A stretch of 64,000 nt of DNA from Clostridia bacterium (GTDB lineage: Bacteria > Bacillota > Clostridia > UBA1212 > UBA1255), in NCBI GenBank assembly GCA_045546695.1, contig JAZQDE010000008.1:27782-91781 (forward strand), written 5' to 3'. The notes under the pieces are model-generated. The model searched no databases. It had not been told where the DNA came from and saw nothing but the letters and a program-made list of their open reading frames with translations. Shown here piece after piece: positions 1 through 64,000 of the stretch. How positions within the stretch are numbered: the stretch's first letter is position 1; the number at the start of each line of letters is the position of its first letter. Made by a program: the position numbers and the translations under genes.

Positions 1-17
1 AGGATCATAGAATCATA

Positions 18-575
18 TTGATGCATTACGATACACTCCATCAGAGCACTGACTGGGAATATAAACATGGTAAAAATGGTTTGCCTGAGTCAGACTATAT
101 TATTGACTGGACATATGATGAAATTTGTCAATTGCGCCTTAAAGCCGGAAGGAATTTTAATAGTGAAGCTATAACAGAATATATTGTTCCAACGCTTGAA
201 GATGTCCTTATGGTATGTAATAACAGATCATTTTTTATAATGGATAAAATGAATCCGTGGGAAGAATGGGAAACAATATATAAATGTATCCTTGAAACAA
301 AATGTTATGAGCCATTTGCTTTTGCGTATAAGTTTCCGGAAGAAGAAGTATGTAGAATCAGGAAATTGATGCTAGCAGAATTTGGTAAAACAGGCCCATA
401 TTTTTATTGGCGCAGACATGCCGGATCTCTGGAACGGGAATGTCTTGGCCATGACGAGATGATAGAAGTTTTCAAACAATTTTCAGAAGGAAACAACACA
501 AACATTATGACAAATTATGTAAAAGAATTAGTTGAATATATTGATGAAAACTATAAGGAGGAAAATTTAGGATGA
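18..575 (+). CDS. Hypothetical cytoplasmic protein. It is probably truncated at the window start, because the reading frame is open back to nt 3.
   Basis: 185-aa ORF from an alternative TTG start with no in-frame stop upstream. No signal peptide. Its stop overlaps the start of the next gene (ATGA), which suggests translational coupling. I recognise no confident motif. Confidence 0.4.
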   Translation: MMHYDTLHQSTDWEYKHGKNGLPESDYIIDWTYDEICQLRLKAGRNFNSEAITEYIVPTLEDVLMVCNNRSFFIMDKMNPWEEWETIYKCILETKCYEPFAFAYKFPEEEVCRIRKLMLAEFGKTGPYFYWRRHAGSLERECLGHDEMIEVFKQFSEGNNTNIMTNYVKELVEYIDENYKEENLG

Positions 576-1732
576 AAAAACTGGTTAGTTTATTTGTTGT
601 TCTGACTTTAATTGCATCTTTTGCAATATCATCAGGTGCTGAAATCAATACAACAAGCTTTTCACAGGCAATATCAGAAATGAGTGTATTGTCATCGCAT
701 GATTTTGAAGCAGAAGACGTTGAGACAGAAGTAGCTGACACAGCTTTTGCAGATGATTGGGATGTTACACTTGGTACAGGTAATGCATTAATTTACGAAT
801 ACAATGGAAGTAAAGCTCTGATGTCATCCGGTAGCGCAATAACAGCAAACGGAACAATTAGCTACGAGCTTTCTGATGTGATTTTTGGTGAAGGTGATGC
901 ATATGCCGTTTCTATTAAGTCTACAATACCGGCAAGTGGCGCAAATTCAGTGGGACATCTCTATCTGAGGGGTTCTGAGATAATGGAACGTGATGGAAAT
1001 CCCATGAATTGGTATGACAATGACAGAAGCGGCGGTTCGTTCCGTGGAGCAAGTGGAATTGGTATCAGATGGCAGGCATCAAATGTAATTGAGGTCTCAA
1101 TAAGATTTTATGATGAAAACTCAAATACTCATGTAAATACTGCTTATGCGAGAATCAAATCTACAGGTTTCCCGTATGGCGAGACTCATACAATATCCGC
1201 TGTGGATGACGGGGAAGGAAACATAGTAATTTTCCTTAATGATGCGAAATATGCAACTATAAAATACAATAACGAGGTAAAATATGAAGATGATGATTTT
1301 GATGTTAATCAGGAAACATATTATAGTAACGTAACTGTATATGACAGTGCTGATGAGCAAGTGACACTTACATATATTGATGCAACCGATAAAAGCAATG
1401 TTAAAGTGGATAGTATTACAACAGCACTTGTTGCTAAAGAGGGTAGAGTTGCTATTGCGAATGCCGGAAGACAAGTGTATTACGATGAGATTACAGTGTA
1501 TGAAAAAGTTGAAACAGAACCCACTCCGACTCCTACTCCCGTACCTACAACAGCTCCTACCGCTACTCCTACTGTAGCACCAACAAGTGCACCGACTCAA
1601 GAGCCGACAACCGCACCGATAGAGCCGGAAGATCCTGAAACAGGTGATGGTATGTATTTCATAATACTGGCACTTGCTGTAGGCGTTATAATTTCAGGCC
1701 TTGTTATATATAATAAAAAAGTTAAGAACTAA
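572..1732 (+). CDS. Secreted, membrane-anchored surface protein: signal peptide, beta-rich ectodomain, Pro/Thr-rich linker and C-terminal TM anchor.
   Basis: N-terminus MKKLVSLFVVLTLIASFAISSGA resembles a signal peptide. The PT-repeat linker TEPTPTPTPVPTTAPTATPTVAPTSAPTQEPTTAP is encoded at about 1510-1620. The C-terminus is hydrophobic (FIILALAVGVIISGLVIY) followed by basic NKKVKN. Confidence 0.6.
   Translation: MKKLVSLFVVLTLIASFAISSGAEINTTSFSQAISEMSVLSSHDFEAEDVETEVADTAFADDWDVTLGTGNALIYEYNGSKALMSSGSAITANGTISYELSDVIFGEGDAYAVSIKSTIPASGANSVGHLYLRGSEIMERDGNPMNWYDNDRSGGSFRGASGIGIRWQASNVIEVSIRFYDENSNTHVNTAYARIKSTGFPYGETHTISAVDDGEGNIVIFLNDAKYATIKYNNEVKYEDDDFDVNQETYYSNVTVYDSADEQVTLTYIDATDKSNVKVDSITTALVAKEGRVAIANAGRQVYYDEITVYEKVETEPTPTPTPVPTTAPTATPTVAPTSAPTQEPTTAPIEPEDPETGDGMYFIILALAVGVIISGLVIYNKKVKN
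1510..1620 (+). repeat. Pro/Thr-rich low-complexity linker-coding repeat inside the surface-protein gene.
   Basis: Repeated cc(g/t)ac(t/a) codons encoding PTPTPTPVPTTAPTATPTVAPTSAPT. Confidence 0.6.
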
Positions 1733-1751
1733 TAATTCGTTCTTTGAAAAA

Positions 1752-1790
1752 AAGCCGTTATTTCAATATTGAATTAACGGCTTTTTTTAT
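1752..1790 (+). terminator. Rho-independent terminator after the surface-protein gene.
   Basis: Hairpin aagccgtta...taacggctt followed by TTTTTTT. Confidence 0.6.
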
Positions 1791-1869
1791 TGACATTATT
1801 TGTCATAATATGGTATTCTTGCAAAAAGCGACACAGATGTCGCAAATTTGAGGGAGAAGATGATACATA

Positions 1870-3297
1870 ATGCATAGCCTTGACAAAAAATGGAAAGAAC
1901 TCTTGTTTGCAGCAAACAGTTTCGGACCAAATCTATTGTTCGTTTTAATTGGCGCATATCTTACTGACGCCATAAATCCAATCGGTCTTACAGCTAATAT
2001 TGAAAATTGGAGTCTGACCGGCTATTGCCTGGTAATTCCAGTAATGTTTGGTATAACATGGGCACTTACGAAAGTATTTGACGGTCTTGTCGATATTCCG
2101 CTTGCGTATTTGACAGATAATATCCGTACGCGTTGGGGACGTCGCAGACCGATGTTTATAATTTCTCTGATACCGCAGATTATCAGCTTTGTTCTTGTAT
2201 GGACACCTTTACAGTTCCGCGAGAACAGCGTCCTCAACACATTGTGGATCGGACTTATGTTACTGATTTACTATAGTAGTTACACTTTATCGATGATTAC
2301 ATTTTTTGGATCGTCTTCATCAATCTGTAAAGACGAAGCGCAAAGAGTAAGAGTAGGTAATTTCAAATCGTTTTTTGATACAATCGGATATTGTATTGTT
2401 TACGCACTTCTGCCGATCTTCATCGGAAAAGGTATAAATATCCGCACAATTGCTTTGATTTCACTTCCTTTATTACTGACACTTCTTATACCTTTGTTCC
2501 TGATTAAAGAAGGCGAGAAATACGGTCAGGGCAAAGATTATCTTCCCGAAGCACGTGTTTCAATGAAAGACAGTTTCAGACTTACTCTTAAAAACAGACT
2601 GTTTTTAACGTGGATTATTCCAAATGGTTGCGCATATTTCGGACTTAATATGTTTTTGGCGTCACAAAATGCATTGATTTCAGGAGTAATGAATTTACCT
2701 GCACAATATGCCGCGGTTATGAACACGTGTGCTTTTGCACCTGTACCATTGATGCTTTTCATCTATTATAAAATGATTCAGAAAAAGGGCATAAGATTCA
2801 GCTATCGGGTGGCTTTGGGCACATTTGCTGTTGCAATTCTCAATTTCTGCCTTGCAAGTGAATATTTATTCCCGGACAGTATAACACCGCGAATTATAAT
2901 CGGCTGCATCGGTGGCTTCCTCGGTTCGTTTGGTATCGGTGCTTTTTTTGCAACTCCTTTCATGGTTCCGGCGCAGATTGCCGCTCTGGAATTCAAAGTA
3001 ACGGGCAAGGACCATACGGCTATGTATTTTGCGATACAGTCACTTGCAACGTCAGTAATGGCAGCTATTTCCACAGGACTGGTATACGAACAGATAAAAA
3101 ATATTGTTACACCAAAAGTAATCGATGGTGTTGCTGTTGCCGGTGAAACATGGAAAGTCGGTGCTTCTCTCGTTCCTGTAATTCTCAGTGCAACATGTAT
3201 CATTGGATTTATAATTGCAGGAAAAATGCCAAAACAATTTACACAGGAAATCGTAGAGAAAGAGATGTTACGTATTGAATCAAAAAATAAGGAGTGA
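1870..3297 (+). CDS. MFS transporter of the glycoside-pentoside-hexuronide (GPH):cation symporter family.
   Basis: About 12 predicted TM segments. The loop motif DNIRTRWGRRRP matches the GPH/MelB-type D-x-x-R-x-G-R-R-P signature. Confidence 0.75.
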   Translation: MHSLDKKWKELLFAANSFGPNLLFVLIGAYLTDAINPIGLTANIENWSLTGYCLVIPVMFGITWALTKVFDGLVDIPLAYLTDNIRTRWGRRRPMFIISLIPQIISFVLVWTPLQFRENSVLNTLWIGLMLLIYYSSYTLSMITFFGSSSSICKDEAQRVRVGNFKSFFDTIGYCIVYALLPIFIGKGINIRTIALISLPLLLTLLIPLFLIKEGEKYGQGKDYLPEARVSMKDSFRLTLKNRLFLTWIIPNGCAYFGLNMFLASQNALISGVMNLPAQYAAVMNTCAFAPVPLMLFIYYKMIQKKGIRFSYRVALGTFAVAILNFCLASEYLFPDSITPRIIIGCIGGFLGSFGIGAFFATPFMVPAQIAALEFKVTGKDHTAMYFAIQSLATSVMAAISTGLVYEQIKNIVTPKVIDGVAVAGETWKVGASLVPVILSATCIIGFIIAGKMPKQFTQEIVEKEMLRIESKNKE

Positions 3298-3334
3298 TAT
3301 ACTTTTCGTATAATTTGCGAATGAGGTTGTCACT

Positions 3335-3904
3335 ATGACTACAAAAGGCGAAACGTCCAGATTAAAGATTTTAAAAGCAGCGCATACTCTTTTCAGTAAA
3401 AAAGGGTATTGCGCTGTTACTATGAAAGATATTACAGATGCAACCGGATTTTCACGTGGCGGGCTATACAGGCACTTTTCATCAACTGAAGATATATTTC
3501 TCGAATTGATTGAAACAGAGCAAAAAAAGGCACTCGCGGCGCTTGAGGATGCTATAGAAATGGATTTACACCCTGACACAATAATACATACCTTTTTATT
3601 TAACAGAATGAAAAAAATCTGTAGTCCTGAAAAAAGCTTCGATAATGCTGTTTCTGAATTTGCTGCCAATAGTGAAAAAGGTCTTGCCGCACTAAGAAGA
3701 AGGGCGGAGATATCGATTCGGATTCTGACACGTTTGATTGAGAATGGTAATTCAAAAGGCTGTTTTTCTTGTGATAATCCCTTAGCTTCGGCAGAGCATA
3801 TTTTATGGCTTATGGAAGGCATATCAAAACATTCATCGCTCTTTGACGTAGATGACAATAAGATTAACGAACAGGTTGTATTGCTTGAAAAAATTCTTAA
3901 ATGA
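3335..3904 (+). CDS. TetR/AcrR-family transcriptional regulator.
   Basis: N-terminal HTH LFSKKGYCAVTMKDITDATGFSRGGLYRHFSSTEDIF is typical of TetR proteins. Length is 189 aa. Confidence 0.8.
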   Translation: MTTKGETSRLKILKAAHTLFSKKGYCAVTMKDITDATGFSRGGLYRHFSSTEDIFLELIETEQKKALAALEDAIEMDLHPDTIIHTFLFNRMKKICSPEKSFDNAVSEFAANSEKGLAALRRRAEISIRILTRLIENGNSKGCFSCDNPLASAEHILWLMEGISKHSSLFDVDDNKINEQVVLLEKILK

Positions 3905-3905
3905 T

Positions 3906-4997
3906 TTATTTATTCAATATATGATTTATAAATTTTTTCATTGGACAACCATCTATATCAGGACGCCAGACATCCTGCATTCTTCTGCAACCACCATTAC
4001 ACGCGCTTAAATACCGGCATGCTTTGCATTGATCAGCAAGCTTCGGTTTGTCAGTAATAAATTTTTTAATGCCGCTTGAGCAAAGCGTGTCATCAATTGA
4101 AGTATCTATTACATTTCCTGTGCAATATTCTGGTAAAACATAAAAATCACACGGATAAATGTTGCCATCTGATTCAATAACCAGTTGTGCATTACATTTT
4201 CCAGAGAAAACACAAGGGTCTGATATATTGCCCTGTAGTGCGTTAATTATTGCTGAAAACTCCCTGACTTCAAAAGGAGGACAGGAGTTTTTCCTGAAAT
4301 CATCTATCCAATAATTATAAAAATTCATAAGGAAATCCGCTAAAATATCTCTGTCTATAGTATCATTTTCACCGATGGGCGGCAGACAGGGGATAAGCTG
4401 AACATATTCAACATTAGATCTTTTGTAAAAATTATATAATTTACTTGGACTATTTAATACTGATTTAGAAAGTACAGTCAGGAAATTGACACATATGCCG
4501 GCATCAATCATCCTCCGGTATGCTTTCATAACTAAATGATGTGTAGGTGCACCATCATTAAACACTCTGTTTATATCATGACTGGAAGTATCACCGTCAA
4601 CTGATATACCGATTATACAATTGTGTCTTTTGAAAAGATCAATCCATTTTTCACCATTGATATCGTCGCTGATGCATATTCCGTTTGTCTGAAAAATGTA
4701 TTGTGCGTTAATGTTATGAATCGAAATTGCGTTAAAAAAGTAATTGTAAAATTCTATACCGGCAAGTAAAGGCTCGCCACCCTGAAAAGCAATAGTCACA
4801 ATACCCGAAGGTGATAACTTTGCTTTAATCATTAATATCAACGAATCAACGACAGTTCTTGTCATTATCATGCCGGGTTGCGCACCGCAAGACTCCATTT
4901 CTTTATAGAAACAATATTTACAGGACATCTGACAGAGTCCAGAGGCCGGTTTAACAAGAACTGTAAGTCGGTTTACTTTCAAAAAACAACACTCCAT
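3906..4997 (-). CDS. Radical SAM/SPASM-domain enzyme of the anaerobic sulfatase-maturase (anSME)-like family.
   Basis: KPASGLCQMSCKYCFY carries the CX3CX2C radical-SAM motif in an anSME-like context. The C-terminal SPASM cysteines are CNAQLVIESDGNIYPCDF and CKACRYLSACNGGC. The ORF track extends it to a TTG at 5042, but that codon lies inside the rplS promoter, so the ATG at 4997 is preferred. Neither start has a clear SD. Confidence 0.7.
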   Translation of the reverse strand: MECCFLKVNRLTVLVKPASGLCQMSCKYCFYKEMESCGAQPGMIMTRTVVDSLILMIKAKLSPSGIVTIAFQGGEPLLAGIEFYNYFFNAISIHNINAQYIFQTNGICISDDINGEKWIDLFKRHNCIIGISVDGDTSSHDINRVFNDGAPTHHLVMKAYRRMIDAGICVNFLTVLSKSVLNSPSKLYNFYKRSNVEYVQLIPCLPPIGENDTIDRDILADFLMNFYNYWIDDFRKNSCPPFEVREFSAIINALQGNISDPCVFSGKCNAQLVIESDGNIYPCDFYVLPEYCTGNVIDTSIDDTLCSSGIKKFITDKPKLADQCKACRYLSACNGGCRRMQDVWRPDIDGCPMKKFINHILNK

Positions 4998-5035
4998 GCA
5001 ATGAATTTTTTTTATTTTACATCTTTTTTTTGATG

Positions 5036-5065
5036 TTGACAAGCATAGCGCCCACGTGATATACT
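5036..5065 (+). promoter_or_regulatory. Sigma-A-type promoter of rplS.
   Basis: -35 TTGACA at 5036-5041, an 18-nt spacer, then an extended -10 TGaTATACT at 5057-5065. Confidence 0.4.
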
Positions 5066-5154
5066 TTCGAAGTTAGTGTTCAGCTACTATAGCTGACACT
5101 ATGAGTAATGGCGGTCCGCTGCATTCTTCGTAAGAACGTCAAGGTGGAAGGAGA
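5066..5154 (+). promoter_or_regulatory. Structured 5' leader of rplS (candidate L19-leader autoregulatory element).
   Basis: About 90 nt of untranslated leader with a perfect hairpin (TCAGCTActatAGCTGA at 5080-5097). A ribosomal-protein leader motif is known upstream of rplS in Firmicutes. Confidence 0.3.
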
Positions 5155-5508
5155 GTGAAGAAAATGAATAACATTATTAAAGCTGTTGAGGCTGAATACC
5201 TTAATGAATCTGCTACACCTACAGCAATCGGTGATTACGTAAAGGTTCACTTCAAGGTTAAAGAGGGTGCTCGTGAGAGAATTCAGATTTTCGAGGGTAC
5301 AGTTATTGGTAAACGCGGTCAGGGAGTATGCGAGACATTTACAGTTCGTAAACTTTCATTTGGTTGTGGTGTTGAGAGAATTTTCCCTGTACATTCACCT
5401 AAGATCGCTAAGATTGAAGTCGTAAGACACGGTAAAGTCAGAAGAGCTAAACTTTATTACCTTCGTGGTAGAGTTGGTAAAGCTGCTAAGGTTGCTGAAA
5501 AGATCTAA
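5155..5508 (+). CDS. rplS: 50S ribosomal protein L19.
   Basis: Sequence is classic L19: ...[64 protein letters not shown]... Confidence 0.95.
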
Positions 5509-5589
5509 TTGCGTTTATTCCACGCGTTGGGACATTTCGATTGAAATGTCCCAATTTGTTTTTATAGAGATTTTACAAAAATTGTCATT

Positions 5590-5967
5590 ATGCCCGGAAG
5601 ATACACAAATACAGAACTTGGTAATATCGGTGAAAATCTTACTTTAGATAAGTATGTATCAATGGGATACAGATTGGTTGCCAGAAACTGGCGATATTCA
5701 AAAGTAGGCGAGATAGACCTGATTCTTTCAAAACAATCGACGCTTGTTATATGTGAAGTTAAAACGAGAACGAGTGGTTTTCCGGAAGTACCGAGCCGCG
5801 CAGTCAACAAAGCAAAAAGACAAAGAATAATAAAACTTGCAAAGATTTTTGTACTTCAGAATTCACAATTCCGTAATTACAATATCAGATTTGATATTTC
5901 TCAGATTCTGATAAATAAAAACAACATTGCAACGATAGATTTGCTTGAAAATGCATTTTATAATTAA
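5590..5967 (+). CDS. yraN: YraN-family (UPF0102) endonuclease.
   Basis: RLVARNWRYSKVGEIDLILSKQSTLVICEVKTRTS matches the YraN core (ARNWR...GEIDLI...VEVKTR). Confidence 0.8.
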   Translation: MPGRYTNTELGNIGENLTLDKYVSMGYRLVARNWRYSKVGEIDLILSKQSTLVICEVKTRTSGFPEVPSRAVNKAKRQRIIKLAKIFVLQNSQFRNYNIRFDISQILINKNNIATIDLLENAFYN

Positions 5968-6035
5968 AAATCTTTAGTTGCTTTTCACCTGTATTTATGT
6001 TAAAAATGAAACAGCAATTTTTTTAGGAGCGCAAT

Positions 6036-7598
6036 ATGAATATCAAAAAAATATTAGCATTGGTTTTAGCAGTTATGATTATTTGTACTTTATTTGCATG
6101 TGGAAACGATGAAAACAAGCCCAGCCCAGAACCGGAGGCAACAATTACGCCTTTGCCGGAGCCGACAGCTCTTCCTACACTTGAGCCTCAGCCCGACATT
6201 ACAGATCCCGGCGAGCTCGTTGAATATACCGTATCACGCACGATTTCATCAAATATGGTTGTTCAAAGAAATGCATATTTCAATGTATTTGGTTGGTCTG
6301 AAAACAAAGGCGGCATTATTTATGCAGAATTTATGGGTGAAAAGCGCTACGCTGTTATAGATGATAACGGCGAGTGGTGCATTCAGTTCTCGTCACATGA
6401 AGCTACATGCGATGCACAGACTCTGAAGATTTATCCGACAAATGGTGAAGTTACTGAATATACAGATATTCTCGTCGGTGACGTATGGGTTATATCAGGA
6501 CAATCCAACGCAGAACTGACATTTTCATCAACTGTGTCTAAAACACCTGAATACAAAGACGAGATAAGCAAAGATGACAATATCAGAATTTTCACACAGA
6601 CAAGAATAGGTGTTCTGAATGTTCAGAACAAAATTGATATATCAGTTCCTCAGGCAGACGTAGTCACACGTGGATGGAAATGGCAAAGGACAACACTTGG
6701 TTCTGTAAATCCTTTTTCGGCACTTGGATATTACTTTGTAAAAGAACTCAGCAAAATTGTTACTGACGTTCCGCTTGGCGTTATTATGGCAGCTGCCGGT
6801 GGAGCAACATTACATGAACTTATGCCTGTTGAACTCGCAAAAGAATGTGGATTTTCAACAGGTCCTACAGTTCCGAACGGCGGTTTTTATAATACTCTTT
6901 TGCATCCTTTTACAAGAAATTCCATTACAGGTATGATTTACTACCAGGGCGAGAGCGAATCCAATGCAAATCAATACAAGAAATATGCTAACAATCTTAA
7001 ATTGACTGTTGAAGCATACAGAGAAGCATGGGGCGTTAATTTCCCGTTCATCAACGTTCAGCTCGCAACTCACAGGGGCGACAGTTATGCTCATTGGCCA
7101 CAGCTTATGAATTTGCGTATGGAACAGTATAATGCATACAAGATGATTGACAACTCATACATTGTTACGTCTATGGATCAGGATTTCAAAAAAGGCGATC
7201 CTGACTGGGCACATCCATATTACAAACTTGAACTCGGCCGCAGAGCTGCAACGATTGCCGCAAGTGCTATATATGAAAAGCTTGATGCAGAATATGCATT
7301 CTGCCCGGAACCATGCAATATAAAATGGGAAGGCGAATCAGTTCTTATTGAGTTCAAATATGTCGGTGACGGACTCAAATTATTGGACGGCGATGAGCTT
7401 TGTGGCTTCCAGGTTTATGATGAATTGGGAATTACATATTGTGATGCAGAGATTATAGATAAAAACACTGTTAAAATAACTGCAGATTTTGAAATAATCG
7501 GAATTGCATACGCTATGGAACATAATGCTTCACTCGATAAGGCAAATCTCGGAAACAGCATAGATTATCCGGCTCCGGCGTTTGAAATTATGAAATAA
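6036..7598 (+). CDS. Lipoprotein of the sialate O-acetylesterase-like (SASA/DUF303) carbohydrate-esterase family.
   Basis: Lipobox LFAC-G followed by a Pro/Thr-rich linker. GDVWVISGQSNAE matches the GQSN catalytic motif of 9-O-acetylesterase-type SGNH hydrolases. Confidence 0.6.
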   Translation: MNIKKILALVLAVMIICTLFACGNDENKPSPEPEATITPLPEPTALPTLEPQPDITDPGELVEYTVSRTISSNMVVQRNAYFNVFGWSENKGGIIYAEFMGEKRYAVIDDNGEWCIQFSSHEATCDAQTLKIYPTNGEVTEYTDILVGDVWVISGQSNAELTFSSTVSKTPEYKDEISKDDNIRIFTQTRIGVLNVQNKIDISVPQADVVTRGWKWQRTTLGSVNPFSALGYYFVKELSKIVTDVPLGVIMAAAGGATLHELMPVELAKECGFSTGPTVPNGGFYNTLLHPFTRNSITGMIYYQGESESNANQYKKYANNLKLTVEAYREAWGVNFPFINVQLATHRGDSYAHWPQLMNLRMEQYNAYKMIDNSYIVTSMDQDFKKGDPDWAHPYYKLELGRRAATIAASAIYEKLDAEYAFCPEPCNIKWEGESVLIEFKYVGDGLKLLDGDELCGFQVYDELGITYCDAEIIDKNTVKITADFEIIGIAYAMEHNASLDKANLGNSIDYPAPAFEIMK

Positions 7599-7700
7599 CA
7601 ACAGAATTTTATATTTAAAGGCTCTTATTTAATACTTTACTTTTTCACAGAATTAATCTATACTAAGTGGAATTTTATATATTAAAGGGAGCCTTTTTTT

Positions 7701-8984
7701 ATGTGCTATAATAATCTGTCAAAAGAAGAATTACAAAAAGAACTTGATGTTCAGCTTAAACGTTATTCTGAATATAAAGCAAAGAATCTCAATTATGATA
7801 TAACAAGAGGTAAGCCTTCAGTAGAACAGCTTCAGTTATCTCTTGATATTTTAAATACAGAATATATCGGTGATTGTAAATCAGACGGTATTGATTGTCG
7901 TAACTACGGTCAACTTGAAGGTATCCCACAAATCCGCAGATTTTTCGCGTGTGTACTTGGTACAAAAGAGGAGAACGTTATTGCGGGTGGTAATTCAAGT
8001 CTTAATATGATGTATGACATTATCGCAGATTATATGCTTTTCGGTACAGAATCAAGCGATAAACCCTGGTTCAAATACGACAAAATTAAATTCCTTTGTC
8101 CTGTACCGGGTTATGACAGACATTTCACTATCTGTGAAAAAATGGGTATCGAAATGATACCAATCCCAATGGTTTATGAGCCAAGTAATAAGATTGGTCC
8201 TGATATGGATATGATTGAAGAACTTGTTGCAAATGATCCTACAATTAAGGGAATGTGGTCCGTTCCAAAATATAGCAATCCTACAGGTATTACATATGCA
8301 GACGACGTTGTAAGACGTCTTGCTTCAATGAAATGTGCTGCTCACGATTTCAAAATTTTCTGGGATGATGCGTATGCAGTTCATTTTCTTGAAGGAGAGC
8401 CTGACAAGATTCTCAGCCTGATCGATGAATGTGAAAAGGCAGGTAACCCTGACAGAGCAATCTGCATTACATCCACTTCAAAAATAACATTCCCGGGTGG
8501 CGGTGTTGCTGCAATCGCAGGTAGTCTTAATACTGTAAATTATATTAAAAAATGTTTCACAACACAGACAATCGGTCCGGATAAATTAAATCAATTGAGA
8601 CATATTAATTATATTAAAGATTATCCGAGCCTTATGGAACATATGGCAAAGCATGCAAAAATCCTTGCTCCTAAGTTCAAGGCTGTTATTGACGTTCTTG
8701 AAGAAGAAGTAAAAGATTGCAATGCATTTACATTTACAAAACCTACAGGCGGATACTTTATAAGCGTTGATATGATGGTAGAAGGTGCTGCAAGAGCGGT
8801 TGGTCTTGCAAAAGAATGTGGTGTTGCATTTACACCGGCAGGTTCTACGTATCCTTACAGAAAGAACAACACAAATATCCGTGTTGCACCGTCATTCCCG
8901 CCGGTTGAACAGATTCCGGATGCTATCAGAGTTCTTAGTATATGTATGAAGATTGCAACGCTTGAAAAATTATTGGAAATATAA
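7701..8984 (+). CDS. PLP-dependent class I/II aminotransferase (Clostridial aspartate aminotransferase-like family).
   Basis: 427 aa. N-terminus ...YDITRGKPSVEQLQLS... is typical of this aminotransferase family. Size and fold are consistent with a class I aminotransferase. Confidence 0.6.
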   Translation: MCYNNLSKEELQKELDVQLKRYSEYKAKNLNYDITRGKPSVEQLQLSLDILNTEYIGDCKSDGIDCRNYGQLEGIPQIRRFFACVLGTKEENVIAGGNSSLNMMYDIIADYMLFGTESSDKPWFKYDKIKFLCPVPGYDRHFTICEKMGIEMIPIPMVYEPSNKIGPDMDMIEELVANDPTIKGMWSVPKYSNPTGITYADDVVRRLASMKCAAHDFKIFWDDAYAVHFLEGEPDKILSLIDECEKAGNPDRAICITSTSKITFPGGGVAAIAGSLNTVNYIKKCFTTQTIGPDKLNQLRHINYIKDYPSLMEHMAKHAKILAPKFKAVIDVLEEEVKDCNAFTFTKPTGGYFISVDMMVEGAARAVGLAKECGVAFTPAGSTYPYRKNNTNIRVAPSFPPVEQIPDAIRVLSICMKIATLEKLLEI

Positions 8985-9038
8985 TTGATTCGTTGTATAA
9001 TAAATATAATTTATAATCGTTTTTAGGAAGGTGCTACA

Positions 9039-10442
9039 ATGTCAGAAATTAACGTAGAGTTTAAAAGAGAATCCTCATGGAATACAATGACAGAAGAGAC
9101 AAAAGCAGCTGTATATGCTCACGCAGAAGGTTATATGAAGTTCCTTGATGCAGCAAAGACAGAAAGAGAATCTGTTGACGTTCTTATAGAAGGAGCAAAA
9201 GCAGCCGGTTTTGTTGATTTTGAAGATATAATTAAATCAGGTAAGAAGCTTGTTCCCGGTGATAAGATTTATTGGAACAACCGCGGCAAGGCATGCATGC
9301 TCGCAATCATTGGTAAAGACGATCCTGTAAACGGTCTTAATATGGTAGGCGCTCACGTTGATGCACCGAGATTCGATTTCAAACCAAATCCGATTTACGA
9401 GGATAAAGATTTTTGCTATGCAAAGACACATTACTATGGTGGTATTAAGAAGTATCAATGGGTTGCAATTCCTCTTGCTATACATGGTGTTATCAGAGAC
9501 AATGATGGTAAATGGATAAAGATTGCAATTGGCGAAGATGACGCTGATCCGTGCTTTGTTATTACAGATCTGCTTCCACATCTTGCATATGAACAGGTTG
9601 ACCGCAAGGCATCGGATGTTATGATTGCTGAAAATATGAATCTTCTTTTAGGCTCAATCCCATATACAGTTGGCGAAGAAGATAAAAAATCAGTCAAGAC
9701 TGCTATCCTTACTTTGCTTAATCAGAAATATGGTATTACAGAAAAAAGCTTTAACTTTGCTGAATTACAGATAGTACCTGCTTTCAAAGCACGTCATATT
9801 GGCTTTGACAGCTCACTTATCGGCGCATATGCACAAGACGACAGAGTATGTTCATACGCAGCATACAAAGCACTTCTTGACCTTGAGGAGATTCCTCAGA
9901 AGACTGCTGCATGTTACTTTTCAGACAGAGAAGAGATTGGCAGCGTAGGCAATACAGGTGCCCGCGCAAACTGGCTTGAAAACTTTACTCTTGAGCTTTG
10001 CAATGCAACTTCAGGCGGGGATATGGTTTCATGCAGAAGACTTATGAGAAACACAAAATTCCTTTCTGCAGACGTTACTGCAGGATTCGATCCTCTTTAC
10101 GCAGATGTATATGATACACTCAACGTAGCATATCTCGGAAAAGGTATTGCACTTGAAAAATATACAGGTCACAGAGGTAAATCAAGCGCAAGCGAAGCAT
10201 CATGCGAATTTATCGAAGATGTTACAAATGCATTTGAAAAGGAAAATATCCCATGGCAGATTACTGAAATGGGCAAACAGGATAAAGGTGGCGGTGGTAC
10301 AATCGCACAGTATATGACAGATCTTGGCATGGATGTTGTTGACTGTGGTGTACCGGTATTATCAATGCACGCTCCTTTCGAAGTAACATCCAAAGCTGAC
10401 GTTTATTGGACATATCGTGCTTATAAGGCATTTATGTCATAA
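9039..10442 (+). CDS. M18-family aminopeptidase (aminopeptidase I / aspartyl aminopeptidase-like).
   Basis: 467 aa. NMVGAHVDAPRFDFKPNP, ...SDREEIGSVGNTGA... and ...VPVLSMHAPFEVTSKADV match M18/M42 metallo-aminopeptidase motifs. Confidence 0.7.
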   Translation: MSEINVEFKRESSWNTMTEETKAAVYAHAEGYMKFLDAAKTERESVDVLIEGAKAAGFVDFEDIIKSGKKLVPGDKIYWNNRGKACMLAIIGKDDPVNGLNMVGAHVDAPRFDFKPNPIYEDKDFCYAKTHYYGGIKKYQWVAIPLAIHGVIRDNDGKWIKIAIGEDDADPCFVITDLLPHLAYEQVDRKASDVMIAENMNLLLGSIPYTVGEEDKKSVKTAILTLLNQKYGITEKSFNFAELQIVPAFKARHIGFDSSLIGAYAQDDRVCSYAAYKALLDLEEIPQKTAACYFSDREEIGSVGNTGARANWLENFTLELCNATSGGDMVSCRRLMRNTKFLSADVTAGFDPLYADVYDTLNVAYLGKGIALEKYTGHRGKSSASEASCEFIEDVTNAFEKENIPWQITEMGKQDKGGGGTIAQYMTDLGMDVVDCGVPVLSMHAPFEVTSKADVYWTYRAYKAFMS

Positions 10443-10478
10443 TACAACTGTCTGTCATACGTAGGAGGTTTTTGTTTA

Positions 10479-11498
10479 ATGGATAATTTAAGACGTTTTA
10501 TAATTGTTGTGTCTTTAATTCTGCTTTTCACGTTTGGTATCTGCGGATATTTTCTTGCATCATCATTCCATGAAAGCACTGAAAAGACACATACAGAAAA
10601 TCTTATTATAGATTTACCAACGTTTGATCCGAATTCACAGACAACTGAAGAAACAAAAACCTTTTACAACAATATATTGATAATCATCGGAGATAAGGAT
10701 AAGCCGGAGACAGAACTTCTTATGCTTATGAATATTGACTCTACAACGTCAAATATCAATATTACGTATATTCCAAAAGATATCAGATACGTTAATTACA
10801 GAGAAAATACAATATCTACGATTGGCAGTATTATGAATTCAAGAATAGCTATGTTCCCGGCGCTTGATGCAATACGTATATATGAATCAATACTTGATTT
10901 GTCCATACCGTATTTTATTTATTTCACAGAGGAAAACTTCCTTGAATTTATGCATACGTTTGCTGTAAATGGTATTAATTTCAACATACCGGTTGATATG
11001 TTTTACCAGGATGATTATTACAACATCAATCTCACAAAAGGCACGTCAATTATAAAGAAAGATCAGATTCTTCAACTTATTCAATTCTATAAAACAGTTG
11101 ATAATACGTATAACGGCGATCTTTTACAGTATTACGACGGTTCTGATGCAAAACGAATTGAAATGAGCCGACAGTTCTTTGATGCGTTTATGCAGCAGAC
11201 TTTTATCAATCCGACGAATGAATATTTCAAGTTGAGATTTTACGATGCCTTTTTACCATTTTTATCAAAATGTGAGACAAACATTTCACAGGAAATACTT
11301 TCAATAATTGCACCTGTTTTCTCAACTGTTCAGGATTCAAATATCAGATATTTTACACTGACAGGCGAGGAGCATTTCACAGATAAAATGTATATTTTAT
11401 TTGATCCTGACAGCGATGGTTCATTTGTTAACATGTCAGATGGCAGCAAAATGACTGCAACAGCAGGCTGGAAAACATATTTCCCATCAAATTCTTAA
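10479..11498 (+). CDS. LytR-CpsA-Psr (LCP) family cell-envelope phosphotransferase.
   Basis: N-terminal TM helix. ELLMLMNIDSTTSNINITYIPKDI resembles the LCP core (..TIML..ID..INLVSIPRD). Confidence 0.6.
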   Translation: MDNLRRFIIVVSLILLFTFGICGYFLASSFHESTEKTHTENLIIDLPTFDPNSQTTEETKTFYNNILIIIGDKDKPETELLMLMNIDSTTSNINITYIPKDIRYVNYRENTISTIGSIMNSRIAMFPALDAIRIYESILDLSIPYFIYFTEENFLEFMHTFAVNGINFNIPVDMFYQDDYYNINLTKGTSIIKKDQILQLIQFYKTVDNTYNGDLLQYYDGSDAKRIEMSRQFFDAFMQQTFINPTNEYFKLRFYDAFLPFLSKCETNISQEILSIIAPVFSTVQDSNIRYFTLTGEEHFTDKMYILFDPDSDGSFVNMSDGSKMTATAGWKTYFPSNS

Positions 11499-11503
11499 AA
11501 TGT

Positions 11504-12481
11504 ATGAAAGAAGATAACAATACATACAAATTACCATATTTTGGAGAAGATTTCCTTGTATATATGGAAACTATTCTTGGAAAGTCCAAAAATACCGTAC
11601 ATGAATACAGGTATGATCTTGTTATGTTCTTCAGATTTCTTAAAGTAAGATTCAATTTAGTTGCAAAAGACCGTGAATTTGAAGATATTGATGTTTCAGA
11701 CGTAGAACTTGATATAATCAGACGTGTAAAGCTTACTGATTTGTATGCTTTTCTTAATTATATCAGCCGTGACAGGCAAGATGGACCTGCAACAAGAGCT
11801 CGTAAAGTAGCTGCACTCAGGTCTTTTTTCAAATACGCTTGTAGCAAGGCGTCTTTAATTGATGAAAATCCTGCAATTGAACTTGAATCTCCTAAAATCA
11901 CTAAAAAGCTTCCTAAATATCTTGAGATAGAAGAGAGTATCCAGTTACTGGACAGTGTTGACGGCGATTTTGTTGAACGTGATTATTGTATTCTTACTTT
12001 ATTTTTAAATTGCGGAATGCGTCTGTCTGAACTTGTTTCAATAAATGTTGCTGATATCAGGGAGGATACTTTGACAGTAGTTGGTAAAGGTGCAAAGGAA
12101 AGGACCATTTATCTTAACGATGCGTGTCTTGAGGCTATCAATAGCTATCTTGCCGTAAGACCTGACATTACAGAAACAAGCGGAAAACAACCACTTTTTG
12201 TCAGCAAATTCAAGAAGAGAATCAGTAATAAAACGGTTCAATACACTGTAAAAAAATATATAAAACGTGCCGGGCTCGATCCGACAAAATATTCCACACA
12301 TAAATTAAGACATACTGCTGCAACGCTTATGTACACGCATGGCGAAGTAGATATAAGAACACTTCAGGAAATACTTGGACACGAGAGCGTCGCAACTACT
12401 GAGATTTATACGCATATAAACAATTCAAAGCTCAAAGATGCGGTTAGTAAAAATCCGCTTGCAGGACATAAAAAGAATTAA
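11504..12481 (+). CDS. Site-specific tyrosine recombinase of the XerC/XerD family.
   Basis: C-terminal HKLRHTAATLMYTHGEVDIRTLQEILGHESVATTEIYTHI carries the R..H..R..Y catalytic signature. The N-terminal domain matches the Xer core-binding region. Confidence 0.8.
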   Translation: MKEDNNTYKLPYFGEDFLVYMETILGKSKNTVHEYRYDLVMFFRFLKVRFNLVAKDREFEDIDVSDVELDIIRRVKLTDLYAFLNYISRDRQDGPATRARKVAALRSFFKYACSKASLIDENPAIELESPKITKKLPKYLEIEESIQLLDSVDGDFVERDYCILTLFLNCGMRLSELVSINVADIREDTLTVVGKGAKERTIYLNDACLEAINSYLAVRPDITETSGKQPLFVSKFKKRISNKTVQYTVKKYIKRAGLDPTKYSTHKLRHTAATLMYTHGEVDIRTLQEILGHESVATTEIYTHINNSKLKDAVSKNPLAGHKKN

Positions 12482-12504
12482 TTTTGATATAGAGGAGTAT
12501 TTAT

Positions 12505-14940
12505 ATGAAAAAACTTCACCTTATTTGCAATTCTCATCTTGATCCCGTATGGCAATGGGATTGGGACGAAGGCGCTGCTGCGGCACTGGCTACTTTTTAC
12601 AGTGCAGTCCGTCTTGCTGATAAATATGATTATATTTTTTGCCATAATGAAGTAATTCTCTACGAGTATATTGAACGATTTGATCCCGCTTTATTTAATG
12701 AAATTGCCGGTCTCGTCAAAGAAGGTAAATGGCATATTATGGGAGGTTGGTATGATCAGCCGGACTGCCTTGTACCATCCGGAGAGTCTTTTATCCGTCA
12801 GATATCGCTCGGCAAAGAATACTTCAAAGAGAAGTTCGATACATATCCAAAAACTGCAATTAATTTTGATTCCTTTGGTCATACTAAAGGACTTCCGCAG
12901 ATTCTTAAAAAATGCGGCTTTGAATCATACGTTTTCTGTCGTCCACTTAAATGGTTTGACTGGTTTAAACCACTTCCACACGGTCCGTTTACCTGGGAAG
13001 GGTATGACGGCAGCAAGATTATGGCTCTTCGTCAGGAAGATATGGAAATTTATTGTAATCAGCCCGGACAGGCCAAAGACAGCATAATCCGTAAGGCGGG
13101 TTTTTACGAAAATGACAAAGAAGATGATATTATCATTCTCTGGGGCGTTGGCAATCACGGTGGCATAAATTCGGCAAAGGATTTAGATGACATTATCACT
13201 TTGACTGATGAAAAGAAGGGAACATGGGAAATTGTACATTCCACACCCGATGATTATTTCAATGCAATTACTCCTACGCAAGACTTTTCAGACGAAATAA
13301 TCGCATTTATCAAATCATATTCATCTGCAAACGCAATCAAACTTGCTCATGACAGGCTTGAAAACGCAATATATCGTGCCGAAAGATTCTTATCAATGCT
13401 CGGAATTGCAGGTATATACGAATATAACAAAGAAGTATTCAAGAATGCTGAACGCATTTTGTGCCAGATTGAATTCCACGACGTACTGTCAGGCACATCA
13501 ATTAAAACAGGTACTGATTCATCAATTGAAAAAGCGATGTCAGCTATACAGCAAGTAAATGCTGAGTTCTATAACGGATATTTCAGATTCAGCGGAATGC
13601 TGCCAAAAGCAAAAGACGGCGACGATTGCTTTGTTGTACTTAACCCTCATCCATACGAGGTGACAACTGTTGTTGAAACAGAGCTTTTTGAACCCAGTCC
13701 TAACAATTTTGAGTTTAATATGTATGATTCAAATAATAATCCTGTTGATTGTCAGGTAATATTGGAAGAATCAATTATTAATATGACGCGCAGAGTCCGT
13801 CTGATTTATAAATACACGTATCCAGCAATGTCTGTAACACAATTTGGTATACATTCAAAAATTGTAGATTACAAAACAGAGCGGTTTACGGGCGACAATT
13901 CAGATGAAGATATAATCTTAAAAGACAAATACAAGCAGATAAAGATCAGCCGTGAAACAGGTCTGATTGAAAGTTATGTCAGCAATGGCACTGAATATGC
14001 TCACAGCGGTCTTTTTTCACCCGTGATGTTTGATGATAACGAAGATCCATGGGGATGGAGATTAAATAAACTCGGTGAAAATTATCGCAATATGCCACTT
14101 GATAAATCCGGTAAAGGTTTATTTGAAAATCTGAAAGGCGTGACTGTTTTAGAAAACGGTCCACTGCTCACACAAGTTGAATCATTATTTACTTTGGATG
14201 AATCACATGTTGTTGTAAATTACAAATTTTACCATGATTTGCCATATATTGATGTAAATATTCACGTAATTTGGAACAGCAAATGTAAAGGTCTTAAAAT
14301 TCAATTGCCACTTAATGGCAAACGAGGATTTTTCACCCAGGCTGCTTTTGGTACACAATATAATAAGAATGATGGCGATGAAAAGCCCGGAAACAGATTT
14401 GTCGGCGTTGAAAACGGTGAAAAAGCATTTGTTGTTTACAACAGAAGCGGAATTCATTCATATTCAATGCTGGGAAGAGATTTGTATCTGACGCTACTTA
14501 ATGGTTCTGCATATTGTGCGCACCCGACAGATCCCGGCACGCCGATTATCAAAGACAACACGCGTTATACAGGTTTTATTGAAATTGGCACACATGATTT
14601 TCAGTTACGGATTGGCACTAATGATGTATGTGAATGTGAAAAAACAGCACAGCAATTCAATCAGCCTTTATACAGCGTCCTGACGTTCCCGCACGGCAAT
14701 TCAACTCCGCCGGAGAAAATTATCACACTGTCGAACGAAAACGTCGTAATCAGTGCATTCAAGCGCAGAAATAACGGTACGTACGTTATAAGGCTCCATA
14801 ACAATTATAAAGCATCCACATCTACAACGATTAATATTAACGGAATATCAAAAGAAATTAAATTTAAAAAATATGGATTCAGGACGTTTATATACAACGG
14901 AAAGACAATACGCGAGTCAAAAGATGCGGCTTTATATTGA
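12505..14940 (+). CDS. Glycoside hydrolase family 38 alpha-mannosidase / mannosylglycerate hydrolase-like protein.
   Basis: N-terminus LICNSHLDPVWQWDWDE...GGWYDQPD...GESFIRQISLG parallels the GH38 (MngB-type) H-x-H-x-D...GPWY.Q.D motifs. Length is 811 aa. Confidence 0.75.
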   Translation: MKKLHLICNSHLDPVWQWDWDEGAAAALATFYSAVRLADKYDYIFCHNEVILYEYIERFDPALFNEIAGLVKEGKWHIMGGWYDQPDCLVPSGESFIRQISLGKEYFKEKFDTYPKTAINFDSFGHTKGLPQILKKCGFESYVFCRPLKWFDWFKPLPHGPFTWEGYDGSKIMALRQEDMEIYCNQPGQAKDSIIRKAGFYENDKEDDIIILWGVGNHGGINSAKDLDDIITLTDEKKGTWEIVHSTPDDYFNAITPTQDFSDEIIAFIKSYSSANAIKLAHDRLENAIYRAERFLSMLGIAGIYEYNKEVFKNAERILCQIEFHDVLSGTSIKTGTDSSIEKAMSAIQQVNAEFYNGYFRFSGMLPKAKDGDDCFVVLNPHPYEVTTVVETELFEPSPNNFEFNMYDSNNNPVDCQVILEESIINMTRRVRLIYKYTYPAMSVTQFGIHSKIVDYKTERFTGDNSDEDIILKDKYKQIKISRETGLIESYVSNGTEYAHSGLFSPVMFDDNEDPWGWRLNKLGENYRNMPLDKSGKGLFENLKGVTVLENGPLLTQVESLFTLDESHVVVNYKFYHDLPYIDVNIHVIWNSKCKGLKIQLPLNGKRGFFTQAAFGTQYNKNDGDEKPGNRFVGVENGEKAFVVYNRSGIHSYSMLGRDLYLTLLNGSAYCAHPTDPGTPIIKDNTRYTGFIEIGTHDFQLRIGTNDVCECEKTAQQFNQPLYSVLTFPHGNSTPPEKIITLSNENVVISAFKRRNNGTYVIRLHNNYKASTSTTININGISKEIKFKKYGFRTFIYNGKTIRESKDAALY

Positions 14941-15054
14941 TACTGCCAATTAATGTAAACAATGCGTAAAATAACTCATACGTTATTGATTTATTAAAAT
15001 TAAATCTGTATAATACTGATTTGGTTTTATACTAATTTTAACCGGAGGTAAACA

Positions 15055-16293
15055 ATGTATACAACAGACATAGTAAGAAAAATTGATCCCGAAGTTGCTG
15101 ACGCAATGGATCTGGAACTCGGAAGACAACGCAATAAGATTGAACTCATCGCTTCAGAGAACTTTGTAAGCGAAGCAGTTATGCAGGCTATGGGTAGCCC
15201 GCTCACAAACAAATACGCAGAAGGGTATCCGGGGAAGAGATATTATGGCGGTTGCGAATACGTTGATATCGTTGAAGACCTTGCAAGAGAAAGAGCAAAA
15301 CAGCTTTTCGGCGCGGAACATGCAAACGTTCAGCCTCACTCAGGTGCACAGGCTAATATGGCAGTATTCTTTGCATGCCTTCAGCCCGGTGACAAAGTTC
15401 TCGGTATGAACCTCGCTCACGGTGGCCACCTTACTCACGGTAGCCCTGTAAATATGTCAGGTAAATGGTTTGAGATTATTCCATATATGGTACGCGAAGA
15501 TGATCAGTATATTGATTATGAAAACGTAAGACAACTTGCCCTTGAAAATAAGCCAAAGCTTATCATCGCAGGTGCCAGCGCATATCCGAGAACGATTGAT
15601 TTTGCAAAGTTCAGAGAAATCGCTGATGAAGTTGGCGCATATCTCATGGTTGATATGGCTCACATCGCAGGTCTTGTTGCTGCAGGACTCCATCCGAATC
15701 CTGTTCTGTATGCTGACTTTACAACTACAACAACACACAAGACATTAAGAGGTCCAAGAGGCGGACTTATTCTTTGCAAAGAAGAGTATGCAAAGATGAT
15801 TGACAAAGCCGTATTCCCAGGAATTCAGGGCGGTCCTTTAATGCACGTTATCGCAGGTAAAGCAGTATCATTCAAAGAAGCTTTATCAGATGATTTCAAA
15901 GCATACCAGACTAACATCATCAAGAATGCAAAAGCTCTTGCTGAAGGTCTTACAAAAAGAGGCTTCAATCTCGTAAGTGGCGGTACGGACAACCATCTCA
16001 TTCTTATCGACCTCAGAAATATGAACGTAACAGGTAAACAGGCTCAGCTGCTTCTTGATGAAGTTAATATTACATGTAACAAGAATGGCATCCCATACGA
16101 TCCGGAAAGTCCTTTTGTAACAAGCGGTATCAGACTTGGTACACCGGCCGTTACAACAAGAGGCATGGATGAAAAAGCTATGGACAAGATTGCAGAATTC
16201 ATCTACATGACTATTTCTGATTTTGATAATAATAAAGAGGCAGTTATCAAAGGCGTTGCAGATTTACTTGCTGAATATCCTTTATATAACTGA
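15055..16293 (+). CDS. glyA: Serine hydroxymethyltransferase.
   Basis: ...[43 protein letters not shown]... and the [17 protein letters not shown]-lysine region. Confidence 0.95.
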
Positions 16294-16315
16294 TAATTAA
16301 ACGAAAGAAACAATA

Positions 16316-17617
16316 ATGAATAACAGTAAAGAGCCACTGGCATATAGAATGTGCCCCCGCAACTTAGATGAATATGTGGGACAGGAACATATTTTGTCCC
16401 AGGGTAAGCTGCTTTATAGAATGATTAAAGCAGACAGGCTCTCTTCTGTTATTTTTTTTGGACCTCCCGGCACAGGCAAAACATCTTTGGCAAGATTAAT
16501 TGCAAAAGTAACCAACATGCCATTTGCAAAACTTAATGCAGTGAGTGCCGGTGTAGGAGATATAAAACAAATTGTTGCCGACACACAGAACTCATTGCTT
16601 AATCCGCAGGGCAGAACTCTTTTATTTATAGACGAAATTCATCGTTTTAACAAACTTCAGCAAGATGCACTTCTTCCTTACGTAGAAGATGGTACAATAG
16701 TACTGATAGGAGCTACGACAGAGAATCCTTTCTTTGAAGTAAACAAGGCTATTATTTCAAGGTCGACTGTTTTTCAGCTCCATCCGCTTACAGAAGACAA
16801 CATAAGAACTGTCATTCACAACGCACTTACAGATGCTGAAAGGGGATATGGCAATCTTGAAATATCAATAACAGACGATGCAATTGATTTTCTTGCACAA
16901 TCTTCTTCCGGAGATGCCAGAGTTGCCCTGAATGCTATTGAACTTGCTGTTTTAACATCAAAATCAATTGACGGCAGTTTTAAAATAGACAGGAATACAA
17001 TTGAAGATTGTGTTCAGAAAAAAGCATATAGATTTGATAAAAAAGGCGAATCTCATTATGATATTATCAGTGCGTTTATTAAGTCTATGAGGGGAAGCGA
17101 TCCCGACGGCGCTGTTTATTATCTTGCACGTATGTTAGAAGGCGGGGAAGATATAAACTTCATAGCACGCAGAATTGTGATATGCGCAGCAGAAGACGTT
17201 GGCACGGCCAATCCGAACGCCCTTGTTGTTGCACAGGCCGCATGTGAGGCTGTACGTATGATAGGAATGCCTGAGGCACGCATAATCCTCGCAGAGGCAT
17301 GCATAATAGTCGCAACAAGTCCGAAATCAAATGCTTCATATATGGCGATTAACAATGCTATAGCCGACATCAATAACCGTTACACAGGTGAAGTTCCGAT
17401 GCACCTTCGCAACGCAGAGACAAGCGGTATGAAGGATCTTGGATATGGAAACGGATATAAATATGCACACGACTATCCCGGAAACGTTGTTGCACAACAA
17501 TTTTTACCGGATGAAATAAAAGACACCGTGTACTACAAGCCATACGGCAATGGTCACGAAAGAAATATAATTGACTACCTTAATTGGAAAAAGAAGAAAG
17601 AAGATGGTAATAAATGA
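16316..17617 (+). CDS. rarA: Replication-associated recombination protein A (AAA+ ATPase RarA/MgsA).
   Basis: Walker [16 protein letters not shown] plus the full RarA C-terminal domain. Confidence 0.9.
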   Translation: MNNSKEPLAYRMCPRNLDEYVGQEHILSQGKLLYRMIKADRLSSVIFFGPPGTGKTSLARLIAKVTNMPFAKLNAVSAGVGDIKQIVADTQNSLLNPQGRTLLFIDEIHRFNKLQQDALLPYVEDGTIVLIGATTENPFFEVNKAIISRSTVFQLHPLTEDNIRTVIHNALTDAERGYGNLEISITDDAIDFLAQSSSGDARVALNAIELAVLTSKSIDGSFKIDRNTIEDCVQKKAYRFDKKGESHYDIISAFIKSMRGSDPDGAVYYLARMLEGGEDINFIARRIVICAAEDVGTANPNALVVAQAACEAVRMIGMPEARIILAEACIIVATSPKSNASYMAINNAIADINNRYTGEVPMHLRNAETSGMKDLGYGNGYKYAHDYPGNVVAQQFLPDEIKDTVYYKPYGNGHERNIIDYLNWKKKKEDGNK

Positions 17618-18786
17618 GTAAATTTGTATATATGGATCACTCTGCTACGACTGCTCTTTCAAAAGAAGTATTAAGCAGCATGATGCCTTACTTAACAGAA
17701 AATTACGGTAATCCTTCCAGTATTTATTCAATCGGAAGAAAAAACCGCGCAGCTATAGAAGAAGCAAGAAAAACAGTCGCTGATTGTCTTAAATGTAGTG
17801 AAAAAGAAGTATTTTTCACAGCATCGGGTACAGAAAGTGACAACTGGGCTATAAGAGGCGTTGCAAAAGCACTGTCAATAAAAGGTAAACATATTATCAC
17901 GTCTGCAATCGAACATCCCGCAATTCTTGAGACATGTAAAGATATGGAAAAACAAGGATATGAGGTTACGTATCTGCCTGTTGACAAAGACGGTTTAATT
18001 AGTTTAGAAGACCTTAAATCTGCAATCAGAAAAGACACGGTAATTGTTTCAATAATGACAGCAAACAACGAAATAGGCACAATTCAGCCCGTTTCAGAGA
18101 TAGGACAGATATGTAAGCAGGCAGGCGTTTATTTTCACACGGACAGCGTACAGGCTATCGGAAATATGCATATCGACGTAAACAAAATGAACGTTGACCT
18201 TATGTCGGTTTCAGGCCACAAATTCTATGGTCCAAAGGGTGTCGGCGTGCTCTACATCCGCAAGGGTACAAAGATCAAGCCTTTTGTGACAGGCGGTCAC
18301 CAGGAGTCAGGCAAGAGAGCTGCCACAGAAAACGTTGCCGGTATCGTCGGTCTTGCAACTGCAATGAAAATTGCAACTGATAATATTGATATTAATGGTG
18401 AAAAGCTACGTGAGTTAAGAGACTATATGATATCAAGAATCGAAAATGAAATTCCTTACGTAAGACTCAACGGCCACAGAACAAACAGAATGCCGGGACA
18501 CGTCAATTTTTCATTCCAGTATATTGAAGGTGAAGCACTTCTTCTTATGCTCGACGCAAATGGAATTGCAGGTTCAAGCGGCTCCGCATGTACGTCAGGA
18601 TCTCTTGATCCGTCACACGTTTTACTTGCAATCGGCCTTCCGCACGAGATTGCTCACGGCTCTTTAAGACTGTCTATGGGCACAGAAAATACGAAAGAAG
18701 ACGTTGACTACGTTGTAGATAAATTGAAAATTATTGTACAGAGATTAAGAGATATGTCTCCTCTTTACGATGCAATCAACAAATAA
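17614..18786 (+). CDS. nifS: Cysteine desulfurase (NifS/IscS).
   Basis: YMDHSATTAL..., SVSGHKFYGPKGVGVLY with the PLP lysine, and SSGSACTSGS with the active-site Cys. Overlaps rarA by 4 nt. Confidence 0.9.
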   Translation: MSKFVYMDHSATTALSKEVLSSMMPYLTENYGNPSSIYSIGRKNRAAIEEARKTVADCLKCSEKEVFFTASGTESDNWAIRGVAKALSIKGKHIITSAIEHPAILETCKDMEKQGYEVTYLPVDKDGLISLEDLKSAIRKDTVIVSIMTANNEIGTIQPVSEIGQICKQAGVYFHTDSVQAIGNMHIDVNKMNVDLMSVSGHKFYGPKGVGVLYIRKGTKIKPFVTGGHQESGKRAATENVAGIVGLATAMKIATDNIDINGEKLRELRDYMISRIENEIPYVRLNGHRTNRMPGHVNFSFQYIEGEALLLMLDANGIAGSSGSACTSGSLDPSHVLLAIGLPHEIAHGSLRLSMGTENTKEDVDYVVDKLKIIVQRLRDMSPLYDAINK

Positions 18787-18804
18787 GAAAGAGAGGTAAT
18801 ATAT

Positions 18805-19239
18805 ATGTATTCAGATAAAGTAATGGACCATTTTTCAAATCCGAGAAATGTCGGTGCTATAGAAGATGCTGACGGAGTAGGCGAGGTCGGCAATGCAAAA
18901 TGTGGCGATATAATGCGTATTTACCTTAAGGTAATCGACGACGTTATCGTTGATGTTAAATTCAAGACTTTCGGTTGTGGTGCAGCAATTGCAACAAGCA
19001 GTATGGCTACAGAAATGATTCTTGGAAAAACAATTGATGAAGCCTTAGAGCTTACAAATAAAGCTGTAGTAGAGGCACTCGACGGACTTCCGCCGGCTAA
19101 AATACATTGCAGTGTTCTTGCTGAAGAAGCTGTAAAGGCTGCTATTATTGATTATAAGAAAAAGAACGGTCTTTACATCGGAGACGAGCTGTCATCAAGC
19201 GAATGTGACGGCTGCTGCAGTTCATGCGGAAAACACTAA
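18805..19239 (+). CDS. nifU: Fe-S cluster assembly scaffold NifU/IscU.
   Basis: DHFSNPRNVG...NAKCGDIMRIYL...FKTFGCGAAIATSS...IHCSVLA carries the three conserved Cys of IscU. Confidence 0.9.
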   Translation: MYSDKVMDHFSNPRNVGAIEDADGVGEVGNAKCGDIMRIYLKVIDDVIVDVKFKTFGCGAAIATSSMATEMILGKTIDEALELTNKAVVEALDGLPPAKIHCSVLAEEAVKAAIIDYKKKNGLYIGDELSSSECDGCCSSCGKH

Positions 19240-19247
19240 AATTTTAT

Positions 19248-19276
19248 TTGACGATTTTTTTCACAGATGATATACT
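19248..19276 (+). promoter_or_regulatory. Sigma-A-type promoter for the riboswitch/ATPase transcript.
   Basis: -35 TTGACG at 19248-19253, a 17-nt spacer, then an extended -10 TGATATACT at 19268-19276. Confidence 0.4.
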
Positions 19277-19282
19277 GCGAAA

Positions 19283-19436
19283 GTAGTCATTTTATGAGGG
19301 AGTAGTAGGCATATAAGTCCACGGCGCCTTATATGTTTCAAGTTCAACATCATGGTACCTTAGTACTTGGCTTGGATTAAATTACCAGACTCATGGATTT
19401 ATGCATTAAGTCATACGTCCATGAGTCTTTTTTATA
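19283..19436 (+). promoter_or_regulatory. Candidate yybP-ykoY (Mn2+-sensing) riboswitch with intrinsic terminator, upstream of the P-type ATPase.
   Basis: The leader contains GAGGGAGUAGUAGGC, resembling the conserved GGGGAGUAG element of yybP-ykoY. An internal 8-bp helix CATATAAG/CTTATATG follows. A terminator hairpin agactcatgga...tccatgagtct plus T-run sits at 19388-19436, just before the ATPase start. The class assignment is by eye only. Confidence 0.45.
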
Positions 19437-19464
19437 AGTAATATTTAAGAAAGGATCCTATGAA

Positions 19465-22119
19465 ATGAAGCATTTTTTAAAGGAAACAGCAGATGTGTTA
19501 AAAGAATTTAACACTACGGAAAACGGATTGACTTCAGAAGAGGCTGCAAAAAGGGAAGAACAGTATGGTAAAAACAAGTTAAGAGAAGCTAAAAAGACTT
19601 CACTTATCAAAAGATTTTTCCAACAGCTTGCAGACCCGATGATCATTATCCTGATTGCTGCTGCAGCTATATCAGCAATTACTGCTACAATTGAAGGCGG
19701 CGAAGGTTATGCAGACGTAATTATTATTATGATCGTTGTTCTTATCAATGCAATCCTCGGCGTTGTACAGGAGAGCAAAGCAGAAGCTGCTATCGAAGCA
19801 CTTCAGCAGATGTCGGCAGCTACCAGCAAGGTTATGAGAAATGGTCATATTGCTATCGTTAAGAGCGAAGATCTTGTTCCGGGCGATATCGTATTATTAG
19901 AAGCCGGAGATGCTGTTCCTGCAGATGGTAGAATTATAGAATCAGCAAGCCTGAAGATAGAAGAAGCTGCTCTTACAGGTGAGAGTGTTCCTGTCAATAA
20001 ATTTGTTGATACTCTTGAAGAAGACGGCTCTGGCAAAGAAGTTCCGCTTGGTGACAGAAAGAATATGATTTATATGGGCAGCACCGTTGTTTATGGCCGC
20101 GGTAAAGCTGTTATCACTGAGATCGGTATGGATACAGAAATGGGTAAGATTGCTGATGCTCTTACTCAGGCTGAAGAAGGCAAGACTCCTTTGCAGATCA
20201 AGCTTGCTCAGTTGAGTAAAGTACTGACTTGGATTGTATTGGGTATCTGCTTATTTATTTTCGCATTCAATATTATTAAAGCCGGCGATTTCCATTTCAA
20301 GCCAATTCTTGAATCATTTATGGTGGCAGTAAGTCTTGCTGTTGCTGCTATTCCCGAAGGACTTGCGACAGTTGTTACAATCGTTCTTTCGATCGGTGTT
20401 ACGAAAATGTCAAAGCGTAATGCCATTATCCGTAAATTGACTGCTGTTGAGACACTTGGTTGTGCGCAGATTATCTGTAGCGATAAGACAGGTACTCTTA
20501 CACAGAACAAGATGACAGTAGTTGATCATTTTGGTGATGACGAATCGCTCCTTGCACGTGCTATGGCTCTTTGTAGTGATGCAGAGATTGAGCCTGAAAA
20601 GAATGAAGCGACAGGCGAGCCTACAGAATGTGCACTTGTAAACTATGCTAATTCTTTATCACTTCCAAAAGACAATCTTAAAGCTGAATATCCAAGAGTA
20701 GCAGAGCTTCCTTTTGACAGCATGAGAAAGATGATGTCCACATATCATTCATTCGACGGCAAAGTTATTCAGTATACAAAGGGTGCTCCTGACGAGATTC
20801 TCAAGAGATGTACATCATATATTGAAAATGGCGTTGTTCATGAAATGACAGAAGACTTCAGAAACAAGATTCTTGCGGCTAACAAAGCAATGGCTGACAA
20901 GGCATTGCGCGTTCTGAGCGCCTCAATGCGTGTTTATAACGCTGTTCCCGAAGAACCTACAACAGAAGCAAATGAATGTGATCTGACATTTATCGGCCTC
21001 ACAGGTATGATAGATCCTATCAGACCTGAAGTTAAAGATGCTATTACAGAATGTAAGGGCGCAGGTATCAGAGCTATTATGATTACAGGCGACCACAGAG
21101 ATACTGCTATTGCAATTGCAAAAGAGCTTGGTATCATCGAAGATGCTTCACAGGCTATCACAGGTGCTGAACTTAATGAGATCAGCGACGAAGAGCTTGA
21201 CAGACGTATTGCTGAGTTCGGCGTGTATGCAAGAGTACAGCCTGAACATAAGACACGTATTGTAAATGCATGGCGTAAAAATGGTTATATCACTGCCATG
21301 ACAGGTGATGGTGTAAACGACGCTCCAAGTATTAAAAATGCCGACATCGGTATCGGAATGGGTATTACAGGTACAGACGTTACAAAGAACGTTGCAGACA
21401 TGGTACTTGCTGATGACAACTTTGCTACAATCGTTGGCGCTGTAGATGAAGGACGTAGAATATACGACAACATCAGAAAAGCAATCCAGTTCCTGCTTGG
21501 CTCAAATATGAGTGAAGTTCTGAGTGTATTCTTTGCAAGCGTGTTTGGTTTTGTTATCTTAAAACCTGTACACCTTCTTTGGATTAACCTTATCACTGAC
21601 TGTTTCCCGGCACTTGCTTTAGGTGTTGAAAAGGGTGAGCCTGATCTCATGCAGAGAAAACCAAGAAATCCTAAAGATGGTATTTTCGCAGGTGGTCTCG
21701 GCGTTGACGTAGTATACCAGGGTCTTTTAGTATCAGTTCTTACCATACTTGCGTTTATGATCGGACATTTCTTTGAAAATGGCGCATTTACTTTAATGAA
21801 CATTTCTGAAAGCACACACGGTATGACAATGGCATTCCTTACAATGAGTATGGCAGAAGTATTCCACAGCTTTAACATGAGAAGCCAGCGTGGCAGTATC
21901 TTTAAGCTCAAGTCACAAAATAAGATTCTCTGGGCTGCCGGTATCCTCAGCTTACTTCTTACAACAGCCGTTATCGAGATTCCGTTCCTTGCAAACGCTT
22001 TCGGTTTTGCCGTTATCGGTTGGGAAGAGTATGCAATCGCTTTAGGTCTTGCAATTGCTGTAATTCCGATTGTTGAGATTGTTAAATTCTTCCAGAGACT
22101 TGTTAAAAAGAACAAATAA
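19465..22119 (+). CDS. P-type cation-transporting ATPase, type IIA (Ca2+/Mn2+).
   Basis: Phosphorylation motif CSDKTGTLTQN, hinge MTGDGVNDAPSIKNADIGIGMG, and 10 predicted TM helices. Length is 884 aa. Confidence 0.9.
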   Translation: MKHFLKETADVLKEFNTTENGLTSEEAAKREEQYGKNKLREAKKTSLIKRFFQQLADPMIIILIAAAAISAITATIEGGEGYADVIIIMIVVLINAILGVVQESKAEAAIEALQQMSAATSKVMRNGHIAIVKSEDLVPGDIVLLEAGDAVPADGRIIESASLKIEEAALTGESVPVNKFVDTLEEDGSGKEVPLGDRKNMIYMGSTVVYGRGKAVITEIGMDTEMGKIADALTQAEEGKTPLQIKLAQLSKVLTWIVLGICLFIFAFNIIKAGDFHFKPILESFMVAVSLAVAAIPEGLATVVTIVLSIGVTKMSKRNAIIRKLTAVETLGCAQIICSDKTGTLTQNKMTVVDHFGDDESLLARAMALCSDAEIEPEKNEATGEPTECALVNYANSLSLPKDNLKAEYPRVAELPFDSMRKMMSTYHSFDGKVIQYTKGAPDEILKRCTSYIENGVVHEMTEDFRNKILAANKAMADKALRVLSASMRVYNAVPEEPTTEANECDLTFIGLTGMIDPIRPEVKDAITECKGAGIRAIMITGDHRDTAIAIAKELGIIEDASQAITGAELNEISDEELDRRIAEFGVYARVQPEHKTRIVNAWRKNGYITAMTGDGVNDAPSIKNADIGIGMGITGTDVTKNVADMVLADDNFATIVGAVDEGRRIYDNIRKAIQFLLGSNMSEVLSVFFASVFGFVILKPVHLLWINLITDCFPALALGVEKGEPDLMQRKPRNPKDGIFAGGLGVDVVYQGLLVSVLTILAFMIGHFFENGAFTLMNISESTHGMTMAFLTMSMAEVFHSFNMRSQRGSIFKLKSQNKILWAAGILSLLLTTAVIEIPFLANAFGFAVIGWEEYAIALGLAIAVIPIVEIVKFFQRLVKKNK

Positions 22120-22145
22120 TTTAATGGTCTATTAAATAAATAAAT

Positions 22146-22177
22146 CAGTCCTGATCATACAGGGCTGATTTTTTTAT
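22146..22177. terminator. Bidirectional intrinsic terminator between the convergent ATPase and PHP genes.
   Basis: Hairpin cagtcctg-atcata-cagggctg followed by TTTTTTT, with an A-rich tract on the other side. Confidence 0.6.
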
Positions 22178-22193
22178 ATAGCAAGACAAATAA

Positions 22194-22985
22194 TTATATC
22201 TTATATCCAACAGGCTTTCTCTTTTTATAATAATAAAGCTCTGAAAAACCACATTTCTTGATTGCCTGAACGTGTTCAGTAAAAAGCTGACCGATTCGGT
22301 CTGTAGAATGTGCATCAGATCCGATTGTAAGGAGTTTTCCGCCTAATTCCTTATATCGTTTCAAAATATTAAAATCAAACGGAACTTTTCTATATGTACC
22401 CGTATTGATTTCAAGTGCAATATCTTTCTTTATAATAAACTTCAATATTTCATCAAAATACTCGGAAAACTCATTATAATAGAATTTAGGGTCCTCGAAA
22501 GGGGAGTAGCGTATCAGATAATCAATATGTCCGATACAATCGTAATCAGAATACAAGTTAATGTTTTTAATAATTTCCTCAAGATACTCTGAATAACTAT
22601 CTTGTTTAACAGAATCCGGTGAAAAGTAATTGTAATAATAAGGATCTTTTCTGTTAATCAAATGAGTCGATCCAATCTTATAATCAAAATCAAAACCGGA
22701 AGTTCTCTTAATAGTTTCATCAACAACATGAGGCTGCAGGCCGACTTCAACAGCTTTTATAATATCAAGCTTGTCTCCAAATTTTTCAATAATATTATCA
22801 ATCGTAGTAAAATACTCATTGAAGTCATAAAAGAAATCATCAGGATAATTAACGTAGTCGACGTCAAGATGATCTGTAAAAGCAATACCTGTTAAATTTT
22901 TATCAATTGCAACTAAGCAAGCCCGGTCCATAGACATCTGGCTGTCTGTAGAAAAATCAGAATGAGTGTGCATATCGTAAAACAT
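22194..22985 (-). CDS. PHP-domain metal-dependent phosphoesterase (histidinol-phosphatase HisJ-like family).
   Basis: N-terminus MFYDMHTHSDFS...IAFTDHLD carries the H-x-H and DH motifs of PHP/HisJ phosphatases. Confidence 0.7.
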   Translation of the reverse strand: MFYDMHTHSDFSTDSQMSMDRACLVAIDKNLTGIAFTDHLDVDYVNYPDDFFYDFNEYFTTIDNIIEKFGDKLDIIKAVEVGLQPHVVDETIKRTSGFDFDYKIGSTHLINRKDPYYYNYFSPDSVKQDSYSEYLEEIIKNINLYSDYDCIGHIDYLIRYSPFEDPKFYYNEFSEYFDEILKFIIKKDIALEINTGTYRKVPFDFNILKRYKELGGKLLTIGSDAHSTDRIGQLFTEHVQAIKKCGFSELYYYKKRKPVGYKI

Positions 22986-23177
22986 AAAAAAACCTCTGTA
23001 GGAAATTACCGATAAATATTACAATAATTTGACAGGGGATTCAAGTATATGTTATATTAAACCTGTTATGCAATTGCGCAAAATAATAATTTTGTATAAT
23101 TAGAGTACAGGTTTAAGCATGCTTTTGGAGGTATTATATCAAATATGTCCTTTTTTGCGCCATTACATTATAATCTA

Positions 23178-23501
23178 TTATAATAATAGATATACCAGTG
23201 CCAACATAATTAAATCAATATCTTTAGATTCTTTCTTATCAGAATTATTAGAATCTTTTGTATTTCTTTCAATCATAAATATAATTATTAATCCAATCAG
23301 AATTATGTCATCAAGCTCAATATTTATATTGAAATTTCTATTTAATACATTTTTTAATTTCTGCAGTACATTATTCGTGTTATCTTCTTTTTTTCGTGAA
23401 AAACTTTCTTTTTTATTTTTCTCCAATGAACGTACACTCATTGGAGAAATTTCTGTTGGATATGAAAAATTGTATTTTTTTACAATTCGGCGTCTTTTCA
23501 T
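23178..23501 (-). CDS. Hypothetical small protein with a basic N-terminus and a C-terminal TM helix. Third gene of a three-gene cassette.
   Basis: Start ATG overlaps the stop of the upstream ORF (ATGA). Lys/Asn-rich with hydrophobic IILIGLIIIFMI. The overlapping + strand ORF 23119..23505 is F/L/I-rich, the typical antisense of an AT-rich gene. Confidence 0.45.
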   Translation of the reverse strand: MKRRRIVKKYNFSYPTEISPMSVRSLEKNKKESFSRKKEDNTNNVLQKLKNVLNRNFNINIELDDIILIGLIIIFMIERNTKDSNNSDKKESKDIDLIMLALVYLLL

Positions 23502-23872
23502 TTAATTTCTACCATCTTAGCCAGAGTCAGCATCGTTACACAGTTTTTTATTTTGCTTTTTCTTTTGTCATTTAAAAACGGGCTTAGCGCATATAACAAT
23601 TTAATCTTATCGTCATTTTTAGCGAGCATTGTTGATTGTCTGTATTTATTCAGTAATTCAATTATTTTACTGATATCAATATCACCGGGCAGATCATTCT
23701 GATCATTACTTGTGTTTACGTTTTGTTCACAATTTATTTTGTCTAATTGTGAATTGTTATTACCAAGATTATTCAGAACGGAATTAACTATTTCATCCAT
23801 ATTATCCGGCAGCTCATTTAGTCCGAACAATGAGCCTATTTCCTTAATTTTATTATTAAGCTCAGCGTCCAT
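23498..23872 (-). CDS. Hypothetical small soluble protein (124 aa). Second gene of the cassette.
   Basis: Reading frame is open in a 30%-GC region where stops are frequent. 14-nt gap to the upstream ORF. No motif recognised. Confidence 0.5.
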   Translation of the reverse strand: MDAELNNKIKEIGSLFGLNELPDNMDEIVNSVLNNLGNNNSQLDKINCEQNVNTSNDQNDLPGDIDISKIIELLNKYRQSTMLAKNDDKIKLLYALSPFLNDKRKSKIKNCVTMLTLAKMVEIK

Positions 23873-23886
23873 ATAAATTCCTCCAA

Positions 23887-24192
23887 TTATTTTTTATTAT
23901 AAAGTATTTCATTAATTTTGCTCATAATCTGAGTCTGATTATTACCGGCAAGAACTTTAATTTTTTCAATATCCTGCGGAGATAAATTTTTACGAATACT
24001 TTCTAAATCGATATTCATTTCACGTATTTTTTCAGTATCAAGATCGTTTATTTTTTTCAAAAGTTCTTCACGGTTTACTTTAGATAGTTTTTGTGCAAGC
24101 TCCTGAGTTGATTTATTTTTTAATTCATTTAAACCGTACTCAATCTTATTAGCCATAATTTTGTTATCGATACTCTTTTTTATGTTTGACAT
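23887..24192 (-). CDS. Hypothetical coiled-coil small protein (101 aa). First gene of the cassette.
   Basis: Heptad-like K/E/L-rich sequence. An AT-rich promoter region lies upstream at 24193-24310. Confidence 0.5.
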   Translation of the reverse strand: MSNIKKSIDNKIMANKIEYGLNELKNKSTQELAQKLSKVNREELLKKINDLDTEKIREMNIDLESIRKNLSPQDIEKIKVLAGNNQTQIMSKINEILYNKK

Positions 24193-24310
24193 TATATGCC
24201 TCTGAAAATATGTCGTTTATGTTTTATTGTATGCTACTCTCCCCTTTCGTAGTTCATAATAAATTATAAAAACGGGAATATCTTCCAATTAAATATCCAA
24301 TAATAAGCTT

Positions 24311-24844
24311 ATGAAAAATTTTATTTATTTTGTAATATACAGTTTTATAGGGTTTATTATTGAAACATTATACCGGCTCGTTACAAAAGGTGTTTTTATG
24401 ATTAAAAAGTGCTTTTTGTTTAATTGTTTATGTCCGGTGTATGGTGTTGCTGCATTATTGATAATATATACAACACAAAATATTAAAAATAAGCCTTTGA
24501 CATTCTTGATCGGAAGCCTTGTATCAAGCGCAACAGAGCTGATTTTCGGTATGATTTATTTTAATTTACTGAATGTCAGAATCTGGAATTATTCTGATAT
24601 GTATTTAAACTTGTATGGCCATGTAAATCTGATTTATTCACTATTTTGGGGTATTTTATCATTAATTTTAGTATATAAAGTCCATCCGGTTGTAAAAAAT
24701 ATCGTCTCAGAAATTAAAATTCCAAAGTCAGTATTTGCTTGTATTATAATAATCTTTATAATTGACGTACTTTTCAGTAGTTTTTTCATGAAAAAATATA
24801 AAACAGCCAATGCTTTATCGCTCAGTTGGCTTATTAATCATTGA
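24311..24844 (+). CDS. Small polytopic membrane protein (DUF1113 / putative ABC-transporter type IV CmpB-like family).
   Basis: N-terminus FIYFVIYSFIGFIIETLY and 4-5 TM helices resemble PF06541-type proteins. This is a tentative call. Confidence 0.5.
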   Translation: MKNFIYFVIYSFIGFIIETLYRLVTKGVFMIKKCFLFNCLCPVYGVAALLIIYTTQNIKNKPLTFLIGSLVSSATELIFGMIYFNLLNVRIWNYSDMYLNLYGHVNLIYSLFWGILSLILVYKVHPVVKNIVSEIKIPKSVFACIIIIFIIDVLFSSFFMKKYKTANALSLSWLINH

Positions 24845-24910
24845 CTAATCTTAATTTAGGTTGTAAAATGTACAGGTATAAATTTTGTACTTAAATTTTG
24901 GAGGTTATTT

Positions 24911-25468
24911 ATGATATCAGCAGGCGATTTTAGAAACGGCATGACATTTGAGATGGATGGCGGAGTTTTTCAGGTTGTTGAATTCCAGCATGTAAAGCCC
25001 GGTAAAGGCGCAGCTTTCGTTCGTACAAAGATCAGAAACGTTATTACAGGTTCAACAGTTGAACGTACATTCAACCCTACAGATAAGATGCCACCCGCTC
25101 ATGTAGATCGCAGAGACATGCAGTACTTATATAATGATGATGGTCTTTACTACTTTATGGACGTTGAATCATATGAGCAGATTCCTGTTAGCCAGGATAC
25201 TGTTGGTTCAGCTCTTAAGTTTGTTAAAGAAAACGACATTTGCAAGATTCTTTCTTTCAAAGGCAACGTATTTGGTATTGAGCCACCTATTTTTGTTGAA
25301 CTCGAAGTTACAGATACAGAACCCGGCTTCAAGGGTGATACAGCTACAGGCGCTACAAAGCCCGCTACTGTAGAGACAGGCGCTATGGTTAAGGTTCCCC
25401 TCTTCATTAACATCGGTGATAAGATCAGAATCGATACAAGAACTGAAGAATACATGGAAAGAGCATAA
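24911..25468 (+). CDS. efp: Elongation factor P.
   Basis: [44 protein letters not shown]... is canonical EF-P. Confidence 0.95.
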
Positions 25469-25489
25469 TTTATTTTTGGAGGTAATATT

Positions 25490-25954
25490 ATGGGTTATTT
25501 ATCAGAAAGAGTTAGTTATTTAAGAGGCCTCGTTGATGGTCTTGGTATTGACAAGACTACAAAAGATGGCAAGATTTTAGATATTATCGTTGATTTACTC
25601 GACGATATGGCTATTTCAATTGAAGATGTTGAAGCATCAAACAACGATCTTCTCGAAGCAGCTGATGAGACAGATGAGAGACTTTGCGACATCGAAGATT
25701 ATCTTTATGATGAAGAAGACGAAGATGACGACGAGTGCGATTGCTGTGACTGCTGTGATTGCGAAGATTGCGAAGATTGCTATGCAGAAGTTGAATGCCC
25801 CGGCTGTGGCCAGGTAATTGAGCTTGAAGAAGTTCTTGCAGAAGGCGCTGATTCTATTATCTGCCCTAACTGCAAAGAAAAGATCGAAATCGAATGGGAA
25901 GACGACGAAGATGAATGTGATTGCGGTTGCTGCTGCCACTGTGAAGAAGAATAA
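25490..25954 (+). CDS. Highly acidic, cysteine-cluster-rich zinc-ribbon protein of unknown function, coupled to efp.
   Basis: Strong RBS GGAGGT 8 nt upstream, 21 nt after the efp stop. The helical N-terminal domain is followed by ECDCCDCCDCEDCEDC, a CPGCG...CPNC zinc ribbon, and CDCGCCCHCEEE. Confidence 0.7.
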   Translation: MGYLSERVSYLRGLVDGLGIDKTTKDGKILDIIVDLLDDMAISIEDVEASNNDLLEAADETDERLCDIEDYLYDEEDEDDDECDCCDCCDCEDCEDCYAEVECPGCGQVIELEEVLAEGADSIICPNCKEKIEIEWEDDEDECDCGCCCHCEEE

Positions 25955-25975
25955 TCACCAAATTTATTGATTTTA

Positions 25976-26009
25976 ACGGTGTGACAATATAAGTTGCACC
26001 GTTTTTTTA
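25976..26009 (+). terminator. Intrinsic terminator after the efp/Cys-rich gene pair.
   Basis: acggtg...caccgt stem followed by TTTTTTT. Confidence 0.55.
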
Positions 26010-26032
26010 TAAGTAATTGAGGAGTAAGAAAC

Positions 26033-27346
26033 ATGTTAATGGAAAAATTTTCACAAATGAATGGTAAAAAATGTGCCTGTGGCAAAATTCACATGCATAC
26101 AATTAAGGATATTATTACGGGCTGCGGAGTAATCAACACACTCCCCTCTTTATTAAAATCTAATAAAAAAGCATTTGTTTTATGTGATCTGAATACGTAT
26201 GAAGCTGCCGGTAAGAAGGTTTGCAATATTCTTGAAGATGCAGATCTTCTTTATACATGTTATGTTCTTCCTGAAAATAACCCGGAGCCGTATGAAAAAA
26301 GCGTCGGTTCTGTCATTATGCATTACGATACATCATGTGATGTAATTATAAGCGTTGGCTCAGGCGTAATGAATGATATAGGCAAAATACTTGCAAACGT
26401 CAGCAATAATCCATATATAATTGTTGCAACAGCGCCTTCAATGGATGGATACGCATCTGCCACTTCATCGATGACACGTGATGGTCTTAAAGTGTCACTG
26501 CCCAGTAAAAATGCAGATTATATCATCGGCGATTCTGATATTTTATGTAATGCGCCGACAAAAATGCTTGCGTCCGGCCTCGGTGATATGATTGCAAAAT
26601 ATGTCAGCATCTGTGAATGGCGTATATCAAATATAATCACAGGTGAATATTATTGCGATGAAATAGCAGCTCTCGTGCGTGCTTCGTTAAAAAAGTGTAC
26701 AGATAATGCCGATGGTCTCATGAAACGCTCTCCTGAGGCCGTATTAGCCGTTTTCGAAGGATTGGTAATATGTGGAGCCGCAATGACGTATGCCGGCTTA
26801 TCACGCCCTGCATCAGGCTGTGAACACTATCTGTCTCATATATGGGATATGCGCGGCGTTGAGTTCAATACAAACGTTGATTTTCACGGTGTACAGTGCG
26901 CCCTTGGCACGTTAATTATAAGCCGTCTTTACGAACAGATTCTGAATACAAGTCCTGATAAAAACAAGGCTCTGCTATACGCTGAAAATTTTGATGTTGA
27001 TAATTGGTACGAGGAATTAAAGACATTTCTTGGAAAAGGTGCCGAAAGCATGATTCAGCTTGATAAAAAAGAGCAAAAATATAATACCAAAGCGCATAAA
27101 GAGCGCCTTGATATTATAATTGAAAACTGGAATAAAATTATGTCTGTTATCAGGGAAGAAATCCCCTCTTCAGACTTTATCTATAATTTACTCGTGACAC
27201 TTAATCTGCCTGTAACTGTTGAAGGTATCGGTCTGCCCGGCGACATATTGCCGATGACTTTTAAAACTTCAAAAGATATCAGAGATAAATACGTGTTGTC
27301 ACGTCTTGCATGGGATATTGGAATAATTGATGAATTAACATTCTGA
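26033..27346 (+). CDS. Iron-containing alcohol dehydrogenase-fold enzyme (sn-glycerol-1-phosphate dehydrogenase / AraM-EgsA-like).
   Basis: VIISVGSGVMNDIGKILANVS and APSMDGYAS are typical of the dehydroquinate-synthase-like G1PDH family. Confidence 0.6.
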   Translation: MLMEKFSQMNGKKCACGKIHMHTIKDIITGCGVINTLPSLLKSNKKAFVLCDLNTYEAAGKKVCNILEDADLLYTCYVLPENNPEPYEKSVGSVIMHYDTSCDVIISVGSGVMNDIGKILANVSNNPYIIVATAPSMDGYASATSSMTRDGLKVSLPSKNADYIIGDSDILCNAPTKMLASGLGDMIAKYVSICEWRISNIITGEYYCDEIAALVRASLKKCTDNADGLMKRSPEAVLAVFEGLVICGAAMTYAGLSRPASGCEHYLSHIWDMRGVEFNTNVDFHGVQCALGTLIISRLYEQILNTSPDKNKALLYAENFDVDNWYEELKTFLGKGAESMIQLDKKEQKYNTKAHKERLDIIIENWNKIMSVIREEIPSSDFIYNLLVTLNLPVTVEGIGLPGDILPMTFKTSKDIRDKYVLSRLAWDIGIIDELTF

Positions 27347-28162
27347 TTATTCCCATCTGTTCCACAGCCAGCAAGAAGCCATGTCTGTCCACTTGGCAAA
27401 ATCTTTATCAACCCATGTAGTTCTTCTGTCACCTACTGATAGACCATGTGTACCATTCTGGAAAATGTGAAGTTCAAAATCAATATTGTTCTCGCATAAT
27501 GCATTTGTGAAAACAAGTGCATTTTTTACAGGTACGGCCTGATCTTTTCTTGTGTGTACAATAAATGTAGGAGGCGTGTGTGGGCCAACATTCTTTTCAC
27601 AAGAGAAATAATTATACTGTTCTTCAGTAAATTCTTCTTTAGAAATGCCGGCATTGTTCACGATTGAACCACCATGCGTGAATGAAAAGTCTGCAGAAAT
27701 AACTGGATAACCGAGAATAAGAGCGTTAGGTTTATTTTCACCATTAGGACAAGCTGCAAGCTCCATAATCTGTGGGTCGTTCCAATGAACACCAAGCATT
27801 GCAACGAGATGTCCGCCTGCCGAAAAGCCGCATACGGCAATCTTATCAGGATCAATAAAGTATTTTTCATGATTTTCACGGATAATTCTAAGAGCCTTTG
27901 AAACGTCAACGAGTGGAGCAGGATGTACAGCATCAGCACCAACTGAATATCTTACGATTGCTACATTAAAGCCAGAATTAAGAAAATGAAAAGCAACAGG
28001 TTCTGCCTCTCTGTCAGATGTCATGGCATATCCGCCACCCGGACATACAACAACCATAGGACGAAGATTTGAAAGAGGAATCTCCGGGCTCTTTGTCTGT
28101 GCAAATACAGTTAACTTTACGTAGTCGCGGTCTTCTCTGAGATTAAATGTCTCAACTAACAT
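27347..28162 (-). CDS. Alpha/beta-hydrolase fold esterase (acetyl-esterase/lipase type).
   Basis: VVCPGGGY oxyanion region, nucleophile elbow GFSAGGHL (G-x-S-x-G), and a C-terminal His. Confidence 0.75.
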   Translation of the reverse strand: MLVETFNLREDRDYVKLTVFAQTKSPEIPLSNLRPMVVVCPGGGYAMTSDREAEPVAFHFLNSGFNVAIVRYSVGADAVHPAPLVDVSKALRIIRENHEKYFIDPDKIAVCGFSAGGHLVAMLGVHWNDPQIMELAACPNGENKPNALILGYPVISADFSFTHGGSIVNNAGISKEEFTEEQYNYFSCEKNVGPHTPPTFIVHTRKDQAVPVKNALVFTNALCENNIDFELHIFQNGTHGLSVGDRRTTWVDKDFAKWTDMASCWLWNRWE

Positions 28163-28185
28163 ATTAAAAACCTCCTTAATTACAC

Positions 28186-28221
28186 AAAAGAGCGTGTAGT
28201 AATAAACTCACACGCTCTTAA
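28186..28221 (-). terminator. Probable terminator of rpsT.
   Basis: Hairpin aagagcgtgt...acacgctctt. The minus-strand sense has a U-rich tail. Confidence 0.4.
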
Positions 28222-28239
28222 AAGTGCTGATATACTAAA

Positions 28240-28506
28240 TTATTGATTAGCAGCAGCCTTACTTGCCTTAGCCAATCTTGACTTCTTCCTTGCTGCCTGA
28301 TTCTTGTGAATGAGACCTTTTTGAGCTGCTTTGTCAAGGTTAACAGATGCAGTCTTAACTGTCTTATCCATATTAGCGTCATTAGTAGCAATAGAAACCT
28401 TTGCTTTTTTAATTGAAGTACGAAGAGCAGACATTGCTGATGCGTTATTTGCAGCCTTCTTTTCTGCAACTAAAACTCTCTTTTTAGCTGATTTGATATT
28501 TGGCAA
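28240..28506 (-). CDS. rpsT: 30S ribosomal protein S20.
   Basis: MPNIKSAKKRVLVAEKKAANNAS... is canonical S20. Confidence 0.9.
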   Translation of the reverse strand: MPNIKSAKKRVLVAEKKAANNASAMSALRTSIKKAKVSIATNDANMDKTVKTASVNLDKAAQKGLIHKNQAARKKSRLAKASKAAANQ

Positions 28507-28572
28507 TGTAATTCACCTCCTGCTAATTCTAAATGCCATTTATTTTTGGCACGCTGACGATTATAACACACA

Positions 28573-31533
28573 CTACTTACCATTGCAAGCAGATTTTTTA
28601 ATTCCACAGATGCTTTTTGCATTACAAAATTTACAAGGATCAACGTCTTCGGTTGCATTCGGATATGGTGAAAATTTGCCATCGAGAACATTTGTAATCA
28701 TCGTTTTTACATGCTTTTCAAATGAATCAAACAAGTTGTTGAATTCCTCTTCTGATATTGTATTGTTGTCTCTTCTTTTTTTACCGGAAGCAGTCATAAT
28801 ATCTTCGTCATCCAGCGTAAAACCCTTCATTGAGTACTTGTTTTTCACATCATTTTTATTGGCAAAATCCTCAGCTTTGCCTGACACAATGTCGCTGTCA
28901 AATACAAAATAATTTATAGCCGCCGGCTTATATTCAGGGAAATTCTTTAAAAATGCATATAAATACGAAATGAGCTGGAGCTTAATTCCGCGATATATTT
29001 CCCCTGCAGAGATTGCGTGATCAGACGATTTGTAATCTATAACCCTGATATATCTGCCACTCTCATTTTCAAGAACGTCACATCTGTCAATGCGGCCTAT
29101 AAGTGATATATCTTTACAGTTTTTGTAATCAATACTGATACTTACAGGATCATATGCATACTCATACATAAATGGAACAAAATGGTTGCTACGCGCTTTT
29201 TCAAAAACATACCACAAAATGCTTCCTGAAAAATCGCGTAACCGTTCAATCAATCGTAAATTTCTATTATTTTTCAATATATATTTGTACTTCTGCGAAG
29301 AAATAATTGACTCAAAAACAGAATCAGCCGTTTCAACACATAGTTCTTTTGTAATATCATCAATCTTATATGTACTTAACTTGTCACAGCTTGCACTTAC
29401 AGCATCATGCATTACATTACCAATGTCAGAATTCAGCAGCTCAGCACTTTCTCTTTCGTCAATATACATACCGGACTCTATAAAGAACTTATATGGGCAC
29501 TGTATATATTTTTCAATAGTCGAAACACTGTACTTCTTTTTATCAGGATGAAAAAGAGTGTTTACCAATTCATCGTTCAATATAACCGGCTGCAAAACAG
29601 TTTCTGTTGTATGATATTTAAGATCACTGCTGAAATTTATTTTTTCATGTGGATATTCATTAATTTTTGAAATAAGTGCAGCCGACGGGTGCATTTCGTC
29701 CCCTGTCAGCGTTGACAATGAATAAGATACAATTAAATTATCAACTTTGTTTTTAACAAGATTGTCGATGAAAAAATATTCTTTGCAACTTCTTTGTTGA
29801 GTATCATCTGCAAGAGCAACGCCGACAGCTGATAATGCATCTCTTTCTTTATCTTTCAGTAATCCGCCATCATCAAACTTCTTTGGTAAAAACTCTTCAT
29901 TTGCGCCTAAGAAAAAGAGGTATTTTTTGTTCTGCGTTCTGAGGCGTTCAATATTGATTACGTTGACACAACTGTTCATTTGAGGAATAAATCCGATTTT
30001 ACTGCCTGAAAAACCGCTGTCCAGAAATCTTTTCAAAGTGTTCAGGGCGTTATGAACGCCACTTACTTTAATATCGCCAAGAAATGCATCGATCTGATTG
30101 AAAATCTCAATTACAATATTCCACGTTCTGTAATATTCATTTGCATAATCAAGCATATTCAGCCTGAGGAATTCATCTGCTTTTTCTTTAATAATCTTAT
30201 CAAATCTGTTTTTTTGCATAAAATCGCATAAAACACAGATTACTGTATGAATATCTTTAGCCTCTTTAAGTGAAGTTTCAAACGGAATTATTTTATTGAA
30301 AAGATACAGACAGTCTCTGTCCTCACACTCTTCCCATGATTTTTTTCCTTTAAGTCCAAATCGAAGAATATTGTTTTCGAGTTTATCCGGATTTACATTG
30401 AACATACCGGTTTTTAAAAGTGACAGTACATCGTCCGGTCTCCAGTTGTTCAGAATAATATTTACTATAGACATAATCGCTTTTATAAGTGGATTGCTGT
30501 CGATTGTTTTCTTTGAATCAATATGCACCGGGATGCCGTATTTATTAAAAACAGACATAATTAACGTATCATAATCTGATATTTCACGACAACATATTAC
30601 AAAATCATTATAGTCCGTACCATTTTTGTTTAATTCTACAATTCGTTCGGCACAACTACGTACTTCTGCAAACATATCGCTGTGTGTAACAAGTGATATG
30701 TTTTTGTCATCGTGGCGGGGTTCAGGAAGATTAATGTTTTTATATGGTGTATTCGTTTTTTTACAAATATTTACAAGAGCGCGATAAGTATTATCAATCG
30801 GATCGTATATCATGTCGTTATCAAGTGATGTAGATAAAGTAATATTCACACTGTGGGCATTTTTAATCATCAGTGTAATAAATTTATACTCAATATTTGT
30901 AAATCCTGTAAAATTATCAATCCATATATTGCAATCATCAAAAATATTGTTCTTTTCAATTATTTCAAGTGCAGTCTTATAAATCGTTCTGTCGTCCGAA
31001 TAGGAGTTTAAAATGTTATTGCGATAAGACTCAAGAATCAGTGCTAAATCGTCGAATTTGGACGCTGAGGAGCTGAGAAGTGCATTCCTGACCTCGGGAT
31101 TCAATAAATCTTCCGGCGAAACGTCATATTTATTGAATTCATCAATCAAACTCATTACAAGAGCTAATTGTCTTGGCGACTCAAGAAGTTCAGTAAAATA
31201 CTGTAGATTGTGTGAATTATCATTTATAACTTTAGTAAGAAGCATAACAGAACCCGCAGGTGTCAGCTGTTTCTTTGTGTCAACTCCGCCATATTCTGAT
31301 ATTAATCTGTACGCAAAGCGTTTGAAATTGGTTATTTCATATCCGGCAAGAGGCTTGTCAGTCATGTTCAGGAGCCTTTTTTCTTCTGTAACGGCAAACT
31401 GTTCAGGTACAAAGTAGTATGCATCTGTCCTGTCGTTAAAAAAAGAAGTAAAATTTATGATATGCTCTGAAAAAGCTTCAAGGCACATCTTACTTTTACC
31501 ACTACCAGTTTTTCCTGTGATTATATTAAGCAT
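28573..31533 (-). CDS. AddB/RexB-like helicase-nuclease subunit (N-terminal Walker-A domain plus C-terminal RecB-family PD-(D/E)xK nuclease with Fe-S cluster).
   Basis: The start was trimmed to MLNIITGKTGSGKS (M at 31533, 4 nt after the yhaM-like stop). The C-terminal domain has the motifs CPYKFF...GRIDRCDV...VIDYKSS...QLISY. The C-terminal cysteines CKFCNAKSIC fit CX2CX5C as in AddB. Confidence 0.7.
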   Translation of the reverse strand: MLNIITGKTGSGKSKMCLEAFSEHIINFTSFFNDRTDAYYFVPEQFAVTEEKRLLNMTDKPLAGYEITNFKRFAYRLISEYGGVDTKKQLTPAGSVMLLTKVINDNSHNLQYFTELLESPRQLALVMSLIDEFNKYDVSPEDLLNPEVRNALLSSSASKFDDLALILESYRNNILNSYSDDRTIYKTALEIIEKNNIFDDCNIWIDNFTGFTNIEYKFITLMIKNAHSVNITLSTSLDNDMIYDPIDNTYRALVNICKKTNTPYKNINLPEPRHDDKNISLVTHSDMFAEVRSCAERIVELNKNGTDYNDFVICCREISDYDTLIMSVFNKYGIPVHIDSKKTIDSNPLIKAIMSIVNIILNNWRPDDVLSLLKTGMFNVNPDKLENNILRFGLKGKKSWEECEDRDCLYLFNKIIPFETSLKEAKDIHTVICVLCDFMQKNRFDKIIKEKADEFLRLNMLDYANEYYRTWNIVIEIFNQIDAFLGDIKVSGVHNALNTLKRFLDSGFSGSKIGFIPQMNSCVNVINIERLRTQNKKYLFFLGANEEFLPKKFDDGGLLKDKERDALSAVGVALADDTQQRSCKEYFFIDNLVKNKVDNLIVSYSLSTLTGDEMHPSAALISKINEYPHEKINFSSDLKYHTTETVLQPVILNDELVNTLFHPDKKKYSVSTIEKYIQCPYKFFIESGMYIDERESAELLNSDIGNVMHDAVSASCDKLSTYKIDDITKELCVETADSVFESIISSQKYKYILKNNRNLRLIERLRDFSGSILWYVFEKARSNHFVPFMYEYAYDPVSISIDYKNCKDISLIGRIDRCDVLENESGRYIRVIDYKSSDHAISAGEIYRGIKLQLISYLYAFLKNFPEYKPAAINYFVFDSDIVSGKAEDFANKNDVKNKYSMKGFTLDDEDIMTASGKKRRDNNTISEEEFNNLFDSFEKHVKTMITNVLDGKFSPYPNATEDVDPCKFCNAKSICGIKKSACNGK

Positions 31534-32497
31534 CGAAGAAACACCTTGGCTTGTATACACTTCTGTTTTCAAGTGACCAGATTTTGTCACTGAATGTACC
31601 GGGTTCTGTTGTTGAATACGCAGCATTCATGTCATACATTCTGGCATCAAGAATATCCAGATAATGTAATAACTCTGCCTCCGGAAACTGTGGTGCCTTA
31701 GGGCTGCCATGCTCCGGAATATAATGATGTGAGATAATCATATGCTGAAGAAGAAGTGATTTTTCATTGTCAATGCTGAGCTCTTTTGATTTCCCTGCAA
31801 TGTATGCAACGCCCTGCACAAGATGGCCGAGCATAATACCCTCTGTGGAATATTCATTTACAAGGCCAAGATCGTTTACCTGCATCTCAAAGAGCTTGCC
31901 GATATCATGAAGCATAACACCTGCAAATAAAAGGTCTGTATTTAAGAATGTGTATACAGTAGCAAGCGCGTGTGCAGATTTAAGCATTGTGGCTGTATGA
32001 TACAAAAGACCCGATCTGAGTGCGTGATGATTCTTCTTGGCAGCAGGTGCTATCATAATCTTTTCTTTGTTTTCCTCGTAAATATTAAGAACAATCTTTC
32101 TTATATCATCGTCTTTTATCTTTGTGGCTGTATTAATTATATAATCATACATGCTCTGTGCAGAATAAGGTGCGGATGGAATATAATCTTCAATCTTAAC
32201 ATCATCTGTCGGTGAAATATTGCCGATAAAATCGATTTTCATCTGAAGCTGTCCCTGCCATTCAACTACACTTGCCTGGACTTTTACAATTGTTCCTACC
32301 TTGAAACGGTTGGCATTTTCTTCATCCCAGTCCCATAATTTGGCATTTATATCCCCTGTCTTGTCAGAAAGAGTGAAATTCATATATTTATTATTTGTAG
32401 TCGTTGTTTTTACATCGGCTTCTTTGATGTAATAATATGACTTTACGGCATCTTTTGCTCTTAAATCTACAATTTTTTTATCAACAAAGTTTGGCAT
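31526..32497 (-). CDS. yhaM: YhaM-like 3'-5' exonuclease (OB-fold plus HD domain).
   Basis: An N-terminal OB-fold region, then the HD motif VMLHDIGK and additional His/Asp metal ligands (ISHHY). Length is about 320 aa, as for YhaM. Confidence 0.7.
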   Translation of the reverse strand: MPNFVDKKIVDLRAKDAVKSYYYIKEADVKTTTTNNKYMNFTLSDKTGDINAKLWDWDEENANRFKVGTIVKVQASVVEWQGQLQMKIDFIGNISPTDDVKIEDYIPSAPYSAQSMYDYIINTATKIKDDDIRKIVLNIYEENKEKIMIAPAAKKNHHALRSGLLYHTATMLKSAHALATVYTFLNTDLLFAGVMLHDIGKLFEMQVNDLGLVNEYSTEGIMLGHLVQGVAYIAGKSKELSIDNEKSLLLQHMIISHHYIPEHGSPKAPQFPEAELLHYLDILDARMYDMNAAYSTTEPGTFSDKIWSLENRSVYKPRCFFDA

Positions 32498-32507
32498 AAT
32501 ATAACTC

Positions 32508-33128
32508 CTATCTTAAAAATTTATCTATCATGTTTCCGGCAACGTTTTTAATTTCAAGAAGAACGTCATCAGAAACGGTAAAACTGTATAATTTATTTAT
32601 ATCACATTCAAGAATATATGTAATAGCTTTTAATGTCGATAGCTTATATCCTTTATCACTCAGTTCTTCTATATCAGGCGTCCAACCGGATATATCAAGC
32701 AATTTGATATAATAAACAGCTTCAACAAAGTCCGGTTTTTTTATATTTTTATTAAGACAACTGAGTGTCTGCACGTATAATTCAAAACATTCCGGATCTT
32801 CGAGATCCTCCTGTATAACAGGAATTGTTCTGGCTGTAATGTTACAGGCAATATTATATGTATCATAATCCTGAGTTATGTCAAAAAATGAATCAATAAT
32901 TTCAGCTCCGATTAATGTATACATATTTCCTCTGCCTTTGACTATACGCATGTTGCTGAAAGCAAACAGCTGTGCTGCTGCAGATAATTTTCCTGTAATC
33001 TTTTTTACGCCGTTGACAGCAATGCTGATTCTGCCAAGCTTCTGTGTAAAGCATACAGCTGCTTTACTACTCTCGCCTAAGGCGGAAGTTCTCATTATTA
33101 CTCCCATTGTGCGTATTTCTTCACTCAT
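32508..33128 (-). CDS. recO: DNA repair protein RecO (short form lacking the C-terminal zinc finger).
   Basis: N-terminus GVIMRTSALGESSKAAVCFTQKLGRISIAVNGVKK matches the RecO OB-fold N-terminus. Position after era is as in B. subtilis. Only 206 aa and no CxxC pairs. Confidence 0.6.
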   Translation of the reverse strand: MSEEIRTMGVIMRTSALGESSKAAVCFTQKLGRISIAVNGVKKITGKLSAAAQLFAFSNMRIVKGRGNMYTLIGAEIIDSFFDITQDYDTYNIACNITARTIPVIQEDLEDPECFELYVQTLSCLNKNIKKPDFVEAVYYIKLLDISGWTPDIEELSDKGYKLSTLKAITYILECDINKLYSFTVSDDVLLEIKNVAGNMIDKFLR

Positions 33129-34021
33129 TTTTTGTATCCAAGCTCCCTGAGAACGCCGCTGTTGTTACGCCAGTCTTCTCTTACTTTAACCCATAATTGA
33201 AGGTTTACTTTAGAGTCAAGTATTTTTTCAATATCAACTCTTGCTTTTGATCCGATTTTCTTGAGCATTGTGCCGCCTTTACCTATCAGGATTGCTTTGT
33301 GTGAATTCTTTTCACAAATGATATTGACTTCAATTGACGTAACACCGCCGGCCTTGCGGGCTTCGTCAAATTTAATAATCTCAACTCCGATACCGTGAGG
33401 CACCTCGTCTCTGTAGAAGAGAAGAATTTTTTCACGGATTATATCTGAAACTATATCACGCAGATTTGTGTCTGTCAGTATGTCATCCGGGTAATATTTG
33501 GGTCCTTCCGGCAAATATTTTTGTATTTCATCAAGCAGCTCATCAAGACCATCGTTTTTAAGGGCTGAGATGGGGTAAATCGACGCGAATTCCATTTTTG
33601 GGGAAAGTATGCTTATCTTCTCTAATATCGTCTCTTTTGCCACTGCGTCGACCTTGTTGATAACAAGTATAACCGGCTTCTTTACGAGTCTGAGAGAATC
33701 GATGATGCGAAGATCGCTTTGTGTAATCGTCTTGTCTGTTGCATCACAGAGAAAAAGTATTACGTCTACTTCGCTGAACGTGCCTTTTGCAACGTCAATC
33801 ATGTACTCGCCCAGTTTGTTTTTCGGAGTATGAATACCGGGTGTGTCGATGAAAATAATCTGTGCATTTTCATTTGTGATAATTGCATTTAGATTTGTTC
33901 TTGTAGTCTGAGGTTTTGGTGATGTTATTGCAATTTTTTCACCAAGAAAACCATTTATTAATGTTGATTTGCCAACATTTGGTTTGCCGACAACTGTTAC
34001 GAAGCCTGATTTGAATCCCAT
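33125..34021 (-). CDS. era: GTPase Era.
   Basis: G1 motif VGKPNVGKSTLIN, FIDTPG, NKVD, and a C-terminal KH domain. Confidence 0.9.
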   Translation of the reverse strand: MGFKSGFVTVVGKPNVGKSTLINGFLGEKIAITSPKPQTTRTNLNAIITNENAQIIFIDTPGIHTPKNKLGEYMIDVAKGTFSEVDVILFLCDATDKTITQSDLRIIDSLRLVKKPVILVINKVDAVAKETILEKISILSPKMEFASIYPISALKNDGLDELLDEIQKYLPEGPKYYPDDILTDTNLRDIVSDIIREKILLFYRDEVPHGIGVEIIKFDEARKAGGVTSIEVNIICEKNSHKAILIGKGGTMLKKIGSKARVDIEKILDSKVNLQLWVKVREDWRNNSGVLRELGYKK

Positions 34022-34560
34022 TATTTGTCTCCTGTTCTTGTATAACCTATGTCTGTCAATATTTCTTCTGTAATCTTATTCATTACATCAAATTCTTCGT
34101 CTGTCATATGGTCGTAGCCATATAAATGTAACATTGAGTGGCAAGTAAGGAATGCAATCTCTCTGTCTGTGCTGTGACTGTATTCATCTGCTTGTCTGAA
34201 TGCCGTATCAAGCGAAATAATTATATCTCCGAAAGGAATTACATTATCTGTAATCTCAACTGCATCTGTACTTGCTGTATATTCTCCGTTAAAAAAGTCA
34301 AGATATGGAAAAGAAAGAACGTCTGTTGCTTTATCGATATCGCGGTTTTCACGATTGATTGTCCTGATGCTTTCATCATCTGTAAAAGTAACAGCAACAT
34401 AAGAAGCCTTTTTAAAATGATCCAGTTCAGGAATCAATTTAATATACTTTGAATCATTTACTGCCTCAACGACGTTTTTAACAATCTTTTTTATTTTGTT
34501 TTTTTGTGAAAAACCAAGTTTGTCATTGTATTCAAATTCAAATTCAATTTTCAAATTCAA
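34021..34560 (-). CDS. ybeY: rRNA maturation endoribonuclease YbeY.
   Basis: ATDVLSFP and the zinc-binding motif HSMLHLYGYDH. Confidence 0.85.
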   Translation of the reverse strand: MNLKIEFEFEYNDKLGFSQKNKIKKIVKNVVEAVNDSKYIKLIPELDHFKKASYVAVTFTDDESIRTINRENRDIDKATDVLSFPYLDFFNGEYTASTDAVEITDNVIPFGDIIISLDTAFRQADEYSHSTDREIAFLTCHSMLHLYGYDHMTDEEFDVMNKITEEILTDIGYTRTGDK

Positions 34561-34626
34561 TCGCCTCTTTTCGCATATGCAAACTATCCTAAAAATTATA
34601 TCATAATCATAAAAAAAAAAATAGTC

Positions 34627-35295
34627 TCAGAAATCACGCCTTCCTGATGCAATCACAGCCCCGAATACACTTTTTGCACCATTATTTTTTAATAATGCCG
34701 CACACTCTTCAATCGTAGATCCGGTCGTAAGAATATCATCAAGTAGTAATATTTTCTTATTATAAATCTGAATATTATCTTTAATTATAAATTTGCTCTT
34801 TTTTCTGTCTTCAAGATTCTTGGAGCTTGTTTTTTCATCATTATTTTTTTTACGCTCAAGCAGTTCAGATATTGTGAATTTACCGGGATTCAGATGATAT
34901 AGCTCTTTAGCTATCAGATATGCCTGGTTGTACCCTCTTGTTGCGAATCTCTTTTTACTTATGGGAATATATGTCAGAATATCTATCTGATTATAAACAT
35001 TATGTTTTTTTAGATGGTTGTTGAGAATAATTGAAAAATTCTTGTATAAATATGGTTTATCATTGAATTTATATGAGATCATTTTATCTTTTACAGGACC
35101 GAAATATTTAAGAGCACAATACATACGGTCGCAAGAAGGATAATTGACATTTTTTTCCAGTGAAACATATCCACTGTACGGGGCAAGTTCTTCAGCGCAC
35201 AAAGAGCACATGCCGTGATTTTTATATTGATTTTCGTTAATTACTACACCGCAAAAGGGACAGACTGCCGGAAAAATTGCCGATAGTATATTCAA
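34627..35295 (-). CDS. comFC: ComF-family protein (ComFC; N-terminal zinc finger plus phosphoribosyltransferase domain).
   Basis: CPFCG...CSLCAEEL zinc finger and the PRTase motif LLLDDILTTGSTIEE. Confidence 0.8.
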   Translation of the reverse strand: MNILSAIFPAVCPFCGVVINENQYKNHGMCSLCAEELAPYSGYVSLEKNVNYPSCDRMYCALKYFGPVKDKMISYKFNDKPYLYKNFSIILNNHLKKHNVYNQIDILTYIPISKKRFATRGYNQAYLIAKELYHLNPGKFTISELLERKKNNDEKTSSKNLEDRKKSKFIIKDNIQIYNKKILLLDDILTTGSTIEECAALLKNNGAKSVFGAVIASGRRDF

Positions 35296-35301
35296 TTGTT
35301 T

Positions 35302-37500
35302 TTAATCCTCCAGATATTTAATTATTTTGTCGTTAAGACCTGTAAATCTTTTTTGCTCTGTATTGTTTTCAATCATTTTACGGACAATATACGTGCTGCC
35401 AACGAGAATAACCATTTTCTTCGCTCTTGTAATTGCCGTATATAAAATATTTCTTGTAAGCAGGAAGTCTGACGTTGAAAACAGAGGAATGATGCAATAA
35501 TCAAACTCACTTCCCTGACTTTTATGTATTGTAATTGCGTAACAATGTTCAAGTGAAATAAGCGACGGAGAATCGTATGTTACTTCTTTTTCATCGTCGA
35601 ACAATACAGTAAGTTTCCTGTTTTTTACATCAACGTCTGTAACCGAGCCCATTTCACCGTTGAAAACTCCGGTACCTTCAACGCCTACTTTATCTTTGTG
35701 ATGCCATTCAAGCTCATAATCGTTTTTAATCTGCATAACACGGTCACCTTGCCTGAATACCACATTCTGGAAGGGAATCTCACCTTTTGAACGATCTGCC
35801 GGATTAAGGCTGCTTTGAAGCATTTTATTGACTTCTATTGTACCGCATGCGCCTTTCTTTGTTGGGATAAGAACCTGAATATCTTTAATAGGATCGATAT
35901 TGTATTTGCTGACAAGTCTTTTTTCACATAGTTCCTGTACGATATTGCGGCATTGAACCGGTGATTGAGAATTCAGAATGAAAAAGTCTCTTTCTTTTAC
36001 ATTGAACTCAGGCATATCACCCGAATTGATTTTATGAGCATTTGTATTTATGATGCTATTTGCGTCACGTCTGTAAATATTTTCCAGAAAACATACGTTG
36101 AATTTACCTGTATTAATTATATCTCTTAATATTCTTCCGGGACCGACTGATGGAAGCTGATCCTTATCGCCGACAAAAATAAGTTGAATTTTTACAGGAA
36201 GCGCGCGAAGCAAATGATACGTAAGAAAAATGTCCATCATTGAAGATTCATCAATTATCAGTACATCACATTCAAGTAAATTGCTTTCGTTACGTCCGAA
36301 ATACATTTTCTGACCTTCCCCACCATTGAACTCAAGCAATCTGTGTATTGTTTTTGCATTTGAATCACATGCTTCTGACATTCTCTTTGCAGCTCTGCCT
36401 GTAGGTGCTGCCAGCAGACATTTTTTACCGGATGCACGCAGAAGACGAAGCAGTGCCATAATTACAGTAGTTTTACCGGTTCCGGGACCGCCGGTTATAA
36501 CGCTGAAGCCACTTGTGGCCGCCTTTTGTATACTGCCGACCTGAAGTTCATCCGGTGTATATCCCGTTATATCTGAAAAATCACGGATTGTTTTTTCAAA
36601 GAGCTTATCATCAATATCATAACTCATCTGTGAAATATCACATAATTTCTTTGCAATGTAGTCCTCGCATTGATAAACGTAGAAAATATAAATATTCAAA
36701 TCATCATCATTTTCAACACACATTACTTTGAAGGTTGAACGTAAAAAGTCTATACCGCCGAGAATTTCTTCTTCTGTGACCTCAAGGAGTTCGATACTTT
36801 TTGATACAAGTATTTTCATCGGTAGGTAAACGTGACCGGCCGACATAGCAGATTTTAGCACGTGTAAAATTCCGTATGATATTCTTGACCCGGAATTCTG
36901 GGAATACCCCATTGATTTTGCTATCGCATCAGCTTTAATAAATGAGACTTCGTCAAGTTTATCAATCAATTCATATGGATTATCTTTAATCTTATCGATT
37001 GCGTTGCAACCATACATGTTATAAATTTTGACTGCAAGATTTGTTGATAAACCATATTTTTTCAAAAAAACAATAACGTCCTGCATTACCATATGTTCAG
37101 AAAAAGTTTCAGCTATACGTATTGCCTTTTTATGAGATATACCTTTTATTTTTTCAATTCTTTCAGGTTCATAAAGTAGAACGTCAAATGTATCTTCTTT
37201 AAACTCTGAAACAATTGCATGTGCGGTCGCATTACCAACGCCTTCAATAAGGCCAGATGCAAGGAATGCTTCCATATCATCCAATGTCTGAGGAAGCTCT
37301 TTTGTATATGATTCAACGATAAATTGTTCACCATAAAGCTGATGAGATACCATATGTCCTTCGACGTTGATTACCTCACCCGGATACAAAAAAGGAAGAG
37401 ACCCCTTGATTGTAACAAGATCGCCGTTTACGTCGATGTCACAAATCTTGAAGCCGGTCTCTTCATTTTCATAAATTACTTCTACAACTGTACCCTGCAT
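35302..37500 (-). CDS. recD2: ATP-dependent RecD-like DNA helicase (RecD2).
   Basis: SF1 helicase Walker A VITGGPGTGKTT, DEXX LIIDESSMMD, and an N-terminal HhH region. Length is 732 aa. Confidence 0.85.
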   Translation of the reverse strand: MQGTVVEVIYENEETGFKICDIDVNGDLVTIKGSLPFLYPGEVINVEGHMVSHQLYGEQFIVESYTKELPQTLDDMEAFLASGLIEGVGNATAHAIVSEFKEDTFDVLLYEPERIEKIKGISHKKAIRIAETFSEHMVMQDVIVFLKKYGLSTNLAVKIYNMYGCNAIDKIKDNPYELIDKLDEVSFIKADAIAKSMGYSQNSGSRISYGILHVLKSAMSAGHVYLPMKILVSKSIELLEVTEEEILGGIDFLRSTFKVMCVENDDDLNIYIFYVYQCEDYIAKKLCDISQMSYDIDDKLFEKTIRDFSDITGYTPDELQVGSIQKAATSGFSVITGGPGTGKTTVIMALLRLLRASGKKCLLAAPTGRAAKRMSEACDSNAKTIHRLLEFNGGEGQKMYFGRNESNLLECDVLIIDESSMMDIFLTYHLLRALPVKIQLIFVGDKDQLPSVGPGRILRDIINTGKFNVCFLENIYRRDANSIINTNAHKINSGDMPEFNVKERDFFILNSQSPVQCRNIVQELCEKRLVSKYNIDPIKDIQVLIPTKKGACGTIEVNKMLQSSLNPADRSKGEIPFQNVVFRQGDRVMQIKNDYELEWHHKDKVGVEGTGVFNGEMGSVTDVDVKNRKLTVLFDDEKEVTYDSPSLISLEHCYAITIHKSQGSEFDYCIIPLFSTSDFLLTRNILYTAITRAKKMVILVGSTYIVRKMIENNTEQKRFTGLNDKIIKYLED

Positions 37501-37512
37501 ATATTATGAGAA

Positions 37513-39324
37513 TTATTGAGCCATCAGCTCGTTAAATTCTTCACCTTCTATTCTTTCTTTTTCAAGTAAGACTTTTGCAATTGATGTCAATTTGTCAACG
37601 TGATCCGTAAGGACAGCTTTAACATTGGAGTAAGCAATATCGATGATTTTCTTTGCTTCAGCATCAATAATTGCAGCAGTTTTCTCGCTGTACGTACGTG
37701 TGTTTCCGTACGTTTTACCAAGGTAAACTTCACCGCCGCCGGTTTCAAATACCATGTTGCCAATCTCATCACTCATACCATATTTTGTAACGATATTAAA
37801 AGCAGTGTGGTTTGCACTCTTAAGATCAGAACTTGCACCTGTGCTGACCTCGTTGAGCACAATCTCTTCTGCAGCTCTGCCGCCGAGTGATACCATGATA
37901 TCTTCAATCAATTGATTCCTTGTAACGTATGTTTCATCTTCCTCAGGTCTGAATGCAGTATATCCGCCTGCCTCGCCGGCCGGAACAATTGAAATTCTGT
38001 CAACCTTATTTCTTGAAGATAAGAGTTTAACTGCAAGCGCATGGCCAACTTCATGAACAGCTGTAAGCCATTTGTCTTTTTCTGTCATTACGCGACTCTT
38101 CTTTTCAGGGCCAACCATTACTCTGAATACAGCTTCTTTAATATTTGCAGTTGAAATTTTTTCTGCATCATCTCTTGCTGCAAGCAGTGCAGCTTCATTC
38201 AGGAGGTTAGCAAGATCTGCAGCAGTAAATCCGGATGTTATTTTAGCAATATCTGCAAAAGAAACCTCTTCATCAACAGGCTTGTTTTTTGCATGTACTT
38301 CCAAAATAGCCTGACGGGCTTTGATATCAGGATATCCGATAATAACTTTTCTGTCGAAACGGCCCGGTCTTGTAAGCGCCGGATCGAGGATGTCAGGTCT
38401 GTTTGTTGCAGCAATTACAATAACACCTTCATTAATACCAAAACCATCCATTTCAACGAGAAGCTGGTTAAGCGTCTGTTCTCTTTCGTCGTGTCCGCCA
38501 CCAAGACCTGAACCACGATGTCTGCCGACTGCGTCAATCTCGTCGATGAAAATAATACACGGAGAGTTTTTCTTTGCCTGTTCAAACAAATCTCTTACAC
38601 GTGAAGCGCCGACACCAACATAAAGCTCTACAAAGTCAGAACCACTGATTGAGAAAAATGGTACGCCGGCTTCTCCTGCAACAGCTTTTGCAAGATATGT
38701 TTTACCTGTACCGGGAGGGCCAACCATAAGTACGCCTTTAGGAATCCTGGCACCAATCTGTGTATATTTTTTAGGATTCTTCAGGAAGGAAACAATCTCT
38801 GCCATCTCTTCCTTTTCTTCCTCAGCGCCTGCAACATCCTGGAATTTAATTCTGCTGGTTGTATAAAGTCTTGCACGGCTCTTACCGAAATTCATAGCCT
38901 TATTGCCGGCCCCCTGAGCCTGACCAAGCAACATGTAAAATACAAATACAAGCATAAGAATTATAAGAATATACGGAACAAGACGAAGCAAGAAAGGAAC
39001 TTGTTTTATAACAGCTTTGTAAACTACAGGATTGCCTGCATCAACGGCCTCTTTGATTGTTTCTTCAAATTCAGTTTGAGAAAGAATCTTAACAATGTAC
39101 TTTCCTTTTTTCAGTTCAGAATTGTCGGCACTGTCTGCTTTTAATTTTATTGTGGCAACGTTACTTTCAAGCTCTACAGTCTCAACATTCTGGGCTGTCA
39201 GCTCGTTTAAGTAATCTGTATAATTAATCTCTTCCGGCTGAATCAGCGAAGAAATTATCATGACAATGAATACAATAATACCGATAATTACGATATACGG
39301 TGATATAGTTCTTAAAAATTTCAA
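37513..39324 (-). CDS. ftsH: ATP-dependent zinc metalloprotease FtsH.
   Basis: AAA motif [26 protein letters not shown], and the HEVGHAL zinc site. Confidence 0.95.
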
Positions 39325-39339
39325 TTATAAATCCTCCGA

Positions 39340-39879
39340 TTATTTTTTATGATATTCTTCATTTAATACGCATAAATCAGGCAAGTTTCTGTAAAGGCCT
39401 CCGCAATCAAGTCCGTATCCGATTACATATTCATTCGGAATTGTTATACCACTGTATTCCGGAACGATTTCTGTGACACGACGTGAAGGTTTGTCAAAAA
39501 TTGAACAGATTTTTACGCTTAACGGGTTGCGTGTTTCAAATAATTCTTTAAGATATTTCAGTGTAAGTCCTGTGTCAACAATATCTTCTACGATAATAAC
39601 GTGTTTGTCATTTATCGGAACGTCAATATCCTTTATAAGTCTTACAACACCTGAAGATTTAGTTGAAGCACCATAGCTTGATACTGCTATAAAATCCATC
39701 TGGAATGTAAGATCAATCTCTCTGATGAGATCTGCCATGAAAACAAAACCACCCTTTAAAACACATATAAGAAAAAGGTTTTTATCCTTGTAATCTTCTG
39801 TAATTTGTTTTCCTAAGCGTTTTACAGCTTCAGCTATTTCTTCTTTGCTGATTAATACTCTTTCAACATAATCTTTCAT
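39340..39879 (-). CDS. hpt: Hypoxanthine-guanine phosphoribosyltransferase.
   Basis: VIIVEDIVDTGLTL PRPP-binding motif. Gene order tilS-hpt-ftsH is conserved. Confidence 0.9.
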   Translation of the reverse strand: MKDYVERVLISKEEIAEAVKRLGKQITEDYKDKNLFLICVLKGGFVFMADLIREIDLTFQMDFIAVSSYGASTKSSGVVRLIKDIDVPINDKHVIIVEDIVDTGLTLKYLKELFETRNPLSVKICSIFDKPSRRVTEIVPEYSGITIPNEYVIGYGLDCGGLYRNLPDLCVLNEEYHKK

Positions 39880-39894
39880 AACAAACCTCCAAAA

Positions 39895-41283
39895 TTAAAT
39901 TACTCTTAATACTAATACATTTAAAGTAGTTTCGTCAATCCTCGCAATATCACTTCTTCTGAGTCCCGGGACCCATAACACATTATTGTCTATACATACA
40001 TTTTTCCGTACCTGCCGTTCAGACTGTGGTATTTTTTCATCTATATAGAATCTTCTGAGGGGTTTTGAACCATTTGCTCCAAACGGGTGAAAAATATCCC
40101 CTTCTTTAATTGTCCTATATTCCAAATTACTATTCAGAACGAAAATATCATGTATTTTATCATAATCAAAATATTCAACAAAAGGATTTTTTTCACAAAT
40201 CAGGTTTTTGTATTCGCCCTCTAAAACTGACCGGACTGAAACATCAAGTGATAAATTATTAGTGGACGGCATGGCGTTTTTATGCATAAATACTGCCCTG
40301 TCATATTCCGTTATACACACGATATCTGATAAAGCATCGTATGTTTTACCACTTCTTCTTGCCTGAATGCCGGATAATATTCTGAGAACTGCTTTTCTGT
40401 CGATATTAACGTATTCGGGAAAAACAGGCTTTTCATCAATTATCAGAGAAGCAAGACACATTCTGATAATTCTGTATTTAATTGCATCGTGAAAAGTGTC
40501 GAACAACTCGGTATTCAGGAAAACAAATGAAGAATCCTCTGAAATATTTGAACATTCACCAAATGCTTTTTTTGCTTCTTCTTCTATAAAGCTGTTGTCA
40601 CATGTCGCAGCTTCTGAAAGACTTAATATTTTATCGTCAATCTGCCCGGAAAGATTTTCTCGAAGAAAAGGAAGTACAACGTTGCGGATATTATTTCTCT
40701 TATATGAATTATCGGTGTTCGTGCTGTCAAAAGCAACCTGAACACCTGCTTTTTTACATATGTTGTTAATTTCTTCTTTTGAATAATCAAGTAAAGGCCT
40801 GATAATTTTATCACGACAATAGCTGATTCCTTTAAGACCGTTTATAGATGTTCCTCTTGCAATATTTCCGATAATTGTTTCAACATTATCATTTTTGTTG
40901 TGTGCAATGGCAATCTTAAGTCCACCATTTTCCATTGAAACGTTATTCAAAAACTCGTAACGCATATTACGGGCGCATTCTTCAAGGCCAAGCCCTCTTT
41001 GGGCTGCAATCTCAGGAATATTACCGTGCTGAACGACAAAACGGATATCATATTTTTTACATAAATTTCTGACAAGCAGCTCGTCGGCATCGCTCTCGAT
41101 ACCGCGTATCATATGATTATAATGGGCACAAATAATATGATTCTTATAATCTTCACCATAAAAATCAATCATAAGTAACAATAAACAAACAGAGTCCGAA
41201 CCGCCTGATACGGCAAGAACAACATCTTCTGTTTTTGTCAGCATTTTATGTTTTGAAATTGTATCAAAAAACTTACTTTGCAT
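39895..41283 (-). CDS. tilS: tRNA(Ile)-lysidine synthetase.
   Basis: PP-loop LAVSGGSDSVCLL (SGGxDS). Confidence 0.85.
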   Translation of the reverse strand: MQSKFFDTISKHKMLTKTEDVVLAVSGGSDSVCLLLLMIDFYGEDYKNHIICAHYNHMIRGIESDADELLVRNLCKKYDIRFVVQHGNIPEIAAQRGLGLEECARNMRYEFLNNVSMENGGLKIAIAHNKNDNVETIIGNIARGTSINGLKGISYCRDKIIRPLLDYSKEEINNICKKAGVQVAFDSTNTDNSYKRNNIRNVVLPFLRENLSGQIDDKILSLSEAATCDNSFIEEEAKKAFGECSNISEDSSFVFLNTELFDTFHDAIKYRIIRMCLASLIIDEKPVFPEYVNIDRKAVLRILSGIQARRSGKTYDALSDIVCITEYDRAVFMHKNAMPSTNNLSLDVSVRSVLEGEYKNLICEKNPFVEYFDYDKIHDIFVLNSNLEYRTIKEGDIFHPFGANGSKPLRRFYIDEKIPQSERQVRKNVCIDNNVLWVPGLRRSDIARIDETTLNVLVLRVI

Positions 41284-42592
41284 ATGATATATTTCTGAAT
41301 GTCATTGTCTCGCCTTCGAAAGCAAGCTGTACAGTACCTGTAGAACCATTTCTGTGCTTTCCGACAATAACTTCAGCTACGTTTTTAAATTCACTTTCTT
41401 TGTTGTAGTAGTCGTCTCTGTAAAGGAACAATACTACGTCTGCATCCTGCTCAATCGCACCTGATTCACGAAGGTCACTGAGCATAGGTCTTTTATCGCC
41501 ACGTTTCTCAACTTCTCGGCTAAGCTGCGAACCAACAATTACCGGTACATTCAGCTCACGGGCGAGCAACTTAAGTCCTCTTGAAATATCAGATACTTCT
41601 GTTGTTCTGTTATCTGATTTTGATCCGCTCTGCATAAGCTGCAGATAGTCGATGAAAATCATCTGAATGTCTTTTTCAACTTTAAGTTTTCTGCATTTTG
41701 CTCTTATACCTGAAATTGTAACGTCAGTTGAATCATCAAAATAAATCGGTGCATTTCCGAGTGTGTTAAATACGTTACCCAGCTTAACCCAGTCTTCTTC
41801 AAGGAATTGTTTACCTCCACGGAGCTTTTCTGACTCAATCTTAGTATCAGAACTGATCATACGTTTAATGAGCTGGTTTGCTGACATTTCCAGGTTAAAA
41901 ATAGCAACAGGAATGTTATTTTTAACGGCAGCATATTGAGCAATATTGAGCATTATAGCTGTCTTACCCATACCCGGTCTTGCAGCAATCAATACAAGAT
42001 CCGAATTCTGGAAACCAAGAAGCAATTTATCAAGATCATAAAATCCTGTCATAATTCCGGGAAGCTGACCTGAGCTGGCTGTAACACTGATATCTTCGTA
42101 TACAGATGATAATGCATCACCTAATTTAACGTATGATTTTGATGATTTATTCTGTGAAACGTTAAATATTGCCTGTTCACTGCTTTCAAGAAGTCCTGAT
42201 ACATCATCTAACGACTGGTAAGAATTCTTTGCAATATCACCTGCTGCTTTGATAAGCTTTCTCTGAATAGATTTATTCAGAATGATATTTACATATTGCA
42301 CTGCATTTGAAACAATCGCAACGTCATCTGTAAGTGAAATAAGGTATTGAAGTCCGCCTGCTTTGTCAAGTTCGCCAGTTGTCGTGAGCTTTTCAGATAC
42401 TGTTATAACGTCAATCGGAACATTCTGGTTGAAAAGCTGACACATTGCCGAAAAAATAAGTTCATGGTCATTTCTGTAAAAGTCGTCAGGCTTAATCATA
42501 TTGACAACATCATACATAACTGATGAGTCAACAAGGATTGAACCTAAAACAGATTTTTCCGCGTCTATATTCTGAGGAGGCAACATTTTCAT
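41273..42592 (-). CDS. dnaB: Replicative DNA helicase (DnaB family; DnaC in the B. subtilis nomenclature).
   Basis: N-terminus PQNIDAEKSVLGSIL, Walker A ARPGMGKTA, and the RecA-like fold. Confidence 0.9.
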   Translation of the reverse strand: MKMLPPQNIDAEKSVLGSILVDSSVMYDVVNMIKPDDFYRNDHELIFSAMCQLFNQNVPIDVITVSEKLTTTGELDKAGGLQYLISLTDDVAIVSNAVQYVNIILNKSIQRKLIKAAGDIAKNSYQSLDDVSGLLESSEQAIFNVSQNKSSKSYVKLGDALSSVYEDISVTASSGQLPGIMTGFYDLDKLLLGFQNSDLVLIAARPGMGKTAIMLNIAQYAAVKNNIPVAIFNLEMSANQLIKRMISSDTKIESEKLRGGKQFLEEDWVKLGNVFNTLGNAPIYFDDSTDVTISGIRAKCRKLKVEKDIQMIFIDYLQLMQSGSKSDNRTTEVSDISRGLKLLARELNVPVIVGSQLSREVEKRGDKRPMLSDLRESGAIEQDADVVLFLYRDDYYNKESEFKNVAEVIVGKHRNGSTGTVQLAFEGETMTFRNISYAK

Positions 42593-42622
42593 ATTATCAA
42601 CCTGAATCCTTTCGTAATTACA

Positions 42623-43060
42623 TTATACCTTAACGACAATTTTGGCACTTACACCTGTGTAAAGTTTAATCTCTACGTCATATGAACCTACGTTTTTAAT
42701 AGGATCGTTTAAAACGATTTTCTTTTTATCAACGTCGAGTCCGTACTGCGCTTTAATTGCATCCTGAATATCCTTATTGCTGATTGCACCGAAAAGTTTG
42801 CCATTTTCTCCAACTTTTGCGTTGATAGAAACAACTTTTTCGTTTAATTTATCAGCATATTCTTTTGCTGCCGCAAGTTCTCTTTTGGCTTTATTGTCAA
42901 GAGAATCTTTACGTTGCTTTACTTCGTTCATGTTACCTGCAGTAGCAGCAACAGCCAATTTGCGCGGCAAGAGATAGTTCTGGCCATAACCGTCGCTTAC
43001 TTCTACAATAGCATCTTTTTTTCCTAAACTTTTAACATCCTGTAATAAAATAACTTTCAT
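42623..43060 (-). CDS. rplI: 50S ribosomal protein L9.
   Basis: MKVILLQDVKSLGKKDAIVEVSDGYGQNYLLPRKLA is canonical L9. Confidence 0.9.
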   Translation of the reverse strand: MKVILLQDVKSLGKKDAIVEVSDGYGQNYLLPRKLAVAATAGNMNEVKQRKDSLDNKAKRELAAAKEYADKLNEKVVSINAKVGENGKLFGAISNKDIQDAIKAQYGLDVDKKKIVLNDPIKNVGSYDVEIKLYTGVSAKIVVKV

Positions 43061-43078
43061 TATCGAACCCTCCGATTT

Positions 43079-45139
43079 TTATTGCTTCATATAATCAGCA
43101 ATATTCAATATTAATTGAGCTTCTGCATCTTCAACCGTTATATCTTTCATGAATGTAGCAGCAGCTGTAAAATGACCTCCGCCATGGTTCATTTTTTCAA
43201 GAATAAGCTGAACATTAATTTTTCCTTTCGAACGACCTTTAATTTTCACAACGTTCCCGTTTTCTTCTGCAAGAACAAAGGATGCTTCTACACCAAGAAC
43301 ATCAAGCATCTGGTCACTTGCAATCGAGGCGACCATATCTTTATTGTCCATGCTAAGCGGTACTCGTGAGATCGATATTTTATTAAGCACAATCCTTGCA
43401 TTTGACGTTACGCGTGAAATATCAATAAATGTCTGCATGTCAGGCTGGCAATACTTTCGTACGCTGATTGTATCAACACCTTGTTTTCTTAAAAATGCAG
43501 CCGCATCAAAAGTACGTGTACCTGTCTTAAATGTGAAATATTTCGTATCTATCAGAATACCGGCATACATTGCTTCGACCTCAAGTGGATGAAGGTTGAT
43601 ATTCTGAACCATATAATTCAATAATTCTATAATCAATTCACTGGTAGAAGACGCATAAGTTTCTGAATAGTCAATAATAGCACCTTTGATATGATCGGCA
43701 CTTTTTCTGTGATGATCGATAACAACAACTCTGTCAATGTGTTCGAATAACTCAGGACACTCTGTCTTATCTTTGCTGAAAACGTCCACGACAACAAGCA
43801 AAAGATTTGTCATATTTGTCTCAGTAAGAGCTCTGCTTGTTCCTATAAATACATCTTCAAAATCGCCACTTTTTTTCAGGTTATCCATCATAATATCAAT
43901 TGTTGGATTTGAAGAATTTAATATGATATTTGACGGAATACCCAGCTCTGTACAAGCCCTGTATATTGCAAGAGCTGAACCAAGCGCGTCCATATCAGGA
44001 AAACGATGACCTACGATAAAGACTTTTTTGCTGGCTAATATTTCTTTTTTGAGCAGATCGGCTGTAAGTCGTGATTTAACCTTATTCAGACTCTCAAGTT
44101 CAATATCACTCGCGCCATAGAACGTATCTTTATTATCAATTCTGACAATTGCCTGGTCACCGCCTCTGTCAAGAGCAAGTTCAAGAGCTGAAGCAGCTGC
44201 GTTATAATTATCTTCTACTGTATTGTTATATGATGCAATACCGATACTCAATGTAACCGGTATATTATTTCCGACGTTGATTTTTTTAGCTTCATTAAGA
44301 ACTGAAAATTTATCTTTTTCAAGCTGATGGAGCTCATCGTCCTCGATAACAAGTAAATATTTATCTCTTGTTCTTTTCTTGAGAATAGCCTTTTTGCCTT
44401 CAAGCCATTTATCGAAAATTTTCGACAGCTCAACTGTTATCTGATTCATAACAGCCTCACCGCTTTGCTGATAGATTTCCTCGTAGCTGTCTACGACAAT
44501 CTCTCCGATTGCTGTACGACGTTTTTTATACAACTTCTGCAAATCAGTAAATTCTGTAGTCTCCACAAAATAAATCATGATAGCAAATTCAGGCTTATCT
44601 TCATCAACAGTATCAACTATTGAATAATAAATTATAAAAGAACGGTCATTTATCGTTTCTGTAAAAATCTTATCTTTGTTGTTATATTCAATCTGCGGGC
44701 GTAATTTTATTGAAAAAAATTCATACAAATAATTTTTTAATTGGCTTTTATTCGTAAAAACGGCAGTAAGCTCTTCATTTGCCCATATAAGTTTTCCTTT
44801 TGGAGTAATAAACGCAATGGGCAGCTTAAATTGTGTAATCGAACCTGCGCCAATACGCATGTCGTCTCCGTACAGATAGTATGAAAGATTTTTTACTGTT
44901 CTGAGGTTAATTTTTCTGTTAATAAGATAAACGGCAACGTTAATAAAAGAAAACGCAAGGAAAAAGATAAGAACTCCTGTGAAAGCAGCATATTGCTTTA
45001 TTGACAAGAGTGAAAAAGCAGAAATAATTGCCATAATCATTACGACAATAAAGTTTACAATCTGCATGTTTATCTTTTTAAAAAGCCTGTCTTTCATAAA
45101 ATAACCTCTTTTGCAATAAGAAAAATAAGTGCTTATCAA
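43079..45139 (-). CDS. gdpP: Cyclic-di-AMP phosphodiesterase GdpP (DHH/DHHA1 with N-terminal TM plus degenerate GGDEF).
   Basis: Two N-terminal TM helices, the VVIDHHR DHH motif, and a C-terminal DHHA1 GGGH. The gdpP-rplI-dnaB order is conserved. Confidence 0.85.
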   Translation of the reverse strand: MISTYFSYCKRGYFMKDRLFKKINMQIVNFIVVMIMAIISAFSLLSIKQYAAFTGVLIFFLAFSFINVAVYLINRKINLRTVKNLSYYLYGDDMRIGAGSITQFKLPIAFITPKGKLIWANEELTAVFTNKSQLKNYLYEFFSIKLRPQIEYNNKDKIFTETINDRSFIIYYSIVDTVDEDKPEFAIMIYFVETTEFTDLQKLYKKRRTAIGEIVVDSYEEIYQQSGEAVMNQITVELSKIFDKWLEGKKAILKKRTRDKYLLVIEDDELHQLEKDKFSVLNEAKKINVGNNIPVTLSIGIASYNNTVEDNYNAAASALELALDRGGDQAIVRIDNKDTFYGASDIELESLNKVKSRLTADLLKKEILASKKVFIVGHRFPDMDALGSALAIYRACTELGIPSNIILNSSNPTIDIMMDNLKKSGDFEDVFIGTSRALTETNMTNLLLVVVDVFSKDKTECPELFEHIDRVVVIDHHRKSADHIKGAIIDYSETYASSTSELIIELLNYMVQNINLHPLEVEAMYAGILIDTKYFTFKTGTRTFDAAAFLRKQGVDTISVRKYCQPDMQTFIDISRVTSNARIVLNKISISRVPLSMDNKDMVASIASDQMLDVLGVEASFVLAEENGNVVKIKGRSKGKINVQLILEKMNHGGGHFTAAATFMKDITVEDAEAQLILNIADYMKQ

Positions 45140-45172
45140 TTTATTCTTAATTGATAAGCACCTTTATGTTTA

Positions 45173-45466
45173 TTAGTCAGCTGAGAACGGCATTAAGGCA
45201 ACATGTCTTGCTCTCTTAATAGCTATTGTAAGCTGTCTTTGGTGCTTAGCGCAGCAACCTGAAACACGTCTTGGGAGAATCTTACCTCTCTCTGAAACGA
45301 ACTTCTTAAGCTTTGCAATATCTTTATAATCAATATCCTGTGCTTTATCTACACAGAAAGGACATACCTTTTTATGCGGTCTTTTTGCTCTTACGCCAAC
45401 CTTGGAATCGCCTTTATCAAAGCCTTCCTTGCCGGACTTTTCATTTTTAGCATATGGCATAACCAC
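45173..45466 (-). CDS. rpsR: 30S ribosomal protein S18.
   Basis: ...CPFCVDK...[14 protein letters not shown]...ARHVALMPF. Confidence 0.9.
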
Positions 45467-45486
45467 TAACCTCCTTACTTAATAAA

Positions 45487-45954
45487 TTAAAATGGAACTC
45501 CCTCATCGTCAACAGCGAAATAGCCGTCATCAAATGAATCGGGTCCGTTATTCTGCGGTGCAGAATATGTTTGCTGTGTTCTGTCAACATTGTTGGAATA
45601 TGGTTGTTGTGTGCCTGCCGGCATGCCATTACTATCCTGGCGCTTGCTCTCACAGAATTCTACTTCATCAGCAATAACTTCTGTAACGTAGTGACGTTTT
45701 CCGTCGTTATCATCCCATGAACGAGTCTGAATTGAACCTACAACGGCAATTCTGCTGCCTTTTGTAAAGTATTTGCTGACAAATTCTGCTGTCTGTCTCC
45801 AGGCAACAACAGGAATAAAATCTGCCTGATTCTGGCCGTCTGTCTTAAATCTTCTGTCAACAGCGACTGTAAACTGACATACTGCGACGTTATTCGGAGT
45901 ATATCTGAGCTCAGGCTCTTTGGTTAATCTACCCATTAATACAACTTTATTCAT
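45487..45954 (-). CDS. ssb: Single-stranded DNA-binding protein.
   Basis: MNKVVLMGRLTKEPELRYTPNNVAVCQFTVAV OB-fold and the acidic C-terminal DDEGVPF. Confidence 0.9.
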   Translation of the reverse strand: MNKVVLMGRLTKEPELRYTPNNVAVCQFTVAVDRRFKTDGQNQADFIPVVAWRQTAEFVSKYFTKGSRIAVVGSIQTRSWDDNDGKRHYVTEVIADEVEFCESKRQDSNGMPAGTQQPYSNNVDRTQQTYSAPQNNGPDSFDDGYFAVDDEGVPF

Positions 45955-45958
45955 ATAA

Positions 45959-46252
45959 TCATTCCCTTCTTAATGTAAGATATCTCAATACACCATCTGT
46001 TATCTTGAACACTCTTTCAAGCTCTTGAGGGAACTCAGGACTTGATTCAAACGTAGCCAAAACATAATATCCTTCTGTATAATCATCGATAGGATATGCA
46101 AGACGACGTTTACCCCATTCAGCAAAAGTATCAACAGTACCTGAAGCCTCCAACATTGCCTTGAATTTGTCGACAACAGACTTGATCTCTTCCTCACTTA
46201 ACTGAGGATTTACAATAAACATAACTTCGTACTTATTCATCTTTCTTTTCAC
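45959..46252 (-). CDS. rpsF: 30S ribosomal protein S6.
   Basis: MNKYEVMFIVNPQLSEEE... The true start is probably the internal MNKYE. Confidence 0.85.
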   Translation of the reverse strand: MKRKMNKYEVMFIVNPQLSEEEIKSVVDKFKAMLEASGTVDTFAEWGKRRLAYPIDDYTEGYYVLATFESSPEFPQELERVFKITDGVLRYLTLRRE

Positions 46253-46326
46253 CTCCTTCTGGACTCATGGCCCCTTCCTTTATGGATGGAGCAAGGAATA
46301 ACTGCTAAAGTATATCACATTGTTTT

Positions 46327-47430
46327 TTATAAAACAAGCAGTTTTTTAGGAATTCCAGGCGATAAATTTACTAATTTATAATCCACTATCGTAAACAAAT
46401 CTTCTATTCTGACACCGCCGAGATTTTCAATATATATACCAGGTTCAATGCTGAAAACATATCCGTTTTCAAGAACATTATCCCCTCTTTTGTTAACGCT
46501 GATATGTTCGTGTACTTCAAGTCCGACTCCATGACCGAGACCGTGCGCGAAATATTCTCCGTATCCTTTTGATGCTATGTAGTCTCTTGCAATCGTGTCA
46601 AGATCGATGCCGGTCATGCCATATCTGAAGTTGTCGATTGCATACTGCTGTGACTGACGTACTACTTCATATATTTCACTGAGCTTGTCAAATTCTTCTT
46701 TTCTTGATTCCGGAGCTTCTCCGACAAAAAAAGTTCTTGTGTGATCAGAACAATATTTGTTATAAACTGCGCCAAAATCAATCGTTACGATATCGCCTTG
46801 TTCAATTATTTTATCAGAAGCAGTGGCATGTGGCATTGATGATCGAACACCGGATGCAACAATAGTATCAAATGACGGACCGTCAGCGCCTTTTTTACGC
46901 ATTTTATATTCAAGTTCTGTTGCAACTTCACGCTCGCTCATACCGGGCTTAATAAAGCTCATAAGCTCAATAAAAGACTCTTCTGCTATAGCGCACGCTT
47001 TTTTTATTCTGGAGATTTCATCAGAATCCTTGTAATTTCTTAATGTATTTTCGATGAAATAATCAAACTCACGTAGTTCTATACCTTTTTCACCGGCAAT
47101 TTCTGTCAGTAATTTATACTCGCTGTACATAACTGACATATTTTCAAAAGCAAGTGTTCTGATATTCTCTTTTTCAAGGATAGTCGATATGGAATTGCGA
47201 TTGAGGGCAGATGTAATCTCAGCTTTAAAATCAGGGCATTGTTCTGCAACCTGAAACGTATATCTTGAGTCGGTAATTATATACTGCTTGTCGGCTGTAA
47301 TTATAAGTCTTGCATCGTCTCCGCCTGTAAAGCCTGAAAAATAATAGACGTTATGCTGAAAAGATATAAAAGCAGCATCGATTTTATTTTCACTCAGATA
47401 TTCTCTTAATTTATTTATTCTTCTTAACAT
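46327..47430 (-). CDS. pepP: Xaa-Pro aminopeptidase (M24 family, PepP/YqhT-like).
   Basis: Metal-ligand motifs DHTRTF, HGLGHGVGLEVHE and SIEPGIY. The ATG at 47430 (MLRRINKLREYL...) fits the PepP N-terminus better than the TTG at 47472. Confidence 0.8.
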   Translation of the reverse strand: MLRRINKLREYLSENKIDAAFISFQHNVYYFSGFTGGDDARLIITADKQYIITDSRYTFQVAEQCPDFKAEITSALNRNSISTILEKENIRTLAFENMSVMYSEYKLLTEIAGEKGIELREFDYFIENTLRNYKDSDEISRIKKACAIAEESFIELMSFIKPGMSEREVATELEYKMRKKGADGPSFDTIVASGVRSSMPHATASDKIIEQGDIVTIDFGAVYNKYCSDHTRTFFVGEAPESRKEEFDKLSEIYEVVRQSQQYAIDNFRYGMTGIDLDTIARDYIASKGYGEYFAHGLGHGVGLEVHEHISVNKRGDNVLENGYVFSIEPGIYIENLGGVRIEDLFTIVDYKLVNLSPGIPKKLLVL

Positions 47431-47923
47431 ACGCTGCAAACGGCCTTTCAAAAAATCTTTTAAATCTAACAAACCCGGGTTCGATTTTAAGGTTGATAGG
47501 TCTTACCGCAATTGATAAACAACCGTAATTATTACCACCCAATATATCGGTGAAAACCTGGTCTCCGACCATTGCGATCTCTTCCGGTTTGAGATTAAGC
47601 TTCTCAGCCAGATATTTATAACCTTTTTTCTTTGGCTTGAGAGCTTCAAAAACATAATATACTTCAGGAAAATCTTCCTTCGGAAAACCACTTATAAATC
47701 TAAGTACACGTGGTTCTTTTGCATTTGAAATAATTGCAACAAAAAAACCTTCACCTGCCATTTTGCGGAAAAGCGAAATGGAATTTTCTGTCGGTAAAGG
47801 CGTGGAATATTCTTCTAATGTATTATCGATATCAAAGAAGAAGGCCTTGATACCACGGGCCTTCATATCATCTAAATCAATATCAAAAACTGTTTCAACA
47901 AAAACGTCAGGACGTAATTTCAA
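47411..47923 (-). CDS. HAD-superfamily phosphatase of the YqeG family.
   Basis: FFFDIDNTL (DxD) and VGDQVFTDILGGNNYG. The start was reassigned to the TTG at 47923, which is preceded by RBS AAAGGAGA immediately after the aroK stop. The ORF track's upstream extension would overlap aroK. Confidence 0.65.
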   Translation of the reverse strand: MKLRPDVFVETVFDIDLDDMKARGIKAFFFDIDNTLEEYSTPLPTENSISLFRKMAGEGFFVAIISNAKEPRVLRFISGFPKEDFPEVYYVFEALKPKKKGYKYLAEKLNLKPEEIAMVGDQVFTDILGGNNYGCLSIAVRPINLKIEPGFVRFKRFFERPFAAYVKKNK

Positions 47924-47936
47924 ATTGATTCTCCTT

Positions 47937-48488
47937 TTATTCTTCTGTTGTCTGCTTTTCCATAGCAACGAGGCCCTGGTCTTCGAGCAAACGAATAATT
48001 GCATTGATAGCATCTTCTTTATTTGCGTCATTCGGAACTTCGAAATTGCAATATTTTTTATAAAGAGGAAGCCTGGTCTTATATAAAGTAAGTAATTTAT
48101 CAAGACTTGGCTGTCTTAAAAGCGGTCTTTTGTCCATTACTCTTTTTGGTGTTGTAATAAATCTGGCAAAATGTCTGTGTATGAAAATAACGGCAGTCTC
48201 ATCAGACTTGAAAAAAGCCATATTGTTTTCACGCGTGACAACGCCGCCACCTGTTGCTACTACTGCATTTTTAACTTCTGAAAGATTCCTGGCAACCTGT
48301 GTCTCTATCTCGCGGAAAGCCGGCTCCCCTTTTTCTTCAAAGATGCTCTGAATGCTCATACCTGCCGTATTTACAATCTCTTCATCCATGTCGTAAAAAG
48401 TAAAGCCAAAGTAATCAGCAACAGCACGACCTATTGCTGATTTACCTGAACATGGCATACCAATAAAAATTACTCTTTCAATTGCCAT
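47937..48488 (-). CDS. aroK: Shikimate kinase.
   Basis: P-loop GMPCSGKSAIGR and MDEEIV. Its start overlaps the korC stop by 1 nt. Confidence 0.85.
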   Translation of the reverse strand: MAIERVIFIGMPCSGKSAIGRAVADYFGFTFYDMDEEIVNTAGMSIQSIFEEKGEPAFREIETQVARNLSEVKNAVVATGGGVVTRENNMAFFKSDETAVIFIHRHFARFITTPKRVMDKRPLLRQPSLDKLLTLYKTRLPLYKKYCNFEVPNDANKEDAINAIIRLLEDQGLVAMEKQTTEE

Positions 48489-49063
48489 TAATAGTCAAAA
48501 CCTGCCTTTAATGCTTTCATTTCATCAGGAATGAGGAAATGCTTTGATGGTTTAAGAACGTCGTAAAGTGACTTTTCAAAGCTCTCAAAACCGATAATTG
48601 AAGTCTCTTTAATGAGTTTACCAAGCAAAATGATACCTGCAAACGTTGCATTGCCGTATTCATCTGCCATGCGTGTTGCCGGGATACCAAAATACTTGAT
48701 ATCATCTCTTGTCTTTACGTCATCACTTACAAGACTGCTATCGTAAATAACAATACCGCCTTCTTCAACGTATGATTCAAACTTTTCAAATGAAGGTCTG
48801 TTCATTACGATAATAGCTGTTGCTCTTGTAACGATTGGTGAACCAACTTCTTCATCACCAACGATTACGCTACAGTTTGCTGTGCCGCCTCTTTTTTCCG
48901 GTCCGTATGACGGAAGCCATGATACGTTTTTATTTTCAATCAGTCCGGCATGAGCGATAAAATGTCCCATTGACAAAATACCTTGTCCACCGAAACCTGC
49001 CAATATTAACTGGTTCACAAAAATCATCCTTTCTATCAGATATTGCTTGTATCTTTGTAGCAT
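48488..49063 (-). CDS. 2-oxoacid:ferredoxin oxidoreductase, gamma subunit.
   Basis: LILAGFGGQGILSMG is typical of the PorC/KorC/VorC gamma subunit. Confidence 0.85.
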   Translation of the reverse strand: MLQRYKQYLIERMIFVNQLILAGFGGQGILSMGHFIAHAGLIENKNVSWLPSYGPEKRGGTANCSVIVGDEEVGSPIVTRATAIIVMNRPSFEKFESYVEEGGIVIYDSSLVSDDVKTRDDIKYFGIPATRMADEYGNATFAGIILLGKLIKETSIIGFESFEKSLYDVLKPSKHFLIPDEMKALKAGFDY

Positions 49064-49785
49064 CCCAAAGGATAATGCTCCATCATGTTTTCACGAAGCC
49101 ATTCTAAAGACTTCTGAGGCTTCATACCCCAGTTTGTGGGACATGTGGAGAGAACTTCTACAAGTGCAAAGCCTTTGCCTTCAAGCTGAACCTGGAAAGC
49201 CTTTTTGATTGCAGCCTTTGCCTTCTTTATATTCTTTACAGTATCAACAGATACTCTTTCGATATATACTGCACCTTCAAGTGTCGAGAGCATCTCTGAT
49301 ACTCTTACGGGATAGCCGTGAAGCTCCGGCTTACGGCCAAAAGGTGTTGTTGTACTTACCTGACCTACGAGTGTTGTAGGCGCCATCTGGCCGGATGTCA
49401 TACCGTAAATTGCGTTGTTTACGAAGATTGTAGTAATCTTTTCACCGCGAGTAGCAGCATGAACGATCTCTGCTGTACCGATAGCTGCAAGGTCGCCGTC
49501 GCCCTGGTATGTGAAAACAACGTTTTCAGGAAGAGAACGTTTGATACCTGTAGCTACTGCCGGAGCACGTCCGTGAGCTGCCTGTACCATGTCACAGTTA
49601 AAATATAAATAGTTATTATATGTACAACCTACAGGTGAAACACCTACTGTCTTGCCTTCAATGCCGAGTTCGTCGATAACTTCAGCAACGAGTCTGTGAA
49701 TAATACCGTGTGTGCAACCGGGACAATAATGTGTAGGTACGTCTACAAGTGCGTGTGGTCTGTCAAAAACAATGCTCATTATCAA
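49036..49785 (-). CDS. 2-oxoacid:ferredoxin oxidoreductase, beta (TPP-binding) subunit.
   Basis: CPGCTHG and the GDGDLAAIG TPP motif. Confidence 0.85.
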   Translation of the reverse strand: MIMSIVFDRPHALVDVPTHYCPGCTHGIIHRLVAEVIDELGIEGKTVGVSPVGCTYNNYLYFNCDMVQAAHGRAPAVATGIKRSLPENVVFTYQGDGDLAAIGTAEIVHAATRGEKITTIFVNNAIYGMTSGQMAPTTLVGQVSTTTPFGRKPELHGYPVRVSEMLSTLEGAVYIERVSVDTVKNIKKAKAAIKKAFQVQLEGKGFALVEVLSTCPTNWGMKPQKSLEWLRENMMEHYPLGCYKDTSNI

Positions 49786-50855
49786 TTACCTCCTTTAGCA
49801 ATTTTTCTGATAACTTCCATAATCTCATCAGGAAGCGGCACGTTACCACCGGTTCTGCCATAGAAATCAACAGTATTTTTGCCATTTACTGCAAGTCTTA
49901 CGTCTTCTACCATCTGTCCGGCACTCATCTCAACGCATAAGAAGCCCTTAGGTGTTGTAGCATATTTTTCAAATGATGCCTTCGGGAATGGCCAAAGTGT
50001 AATAGGTCTGATAAGACCAACTTTAATGCCTTCTTTTTCAGCATCTTTGATAACGTTTTTAACAATTCTTGCTACTGTACCGTAAGCGGTTACGATAACA
50101 TCAGCATTTTCACAATTGTATTCTTCCACAAGAGTCTCTTTAGCTTCGATTTCTCTGTATTTTGCCTGAAGTTTATTATTGTGAGCTTCAAGTGTATCTG
50201 CTTCGATATAAATTGATGTGATTGTGTTGTGTTCACGTTCCATCTTGCTGCCGCAAGCTGCCCATGGCTTGTCAACCTTAACGATAGGCTCAACGTCTCT
50301 GAATTCAACAGGCTCCATCATCTGTCCTAAGTAGCCGTCACCGAGTACTACAACGGGATTCCTGTAAATATCAGCGAGGTTGAATGAATGTACAACGAGC
50401 TCATAAAGCTCCTGAACTGTAGAAGGAGCAACAACGATAAGATTATAGTCGCCGTGTCCGCCGCCTTTTACAATCTGGAAATAGTCGCACTGTGCCGGAA
50501 GAATACCGCCAAGACCGGGGCCGCAACGAACGATATCAATGATTACCATAGGAAGCTCAGCACATGCGCTATAGGAAATACCTTCCTGTTTTAAGCTGAT
50601 TCCCGGGCTTGATGATGATGTCATAACACGTACACCGGCACTTGCTGCACCATATACCATGTTGATAGCTGCAACTTCACTCTCGGCCTGCACGAATGCG
50701 CCGCCGATTTGTTCCATCTTTTTTGCAAGATAATGTGATATTTCGGTCTGAGGTGTTATCGGATAGCCAAAGTAGCGTGTACAGCCTGCTCTTAAAGCAG
50801 CTTCCGCGATAGCCTCATTACCTTTCATAAGTAATTTTTCACCCATTATATTCAC
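49782..50855 (-). CDS. 2-oxoacid:ferredoxin oxidoreductase, alpha subunit.
   Basis: Por/Kor alpha architecture, about 357 aa. Overlaps the beta subunit by 4 nt. Confidence 0.85.
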   Translation of the reverse strand: MNIMGEKLLMKGNEAIAEAALRAGCTRYFGYPITPQTEISHYLAKKMEQIGGAFVQAESEVAAINMVYGAASAGVRVMTSSSSPGISLKQEGISYSACAELPMVIIDIVRCGPGLGGILPAQCDYFQIVKGGGHGDYNLIVVAPSTVQELYELVVHSFNLADIYRNPVVVLGDGYLGQMMEPVEFRDVEPIVKVDKPWAACGSKMEREHNTITSIYIEADTLEAHNNKLQAKYREIEAKETLVEEYNCENADVIVTAYGTVARIVKNVIKDAEKEGIKVGLIRPITLWPFPKASFEKYATTPKGFLCVEMSAGQMVEDVRLAVNGKNTVDFYGRTGGNVPLPDEIMEVIRKIAKGGN

Positions 50856-50862
50856 CTCTTTA

Positions 50863-51075
50863 TTATTTCTCTACTTTAATTACGCAATCAGGACACATTG
50901 TCGCACAAAATGCACAACCGATACAATTTGCCATATCTTCTTCTCTGACTGTCGCAACGTGATAACCCTTCTGATTCAGAACGCTCTTGTCGATCATTAC
51001 TATCTTTTTAGGGCATACATCAACGCAAAGGCCGCAACCCTTACATCTGTCATTTCTGAAACTAACTTTTGCCAT
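50863..51075 (-). CDS. 2-oxoacid:ferredoxin oxidoreductase, delta subunit (2x[4Fe-4S] ferredoxin).
   Basis: Two cysteine clusters, CKGCGLCVDVCP and CIGCAFCATMCP. Length is 70 aa. Confidence 0.8.
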   Translation of the reverse strand: MAKVSFRNDRCKGCGLCVDVCPKKIVMIDKSVLNQKGYHVATVREEDMANCIGCAFCATMCPDCVIKVEK

Positions 51076-51194
51076 ATAGTATCTACCTCTTTTTTATGTA
51101 ATTTACTTCTCATTGTGAAAAATAAAATTTATTTATTTATTATATTATATCCGTTTAAATCTGTAAAGAAAAACGAAATCCTTCATTTGAAAAA

Positions 51195-52463
51195 TCAAAG
51201 ATATTTCTCAATATATTTTTTGCCATCGCCATAAGTGTCAATGATATAATCCATGTCTTTGTCGCCTCTGCCTGACAGACAAACAAGAATTGATCCTGTA
51301 TTGTGCGTTTTTGCATACTTAATAGCGTATGCAAGTGCATGTGAACTCTCAATAGCAGGAATAATACCTTCAAATCTTGACAACAGATAAAAAGCTTCAA
51401 GTGCTTCTTCATCATCAGCTGTAACATAATTAACTCTGCCACAGCTATGCAGATATGCGTGTTCAGGACCTGCAGCAGGATAATCAAGTCCGCTGGCAAC
51501 TGAATATACAGGAGCCGGCTCGCCATTTTCATCCTGAAGCATAATACTCTCAAAGCCATGCATAATGCCCTTTGTACCATATGTTATAGAAGCTGCATGA
51601 TCACCCATCTGTGTACCTCTTCCAAGAGGTTCAACTCCATAAATGTTTACAGGTTCATTTAAGAATGCTGAAAACATACCCATAGAGTTTGAGCCGCCTC
51701 CAACACAAGCAACAACATTATCAGGAAGAAGTCCTGTCATCTCAACGAATTGATCCTTTGCCTCATATCCTACAACTGACTGGAAATCTCTTACCATCAT
51801 CGGGAACGGATGCGGTCCTACGCATGAGCCGATACAATAAATAGCATCCTTATACTCATTTTTATATGCTTCAAATGCACTGTCAACAGCTTCTTTAAGC
51901 GTCTTAAGACCATGTGTAACCGGAACAACGTTTGCACCGAGGAGCTTCATTCTTGCAACGTTAGGTGCCTGTTTTGCGATATCTACTTCGCCCATATATA
52001 CGTCACATTCCATACCAAAATATGCAGCCGCAGTAGCGATAGCAACACCATGCTGTCCTGCACCTGTCTCTGCAATCAGCTTCTTTTTACCCATAAATTT
52101 TGCAAGTAAGCCTTCGCCCATGCAGTGATTGAGCTTATGTGCTCCTGTATGGTTCAAATCTTCTCTTTTAAGATAAATCTGACATTTTCCAAACAAATTG
52201 GAAAGTCTATCACAATGATATACAGGAGTAGGTCTTCCCTGGAATTCTTTTCTGATTCTTCTGAGCTCGCTTATGAACTTTGCACTGTGACAGATAGTTT
52301 CATAGCTGTCAGTAATTTCCTGCATAGCAACCTGCAGATCAGCAGGTAAAAAAGAACCGCCGAAATCACCGAATTTACCATCTTCTGACGGGAAATCTTT
52401 TAAATAATTATCAAAATCTTTATAAGTCTTTTTATCCATATATATTACCTCCGTTAAATTCAA
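51195..52463 (-). CDS. trpB: Tryptophan synthase beta-chain-type PLP enzyme (stand-alone TrpB).
   Basis: HTGAHKLNH carries the PLP lysine. GGGSNSMG and the glycine-rich loops are typical of TrpB. Preceded by a T-box leader. Confidence 0.75.
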
Positions 52464-52519
52464 TTATAATTAGTTAAACAAATATAATTAAATCGCCATC
52501 GTATTAATCCCATGTAAAA

Positions 52520-52845
52520 CACCTCTTGTTAAAAAAAGTCTTTGTCCTTAAAACCATAGGACAAAGACTGATAATCTCTGCGGTGCCACCTAAATTGACG
52601 TTTGTCACGCCCACTCATTAGTATACAAACATATACTGTCCAACTTACGTATGGAAACACGTCGACCATTACTCGCTTTAATGCTTTCCTGTCGCCCTCA
52701 TAAGTCCATTCACAGATATAATGCATATAACCTCACACCGGCCGGCTACTCTCTGAAATGATAAACATCTGCTACTCTTCTTAATCACAGGTTTTCAATA
52801 TTCGATTTTTTTAATTAAACAACATTAAATATTCGTTGTCAAGCA
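52520..52845 (-). promoter_or_regulatory. T-box riboswitch leader (probably tRNA-Trp-responsive) with terminator, upstream of trpB.
   Basis: Minus-strand sequence AATTTAGGTGGCACCGCAGAG (reverse complement of 52566-52586) matches the T-box consensus AATTAGGGTGGTACCGCG. The terminator hairpin agtctttgtcc...ggacaaagact plus U-run is at 52520-52559. A candidate promoter (TTGACA -35 and TTTAAT -10 on the minus strand) is at about 52842-52814. Confidence 0.65.
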
Positions 52846-52854
52846 TTAAATTGA

Positions 52855-54483
52855 TTATTTTTTAATGAAAACCCGTCTGATTTTTGCCGGTAAAACAAGT
52901 GAAATATCCTCTTCGTCTATTCCCTTCAATTTATACATAACAAAGAAGTAAATAACGACACCGGCTATTGCTGCAAACACAAGAGAAATCAGCGAAGTAA
53001 TGTAATTATTAAATACTTTTTCACAAAGAAAATCAAAAAGCAGATATGCAAGACTTGCGCCGGCAATCATCACGCCTGATGACAGTACAGGTTTTAAAAT
53101 GAGCATCGCATGATCAATTTTAATATTTCTCTTTTTTATCATAAATATATGGTTTAAAATCATCGGAATGAGATACGAAATGTATGTTGCAAAGATAGCA
53201 CCATAAATATTTATTTCGGGAATAGCAATAAGGACATAGTTGAGAATCAACTTTACACTAACACCTATCGCCATAAATAACGTTGACGTGAAAAGTTGGT
53301 TTACGCTCTGCATTACTGAGCTTTGCAAGTGTACGATCGCTAGAAACAATACACTGAATGACATGTAACAAAGTAATTTGTATCCGTCTCCGAGACCAAG
53401 AATTGTATAAATCGGTTCAGCAAAAACACACATTGCGATTGATATCGGAATAGCAAGAATATAGCATAGTTTAAAGGCATAATTTGCTTTGTCCTTTGCT
53501 TCATCAAGCTTTTTCATTGCATATAAACCTGCAATAACAGGAAGAAGACTGATACACAAAGAACTTACAAGTGCATTAGGCACGTTTAATACTTGTCTTG
53601 TTGCCCCCATCATTCCATGAAGTGCTCTGGCATTAACATCTGAAAAACCTGCAACAATCAATCTCCCTTTTAAAACAGAAGTATCTATCATGTTTCCGCC
53701 ATATTGAATACCGGAGTTTATTGTAATCGGAAGGCTGTAAAATAATATTCTGAGCAGAAGCTGTTTAGTTGACATCTTATCGGACTGAATCTCATTGTGA
53801 GTCATCAGATAACGATCTTCATTGTTTTTATATGCAAGATAGTATTTATATACAATCAGCAAAGCGACAATTGCACCTGCAAGTGTACCTATTGAACCGC
53901 CTGCAACCGCCCATTCGATTCCCTTTCCTCTTAAAACAAGTATCATGATAAGAGCAACAATTACGTGAACAATCTGTTCTACTACTTGTGAAAGCGCGGT
54001 CGGGGTCATGTTCTTCATGCCCTGCAGATATCCTCTGTACGCACTCAGAAGTGAACAAGTAAGTACTGTTGGTCCTAAAAACATTACACCAAGCCAGCAA
54101 TCTTCGTTGTTCATGAGTCTTGCAATCGGCTTTGCATATATCATCATCAAGGAACCAAAAATCGTTCCGATAACAAGCATTATTCTGCGACACATAAGGA
54201 ATGCCTGCTTTGCCTGTGCTCTGTTTTCAGTGGATGTGAGTTCTGTAACAAGTTTTGATATTGCAACAGGAAGTCCGGCTGTTGTCAGTACGTAAACAAA
54301 TGAAAAAACCTGGTTTGCAGAATAATATATACTGTAATTTTCACTTCCGTCAAGAAGCATTATTACTACAGGTACAAAAATCAGAGATAATGCCTTGACT
54401 AATATGTTTGAAACAGACAGTACAACGAAGCCCCTGCCCATAGATTGCTCTTTTATGTTGTTTTCATTAGAGAATAATCCCAT
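52855..54483 (-). CDS. MOP-superfamily polysaccharide/oligosaccharide flippase (Wzx/SpoVB-like).
   Basis: 14 predicted TM helices. The N-terminus ...VVLSVSNILVKALSLIFVPVV... is typical of the polysaccharide biosynthesis protein family. Confidence 0.7.
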   Translation of the reverse strand: MGLFSNENNIKEQSMGRGFVVLSVSNILVKALSLIFVPVVIMLLDGSENYSIYYSANQVFSFVYVLTTAGLPVAISKLVTELTSTENRAQAKQAFLMCRRIMLVIGTIFGSLMMIYAKPIARLMNNEDCWLGVMFLGPTVLTCSLLSAYRGYLQGMKNMTPTALSQVVEQIVHVIVALIMILVLRGKGIEWAVAGGSIGTLAGAIVALLIVYKYYLAYKNNEDRYLMTHNEIQSDKMSTKQLLLRILFYSLPITINSGIQYGGNMIDTSVLKGRLIVAGFSDVNARALHGMMGATRQVLNVPNALVSSLCISLLPVIAGLYAMKKLDEAKDKANYAFKLCYILAIPISIAMCVFAEPIYTILGLGDGYKLLCYMSFSVLFLAIVHLQSSVMQSVNQLFTSTLFMAIGVSVKLILNYVLIAIPEINIYGAIFATYISYLIPMILNHIFMIKKRNIKIDHAMLILKPVLSSGVMIAGASLAYLLFDFLCEKVFNNYITSLISLVFAAIAGVVIYFFVMYKLKGIDEEDISLVLPAKIRRVFIKK

Positions 54484-54491
54484 TCGTTACC

Positions 54492-55730
54492 TCATATTCC
54501 AAGTAATTTTCTTCTTATTATTTCAAGTGCGTTTACGACGCAAAGCATCCTAATTCTGTCACGGTTGCCGGAAAATTTAAACTCATGTACTTCGTCGCAA
54601 TCAGGTGTTTTAATACCGATAAAAACCTTTCCAACCGGTTCGTCTGAATTTTCTGCTGCAGGTCCGGCGTATCCTGTTATTGATACTGCAAAATCTGCTC
54701 CGGTCTTAACTACAACTCCGTTTACCATTTCAGCAGCAGTCTCACGGCTGACAGCTGTATGTTTTTCAATTGTCTCAGATGATACACCAAGAAGATTGAT
54801 CTTTGCATTATTACTATACGTAATAAAACCACCATAAAAAACTTCCGAGGCGCCAGGTATTGACGTTATCCTGTCTGCCAACAGACCGCCGGTACATGAC
54901 TCAGCACAAGAAAATTTGTATCCCTTATCTTTCATCAGATCGAGTACGTACTTTTCAAGATCTATATTTTCCGTTGTATATACTGCATCTCCCAATATAT
55001 CACATATCTTGCCGCACATATCATCTACGAGTTCTTCTGCCGACTTATTTTCTTCTTCGTGTGCTGTAACACGAATCGTTATTATACAATCTTTTGCATA
55101 AGTTGCCAATGTCGGATTATCCTGATTTTCAACTAATTTCATAAGTTGTTGTTCAATCATTGACTCGCCAATACCAACAATTTTTAAAAATTTAGAAAAT
55201 AACGGTCTTTCTGATACTTCCTTGAGATATTTCATAACATATTTGTCAAATATTGGAATCAATTCCCTGGGTGGTCCAGGAAGCATAACAATGATTTTTG
55301 TGCCTGTATCAATAATGCAGGCAGGTGCTGTTCCCCACTCATTTTCAATTATAATTGATCCTTCGGGAAAATATGCCTGTCTTAAATTATTTTCAGTCAT
55401 TGTTTTTCCGCTTTTTTTAAAATATTCGATTATTTTATTTTTACTAGGCTCGTGTAATTGCATTTCAAGGCCAAGTGCGCTTGCTATTGTTTCTTTTGTA
55501 AGGTCATCCAACGTTGGTCCGAGTCCGCCTGTTGTAATTATAATATCGCTTCGTGACATGGACAAAGCAAACGATTCTTTAAGTCTTACCGGGTTATCTC
55601 CGACAACACTATGATAAAAAACACCCATTCCAAGTTCAGGAATTCTCTGTGAAATATATTGTGCATTTGTATTGGCAATCTGCCCCATTAAAAGCTCTGT
55701 ACCAACAGATAAAACTTCAACCTTTTTCAA
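54492..55730 (-). CDS. cinA: Competence/damage-inducible protein CinA (MoCF-binding plus CinA C-terminal domain).
   Basis: MKKVEVLSVGTELLMGQIANTNAQYIS is the canonical CinA N-terminus. Confidence 0.85.
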   Translation of the reverse strand: MKKVEVLSVGTELLMGQIANTNAQYISQRIPELGMGVFYHSVVGDNPVRLKESFALSMSRSDIIITTGGLGPTLDDLTKETIASALGLEMQLHEPSKNKIIEYFKKSGKTMTENNLRQAYFPEGSIIIENEWGTAPACIIDTGTKIIVMLPGPPRELIPIFDKYVMKYLKEVSERPLFSKFLKIVGIGESMIEQQLMKLVENQDNPTLATYAKDCIITIRVTAHEEENKSAEELVDDMCGKICDILGDAVYTTENIDLEKYVLDLMKDKGYKFSCAESCTGGLLADRITSIPGASEVFYGGFITYSNNAKINLLGVSSETIEKHTAVSRETAAEMVNGVVVKTGADFAVSITGYAGPAAENSDEPVGKVFIGIKTPDCDEVHEFKFSGNRDRIRMLCVVNALEIIRRKLLGI

Positions 55731-55840
55731 GATTAGAACCTCCGTAACATTCTATCAATTTATTTTACATCATAAGCAATAAAAAGCAAGAAAAAAACAC
55801 CTGATTATAGCAATCAGGTGTTTTAAAAATTTATAATTTA

Positions 55841-58105
55841 TTATTTGTTATACGGGCAATTGTTGAATGCAGTCTCATCAATCTCAACGCCGGCCGGAAT
55901 ATTAACTTCTTCAAGTGCAAAGCAATTGTTGAATGCTTTATATCCAATCTTTGTGATTGTTGAAGGAAGAGTAATCTTTGTAACGGCTGTGCAGCCTGAG
56001 AATGTGTATTCATCAATCAATGTAATTCCTTCAGGAATAACAATTGAAGTGATAAAGTCTGAATCAAACACACCACCTGCGATAGCTTTAACTTCTGCAG
56101 GGATTACAACGTCACCGATAGCATTTACTTTAATGAGAACGCCATCACCAACAATTACAAAATCATCTGTATTGTAGTAGTGCCATGTAGTATTTGTAAA
56201 CGCATATGCGCCAACATATGTAACTGTTGCAGGAATCTCAAGTTCAGTAATCTTGTAGCAATCATAGAATGCATATTTACCGATTGACTGGAGATTTGCA
56301 GGTAATGTAACCGACTCAAGATTTGTACAACCATAGAATGCATAATCCTTAATCTCTGTGAGGTTTGTAGGTAAATCGATAAATTTGATAGATGAGCAAC
56401 CATAGAATGCATATTCACCGATTGATTCAACACTCTCAGGAATAAATATAGTCTGAAGATTTGTACAATAGTAGAATGCATAATCACCAATTGATGTAAC
56501 GCCCTCAGGTATTGTAACACTGTACGGGAGGCTTGAACCATAGAACTCGCGGTCGCCAATCTCTTTCCAGCCATTGAATGTAAATGCAGCAATCAATTTA
56601 ACTTCTTCAGGAATTACGATTGTATCTTCGAATATGTCTGCTTTAATAAGGATACCATCACCATAGATATGGAACTGGTTTTCAGTAGGTGTAACGTCAT
56701 AATTGCTGAGATTATCATACCACGGAGTAGCGTCGAAAGCTTTTACACCGATTGTGCTGAGCTTGAGCGGAATAACAACTCTCTCAAGTGAAGTACAATT
56801 AATAAATGCATAATCTCCGATAGACTGAATAGCATCAGGAAGATTTACTTCTGTAAGAGATGTACAACCATAGAATGCATTGTCTCCGATTGTTGTAATA
56901 GTATCACAGAAAACAATAGTCTCTAATGATTCGCAACCATAAAACGCATTGCTTCCGAGATAAGTAATCTTGTTCTGACTGATGTCAATGTTTTCAAGCT
57001 TTACACAGCCTGCAAACAAGTTGTCATTAATAACTGATACTCTGTTAGGAAGTAAGAATTCTTTAAGATTTACAGCACCTTCAAAAACGCCGACACCAAT
57101 GTATGTAAGTTTACTGCCTTTTTGTGAAAGCTGAACTTCTGAAATCCTGTCAACGAATGAATCAAATGCGCCTTCTGCAATTGAATATGCTGTATCAGGA
57201 AGGTCGAGCACCAGCAAATCATTTTCTGAAGCAGGAACATATGCAATAACAGTACCCTGGCCTACAAGAATATATCTGTCAGTATCTGCCTCTGCAGCTG
57301 ATGCCTTTGCATAAGCATCTGCAAACCACTTTGTACTGTCAAAAGCTTTATCACCGATAATGTAAAGTGATGACGGATACGTAATATCTGCAAGAGCAGT
57401 ACATTCTCCGAAACAGAAACTGCCAACTGTTGTAATCTTATTTGGAAGAACAATCTTTTCTAATGAAGAACAACCATAAAATGCTGATTCGCCAACTTCT
57501 GTAATATCTGTACCGATTTCAACTTCCTTAAGTGATGAACAACCATAGAAGAAATAATCAGGAATCACAAGCATTGTATCAGGACAATTTGACTTCTGTA
57601 AGGATGTACAGCCATAAAATACATTTGTGCCTACTGTCTGTAATTTGTTCTGGAAAATAAATTCAGTGATACCTGTACATCCGGCAAAAGCATAATCGCC
57701 GATGTGGTTAAGGTTGTTCGGGGGTGTAAACGGTCCTGTAAAGCCTGTACAATTTTCGAAAGCATATGCACCGATTGTTGTAATATCCTTCGTGAAAGTG
57801 ATGCTTGTCACGTCACTTCTGTTACTGAAAGCCATATCGCCGATAGCAGTAACTTTTTCAGGTATAACAACGTCTCCACCCTTGCCTAAATACTCAACTA
57901 TAGTAGTATCAACAATGTGAAATTCTTCAGGGTCATATTCAATCTCTTCGCTGGGTGCAAAAGTCGATGATGGCGTTGACTCAGGTGCTGCGGTCGGTGT
58001 AGCAGAAGGTTCTTCTTCGCTACATGCAGCAAAAGTAAAAATCAACGCTAGAACGAACAGTGTCGCCAGAGTCAATTTGAATACTGAACTAAAACGTTTT
58101 ACCAT
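55841..58105 (-). CDS. BspA-type leucine-rich-repeat surface lipoprotein.
   Basis: Lipobox FAAC-S after the signal peptide. More than 15 tandem LRR units of about 22 aa of the form IGDYAFYGCTSL.xV.LP..L..IG..AF. Confidence 0.75.
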   Translation of the reverse strand: MVKRFSSVFKLTLATLFVLALIFTFAACSEEEPSATPTAAPESTPSSTFAPSEEIEYDPEEFHIVDTTIVEYLGKGGDVVIPEKVTAIGDMAFSNRSDVTSITFTKDITTIGAYAFENCTGFTGPFTPPNNLNHIGDYAFAGCTGITEFIFQNKLQTVGTNVFYGCTSLQKSNCPDTMLVIPDYFFYGCSSLKEVEIGTDITEVGESAFYGCSSLEKIVLPNKITTVGSFCFGECTALADITYPSSLYIIGDKAFDSTKWFADAYAKASAAEADTDRYILVGQGTVIAYVPASENDLLVLDLPDTAYSIAEGAFDSFVDRISEVQLSQKGSKLTYIGVGVFEGAVNLKEFLLPNRVSVINDNLFAGCVKLENIDISQNKITYLGSNAFYGCESLETIVFCDTITTIGDNAFYGCTSLTEVNLPDAIQSIGDYAFINCTSLERVVIPLKLSTIGVKAFDATPWYDNLSNYDVTPTENQFHIYGDGILIKADIFEDTIVIPEEVKLIAAFTFNGWKEIGDREFYGSSLPYSVTIPEGVTSIGDYAFYYCTNLQTIFIPESVESIGEYAFYGCSSIKFIDLPTNLTEIKDYAFYGCTNLESVTLPANLQSIGKYAFYDCYKITELEIPATVTYVGAYAFTNTTWHYYNTDDFVIVGDGVLIKVNAIGDVVIPAEVKAIAGGVFDSDFITSIVIPEGITLIDEYTFSGCTAVTKITLPSTITKIGYKAFNNCFALEEVNIPAGVEIDETAFNNCPYNK

Positions 58106-58179
58106 GATAAAATTCTCCTTAAGAAAGTTTGTCGATGTTTCAAAACATAATCACCAACAATTATAGAACTTATACCTTG

Positions 58180-60297
58180 TTAAGTCAACAATTTTTCAAA
58201 CATTTCGAGCATGTTTCCCATAAGGTCTTTTGCATATTCTTCATTAAAACTTTCAACGAAAATATTGAATGTATTTCCGCTTTCATCACATGAAATATGT
58301 GCGTCAGCTTGCGGTTTTTCTATGCAAATACCGTCAATAATTTCTCCTTCACACATATTTTTCAACTCTTTTAACAACTCTGAAGGGTTTCTTGATGTGT
58401 TTATACGTGTTGCGGTAAATTTATAAATTTTAGGTGACAATTGCGTGAATGTGTAAAAATTTTCACCTTCATTATTCAAATAATATTCAAGACATGACAG
58501 TCCGAGATCAAAAGCAAGGTCATCTGTCATCATTAAATATTGTGAATACACACCGGGAATATGCATAAATTTTTCCATTTCCGCCATAATATCTCCCCTG
58601 TTATTTCCACATTTTATAATGTATTTATCATATTTTTTACATATATACGTGGTTGTGAGCAATGAATTTACAGGAGCAAACAATGGTGCATCAGGATACA
58701 TTTTTACAGTAAGGAAACCGATTATTGCCTGTTTTTGTGAAGAAGAAAAATTATTACCGACATAATTCAGATTCCTGTACGGGCAACTGAAAATTTTCAT
58801 AAGTTCGGCAATATAATAATCCTCTGCATCACTTAGTTGTTCAACAGGAAGTATTCCATTTTTAGGTGCATAAGAATAATCTCCTATACGATATATTGAT
58901 AAAAGCTTTTTTCTTTCATTTTTTGACAAATCATTTCCTTTATTGTTTAAAAAAATAACTCTGCTGTTTTTTCCACCCGATATATAAACACCGCCGTCAG
59001 CAAGACCGCTTCTTATCATCCATCTGACAACCGGTAGCGAATTTATACTTGTTTTAACCTGAACTGATGTGGCCGCAAGTCCTGTTTTTATTCCATATGA
59101 AATCATCTGCGCAGCTCCATCATTATCATTTCCAACAATGCATGAACTTGAATTGCGAAGAAAAGTACCAAAAGCTGCACCAAGCTTTACAGTAAAATCA
59201 GGCGAATAGTTGCCTACCGCAGAGACGCCATCATTTTCAAAAACAGGAGTTTTGGCATCAAAAGAATCTTTAATAACACCATTGATTATTGTGTCTTTCA
59301 ATATTATGGTTGCCGGCCAGACTTTCGTACGAGGTTTTGTTTTTACATTGTTTTCCAATGTGGAATCAGAGCCGATTATTGATGAATCAAGATTGCAGCC
59401 GGACATAATGGTTACATTATTACAAATAATAGAATCCGTTATATTTACATCGTTTTCAATTTTTGAATTTTGCCAGATAACAGTATCCTTTATTATAACG
59501 TTTTCGCCGATTGTACACTCGTCACCGATTATACAATTCTGAATTAAAGCACTGTCTGATATATGACAATTCTTACCAACGAATGCTCTTTCTCCGGTCT
59601 CATTGAGTAATAACAAATTAGTGTTTTTATATGATTTATAATCTCCTATATCACACCAGAATGCGGGAGTTTCAAAAGTGTTTATTCTATCATTGTTTAT
59701 AAGCATTGCAGGGAAAATATCTCTTGCAAAGTCCTGTTCTTTCTTTTCTTCACAATAACTCATCACAGCCGGATTGACTATATATATCCCAGTGTTAACA
59801 AGATTTCCCAATGTTTCATTTGTCGCAGGTTTTTCAGTAAATCCAACAACACAATTATTTTTATCTGTCAGAACAACACCATATTCAGACGGATAATTGA
59901 CCTTTTTGGTAATTATTGTAATTTTATTATCGTTTTTCAGATGGAAGTTTATAGCAGCAGATAAATCAATATCTGTCATTGCGTCACCACTGATTACAAG
60001 AAAATCAGAATCAATGAAATCCTTACAGTTTCTGACACTTCCGGCTGTACCAAGCGGTGTGTTTTCAATGTAATATTCTATGTTATTTTCCGGAAAATAA
60101 AGTTCAATCGTATCTTTTACAGTCTGTGGTAAATATTTTAATGTTATTGCAATATCCGTGATGCCGTTTTTATAAAGTAAATCTATAATATGAACTATAA
60201 CAGGTTTGTTCATTACCGGTACAACAGGTTTTGCTATGTTTACAGTAAGAGGTCTTAATCTTGTACCTTCCCCGCCTGCCAATATTATTGCTTTCAT
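58180..60297 (-). CDS. Multidomain sugar-1-phosphate nucleotidyltransferase (NTP-transferase plus hexapeptide beta-helix plus phosphohexomutase-like C-terminal region).
   Basis: N-terminus MKAIILAGGEGTRLRPLT is the G-x-G-T-R-L signature. A central left-handed-helix repeat region follows. Length is 705 aa. Confidence 0.7.
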   Translation of the reverse strand: MKAIILAGGEGTRLRPLTVNIAKPVVPVMNKPVIVHIIDLLYKNGITDIAITLKYLPQTVKDTIELYFPENNIEYYIENTPLGTAGSVRNCKDFIDSDFLVISGDAMTDIDLSAAINFHLKNDNKITIITKKVNYPSEYGVVLTDKNNCVVGFTEKPATNETLGNLVNTGIYIVNPAVMSYCEEKKEQDFARDIFPAMLINNDRINTFETPAFWCDIGDYKSYKNTNLLLLNETGERAFVGKNCHISDSALIQNCIIGDECTIGENVIIKDTVIWQNSKIENDVNITDSIICNNVTIMSGCNLDSSIIGSDSTLENNVKTKPRTKVWPATIILKDTIINGVIKDSFDAKTPVFENDGVSAVGNYSPDFTVKLGAAFGTFLRNSSSCIVGNDNDGAAQMISYGIKTGLAATSVQVKTSINSLPVVRWMIRSGLADGGVYISGGKNSRVIFLNNKGNDLSKNERKKLLSIYRIGDYSYAPKNGILPVEQLSDAEDYYIAELMKIFSCPYRNLNYVGNNFSSSQKQAIIGFLTVKMYPDAPLFAPVNSLLTTTYICKKYDKYIIKCGNNRGDIMAEMEKFMHIPGVYSQYLMMTDDLAFDLGLSCLEYYLNNEGENFYTFTQLSPKIYKFTATRINTSRNPSELLKELKNMCEGEIIDGICIEKPQADAHISCDESGNTFNIFVESFNEEYAKDLMGNMLEMFEKLLT

Positions 60298-60487
60298 ACA
60301 ATCACATCCTTTATGACATATTTTGGGAAGGTTCGTGATTTAATATGTGTGGCAATTCATGGAAAAAAAGCTTGTACTTTATTCCATAATGGTGTAAAGT
60401 GTGTAAGTCATCAATTGATGTACCGACAGTTCGTTTGTACCATCCTGTCGCAAATAAAAACCAGGACTGCTTACTATATAAATTTTT

Positions 60488-60532
60488 GTAGCCCTGCATA
60501 TTGATGCAAGGCTATTTTTTTTGAAAGGTATT
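60488..60532 (+). terminator. Intrinsic terminator/attenuator immediately upstream of the VUT transporter gene.
   Basis: 9/10-bp hairpin tagccctgca-tattga-tgcaaggcta followed by TTTTTTTT, 5 nt before the ATG at 60537. No + strand gene ends here, so it is a leader attenuator. Confidence 0.45.
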
Positions 60533-60536
60533 TAAA

Positions 60537-61274
60537 ATGTTTATACGCCGGGTAAAAAACGAAATAAATGAAACAAAAATCTTGTTGAGATCTATTCCTG
60601 CAACAGTTGTTTCTCTTTTTGTCGTAAGTGTAATATGTATGAATCTACTTGCAAACAAAACGCTTGTTCAAACTGAATGGATTGCCCTTGACGGCGGTAT
60701 TTTAGTATCGTGGCTTTCTTTTATGTGCATGGATATAATTACCAAATATTTCGGTCCGAAAGCCTCAAACAGAATTGCAATCCTTGCATCAGGTATAAAC
60801 CTTCTGACATGTCTGATTTTTTATATTGCAAGTATCATTCCGTCAAACGCTGATGATTACGCGGCTTTTGACAGGATTCTCGGAGGCACGTGGTTTATTC
60901 TGCTGGGAAGCACAATCGCATTCTTGTCTTCTGCGGTTATCAACAATTTTCTTAATTGGATAATCGGAAGTGCGTTCAGGAAGAATCCGGATGGAAAGGC
61001 CGCTTTTGCAACACGCACGTACGTTTCTACTTTTATCGGGCAATATCTCGACAATTTTATATTCTCAATAATTGTATTTGTTATATTCGCACCCATTTTC
61101 TGGAATGGTTTCCATTGGACTATTCTTCAATGCGCGATGTGTGCCCTTACTGGCGCAGTTGCCGAACTGATAATGGAAATCATCTTTTCACCGATTGGAT
61201 ATCGCACAGTAAAACGCTGGCAAAATAAAAAAATCGGTCAGGAATATCTGAATTTTGTTAAAAAGGAGCAGTAA
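60537..61274 (+). CDS. VUT-family (YhhQ-like, DUF165) queuosine-precursor transporter.
   Basis: 245 aa with 6 TM helices. The N-terminal pattern ...TVVSLFVVSVICMNLLANK... resembles YhhQ/Vut_1 proteins. Confidence 0.6.
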   Translation: MFIRRVKNEINETKILLRSIPATVVSLFVVSVICMNLLANKTLVQTEWIALDGGILVSWLSFMCMDIITKYFGPKASNRIAILASGINLLTCLIFYIASIIPSNADDYAAFDRILGGTWFILLGSTIAFLSSAVINNFLNWIIGSAFRKNPDGKAAFATRTYVSTFIGQYLDNFIFSIIVFVIFAPIFWNGFHWTILQCAMCALTGAVAELIMEIIFSPIGYRTVKRWQNKKIGQEYLNFVKKEQ

Positions 61275-61275
61275 T

Positions 61276-61926
61276 ATGAATGTTTTGATCACTGGTACAT
61301 CACAAGGAATCGGTCAGGCTATCGCAACAGCTTTTTTACGTGAAAATCACGTTGTATATGGTATCGACAGGCAAAAACAGACAATTTTTCACGATAATTA
61401 TATTCACTATTGTATGGATATTAGAGATTATGAATATTTGCCGGAAATTTCCAATCTGAACATTTTAATCAACAACGCAGGCACTCAGAACGAAGCAGAT
61501 ATTGATATCAATCTAAAAGCTTTAATTCATATAACTGAAAAATACGGAATTCAGGAAAACATTAAGTCAATTCTCAACATCGGCTCCGCAAGTGGACACA
61601 CCGGTTCTGAATTTCCGGAATATTGCGCGAGCAAAGGCGGTGTGCTGGCTTATACTAAAAATGTTGCAATGAGAGTCGCTGTATATGGAGCGACGTGCAA
61701 CAGTCTTGATCCGGGCGGCGTAATCACTCCTTTAAATGAATGCGTTATTAATGACGAAATTTTGTGGAAACAAATTATGGATGAGACTCCACTTAAAAAA
61801 TGGGCAACTACAGAAGAAATAGCTGACTGGGCATATTTTCTTACACTAAAAAATACTTTTTGCACAGGTCAGTGCATCGTCGTCGACGGCGGAGAGTCTA
61901 TAAACAGACATTTTATCTGGAAATAA
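61276..61926 (+). CDS. Short-chain dehydrogenase/reductase (SDR) family oxidoreductase.
   Basis: MNVLITGTSQGIGQAIA is the Rossmann TGxxxGIG motif. NNAG and the catalytic Y...K (YCASK) are present. Start moved to the ATG at 61276, which has RBS AAAGGAG. Confidence 0.7.
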   Translation: MNVLITGTSQGIGQAIATAFLRENHVVYGIDRQKQTIFHDNYIHYCMDIRDYEYLPEISNLNILINNAGTQNEADIDINLKALIHITEKYGIQENIKSILNIGSASGHTGSEFPEYCASKGGVLAYTKNVAMRVAVYGATCNSLDPGGVITPLNECVINDEILWKQIMDETPLKKWATTEEIADWAYFLTLKNTFCTGQCIVVDGGESINRHFIWK

Positions 61927-62061
61927 CTTACAAATCTCCTTTTCTGAAATATGTGATTTTGTCACAGACGGATATTACATTTACTGGTAAACTTACAAAC
62001 GTAAAGGTGATAAACCAATACAAATACACATAGATATTATAAAGAAAAGGAGATTTTTATT

Positions 62062-62736
62062 ATGAGCGAAACAAGAAATTATATGCCAATGATCGGTGAA
62101 GCAGCCCCCGCCTTTGAAGCTGTTACTACACAAGGAAAAATTAACTTCCCGGAGGATTATAAAGGAAAATGGGTTATCTTATTTTCACACCCTGCTGACT
62201 TCACACCTGTATGTACAACTGAATTCATGACTTTTGCCTCTATGGCTGATGAATTTAAAGCTATGAATACTGAGCTTATCGGCTTGTCGGTGGATTCACT
62301 TTACGCACATATCGCATGGCTCCGTAAGATTCAGGAGCTTAACTGGAAAGGTATGAAGAATATTGAGGTTAAGTTCCCTCTTATCGAAGACATCCGTATG
62401 GAAGTGGCAAACAAGTATGGTATGATTCAGCCCGGTCAGTCAAACCAGCAAGCTGTCAGAGCCGTATTTATCATCGACCCTAAAGGAATTATCCGCCTGA
62501 TTATCTACTACCCTCTTACAACAGGTCGTAATTTTGATGAGATCAAGCGTGTAATCCAGGCTCTTCAGAAAGCTGACGAAGATAACATCGCAACACCTGC
62601 TGACTGGCGTCCGGGAGATGACGTAATCGTTCCTACTGCAGGTAGCTGCGGCACTGCAAAGGACCGCATGGAAAATCAGACAGATGATCAATATTGCCTC
62701 GATTGGTTCATGTGCTTCAGAAGAGAAAAGAAATAA
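62062..62736 (+). CDS. Peroxiredoxin (AhpC/TSA family, probably 1-Cys/Prx6-like).
   Basis: Peroxidatic Cys motif FTPVCTTEF. Confidence 0.85.
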   Translation: MSETRNYMPMIGEAAPAFEAVTTQGKINFPEDYKGKWVILFSHPADFTPVCTTEFMTFASMADEFKAMNTELIGLSVDSLYAHIAWLRKIQELNWKGMKNIEVKFPLIEDIRMEVANKYGMIQPGQSNQQAVRAVFIIDPKGIIRLIIYYPLTTGRNFDEIKRVIQALQKADEDNIATPADWRPGDDVIVPTAGSCGTAKDRMENQTDDQYCLDWFMCFRREKK

Positions 62737-62750
62737 ATACATAAAAAGTT

Positions 62751-62780
62751 CAGGGCTGTAAATTACAGCCCTGTTTTTTA
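62751..62780. terminator. Bidirectional terminator between the peroxiredoxin and the convergent GNAT gene.
   Basis: cagggctgtaa-a-ttacagccctg hairpin followed by TTTTTT. Confidence 0.6.
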
Positions 62781-63269
62781 TAGTGTGCAATAATATGGAC
62801 AAATATCTTCATACGACCCGTCTTTTAGTCTGAAGCCGCCGGGTATTGTCCCGAGTTGTCTGAAACCCAATCGTTCATATAAATGACGCGCATGCACGTT
62901 TGTTTTCACGACCGCATTGAATTGTAAAATTAAAAAACCATGTATTTTTCCCTGCGTCATGCAATCAAGAACGAGCTTTTCACCAATATGAAGTCCCCTG
63001 CTTCCGGATTCAACAGCGTAGCTTGCGTTACAAATATGTCCGCATCTGCCGATATTATTCGGATGAAGGATATAAAGTCCCCGGATAGTGCCGGAATCTA
63101 CGTCCTGCGCAACACCGCAATACGTTTGCGAGGAAAAAAAAGCTTTACCTGTATCAATATCCAGTATTTCTTCCTGCGGAAAAGCAATACCTTCTTCAAC
63201 TATCTCATTCCATATTCTGTTCATCTCAGATATGTCTTCATCTTTATATTTACGAATTATCAGATTCAT
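62778..63269 (-). CDS. GNAT-family N-acetyltransferase.
   Basis: 163 aa with acetyl-CoA-binding-like region (...TQGKIHGFL...RHLYERLGF). Confidence 0.65.
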   Translation of the reverse strand: MNLIIRKYKDEDISEMNRIWNEIVEEGIAFPQEEILDIDTGKAFFSSQTYCGVAQDVDSGTIRGLYILHPNNIGRCGHICNASYAVESGSRGLHIGEKLVLDCMTQGKIHGFLILQFNAVVKTNVHARHLYERLGFRQLGTIPGGFRLKDGSYEDICPYYCTL

Positions 63270-64000
63270 TTTTTAAGACGCTCCGTAAAATCACTCATCA
63301 TTTCACTGATTTTAATATTCTGCGGGCAAACCGACTCACATGAGCGGCAACCGATGCATGCAGAAGGCTTCTTATCGTCCGGAAGCGATTTGATTACCAT
63401 TGGAGGCAGGAATCCACCGTTGAAATAAACATATTCGTTATACAATTCAATGATTTGTGGGATATTCAGTTCCATAGGACAATCTGTCACACAATAACGA
63501 CAGGCAGTACATGGAAGCATGTCCTTTTCTGTCATTTTTCTGGCAACTTCAAAAAGCTTCGTTTTCTCATCATCAGTCAGTGGCTTTTCACTCTCAAATG
63601 TTGCTATGTTTTCAGTAAGTTGTTGCATGTCGGACATACCAGAGAGTGTCATAACAACTTCAGGAATTGATTGTGTAAATCTGAAAGCCCATTCAGGCAC
63701 AGAAACAGGTCTTACAGCCTTTAACATTTCTTCGTATTCAGGCTCAAGGCGCGCCAGTTTGCCGCCGCGTACAGGTTCCATAACCCATACAGGCAGATTA
63801 TATTCATTCAGTAGATCAACTTTTCCTTTTGCATTCTGCACTTTCCAGTCAAGCCAGTTTAACTGAATCTGGCAAAATTCCATATCTTTCCCATACGCAT
63901 CAAGAAAACGCTTCATAGTCTCCAAAGTGCCATGCGTTGAAAAGCCAAGATGACGGATACGTCCGTTTTTCTTCTGTTCCACAAGATATTCATATACTCC
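63266..64000 (-). CDS. Aldo/keto reductase fused to a C-terminal 2x[4Fe-4S] ferredoxin domain. 5' part lies beyond the window end.
   Basis: The frame is open to nt 64000 (...GVYEYLVEQKKNGRIRHLGFSTHG resembles the AKR region). C-terminus has CTACRYCVTDCP and CIGCRSCESVCP. Confidence 0.6.
   Translation of the reverse strand, partial: GVYEYLVEQKKNGRIRHLGFSTHGTLETMKRFLDAYGKDMEFCQIQLNWLDWKVQNAKGKVDLLNEYNLPVWVMEPVRGGKLARLEPEYEEMLKAVRPVSVPEWAFRFTQSIPEVVMTLSGMSDMQQLTENIATFESEKPLTDDEKTKLFEVARKMTEKDMLPCTACRYCVTDCPMELNIPQIIELYNEYVYFNGGFLPPMVIKSLPDDKKPSACIGCRSCESVCPQNIKISEMMSDFTERLKK

Follow-up and report, generated by a model that had tools for sequence, protein, structure and literature searches.

Why a gene resembling addB should lie beside yhaM and recO, and whether its product could still work as an AddB, are the questions raised by a locus in the 64-kb window (the whole stretch of DNA that was analysed). 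AddB is one subunit of AddAB, a bacterial helicase-nuclease that processes broken DNA ends. As a rule, AddA and AddB are found close together and are coupled in translation. Here the gene downstream of addB is rpsT, and the gene upstream of it, overlapping its start, is a member of the yhaM family.

Gene order around addB

The genes of the locus are co-directional and were assigned as follows.

28240..28506 (-): rpsT (Ribosomal_S20p), where addA would be expected downstream of addB
28573..31533 (-): addB-like CDS, a compact AddB homologue of 986 aa (Pfam, TIGR02773, PDB, AF2)
31526..31533 (-): overlap of the addB start and the yhaM stop, 8 nt, ATGCTTAA (addB ATG at 31533, yhaM stop at 31526)
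31526..32497 (-): yhaM-family OB-fold and HD-domain 3'-5' exonuclease, 323 aa (Pfam, NF010007, PDB)
32508..33128 (-): recO, short form without a zinc finger, 206 aa (TIGR00613, Pfam)
33125..34021 (-): era, overlapping recO by 4 nt
34021..34560 (-): ybeY
34627..35295 (-): comFC-like gene for a phosphoribosyltransferase-fold protein (Pfam Pribosyltran and DZR_2)
35302..37500 (-): recD2, an SF1B helicase (TIGR01448, 788 bits; cutoff 500)

The initial annotation had described addB as tightly coupled to a gene for a YhaM-like OB/HD nuclease, itself 10 nt downstream of recO, and the ORF coordinates reproduce both the arrangement and that spacer; the 4-nt gap given between yhaM and addB is actually the 8-nt overlap listed above. 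For the start of addB, Met32 of a 1017-aa ORF (28573-31626, the longest) was chosen. Its context, MLxI(I/V)xG(K/R)xGSGKS, is kept in all relatives, and AGGTG lies ~10 nt upstream of it. At the other end, 66 nt separate addB from rpsT, and a promoter-like TTGCAA-17-TATAAT sequence occurs at 28588-28560.

The YhaM protein contains the Pfam domains tRNA_anti-codon (PF01336) and HD (PF01966), aligns over its full length with NF010007 (289.6 bits, under the cutoff of 460) and matches the structure of B. subtilis YhaM (PDB 9h3f_A) over residues 16-318 with an E-value of 6.8e-67. It retains the LHDIGK motif and the OB-fold Trp, and the OB-fold Tyr is replaced by Trp. YhaM is an ssDNA-specific 3'-deoxyribonuclease that acts on DNA in vivo, is LexA-regulated in B. 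subtilis, and was recently shown to be necessary for transformation (PMC12107432). The RecO protein belongs to TIGR00613 (87 bits, above the cutoff of 48.7) and comprises RecO_N and a partial RecO_C domain. As first described, it is short and without the C-terminal zinc finger: no CxxC occurs in this RecO or in those of five relatives, and the whole clade is without the Cys4 finger that many RecO proteins have.

A compact AddB with intact functional sites

Sequence, motifs and fold agree that the 986-aa protein is an AddB homologue, as initially proposed. Pfam ADDB_N (PF21445) matches residues 4-278 with an E-value of 6.3e-51 and PDDEXK_1 (PF12705) is found with an E-value of 1.5e-30, and the protein aligns collinearly and over its full length with B. 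subtilis AddB (PDB 3U44_B, E 1.5e-74). The AF2 model has a mean pLDDT of 85 and a pTM of 0.72, with pLDDT below 50 in two short loops only, and it covers the full four-subdomain helicase-like region confidently. Its best structural matches in the PDB are the AddB chains 4ceh_B and 3u4q_B (B. subtilis AddB chains 3U44, 3U4Q and 4CEH; TMq 0.79-0.81, E 1e-58 to 1e-61), followed by AdnA of mycobacterial AdnAB and RecC of RecBCD at a TMq of 0.52. Both of the latter are non-motor or weak-motor partners with an SF1 fold guiding the 3' strand, but their structural similarity to the window AddB is far below that of the AddB chains; RecC has neither a nuclease active site nor an Fe-S cluster, and AdnA retains Walker B and motif III, each unlike the window AddB. 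A clade member reached no more than 25 bits with TIGR01450 (recC). The search with PADLOC defence models returned no significant match to any anti-phage defence-system protein, with weak domain-level similarity to Cas4 (E 5.6e-05) and Cas3-HD (E 5e-04) only. The protein was thus not placed in a family other than AddB, which would have overturned the initial assignment.

On TIGR02773 the protein scores 516 bits and falls under the equivalog cutoff of 903.7, and the yhaM-linked AddBs as a group (516-671 bits) score lower than other AddBs. The low score is not diagnostic, since the AddB of an addA-linked locus (L018) is also below the cutoff at 761 bits; many true AddBs of Clostridia thus fall short of it. 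Compared with B. subtilis AddB (1166 aa), the window protein is 21-22% identical, and its deletions are scattered. Its short length is not aberrant, because AddB lengths form a continuum from 972 to 1261 aa in an exhaustive search (9658 AddB cluster representatives), inside which the protein sits, and because the functional B. fragilis AddB is itself 209 aa shorter than that of B. subtilis (PMC2887965). The B. fragilis protein (BF2191), likened here to the window AddB by description, has a distant Cys and a CX2CX5C flanking its VDYK nuclease motif and works in a single-motor AddAB (PMC2887965); it comes from another phylum, and its gene adjoins addA (BF2192). We conclude that the 986-aa protein is a genuine, compact AddB.

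All the motifs reported initially (GKTGSGKS, GRIDRCD, VIDYKSS, QLISY, CPYKF and CKFCNAKSIC) were located at their expected positions. Residue conservation was read from an alignment of 37 AddBs (18 yhaM-linked and 19 others), and the roles of the Chi-locus residues were taken from PMC3321194.

31492..31515 (-): Walker A / helicase motif I, GKTGSGKS, residues 7-14; G7, G12 and K13 invariant in 37 AddBs
31390..31410 (-): VPEQFAV at residues 42-48, resembling motif Ia; Chi-locus D41/Q42/T44 of B. subtilis align with E44/Q45/A47
31306..31329 (-): NFKRFAYR at residues 69-76, resembling motif Ib; F68/R70/W73 of B. subtilis align with F70/R72/Y75
30898..30924 (-): WIDNFTGFT at residues 204-212, resembling motif II; D208/F210/F213 of B. 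subtilis align with D206/F208/F211
29497..29499 (-): first Fe-S cysteine, C679 (in CPYKF; B. subtilis C801), by alignment; invariant
28963..29097 (-): RecB-family nuclease motifs GRIDRCD (813-819), VIDYKSS (831-837) and QLISY (853-857)
28606..28635 (-): CX2CX5C, CKFCNAKSIC, residues 967-976; C967/C970/C976 correspond to B. subtilis C1121/C1124/C1130

Walker A is the sole helicase motif retained in B. subtilis AddB (PMC3321194), and the same is true of the window AddB. Its motif II has IDNF in place of DExx, and since no Glu follows the Asp the protein is predicted to have no catalytic base for ATP hydrolysis. Four of the seven Chi-recognition residues are identical to those of B. subtilis, two are conservatively replaced (D41 by E, W73 by Y) and T44 is replaced by Ala; with D208 and F213 counted as well, the identical positions are Q42, F68, R70, D208, F210 and F213. 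The RecB nuclease motifs and the four-Cys Fe-S staple are likewise common to both proteins: D816, D819, D833, K835, Q853 and Y857 are invariant in all 37 AddBs, and, judged from the alignment, the four cysteines of the predicted Fe-S 'iron staple' (C679, C967, C970, C976), the first of them ~300 residues ahead of the CX2CX5C, are aligned and invariant. Within the 18 yhaM-linked AddBs, E44, Q45, F70, R72, D206, F208 and F211 are invariant together with Walker A, the nuclease residues and the four cysteines. The 19 other AddBs, addA-linked ones included, have the same site pattern, and the Chi-locus variation is the same in yhaM-linked and addA-linked proteins.

Conserved pairing with yhaM and local absence of addA

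We examined synteny in uncultured Clostridia of the gut and rumen, ~15 related lineages that all have the order (era-)recO-yhaM-addB. The gene downstream of addB varies and is rpsT, HU, an unknown gene, sortase genes or genes on the reverse strand. The 8-nt yhaM/addB overlap recurs in two relatives (L001, L003), and gaps of 2-35 nt are found in more distant lineages; in L029 a GH25 gene is inserted between recO and yhaM, and the yhaM-addB pairing survives. AddBs sharing as little as 32% identity still have the pair, and together these yhaM-linked proteins make up a deep, monophyletic clade of their own. No yhaM occurs near the addB of five addA-linked loci; yhaM linkage and addA linkage of addB are mutually exclusive among the loci sampled. 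PGAP names members of the clade 'exodeoxyribonuclease V subunit gamma' or 'hypothetical protein'.

The initial annotation had also called addB an orphan, with no AddA in the 64 kb. This holds locally, across the window (~28 kb on one side of the gene and 32 kb on the other) and within +/-10 kb in relatives. No AddA-type ORF is present in the window, where the longest ORF is 1017 aa and the only SF1 helicase is RecD2; phmmer with a bona fide AddA (from L018; TIGR02785, 1011 bits) matched none of the window ORFs. Likewise, addA was absent within 10 kb of addB in the ~15 related lineages, and no second AddB was found on any fetched contig. At the addA-linked loci fetched, addB and addA overlap in five of five. 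Two further addBs, from Clostridia MAGs, are unlinked: that of L017 (P0011; TIGR02773, 1359 bits, above the cutoff) is followed by a MerR gene, and that of L026 (P0012) is likewise not followed by addA. Both encode proteins of canonical length from a clade other than that of the window protein and, unlike the window gene, adjoin neither yhaM nor recO.

Between subclades, identity is 32-35% for AddB, 31-35% for RecO and 35-39% for ComFC. The sequences thus suggest that AddB evolves at the rate of RecO here, without evidence that selection was relaxed or redirected. AddA, AddB and RecO were placed in one evolutionary-rate class by Rocha et al. (PMC1193525).

A probable split addAB system and its alternatives

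Among the three readings offered initially, the evidence best supports a split addAB locus: the 986-aa protein is probably the AddB of a system whose addA is encoded at another place in the genome, and the locus most likely reflects an unusual order of genes rather than a novel repair system. This reading is favoured because sites that are sensible only beside a translocating motor are kept, because AddB keeps pace with RecO without relaxed selection, and because unlinked addB genes are also seen in L017, L026 and Helicobacter pylori, whose addA and addB are unlinked. It is weakened because no addA was seen in the window or near addB in relatives, because AddA and AddB are normally translationally coupled and their genes overlap in the five addA-linked loci, and because the coupling in this clade is to yhaM instead, a pairing that has outlasted changes of the downstream neighbour and that excludes addA linkage in the loci sampled. 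In this lineage of uncultured Clostridia, addB would have been uncoupled from addA, and the DNA-metabolism genes of a conserved (ybeY-)era-recO-yhaM-addB operon would now end with it. As in B. subtilis AddAB, the inactivated SF1 helicase fold at the N terminus may bind ATP without hydrolysis and scan the 3'-ended strand for a Chi sequence, the C-terminal RecB-family nuclease, held by the four-Cys Fe-S cluster, would cut the 5'-ended strand, and the AddA motor, encoded at an unlinked locus, would supply unwinding.

It is unlikely that addA was lost and that AddB acts with the co-translated YhaM and another helicase (RecD2 or PcrA). YhaM, a hexameric 3'-5' ssDNA exonuclease, would then take over the 3' strand from the AddA nuclease, AddB would be a non-motor 5'-strand Fe-S nuclease and a scanner of Chi or ssDNA, and the product would pass to RecO for RecA loading. 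On this improbable view a whole gut and rumen clade would manage without AddA, resecting ends or processing incoming ssDNA by a machine of three parts encoded around recO: AddB, YhaM and an unrelated helicase, RecD2 or PcrA. The yhaM-addB pair is indeed conserved, with its 8-nt overlap or 2-35 nt gaps, while the flanks vary, but adjacency by itself is weak evidence for physical partnership, and the window YhaM, whose HD motif and OB aromatics would suit a 3'-deoxyribonuclease of ssDNA (PMC12107432), is a mainstream member without special adaptation, being 54% identical to the YhaM of Clostridium tagluense, whose gene does not adjoin addB. The presence of recD2 and recO in the same co-directional cluster would supply a helicase and a RecA loader; however, recD2-comFC...ybeY-era-recO is ordinary housekeeping synteny, and recD2 is not near yhaM-addB in L029. 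Although no member has addA within 10 kb and yhaM is absent near the five addA-linked addB loci, the co-occurrence of AddA and AddB is systematic in surveys, and conservation of the Chi locus and ATP site is indistinguishable from that of AddA-partnered AddBs. Since its Walker B Asp is not followed by a catalytic Glu and further helicase motifs are lacking, AddB cannot unwind DNA on its own (PMC3321194).

The deep clade of yhaM-linked AddBs and their lower TIGR02773 scores would also fit a second copy with a modified or auxiliary role beside a canonical addB-addA pair elsewhere, which we consider improbable: the catalytic and ligand sites are all retained as in canonical AddBs, the RecO-like rate gives no hint of post-duplication acceleration, and the fetched contigs contain no second AddB. 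Firmicutes are not known to have AddB paralogues. A stand-alone Cas4/Dna2-like Fe-S nuclease, or a decaying AddAB relic outside end resection, is very improbable. The weak Cas4 similarity lies in the nuclease domain, but the four-subdomain helicase-like region is confidently modelled; the protein is ~15% shorter than B. subtilis AddB, but the deletions are spread along it and no domain is lost. The gene is split into two ORFs in L006 and L022, both of them low-coverage metagenome assemblies, whereas in ~15 lineages the ORF is intact and the Walker A and Chi-locus residues are invariant. The diverged stand-alone nuclease considered initially is therefore disfavoured, given an ATP site and Chi-scanning locus conserved as in addA-linked AddBs.

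If addA lies elsewhere in the genome, the locus would be a well-documented split of a tightly coupled two-subunit repair enzyme, with one subunit re-embedded in an era-recO-yhaM operon and stable over deep divergence. A genuine absence of addA would make this the first case of an AddB functioning without AddA and would alter views on how AddAB-type resection machines are built. The conserved pairing hints that YhaM and AddAB may act on the same DNA intermediates. For annotation, the results identify AddBs of this clade to which PGAP gives other names and which the TIGR02773 cutoff misses.

The initial comparison with B. subtilis yhaO-yhaN-yhaM (sbcF-sbcE-yhaM) is a loose one. In both cases yhaM is co-transcribed with the gene for a large P-loop DNA-repair protein, but the partner in the window is AddB-type (inactivated SF1 helicase and RecB nuclease) and not SbcC/SbcD-like as SbcE/SbcF are, and there is no LexA box (CGAAC-N4-GTTCG) near the locus, the sole match with one mismatch in the window being at 47470. 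The order is also reversed with respect to yhaONM, with yhaM upstream; unlike canonical Firmicutes addB, which is followed by addA, the window addB is instead preceded and overlapped by yhaM.

Gene order and identity of the AddB-like protein

The AddB-like gene lies in a run of co-directional minus-strand genes that extends from ftsH through rpsT, from 39324 down to 28240 of the window:

37513-39324, minus strand, ftsH
35302-37500, minus strand, recD2
34627-35295, minus strand, comFC-like gene
34021-34560, minus strand, ybeY
33125-34021, minus strand, era
32508-33128, minus strand, recO
31526-32497, minus strand, yhaM-family gene
28573-31533, minus strand, AddB-like gene
28240-28506, minus strand, rpsT

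The longest open reading frame of the AddB-like gene encodes 1017 aa, and an internal Met start gives 986 aa. Because the AddB-like proteins of all relatives begin at this internal Met, with the sequence MLxI(I/V)xG(K/R)xGSGKS, the shorter form was chosen, in agreement with the length in the initial annotation. The AddB motifs quoted there were all found where it had placed them, and its 10-nt spacer between recO and yhaM is right, but the claimed 4-nt gap between yhaM and addB is wrong, since the yhaM stop codon and the addB ATG share 8 nt (ATGCTTAA). Together, YhaM and AddB comprise 1309 aa. A promoter and terminator scan returned sites no more frequently than in shuffled sequence, with a plausible rpsT promoter as the sole notable site.

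The protein is an AddB homologue, as had been proposed, and four independent lines of evidence agree on this: profiles, sequence, fold and functional residues. It matches Pfam ADDB_N (E 6.3e-51) and PDDEXK_1 (E 1.5e-30) and scores 516 bits against TIGR02773 (addB_Gpos; cutoff 903.7 bits). A score under this cutoff is not diagnostic, since the AddB of L018, a compared locus with a bona fide AddA downstream, also falls short at 761 bits; nor is the length, since an exhaustive HMMER search returned 9658 AddB cluster representatives whose lengths form a continuum from 972 to 1261 aa. The sole sequence match in the PDB is B. subtilis AddB (3U44_B, E 1.5e-74), to which residues 4 to 981 align collinearly. 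The window protein is shorter by ~180 residues, which are distributed over several small, scattered deletions, and therefore no domain is missing. An AlphaFold2 model built from a 27-sequence alignment (mean pLDDT 85, pTM 0.72) superimposed on the AddB chains of 4CEH, 4CEJ and 3U4Q with TMq values of 0.79-0.81 and E-values down to 1.7e-61, as against just 0.52 for AdnA and RecC and 0.34-0.39 for UvrD or PcrA. As a protein it is a new addition, divergent and compact, to the known AddB family.

Using the residue roles described for B. subtilis AddB (Saikrishnan et al. 2012, PMC3321194), we found the Walker A motif intact, the NTP-site Asp retained (B. subtilis D208, window D206) and the Chi locus represented (B. 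subtilis to window) by D41 to E44, Q42 to Q45, T44 to A47, F68 to F70, R70 to R72, W73 to Y75 and F210 to F208. The RecB nuclease residues (D816, D819, D833, K835, Q853, Y857) and the four Fe-S cysteines (C679, C967, C970, C976) are likewise present. In 18 yhaM-linked AddBs and 19 others, these functional positions either do not vary or show the same pattern of variation. From such conservation we infer that the protein would bind ATP and an Fe-S cluster, scan for Chi and act as a nuclease. The motif-II Asp is not followed by Glu, as is also the case in B. subtilis AddB, so the protein should bind ATP and not be a motor.

Relatives in public databases (HIU30348.1 of Candidatus Egerieisoma faecipullorum, DVMM01; MBO5147376.1, JAGAQK01; MBR6934418.1; MBE7058625.1, SVJD01; MBE7064220.1) are named 'exodeoxyribonuclease V subunit gamma' (RecC) or 'hypothetical protein'. 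One clade member scores ~25 bits against TIGR01450 (recC) versus 645 bits against addB_Gpos. The public naming of these AddB homologues is a systematic misannotation.

Conservation of the yhaM-addB neighbourhood

The order recO-yhaM-addB is found in all close relatives (AddB of 984-986 aa, 50-99% identity) and in all members of a second subclade (1040-1057 aa, ~33% identity), which takes in Candidatus Egerieisoma as well as a mixture of MAGs labelled 'Clostridia', 'Ruminococcaceae' or 'Oscillospiraceae' from the guts of humans, chickens, rabbits and ruminants. Two deeper branches extend the pattern: L028 (GCA_054271195.1, JAZLXK01; AddB of 1048 aa) behaves as both subclades do, and in L029 (1108 aa) a GH25 gene stands between recO and yhaM, with yhaM and addB still adjacent. 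Several further lineages have co-located yhaM and addB, as judged from AddB and YhaM matches whose contigs agree in length. In the subclade of the window the two genes share 8 nt; elsewhere 2-35 nt separate them. The gene after addB varies by lineage (rpsT, HU, an unknown 349-aa ORF, a sortase cluster or reverse-strand genes), and the stable unit is therefore yhaM-addB. In a quick neighbor-joining tree (trimmed MAFFT alignment, no support values), every yhaM-linked AddB fell into one clade. The operon context of this addB is unusual, yet conserved across a clade of uncultured Clostridia; our literature search returned no publication naming YhaM together with AddB. In two metagenome-derived contigs, L006 (10001-13138) and L022 (1093-4211; coverage ~2.7x per contig name), the AddB-like gene is broken into two ORFs, either by a frameshift or by an assembly error.

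The window YhaM is a mainstream family member: it aligns over its full length with the B. subtilis YhaM structure 9h3f_A, keeps the HD motif and the OB aromatics, and is 54% identical to YhaM of Clostridium tagluense and Clostridium sp. FP2, in which addB is not a neighbour of yhaM. B. subtilis YhaM was described in 2025 as a LexA-regulated, hexameric, ssDNA-specific 3'-deoxyribonuclease; it acts on DNA in the living cell, and transformation depends on it (PMC12107432). The analogy with B. subtilis yhaO-yhaN-yhaM drawn in the initial annotation holds as a thematic likeness only, because the P-loop partner there belongs to a different family from AddB and because, unlike yhaONM, the window locus has no LexA box nearby in a box search. 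The RecO lacking a zinc finger was borne out: the proteins of the window (32508-33128, minus strand), L003, L004, L013, L028 and L029 have 202-211 aa with no CxxC anywhere, and a short acidic loop occupies the place of the Cys4 zinc finger seen in many RecO proteins.

A probable AddA partner elsewhere in the genome

The window was correctly described as free of AddA. A phmmer search with an AddA query verified by TIGR02785 (1011 bits) had no match in it, and no ORF in the window exceeds 1017 aa; the other large ORFs encode a GH38 mannosidase, a BspA-type LRR protein, a nucleotidyl-transferase/phosphomutase fusion, GdpP and similar proteins. No AddA-type ORF lies within 10 kb of addB in the close relatives, the second subclade or the two deeper branches. 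At five other AddB loci (L012, L018, L024, L025, L027), addA is directly downstream of addB and overlaps it, and yhaM is absent; among the AddB loci sampled, yhaM linkage and addA linkage are mutually exclusive. An intermediate yhaM-addB-addA order was ruled out for P0048, whose contig had seemed to bear a 1139-aa AddB; the locus encodes a 1050-aa AddB and no addA.

The most economical reading, and the probable one, is that this is an ordinary AddB and that the gene for its AddA partner lies at another place in the genome. The ATP site and Chi-scanning groove, which have a known role only with a motor that feeds the 3' strand past them, are kept just as in addA-linked AddBs, and this argues for a split addAB. 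So does the evolutionary rate of AddB, which is unremarkable: identity between the subclades is 32-35% for AddB, 31-35% for RecO, 35-39% for ComFC and about 60-65% for YhaM and Era, in line with Rocha et al. (PMC1193525), who put AddA, AddB and RecO into a single rate class. Systematic co-occurrence of AddA and AddB across genomes (PMC1193525) favours the same reading, as does the occurrence of unlinked addB outside the yhaM-linked clade. The AddB P0011 of L017 (8001-11450, GCA_040797845.1) scores 1359 bits against TIGR02773, over the cutoff, and a MerR gene, not addA, comes next; downstream of P0012 of L026 (116-3490) there are YfiH and UDG genes, again not addA. Both are of canonical length and lie elsewhere in the tree than the yhaM-linked clade, so that clade is not alone in having addB uncoupled from addA, and splitting seems to have happened more than once in Clostridia. 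In H. pylori, addA and addB are unlinked.

It is unlikely that the locus represents a module that dispenses with AddA. As an ssDNA-specific 3'-deoxyribonuclease, YhaM could in principle take over the degradation of the 3' strand, normally the task of the AddA nuclease; unwinding could come from RecD2 or PcrA, and recO lies immediately upstream. Both the persistent coupling of yhaM with addB and its exclusion of addA linkage in the loci sampled fit such a module, but plain inheritance of an operon would predict them just as well; recD2 is not near yhaM-addB in L029, and no special adaptation is visible in YhaM or AddB. The intact functional sites and confident full-length fold weigh against two further readings. 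That a canonical addBA operon exists elsewhere, with the yhaM-linked AddB as an additional paralogue, is quite doubtful, and that this AddB is a relic or a stand-alone nuclease is more improbable still. The pairing of yhaM with addB is mildly interesting to the specialist, and more so after the 2025 YhaM study (PMC12107432); it would not be surprising unless addA proves absent. A defence-system or defence-island reading was rejected after comparison with defence systems.

Other features of the window

Directly after recD2 comes the comFC-like gene (34627-37500, minus strand; gap of 6 nt), an adjacency found in every lineage examined; the two ORFs overlap in the relatives L004 (1067-3959), L028 (1028-3975) and L031 (1-2333), and no comFA was seen in the lineages examined for the pair. 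Possibly RecD2 substitutes for ComFA; alternatively, the arrangement may be common in Clostridia.

Around 27300-28200, the direction of the genes and the sign of the GC skew both change: plus-strand genes with positive skew lie to the left and minus-strand genes with negative skew to the right, the genes converge, and the cumulative skew reaches its maximum at 26-28 kb. A terminus-like point or the boundary of an inversion could lie here, yet genes of an origin-proximal type (dnaB, tilS, ftsH, gdpP) lie just to the right. Adjoining efp is an ORF of 154 aa (25490-25954, plus strand), very acidic and cysteine-rich, with CDCCDCCDCEDCEDC, two CxxC pairs and CDCGCCCHC. It has no Pfam match, is kept in relatives (L001 15583-16035, L003 15595-16074) and may encode a metal-binding or zinc-ribbon protein.

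A full-length T-box leader (RF00230, 52554-52797, minus strand, 112.8 bits) lies upstream of a gene for a PALP-family pyridoxal-phosphate enzyme (51195-52463, minus strand). The 754-aa BspA-type leucine-rich-repeat protein (55841-58105, minus strand) contains six copies of PF13306 (E 8.7e-153), and its gene is surrounded by housekeeping and cell-envelope genes.

Follow-up and report, generated by a model that had tools for sequence, protein, structure and literature searches.

The leader of a VUT-family transporter gene in a clostridial genome very probably contains a transcriptional riboswitch that belongs to the queuosine regulon and acts as an OFF switch. This riboswitch most likely senses preQ1 and would be a divergent, type-I-like relative of the preQ1-I class. 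Its element is strongly conserved, its P1 stem covaries, genes of queuosine biosynthesis and salvage lie behind it at many loci, and an intrinsic terminator follows it almost everywhere.

The leader and its conserved element

In the window, which here means the whole 64,000-nucleotide stretch of DNA that was analysed, a divergent intergenic region of 239 bp (60298-60536) separates a minus-strand gene encoding a sugar-nucleotidyltransferase/phosphomutase fusion (58180-60297) from the start of the Vut_1 gene at 60537. A preliminary description, made from the sequence of the window, had put this region at 240 bp, in front of a YhhQ-like gene, and had named it a candidate preQ1-class riboswitch. 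The region is real, and the candidate is supported by the associated que genes, the covariation of P1 and the terminators. A putative sigma-70-type promoter can be read from the plus strand at 60372-60400 (-35 TTGTAC, 60372-60377; 17-nt spacer; -10 TAAAGT, 60395-60400). It is not listed by a consensus promoter scan, and the assignment draws in addition on homologous leaders, in which TTG...TATAAT is found at a matching distance, 10 to 25 nt 5' of the element.

The intrinsic terminator hairpin occupies 60488-60515 on the plus strand (GUAGCC-C-UGCAU / AUUG / AUGCA-A-GGCUAU). Its 11 Watson-Crick pairs and single G.U pair, interrupted by a C/A mismatch, make a stem of 11 to 12 bp where 10 bp had been counted before, and it folds with an energy of -13.9 kcal/mol (z = -3.6 compared with shuffles). 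Stable and G+C-containing, the hairpin runs directly into a U8 tract (60515-60522), as is characteristic of intrinsic terminators. This U-run ends 14 nt before the ATG rather than the 5 nt given in the preliminary description, with a ribosome-binding site (GAAAGG, 60523-60528, plus strand, 8 nt before the ATG) in between. The internal mismatch is probably the reason why a simple scan for terminators did not pick up the hairpin. No plus-strand gene ends within 60298-60536 and, on the minus strand, no T-run follows the hairpin; it is thus a terminator of the leader, and its earlier designation as an attenuator holds. A hairpin and T-run follow within 200 nt in 125 of the 128 distinct copies of the element for which the downstream sequence is long enough, with a median of 96 nt between the start of the element and the T-run.

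Two successive hairpin and T-run elements lie between the aptamer and the ribosome-binding site in the VUT leaders L003, L004, L006, L026, L029, L035 and L077 (numbers refer to the homologous loci). The sequence of the first terminator in these leaders, GGCUUUGCGUUUUGCAAAGCC, is kept across species and is also found 3' of the queC-type copies L131, L149 and L188. When the entire intergenic region was folded as a nested minimum-free-energy structure, the result told little (z = -1.3); such a fold is misleading here because of the proposed pseudoknot. Two small leader ORFs (63 aa on the plus strand and 62 aa on the minus strand) were rejected, as the conservation is of RNA type: the stem covaries and the loop is invariant.

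The conserved element itself is a predicted preQ1-I-like aptamer of 47 nt at 60423-60469 on the plus strand (CGACAG-UUCGUUUGUACCAUC-CUGUCG-CAAAUAAAAAC-CAGGAC). Its core pattern occurs once in the window, compared with 0 occurrences expected from 100 shuffles. The 5' strand of stem P1 (CGACAG, 60424-60429) pairs with the 3' strand (CUGUCG, 60445-60450). Between them lies the 15-nt loop UUCGUUUGUACCAUC (60430-60444), which starts with UU(C), ends with UC and hardly varies among the 37 copies located by way of protein homology. The C at 60444 is a candidate for the base that pairs with the ligand. The A-rich L3 tail CAAAUAAAAAC (60451-60461) departs from the family consensus UUAAACAAAAC at four positions (C26, A27, U30 and A31). 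Among 101 distinct copies, A30 is found in 93 and C or U at position 31 in 99, compared with U30 and A31 in the window, whose copy departs furthest from the others in this tail and has the lowest score among the transporter loci. Next comes CAGGACUGC (60462-60470), which would serve both as the 3' strand of pseudoknot helix P2 (CAGG) and as the 5' strand of an anti-terminator. Directly 5' of the aptamer, an optional P0 hairpin (CAUC-AAUU-GAUG, 60409-60420, plus strand) is predicted by folding, and hairpins of differing sequence occupy the same position in L003, L013, L024, L077 and many metagenome copies.

A covariance model (R1) was built from an alignment (A1) of 47 distinct copies. With this model the window copy scores 68.5 bits (E = 2.5e-14) and the transporter-locus copies 68 to 77 bits. 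In P1, 98.9% of cells are paired, compared with 28 to 38% in slid controls, and none of 500 shuffles reached the observed covariation score. The closing pair is found as C:G (25), A:U (13), G:C (3) and U:A (2), with a mutual information of 1.13 bits; in addition, A:U is swapped for G:C in L150 and a U.G pair occurs in L142. Covariation with changes on both sides is confined to two of the six pairs, the core being otherwise near-invariant. P1 (CGACAG/CUGUCG) is supported by this covariation, which the preliminary description had proposed to look for in homologous leaders. The stem that it had itself picked out, UCCUG...CAGGA (60443-60447 / 60462-60466) with an adjoining A-rich stretch, is real and lies inside the conserved element, but it is probably an alternative or pseudoknot pairing and not P1.

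For P2, the 3' strand Y37-R38-G39-G40(-R41) is compatible with three mutually exclusive registers, none of which shows changes on both sides, since the loop is invariant. In register (a), C15-C16-W17 pairs with the 3' strand as CC(A)/(A)GG (72% paired), and both U17:A38 and U17.G38 occur as variants; G38 is seen only with U17, and the extra U of the L009 form (see below) gives CCA/UGG. Register (b) involves U18-G22 (UCCUG/CAGGA) and is 99.1% paired, with all changes keeping the pairing; as it overlaps the top of P1, it would represent an alternative conformer or a shorter P1. Register (c), formed by Y9-U10-U11-G12 (YUUG/YAGG), is 97.9% paired, and its site is where P2 sits in solved preQ1-I structures. 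Like the loop, the interior of P1 is near-invariant, and all three registers fit the data.

Distribution of the element and the genes behind it

Homologues of the transporter, 75 to 84% identical, number in the thousands across Clostridia. Eighty genome loci (L001-L080) were chosen by transporter protein homology alone. In 36 of them the element is present near-unchanged, always on the sense strand and 76 to 275 nt 5' of the start codon; together with the window these give 37 copies free of search-pattern bias. Metagenome contigs were scanned with a degenerate pattern in which P1 and several tail positions were left free and 19 positions were fixed, so the invariance seen within the metagenome set is partly circular. 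The 37 protein-homology copies show the same invariance. The scan gave at least 120 loci; of the 120 listed, 117 lie 5' of genes other than the VUT transporter and short-chain dehydrogenase/reductase (SDR) pair, two lie 5' of this pair and one is a chance match (L137). More than 150 copies were found in total, and the sequence of the family can be written as [N]GACAG-UUCRYUUGUACCWUC-CUGUC[N']-WWAAAYAAAAC-YRGGRC.

The VUT-SDR cassette is found without the riboswitch in 44 of the 80 loci (for example, L014, L015, L020 and L040), and no Rfam preQ1 match was obtained in the 20 of these 44 that were searched. Riboswitch-free loci have a promoter-like TATAAT 30 to 40 nt from the ATG. In L070, a Gut-1 RNA (RF01706, 78.8 bits; 2428-2504) lies directly 3' of a tRNA and just 5' of the VUT-SDR cassette. 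A scan of IMG/VR viral contigs gave three matches, one by chance and two at que operons. On the contigs L208 (819-3260) and L209 (1674-4720), both catalogued as viral, the riboswitch is followed by queD-queE-(folE)-queC-queF; these may be bacterial fragments or phage-carried 7-deazaguanine genes.

Among the matches listed, queD-queE-queC-queF lies behind the element at about 27 loci (including contigs that end early; 22 have all four genes) and queD-queE-folE-queC at about 26 (19 with all four). Other targets among these matches are operons with queC first, canonical YhhQ transporters, and an IU-nucleoside hydrolase with an ECF S component. The encoded proteins exceed the curated cut-offs of NCBIfam for QueD (92 vs 89.25), clostridial QueE (310.6 vs 260.1), the QueF-II preQ1 synthase (177.7 vs 86.9) and QueC (160.6 vs 150.3), while transporters behind the element score 112.9 and 204.1 with TIGR00697 (cut-off 50.95). 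Pfam agrees, with matches at the N-termini for QueC, GTP cyclohydrolase I, radical SAM and nucleoside hydrolase proteins. Like preQ1-I riboswitches, the element is thus located in the 5' leaders of queuosine biosynthesis and salvage genes, and from these downstream associations it can be regarded as a cis-regulator of the queuosine/preQ1 regulon. Control of yhhQ genes by preQ1 riboswitches is already known (PMC5372724). No queuosine genes turned up in the rest of the window.

In L168 and L181 the element lies 5' of a gene encoding an IU-nucleoside hydrolase, followed in L168 by one encoding an ECF S component, for which NCBIfam gives the CD3073 family as best match (82.2 bits against a cut-off of 180, which it does not reach). 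This arrangement resembles the queuosine-nucleoside salvage genes of Clostridioides difficile. L181 also encodes an SDR homologue, 50% identical to the SDR of the window, which is convergent to the IU-nucleoside hydrolase gene, 1640 to 2275 nt 3' of the motif and on the minus strand relative to it; the contig ends at this gene.

Relation to preQ1-I riboswitches and the proposed switch

At gathering thresholds, Rfam 15 found only a T-box leader in the whole window (RF00230, 52554-52797, minus strand, 112.8 bits, E = 3.9e-24) and nothing in the leader studied here. The preliminary description had proposed a search with the preQ1 models RF00522, RF01054 and RF02680. At E ≤ 10 these gave no match to the window copy, whether on 60200-60650 (451 nt) or on 60400-60530 (131 nt), and none to the consensus copy L107, nor was there a match at gathering (39 bits for RF00522) with the preQ1 models in 40 homologous loci. 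Matches to SmY, the L10 leader, PyrR and SAM-V, obtained in E-value mode, were dismissed as noise from the terminator or from A/U-rich sequence. By the family's own covariance model, the element is not a member of RF00522, whose consensus is aGuGG-UUCGuAAaCcUC-CCaCu-AUAAAAAACUAAGG with a loop of 12 nt. RF00522 fails on the window copy because of three extra loop nucleotides, a P1 of 6 bp and a tail that is ~3-4 nt longer.

Loci L009 and L056 carry a form (GGACAG-UUCGUAACCAUC-CUGUCA-UUAAACAAAAC-UAUGGGC) with a 12-nt loop, UUCGUAACCAUC, of the UUCGUUACCAUC type. L009 scores 39.7 bits with R1 and, over the full model length, 22.6 bits with RF00522 (E = 0.0038, below the gathering threshold of 39); sequences of the L009 type are the only ones here that RF00522 recognises. 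Sequence comparison places this form, as an intermediate, between canonical preQ1-I and the element of the window. In L009 (409-2844) the 12-nt-loop riboswitch is followed by a four-gene operon encoding a 165-aa membrane protein, a 102-aa protein, a VUT transporter and an SDR. As in L009, the VUT-SDR pair of L056, where the 12-nt-loop element lies at 1121-1165, ends a four-gene operon.

According to a 2024 review, type I is marked by a UU that follows the P1 5' strand, a UC that precedes the P1 3' strand, an A-rich tail in which a C is conserved, and a G-C pair topping P1 (PMC11625349). The element keeps all of these; its UU at 60430-60431, its UC at 60443-60444 and, in the tail CAAAUAAAAAC, its C at 60461 are invariant in the 37 protein-homology copies. 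Its core measures about 43 to 47 nt, compared with ~34 nt and a loop of 11 to 12 nt in preQ1-I. To discard the riboswitch for want of a model match, as the refutation criterion of the preliminary description would have required, would be wrong. The link to preQ1-I comes through L009, and the shared type-I signature nucleotides add to it. The element probably works like a preQ1-I riboswitch and is probably a relative of that class. No description of this variant was found in a literature search, though the type-I alignment of McCown 2014, which reportedly has 1577 members, may already contain such sequences.

With the type-I preQ1-I riboswitches (RF00522; Carnobacterium antarcticum, PDB 8fb3), the element shares a small P1-hairpin aptamer, the UU and UC flanks, a G-C pair atop P1, an A-rich 3' tail whose conserved C precedes Y-A-G-G, and the link to queuosine genes. 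It differs from them in its loop of 15 rather than 12 nt (with an extra UUU/UUUG after UUCG), its P1 of 6 rather than 5 bp, its tail of 11 rather than 7 to 8 nt, the presence of CAGG instead of UAAGG in most copies, and its proposed mode of action, which is to terminate transcription and not to mask the Shine-Dalgarno sequence. The type-II preQ1-I riboswitch of Bacillus subtilis queC, likewise from the Bacillota, resembles it in the optional P0 hairpin 5' of the aptamer, in a P2 3' strand that doubles as an anti-terminator strand and in a ligand that favours the intrinsic terminator. However, it has AC rather than UC before the P1 3' strand, an aptamer of 34 nt and a canonical P2 (UAG/CUA). 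The type-III riboswitch of Escherichia coli yhhQ also controls a queuosine-precursor transporter of the COG1738/VUT family, but it belongs to the Pseudomonadota, acts translationally by burial of the Shine-Dalgarno sequence, and combines a pyrimidine-rich loop with an AC specificity motif; its transporter is only distantly related to that of the window and has no SDR partner. The preQ1-III riboswitch of Ruminococcaceae queT (RF02680) has the regulon, habitat and taxa (gut Clostridia) in common with the element. In contrast, it is about 100 nt long, with an HLout pseudoknot and stems P1-P5, and its model gave no match here.

We propose that transcription starts a few nucleotides past the promoter at ~60372-60400 and that the nascent RNA folds into an H-type pseudoknot aptamer (60423-60469), with a 6-bp P1, a 15-nt loop and the A-rich tail lying along P1, in which a short P2 would join the loop with CAGG (60462-60465). 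With ligand bound, P2 would hold CAGG, the terminator at 60488-60515 with its U8 tract would form, and polymerase would stop 14 nt before the start codon. With no ligand, CAGGACUGC would pair with GUAGCCCUG, the 5' arm of the terminator (60488-60496), permitting read-through into the genes for the VUT transporter and the SDR. The logic of such a switch would be that of the B. subtilis queC riboswitch. The anti-terminator CAGGACUGC (60462-60470) / GUAGCCCUG (60488-60496) has an energy of -8.3 kcal/mol as a fold (z = -2.1) and -10.4 kcal/mol as a duplex (z = -2.75), and its register of CAGG, one unpaired A and CUG recurs in L003, L046, L088, L107 and L131. Since the complementarity over all loci is weakly significant when compared with shuffled arms (median z = -0.6), this pairing is something we infer rather than assert.

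Three other explanations were weighed against a preQ1-sensing, type-I-like riboswitch. It seems unlikely that the element represents a new class that recognises a compound of the queuosine pathway but arose by convergence, with no structural relation to preQ1-I, and in which another pseudoknot or a triplex would be built from UCCUG/CAGGA and the long U-rich loop. Such a class would fit the lack of an Rfam match at E ≤ 10, the loop of 15 instead of 12 nt and the near-invariant sequence of P1, which suggests constraints beyond pairing; the almost fully paired helix 60443-60447 / 60462-60466 (99.1%), with only pairing-preserving changes, overlaps the top of P1 and is not a feature of preQ1-I. However, the form found in L009 and L056 aligns end to end with RF00522, with UUCG..UAA..C..UC and AAAACUA.GG in common, and it also matches R1. 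Type-I signature nucleotides stand at equivalent positions, and the extra tail U of L009 breaks the alternative helix while creating the CCA/UGG pairing. Slightly less probable again is a riboswitch of the same family with another 7-deazaguanine ligand, be it preQ0, queuine, queuosine or, as in type I, two stacked ligands. Every known riboswitch with type-I signatures binds preQ1, and preQ0 more weakly (PMC11625349), and the C before the P1 3' strand is as in recognition of preQ1 or a guanine face. Against another ligand, too, about 27 operons among the matches listed end in queF, whose product is preQ1. In its favour, about 26 biosynthetic operons among them have no queF in their first four genes. 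Control of salvage genes (the nucleoside hydrolase with its ECF S component, and the VUT-SDR pair) would suit another ligand, as would the binding of two ligands by type-I preQ1-I riboswitches (PMC8752633).

We consider it most improbable that no small molecule is sensed, the hairpin being a constitutive attenuator, one dependent on a protein or sRNA, or a terminator of antisense or divergent transcription. Despite the fact that the terminator is stronger than the anti-terminator on thermodynamics alone (-13.9 vs -8.3 kcal/mol) and that no Rfam riboswitch matches, a 45-nt sequence found in many genera, at different loci and with different genes of one pathway, is the signature of a metabolite riboswitch. 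In addition, the minus strand has no T-run after the hairpin, and there is no conserved leader peptide.

The transporter-SDR cassette and the queuosine regulon of Clostridia

The gene at 60537-61274 on the plus strand encodes a VUT-family transporter of 245 aa (Pfam Vut_1, 98.8 bits vs 27.2). Its earlier assignment to the YhhQ family stands as far as Vut_1 is concerned but not at the level of the YhhQ equivalog TIGR00697, with which it scores 44.5 bits, below the cut-off of 50.95. It is 26 to 28% identical to the canonical YhhQ-type (TIGR00697) transporters found behind the same riboswitch and belongs to a distinct subfamily. The gene for the SDR (216 aa, 61276-61926, plus strand; Pfam adh_short) starts 1 nt past the transporter stop codon, and an SDR gene lies 3' of the transporter in about 72 of the 80 loci, with 74 to 82% identity and in otherwise unrelated neighbourhoods. 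From this arrangement the two genes are predicted to be co-transcribed as a two-gene cassette, which bears out the suggestion of the preliminary description that the leader may control both.

The SDR contains the motifs TGxxxGIG, NNAG and YxxxK, and an Asp after the second β-strand, which is an NAD-type pattern. Searches of PDB and NCBIfam for a clue to its function gave only generic FabG-like relatives, and no description of an SDR in queuosine salvage was found in the literature. It is possible, though we regard it as doubtful, that the VUT-SDR pair is an unrecognised module for salvage of queuosine precursors and that the enlarged aptamer may be a fourth preQ1-I subtype. If so, a compound related to queuosine would enter the cell through the divergent VUT transporter, and the NAD-type SDR would convert it to a usable base. 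For example, the SDR might oxidise the cyclopentenediol of queuine, releasing preQ1, as an alternative to the radical-SAM lyase QueL. A fourth subtype would have its own P2 architecture or ligand stoichiometry.

As a natural relative of preQ1-I whose loop is expanded by 3 nt and which has a competing helix, the element would help to test how far the smallest riboswitch fold tolerates insertions. It would also be an abundant form of preQ1 riboswitch in gut and rumen Clostridia that has been missed by Rfam-based annotation, so queuosine regulons in these Clostridia are under-annotated. The search for missing transporters and enzymes of queuosine salvage is an active one (PMC11130926). The element may be used as a marker with which genes can be assigned to queuosine metabolism, and such a marker would tie the uncharacterised transporter-SDR cassette to the salvage of queuosine precursors.
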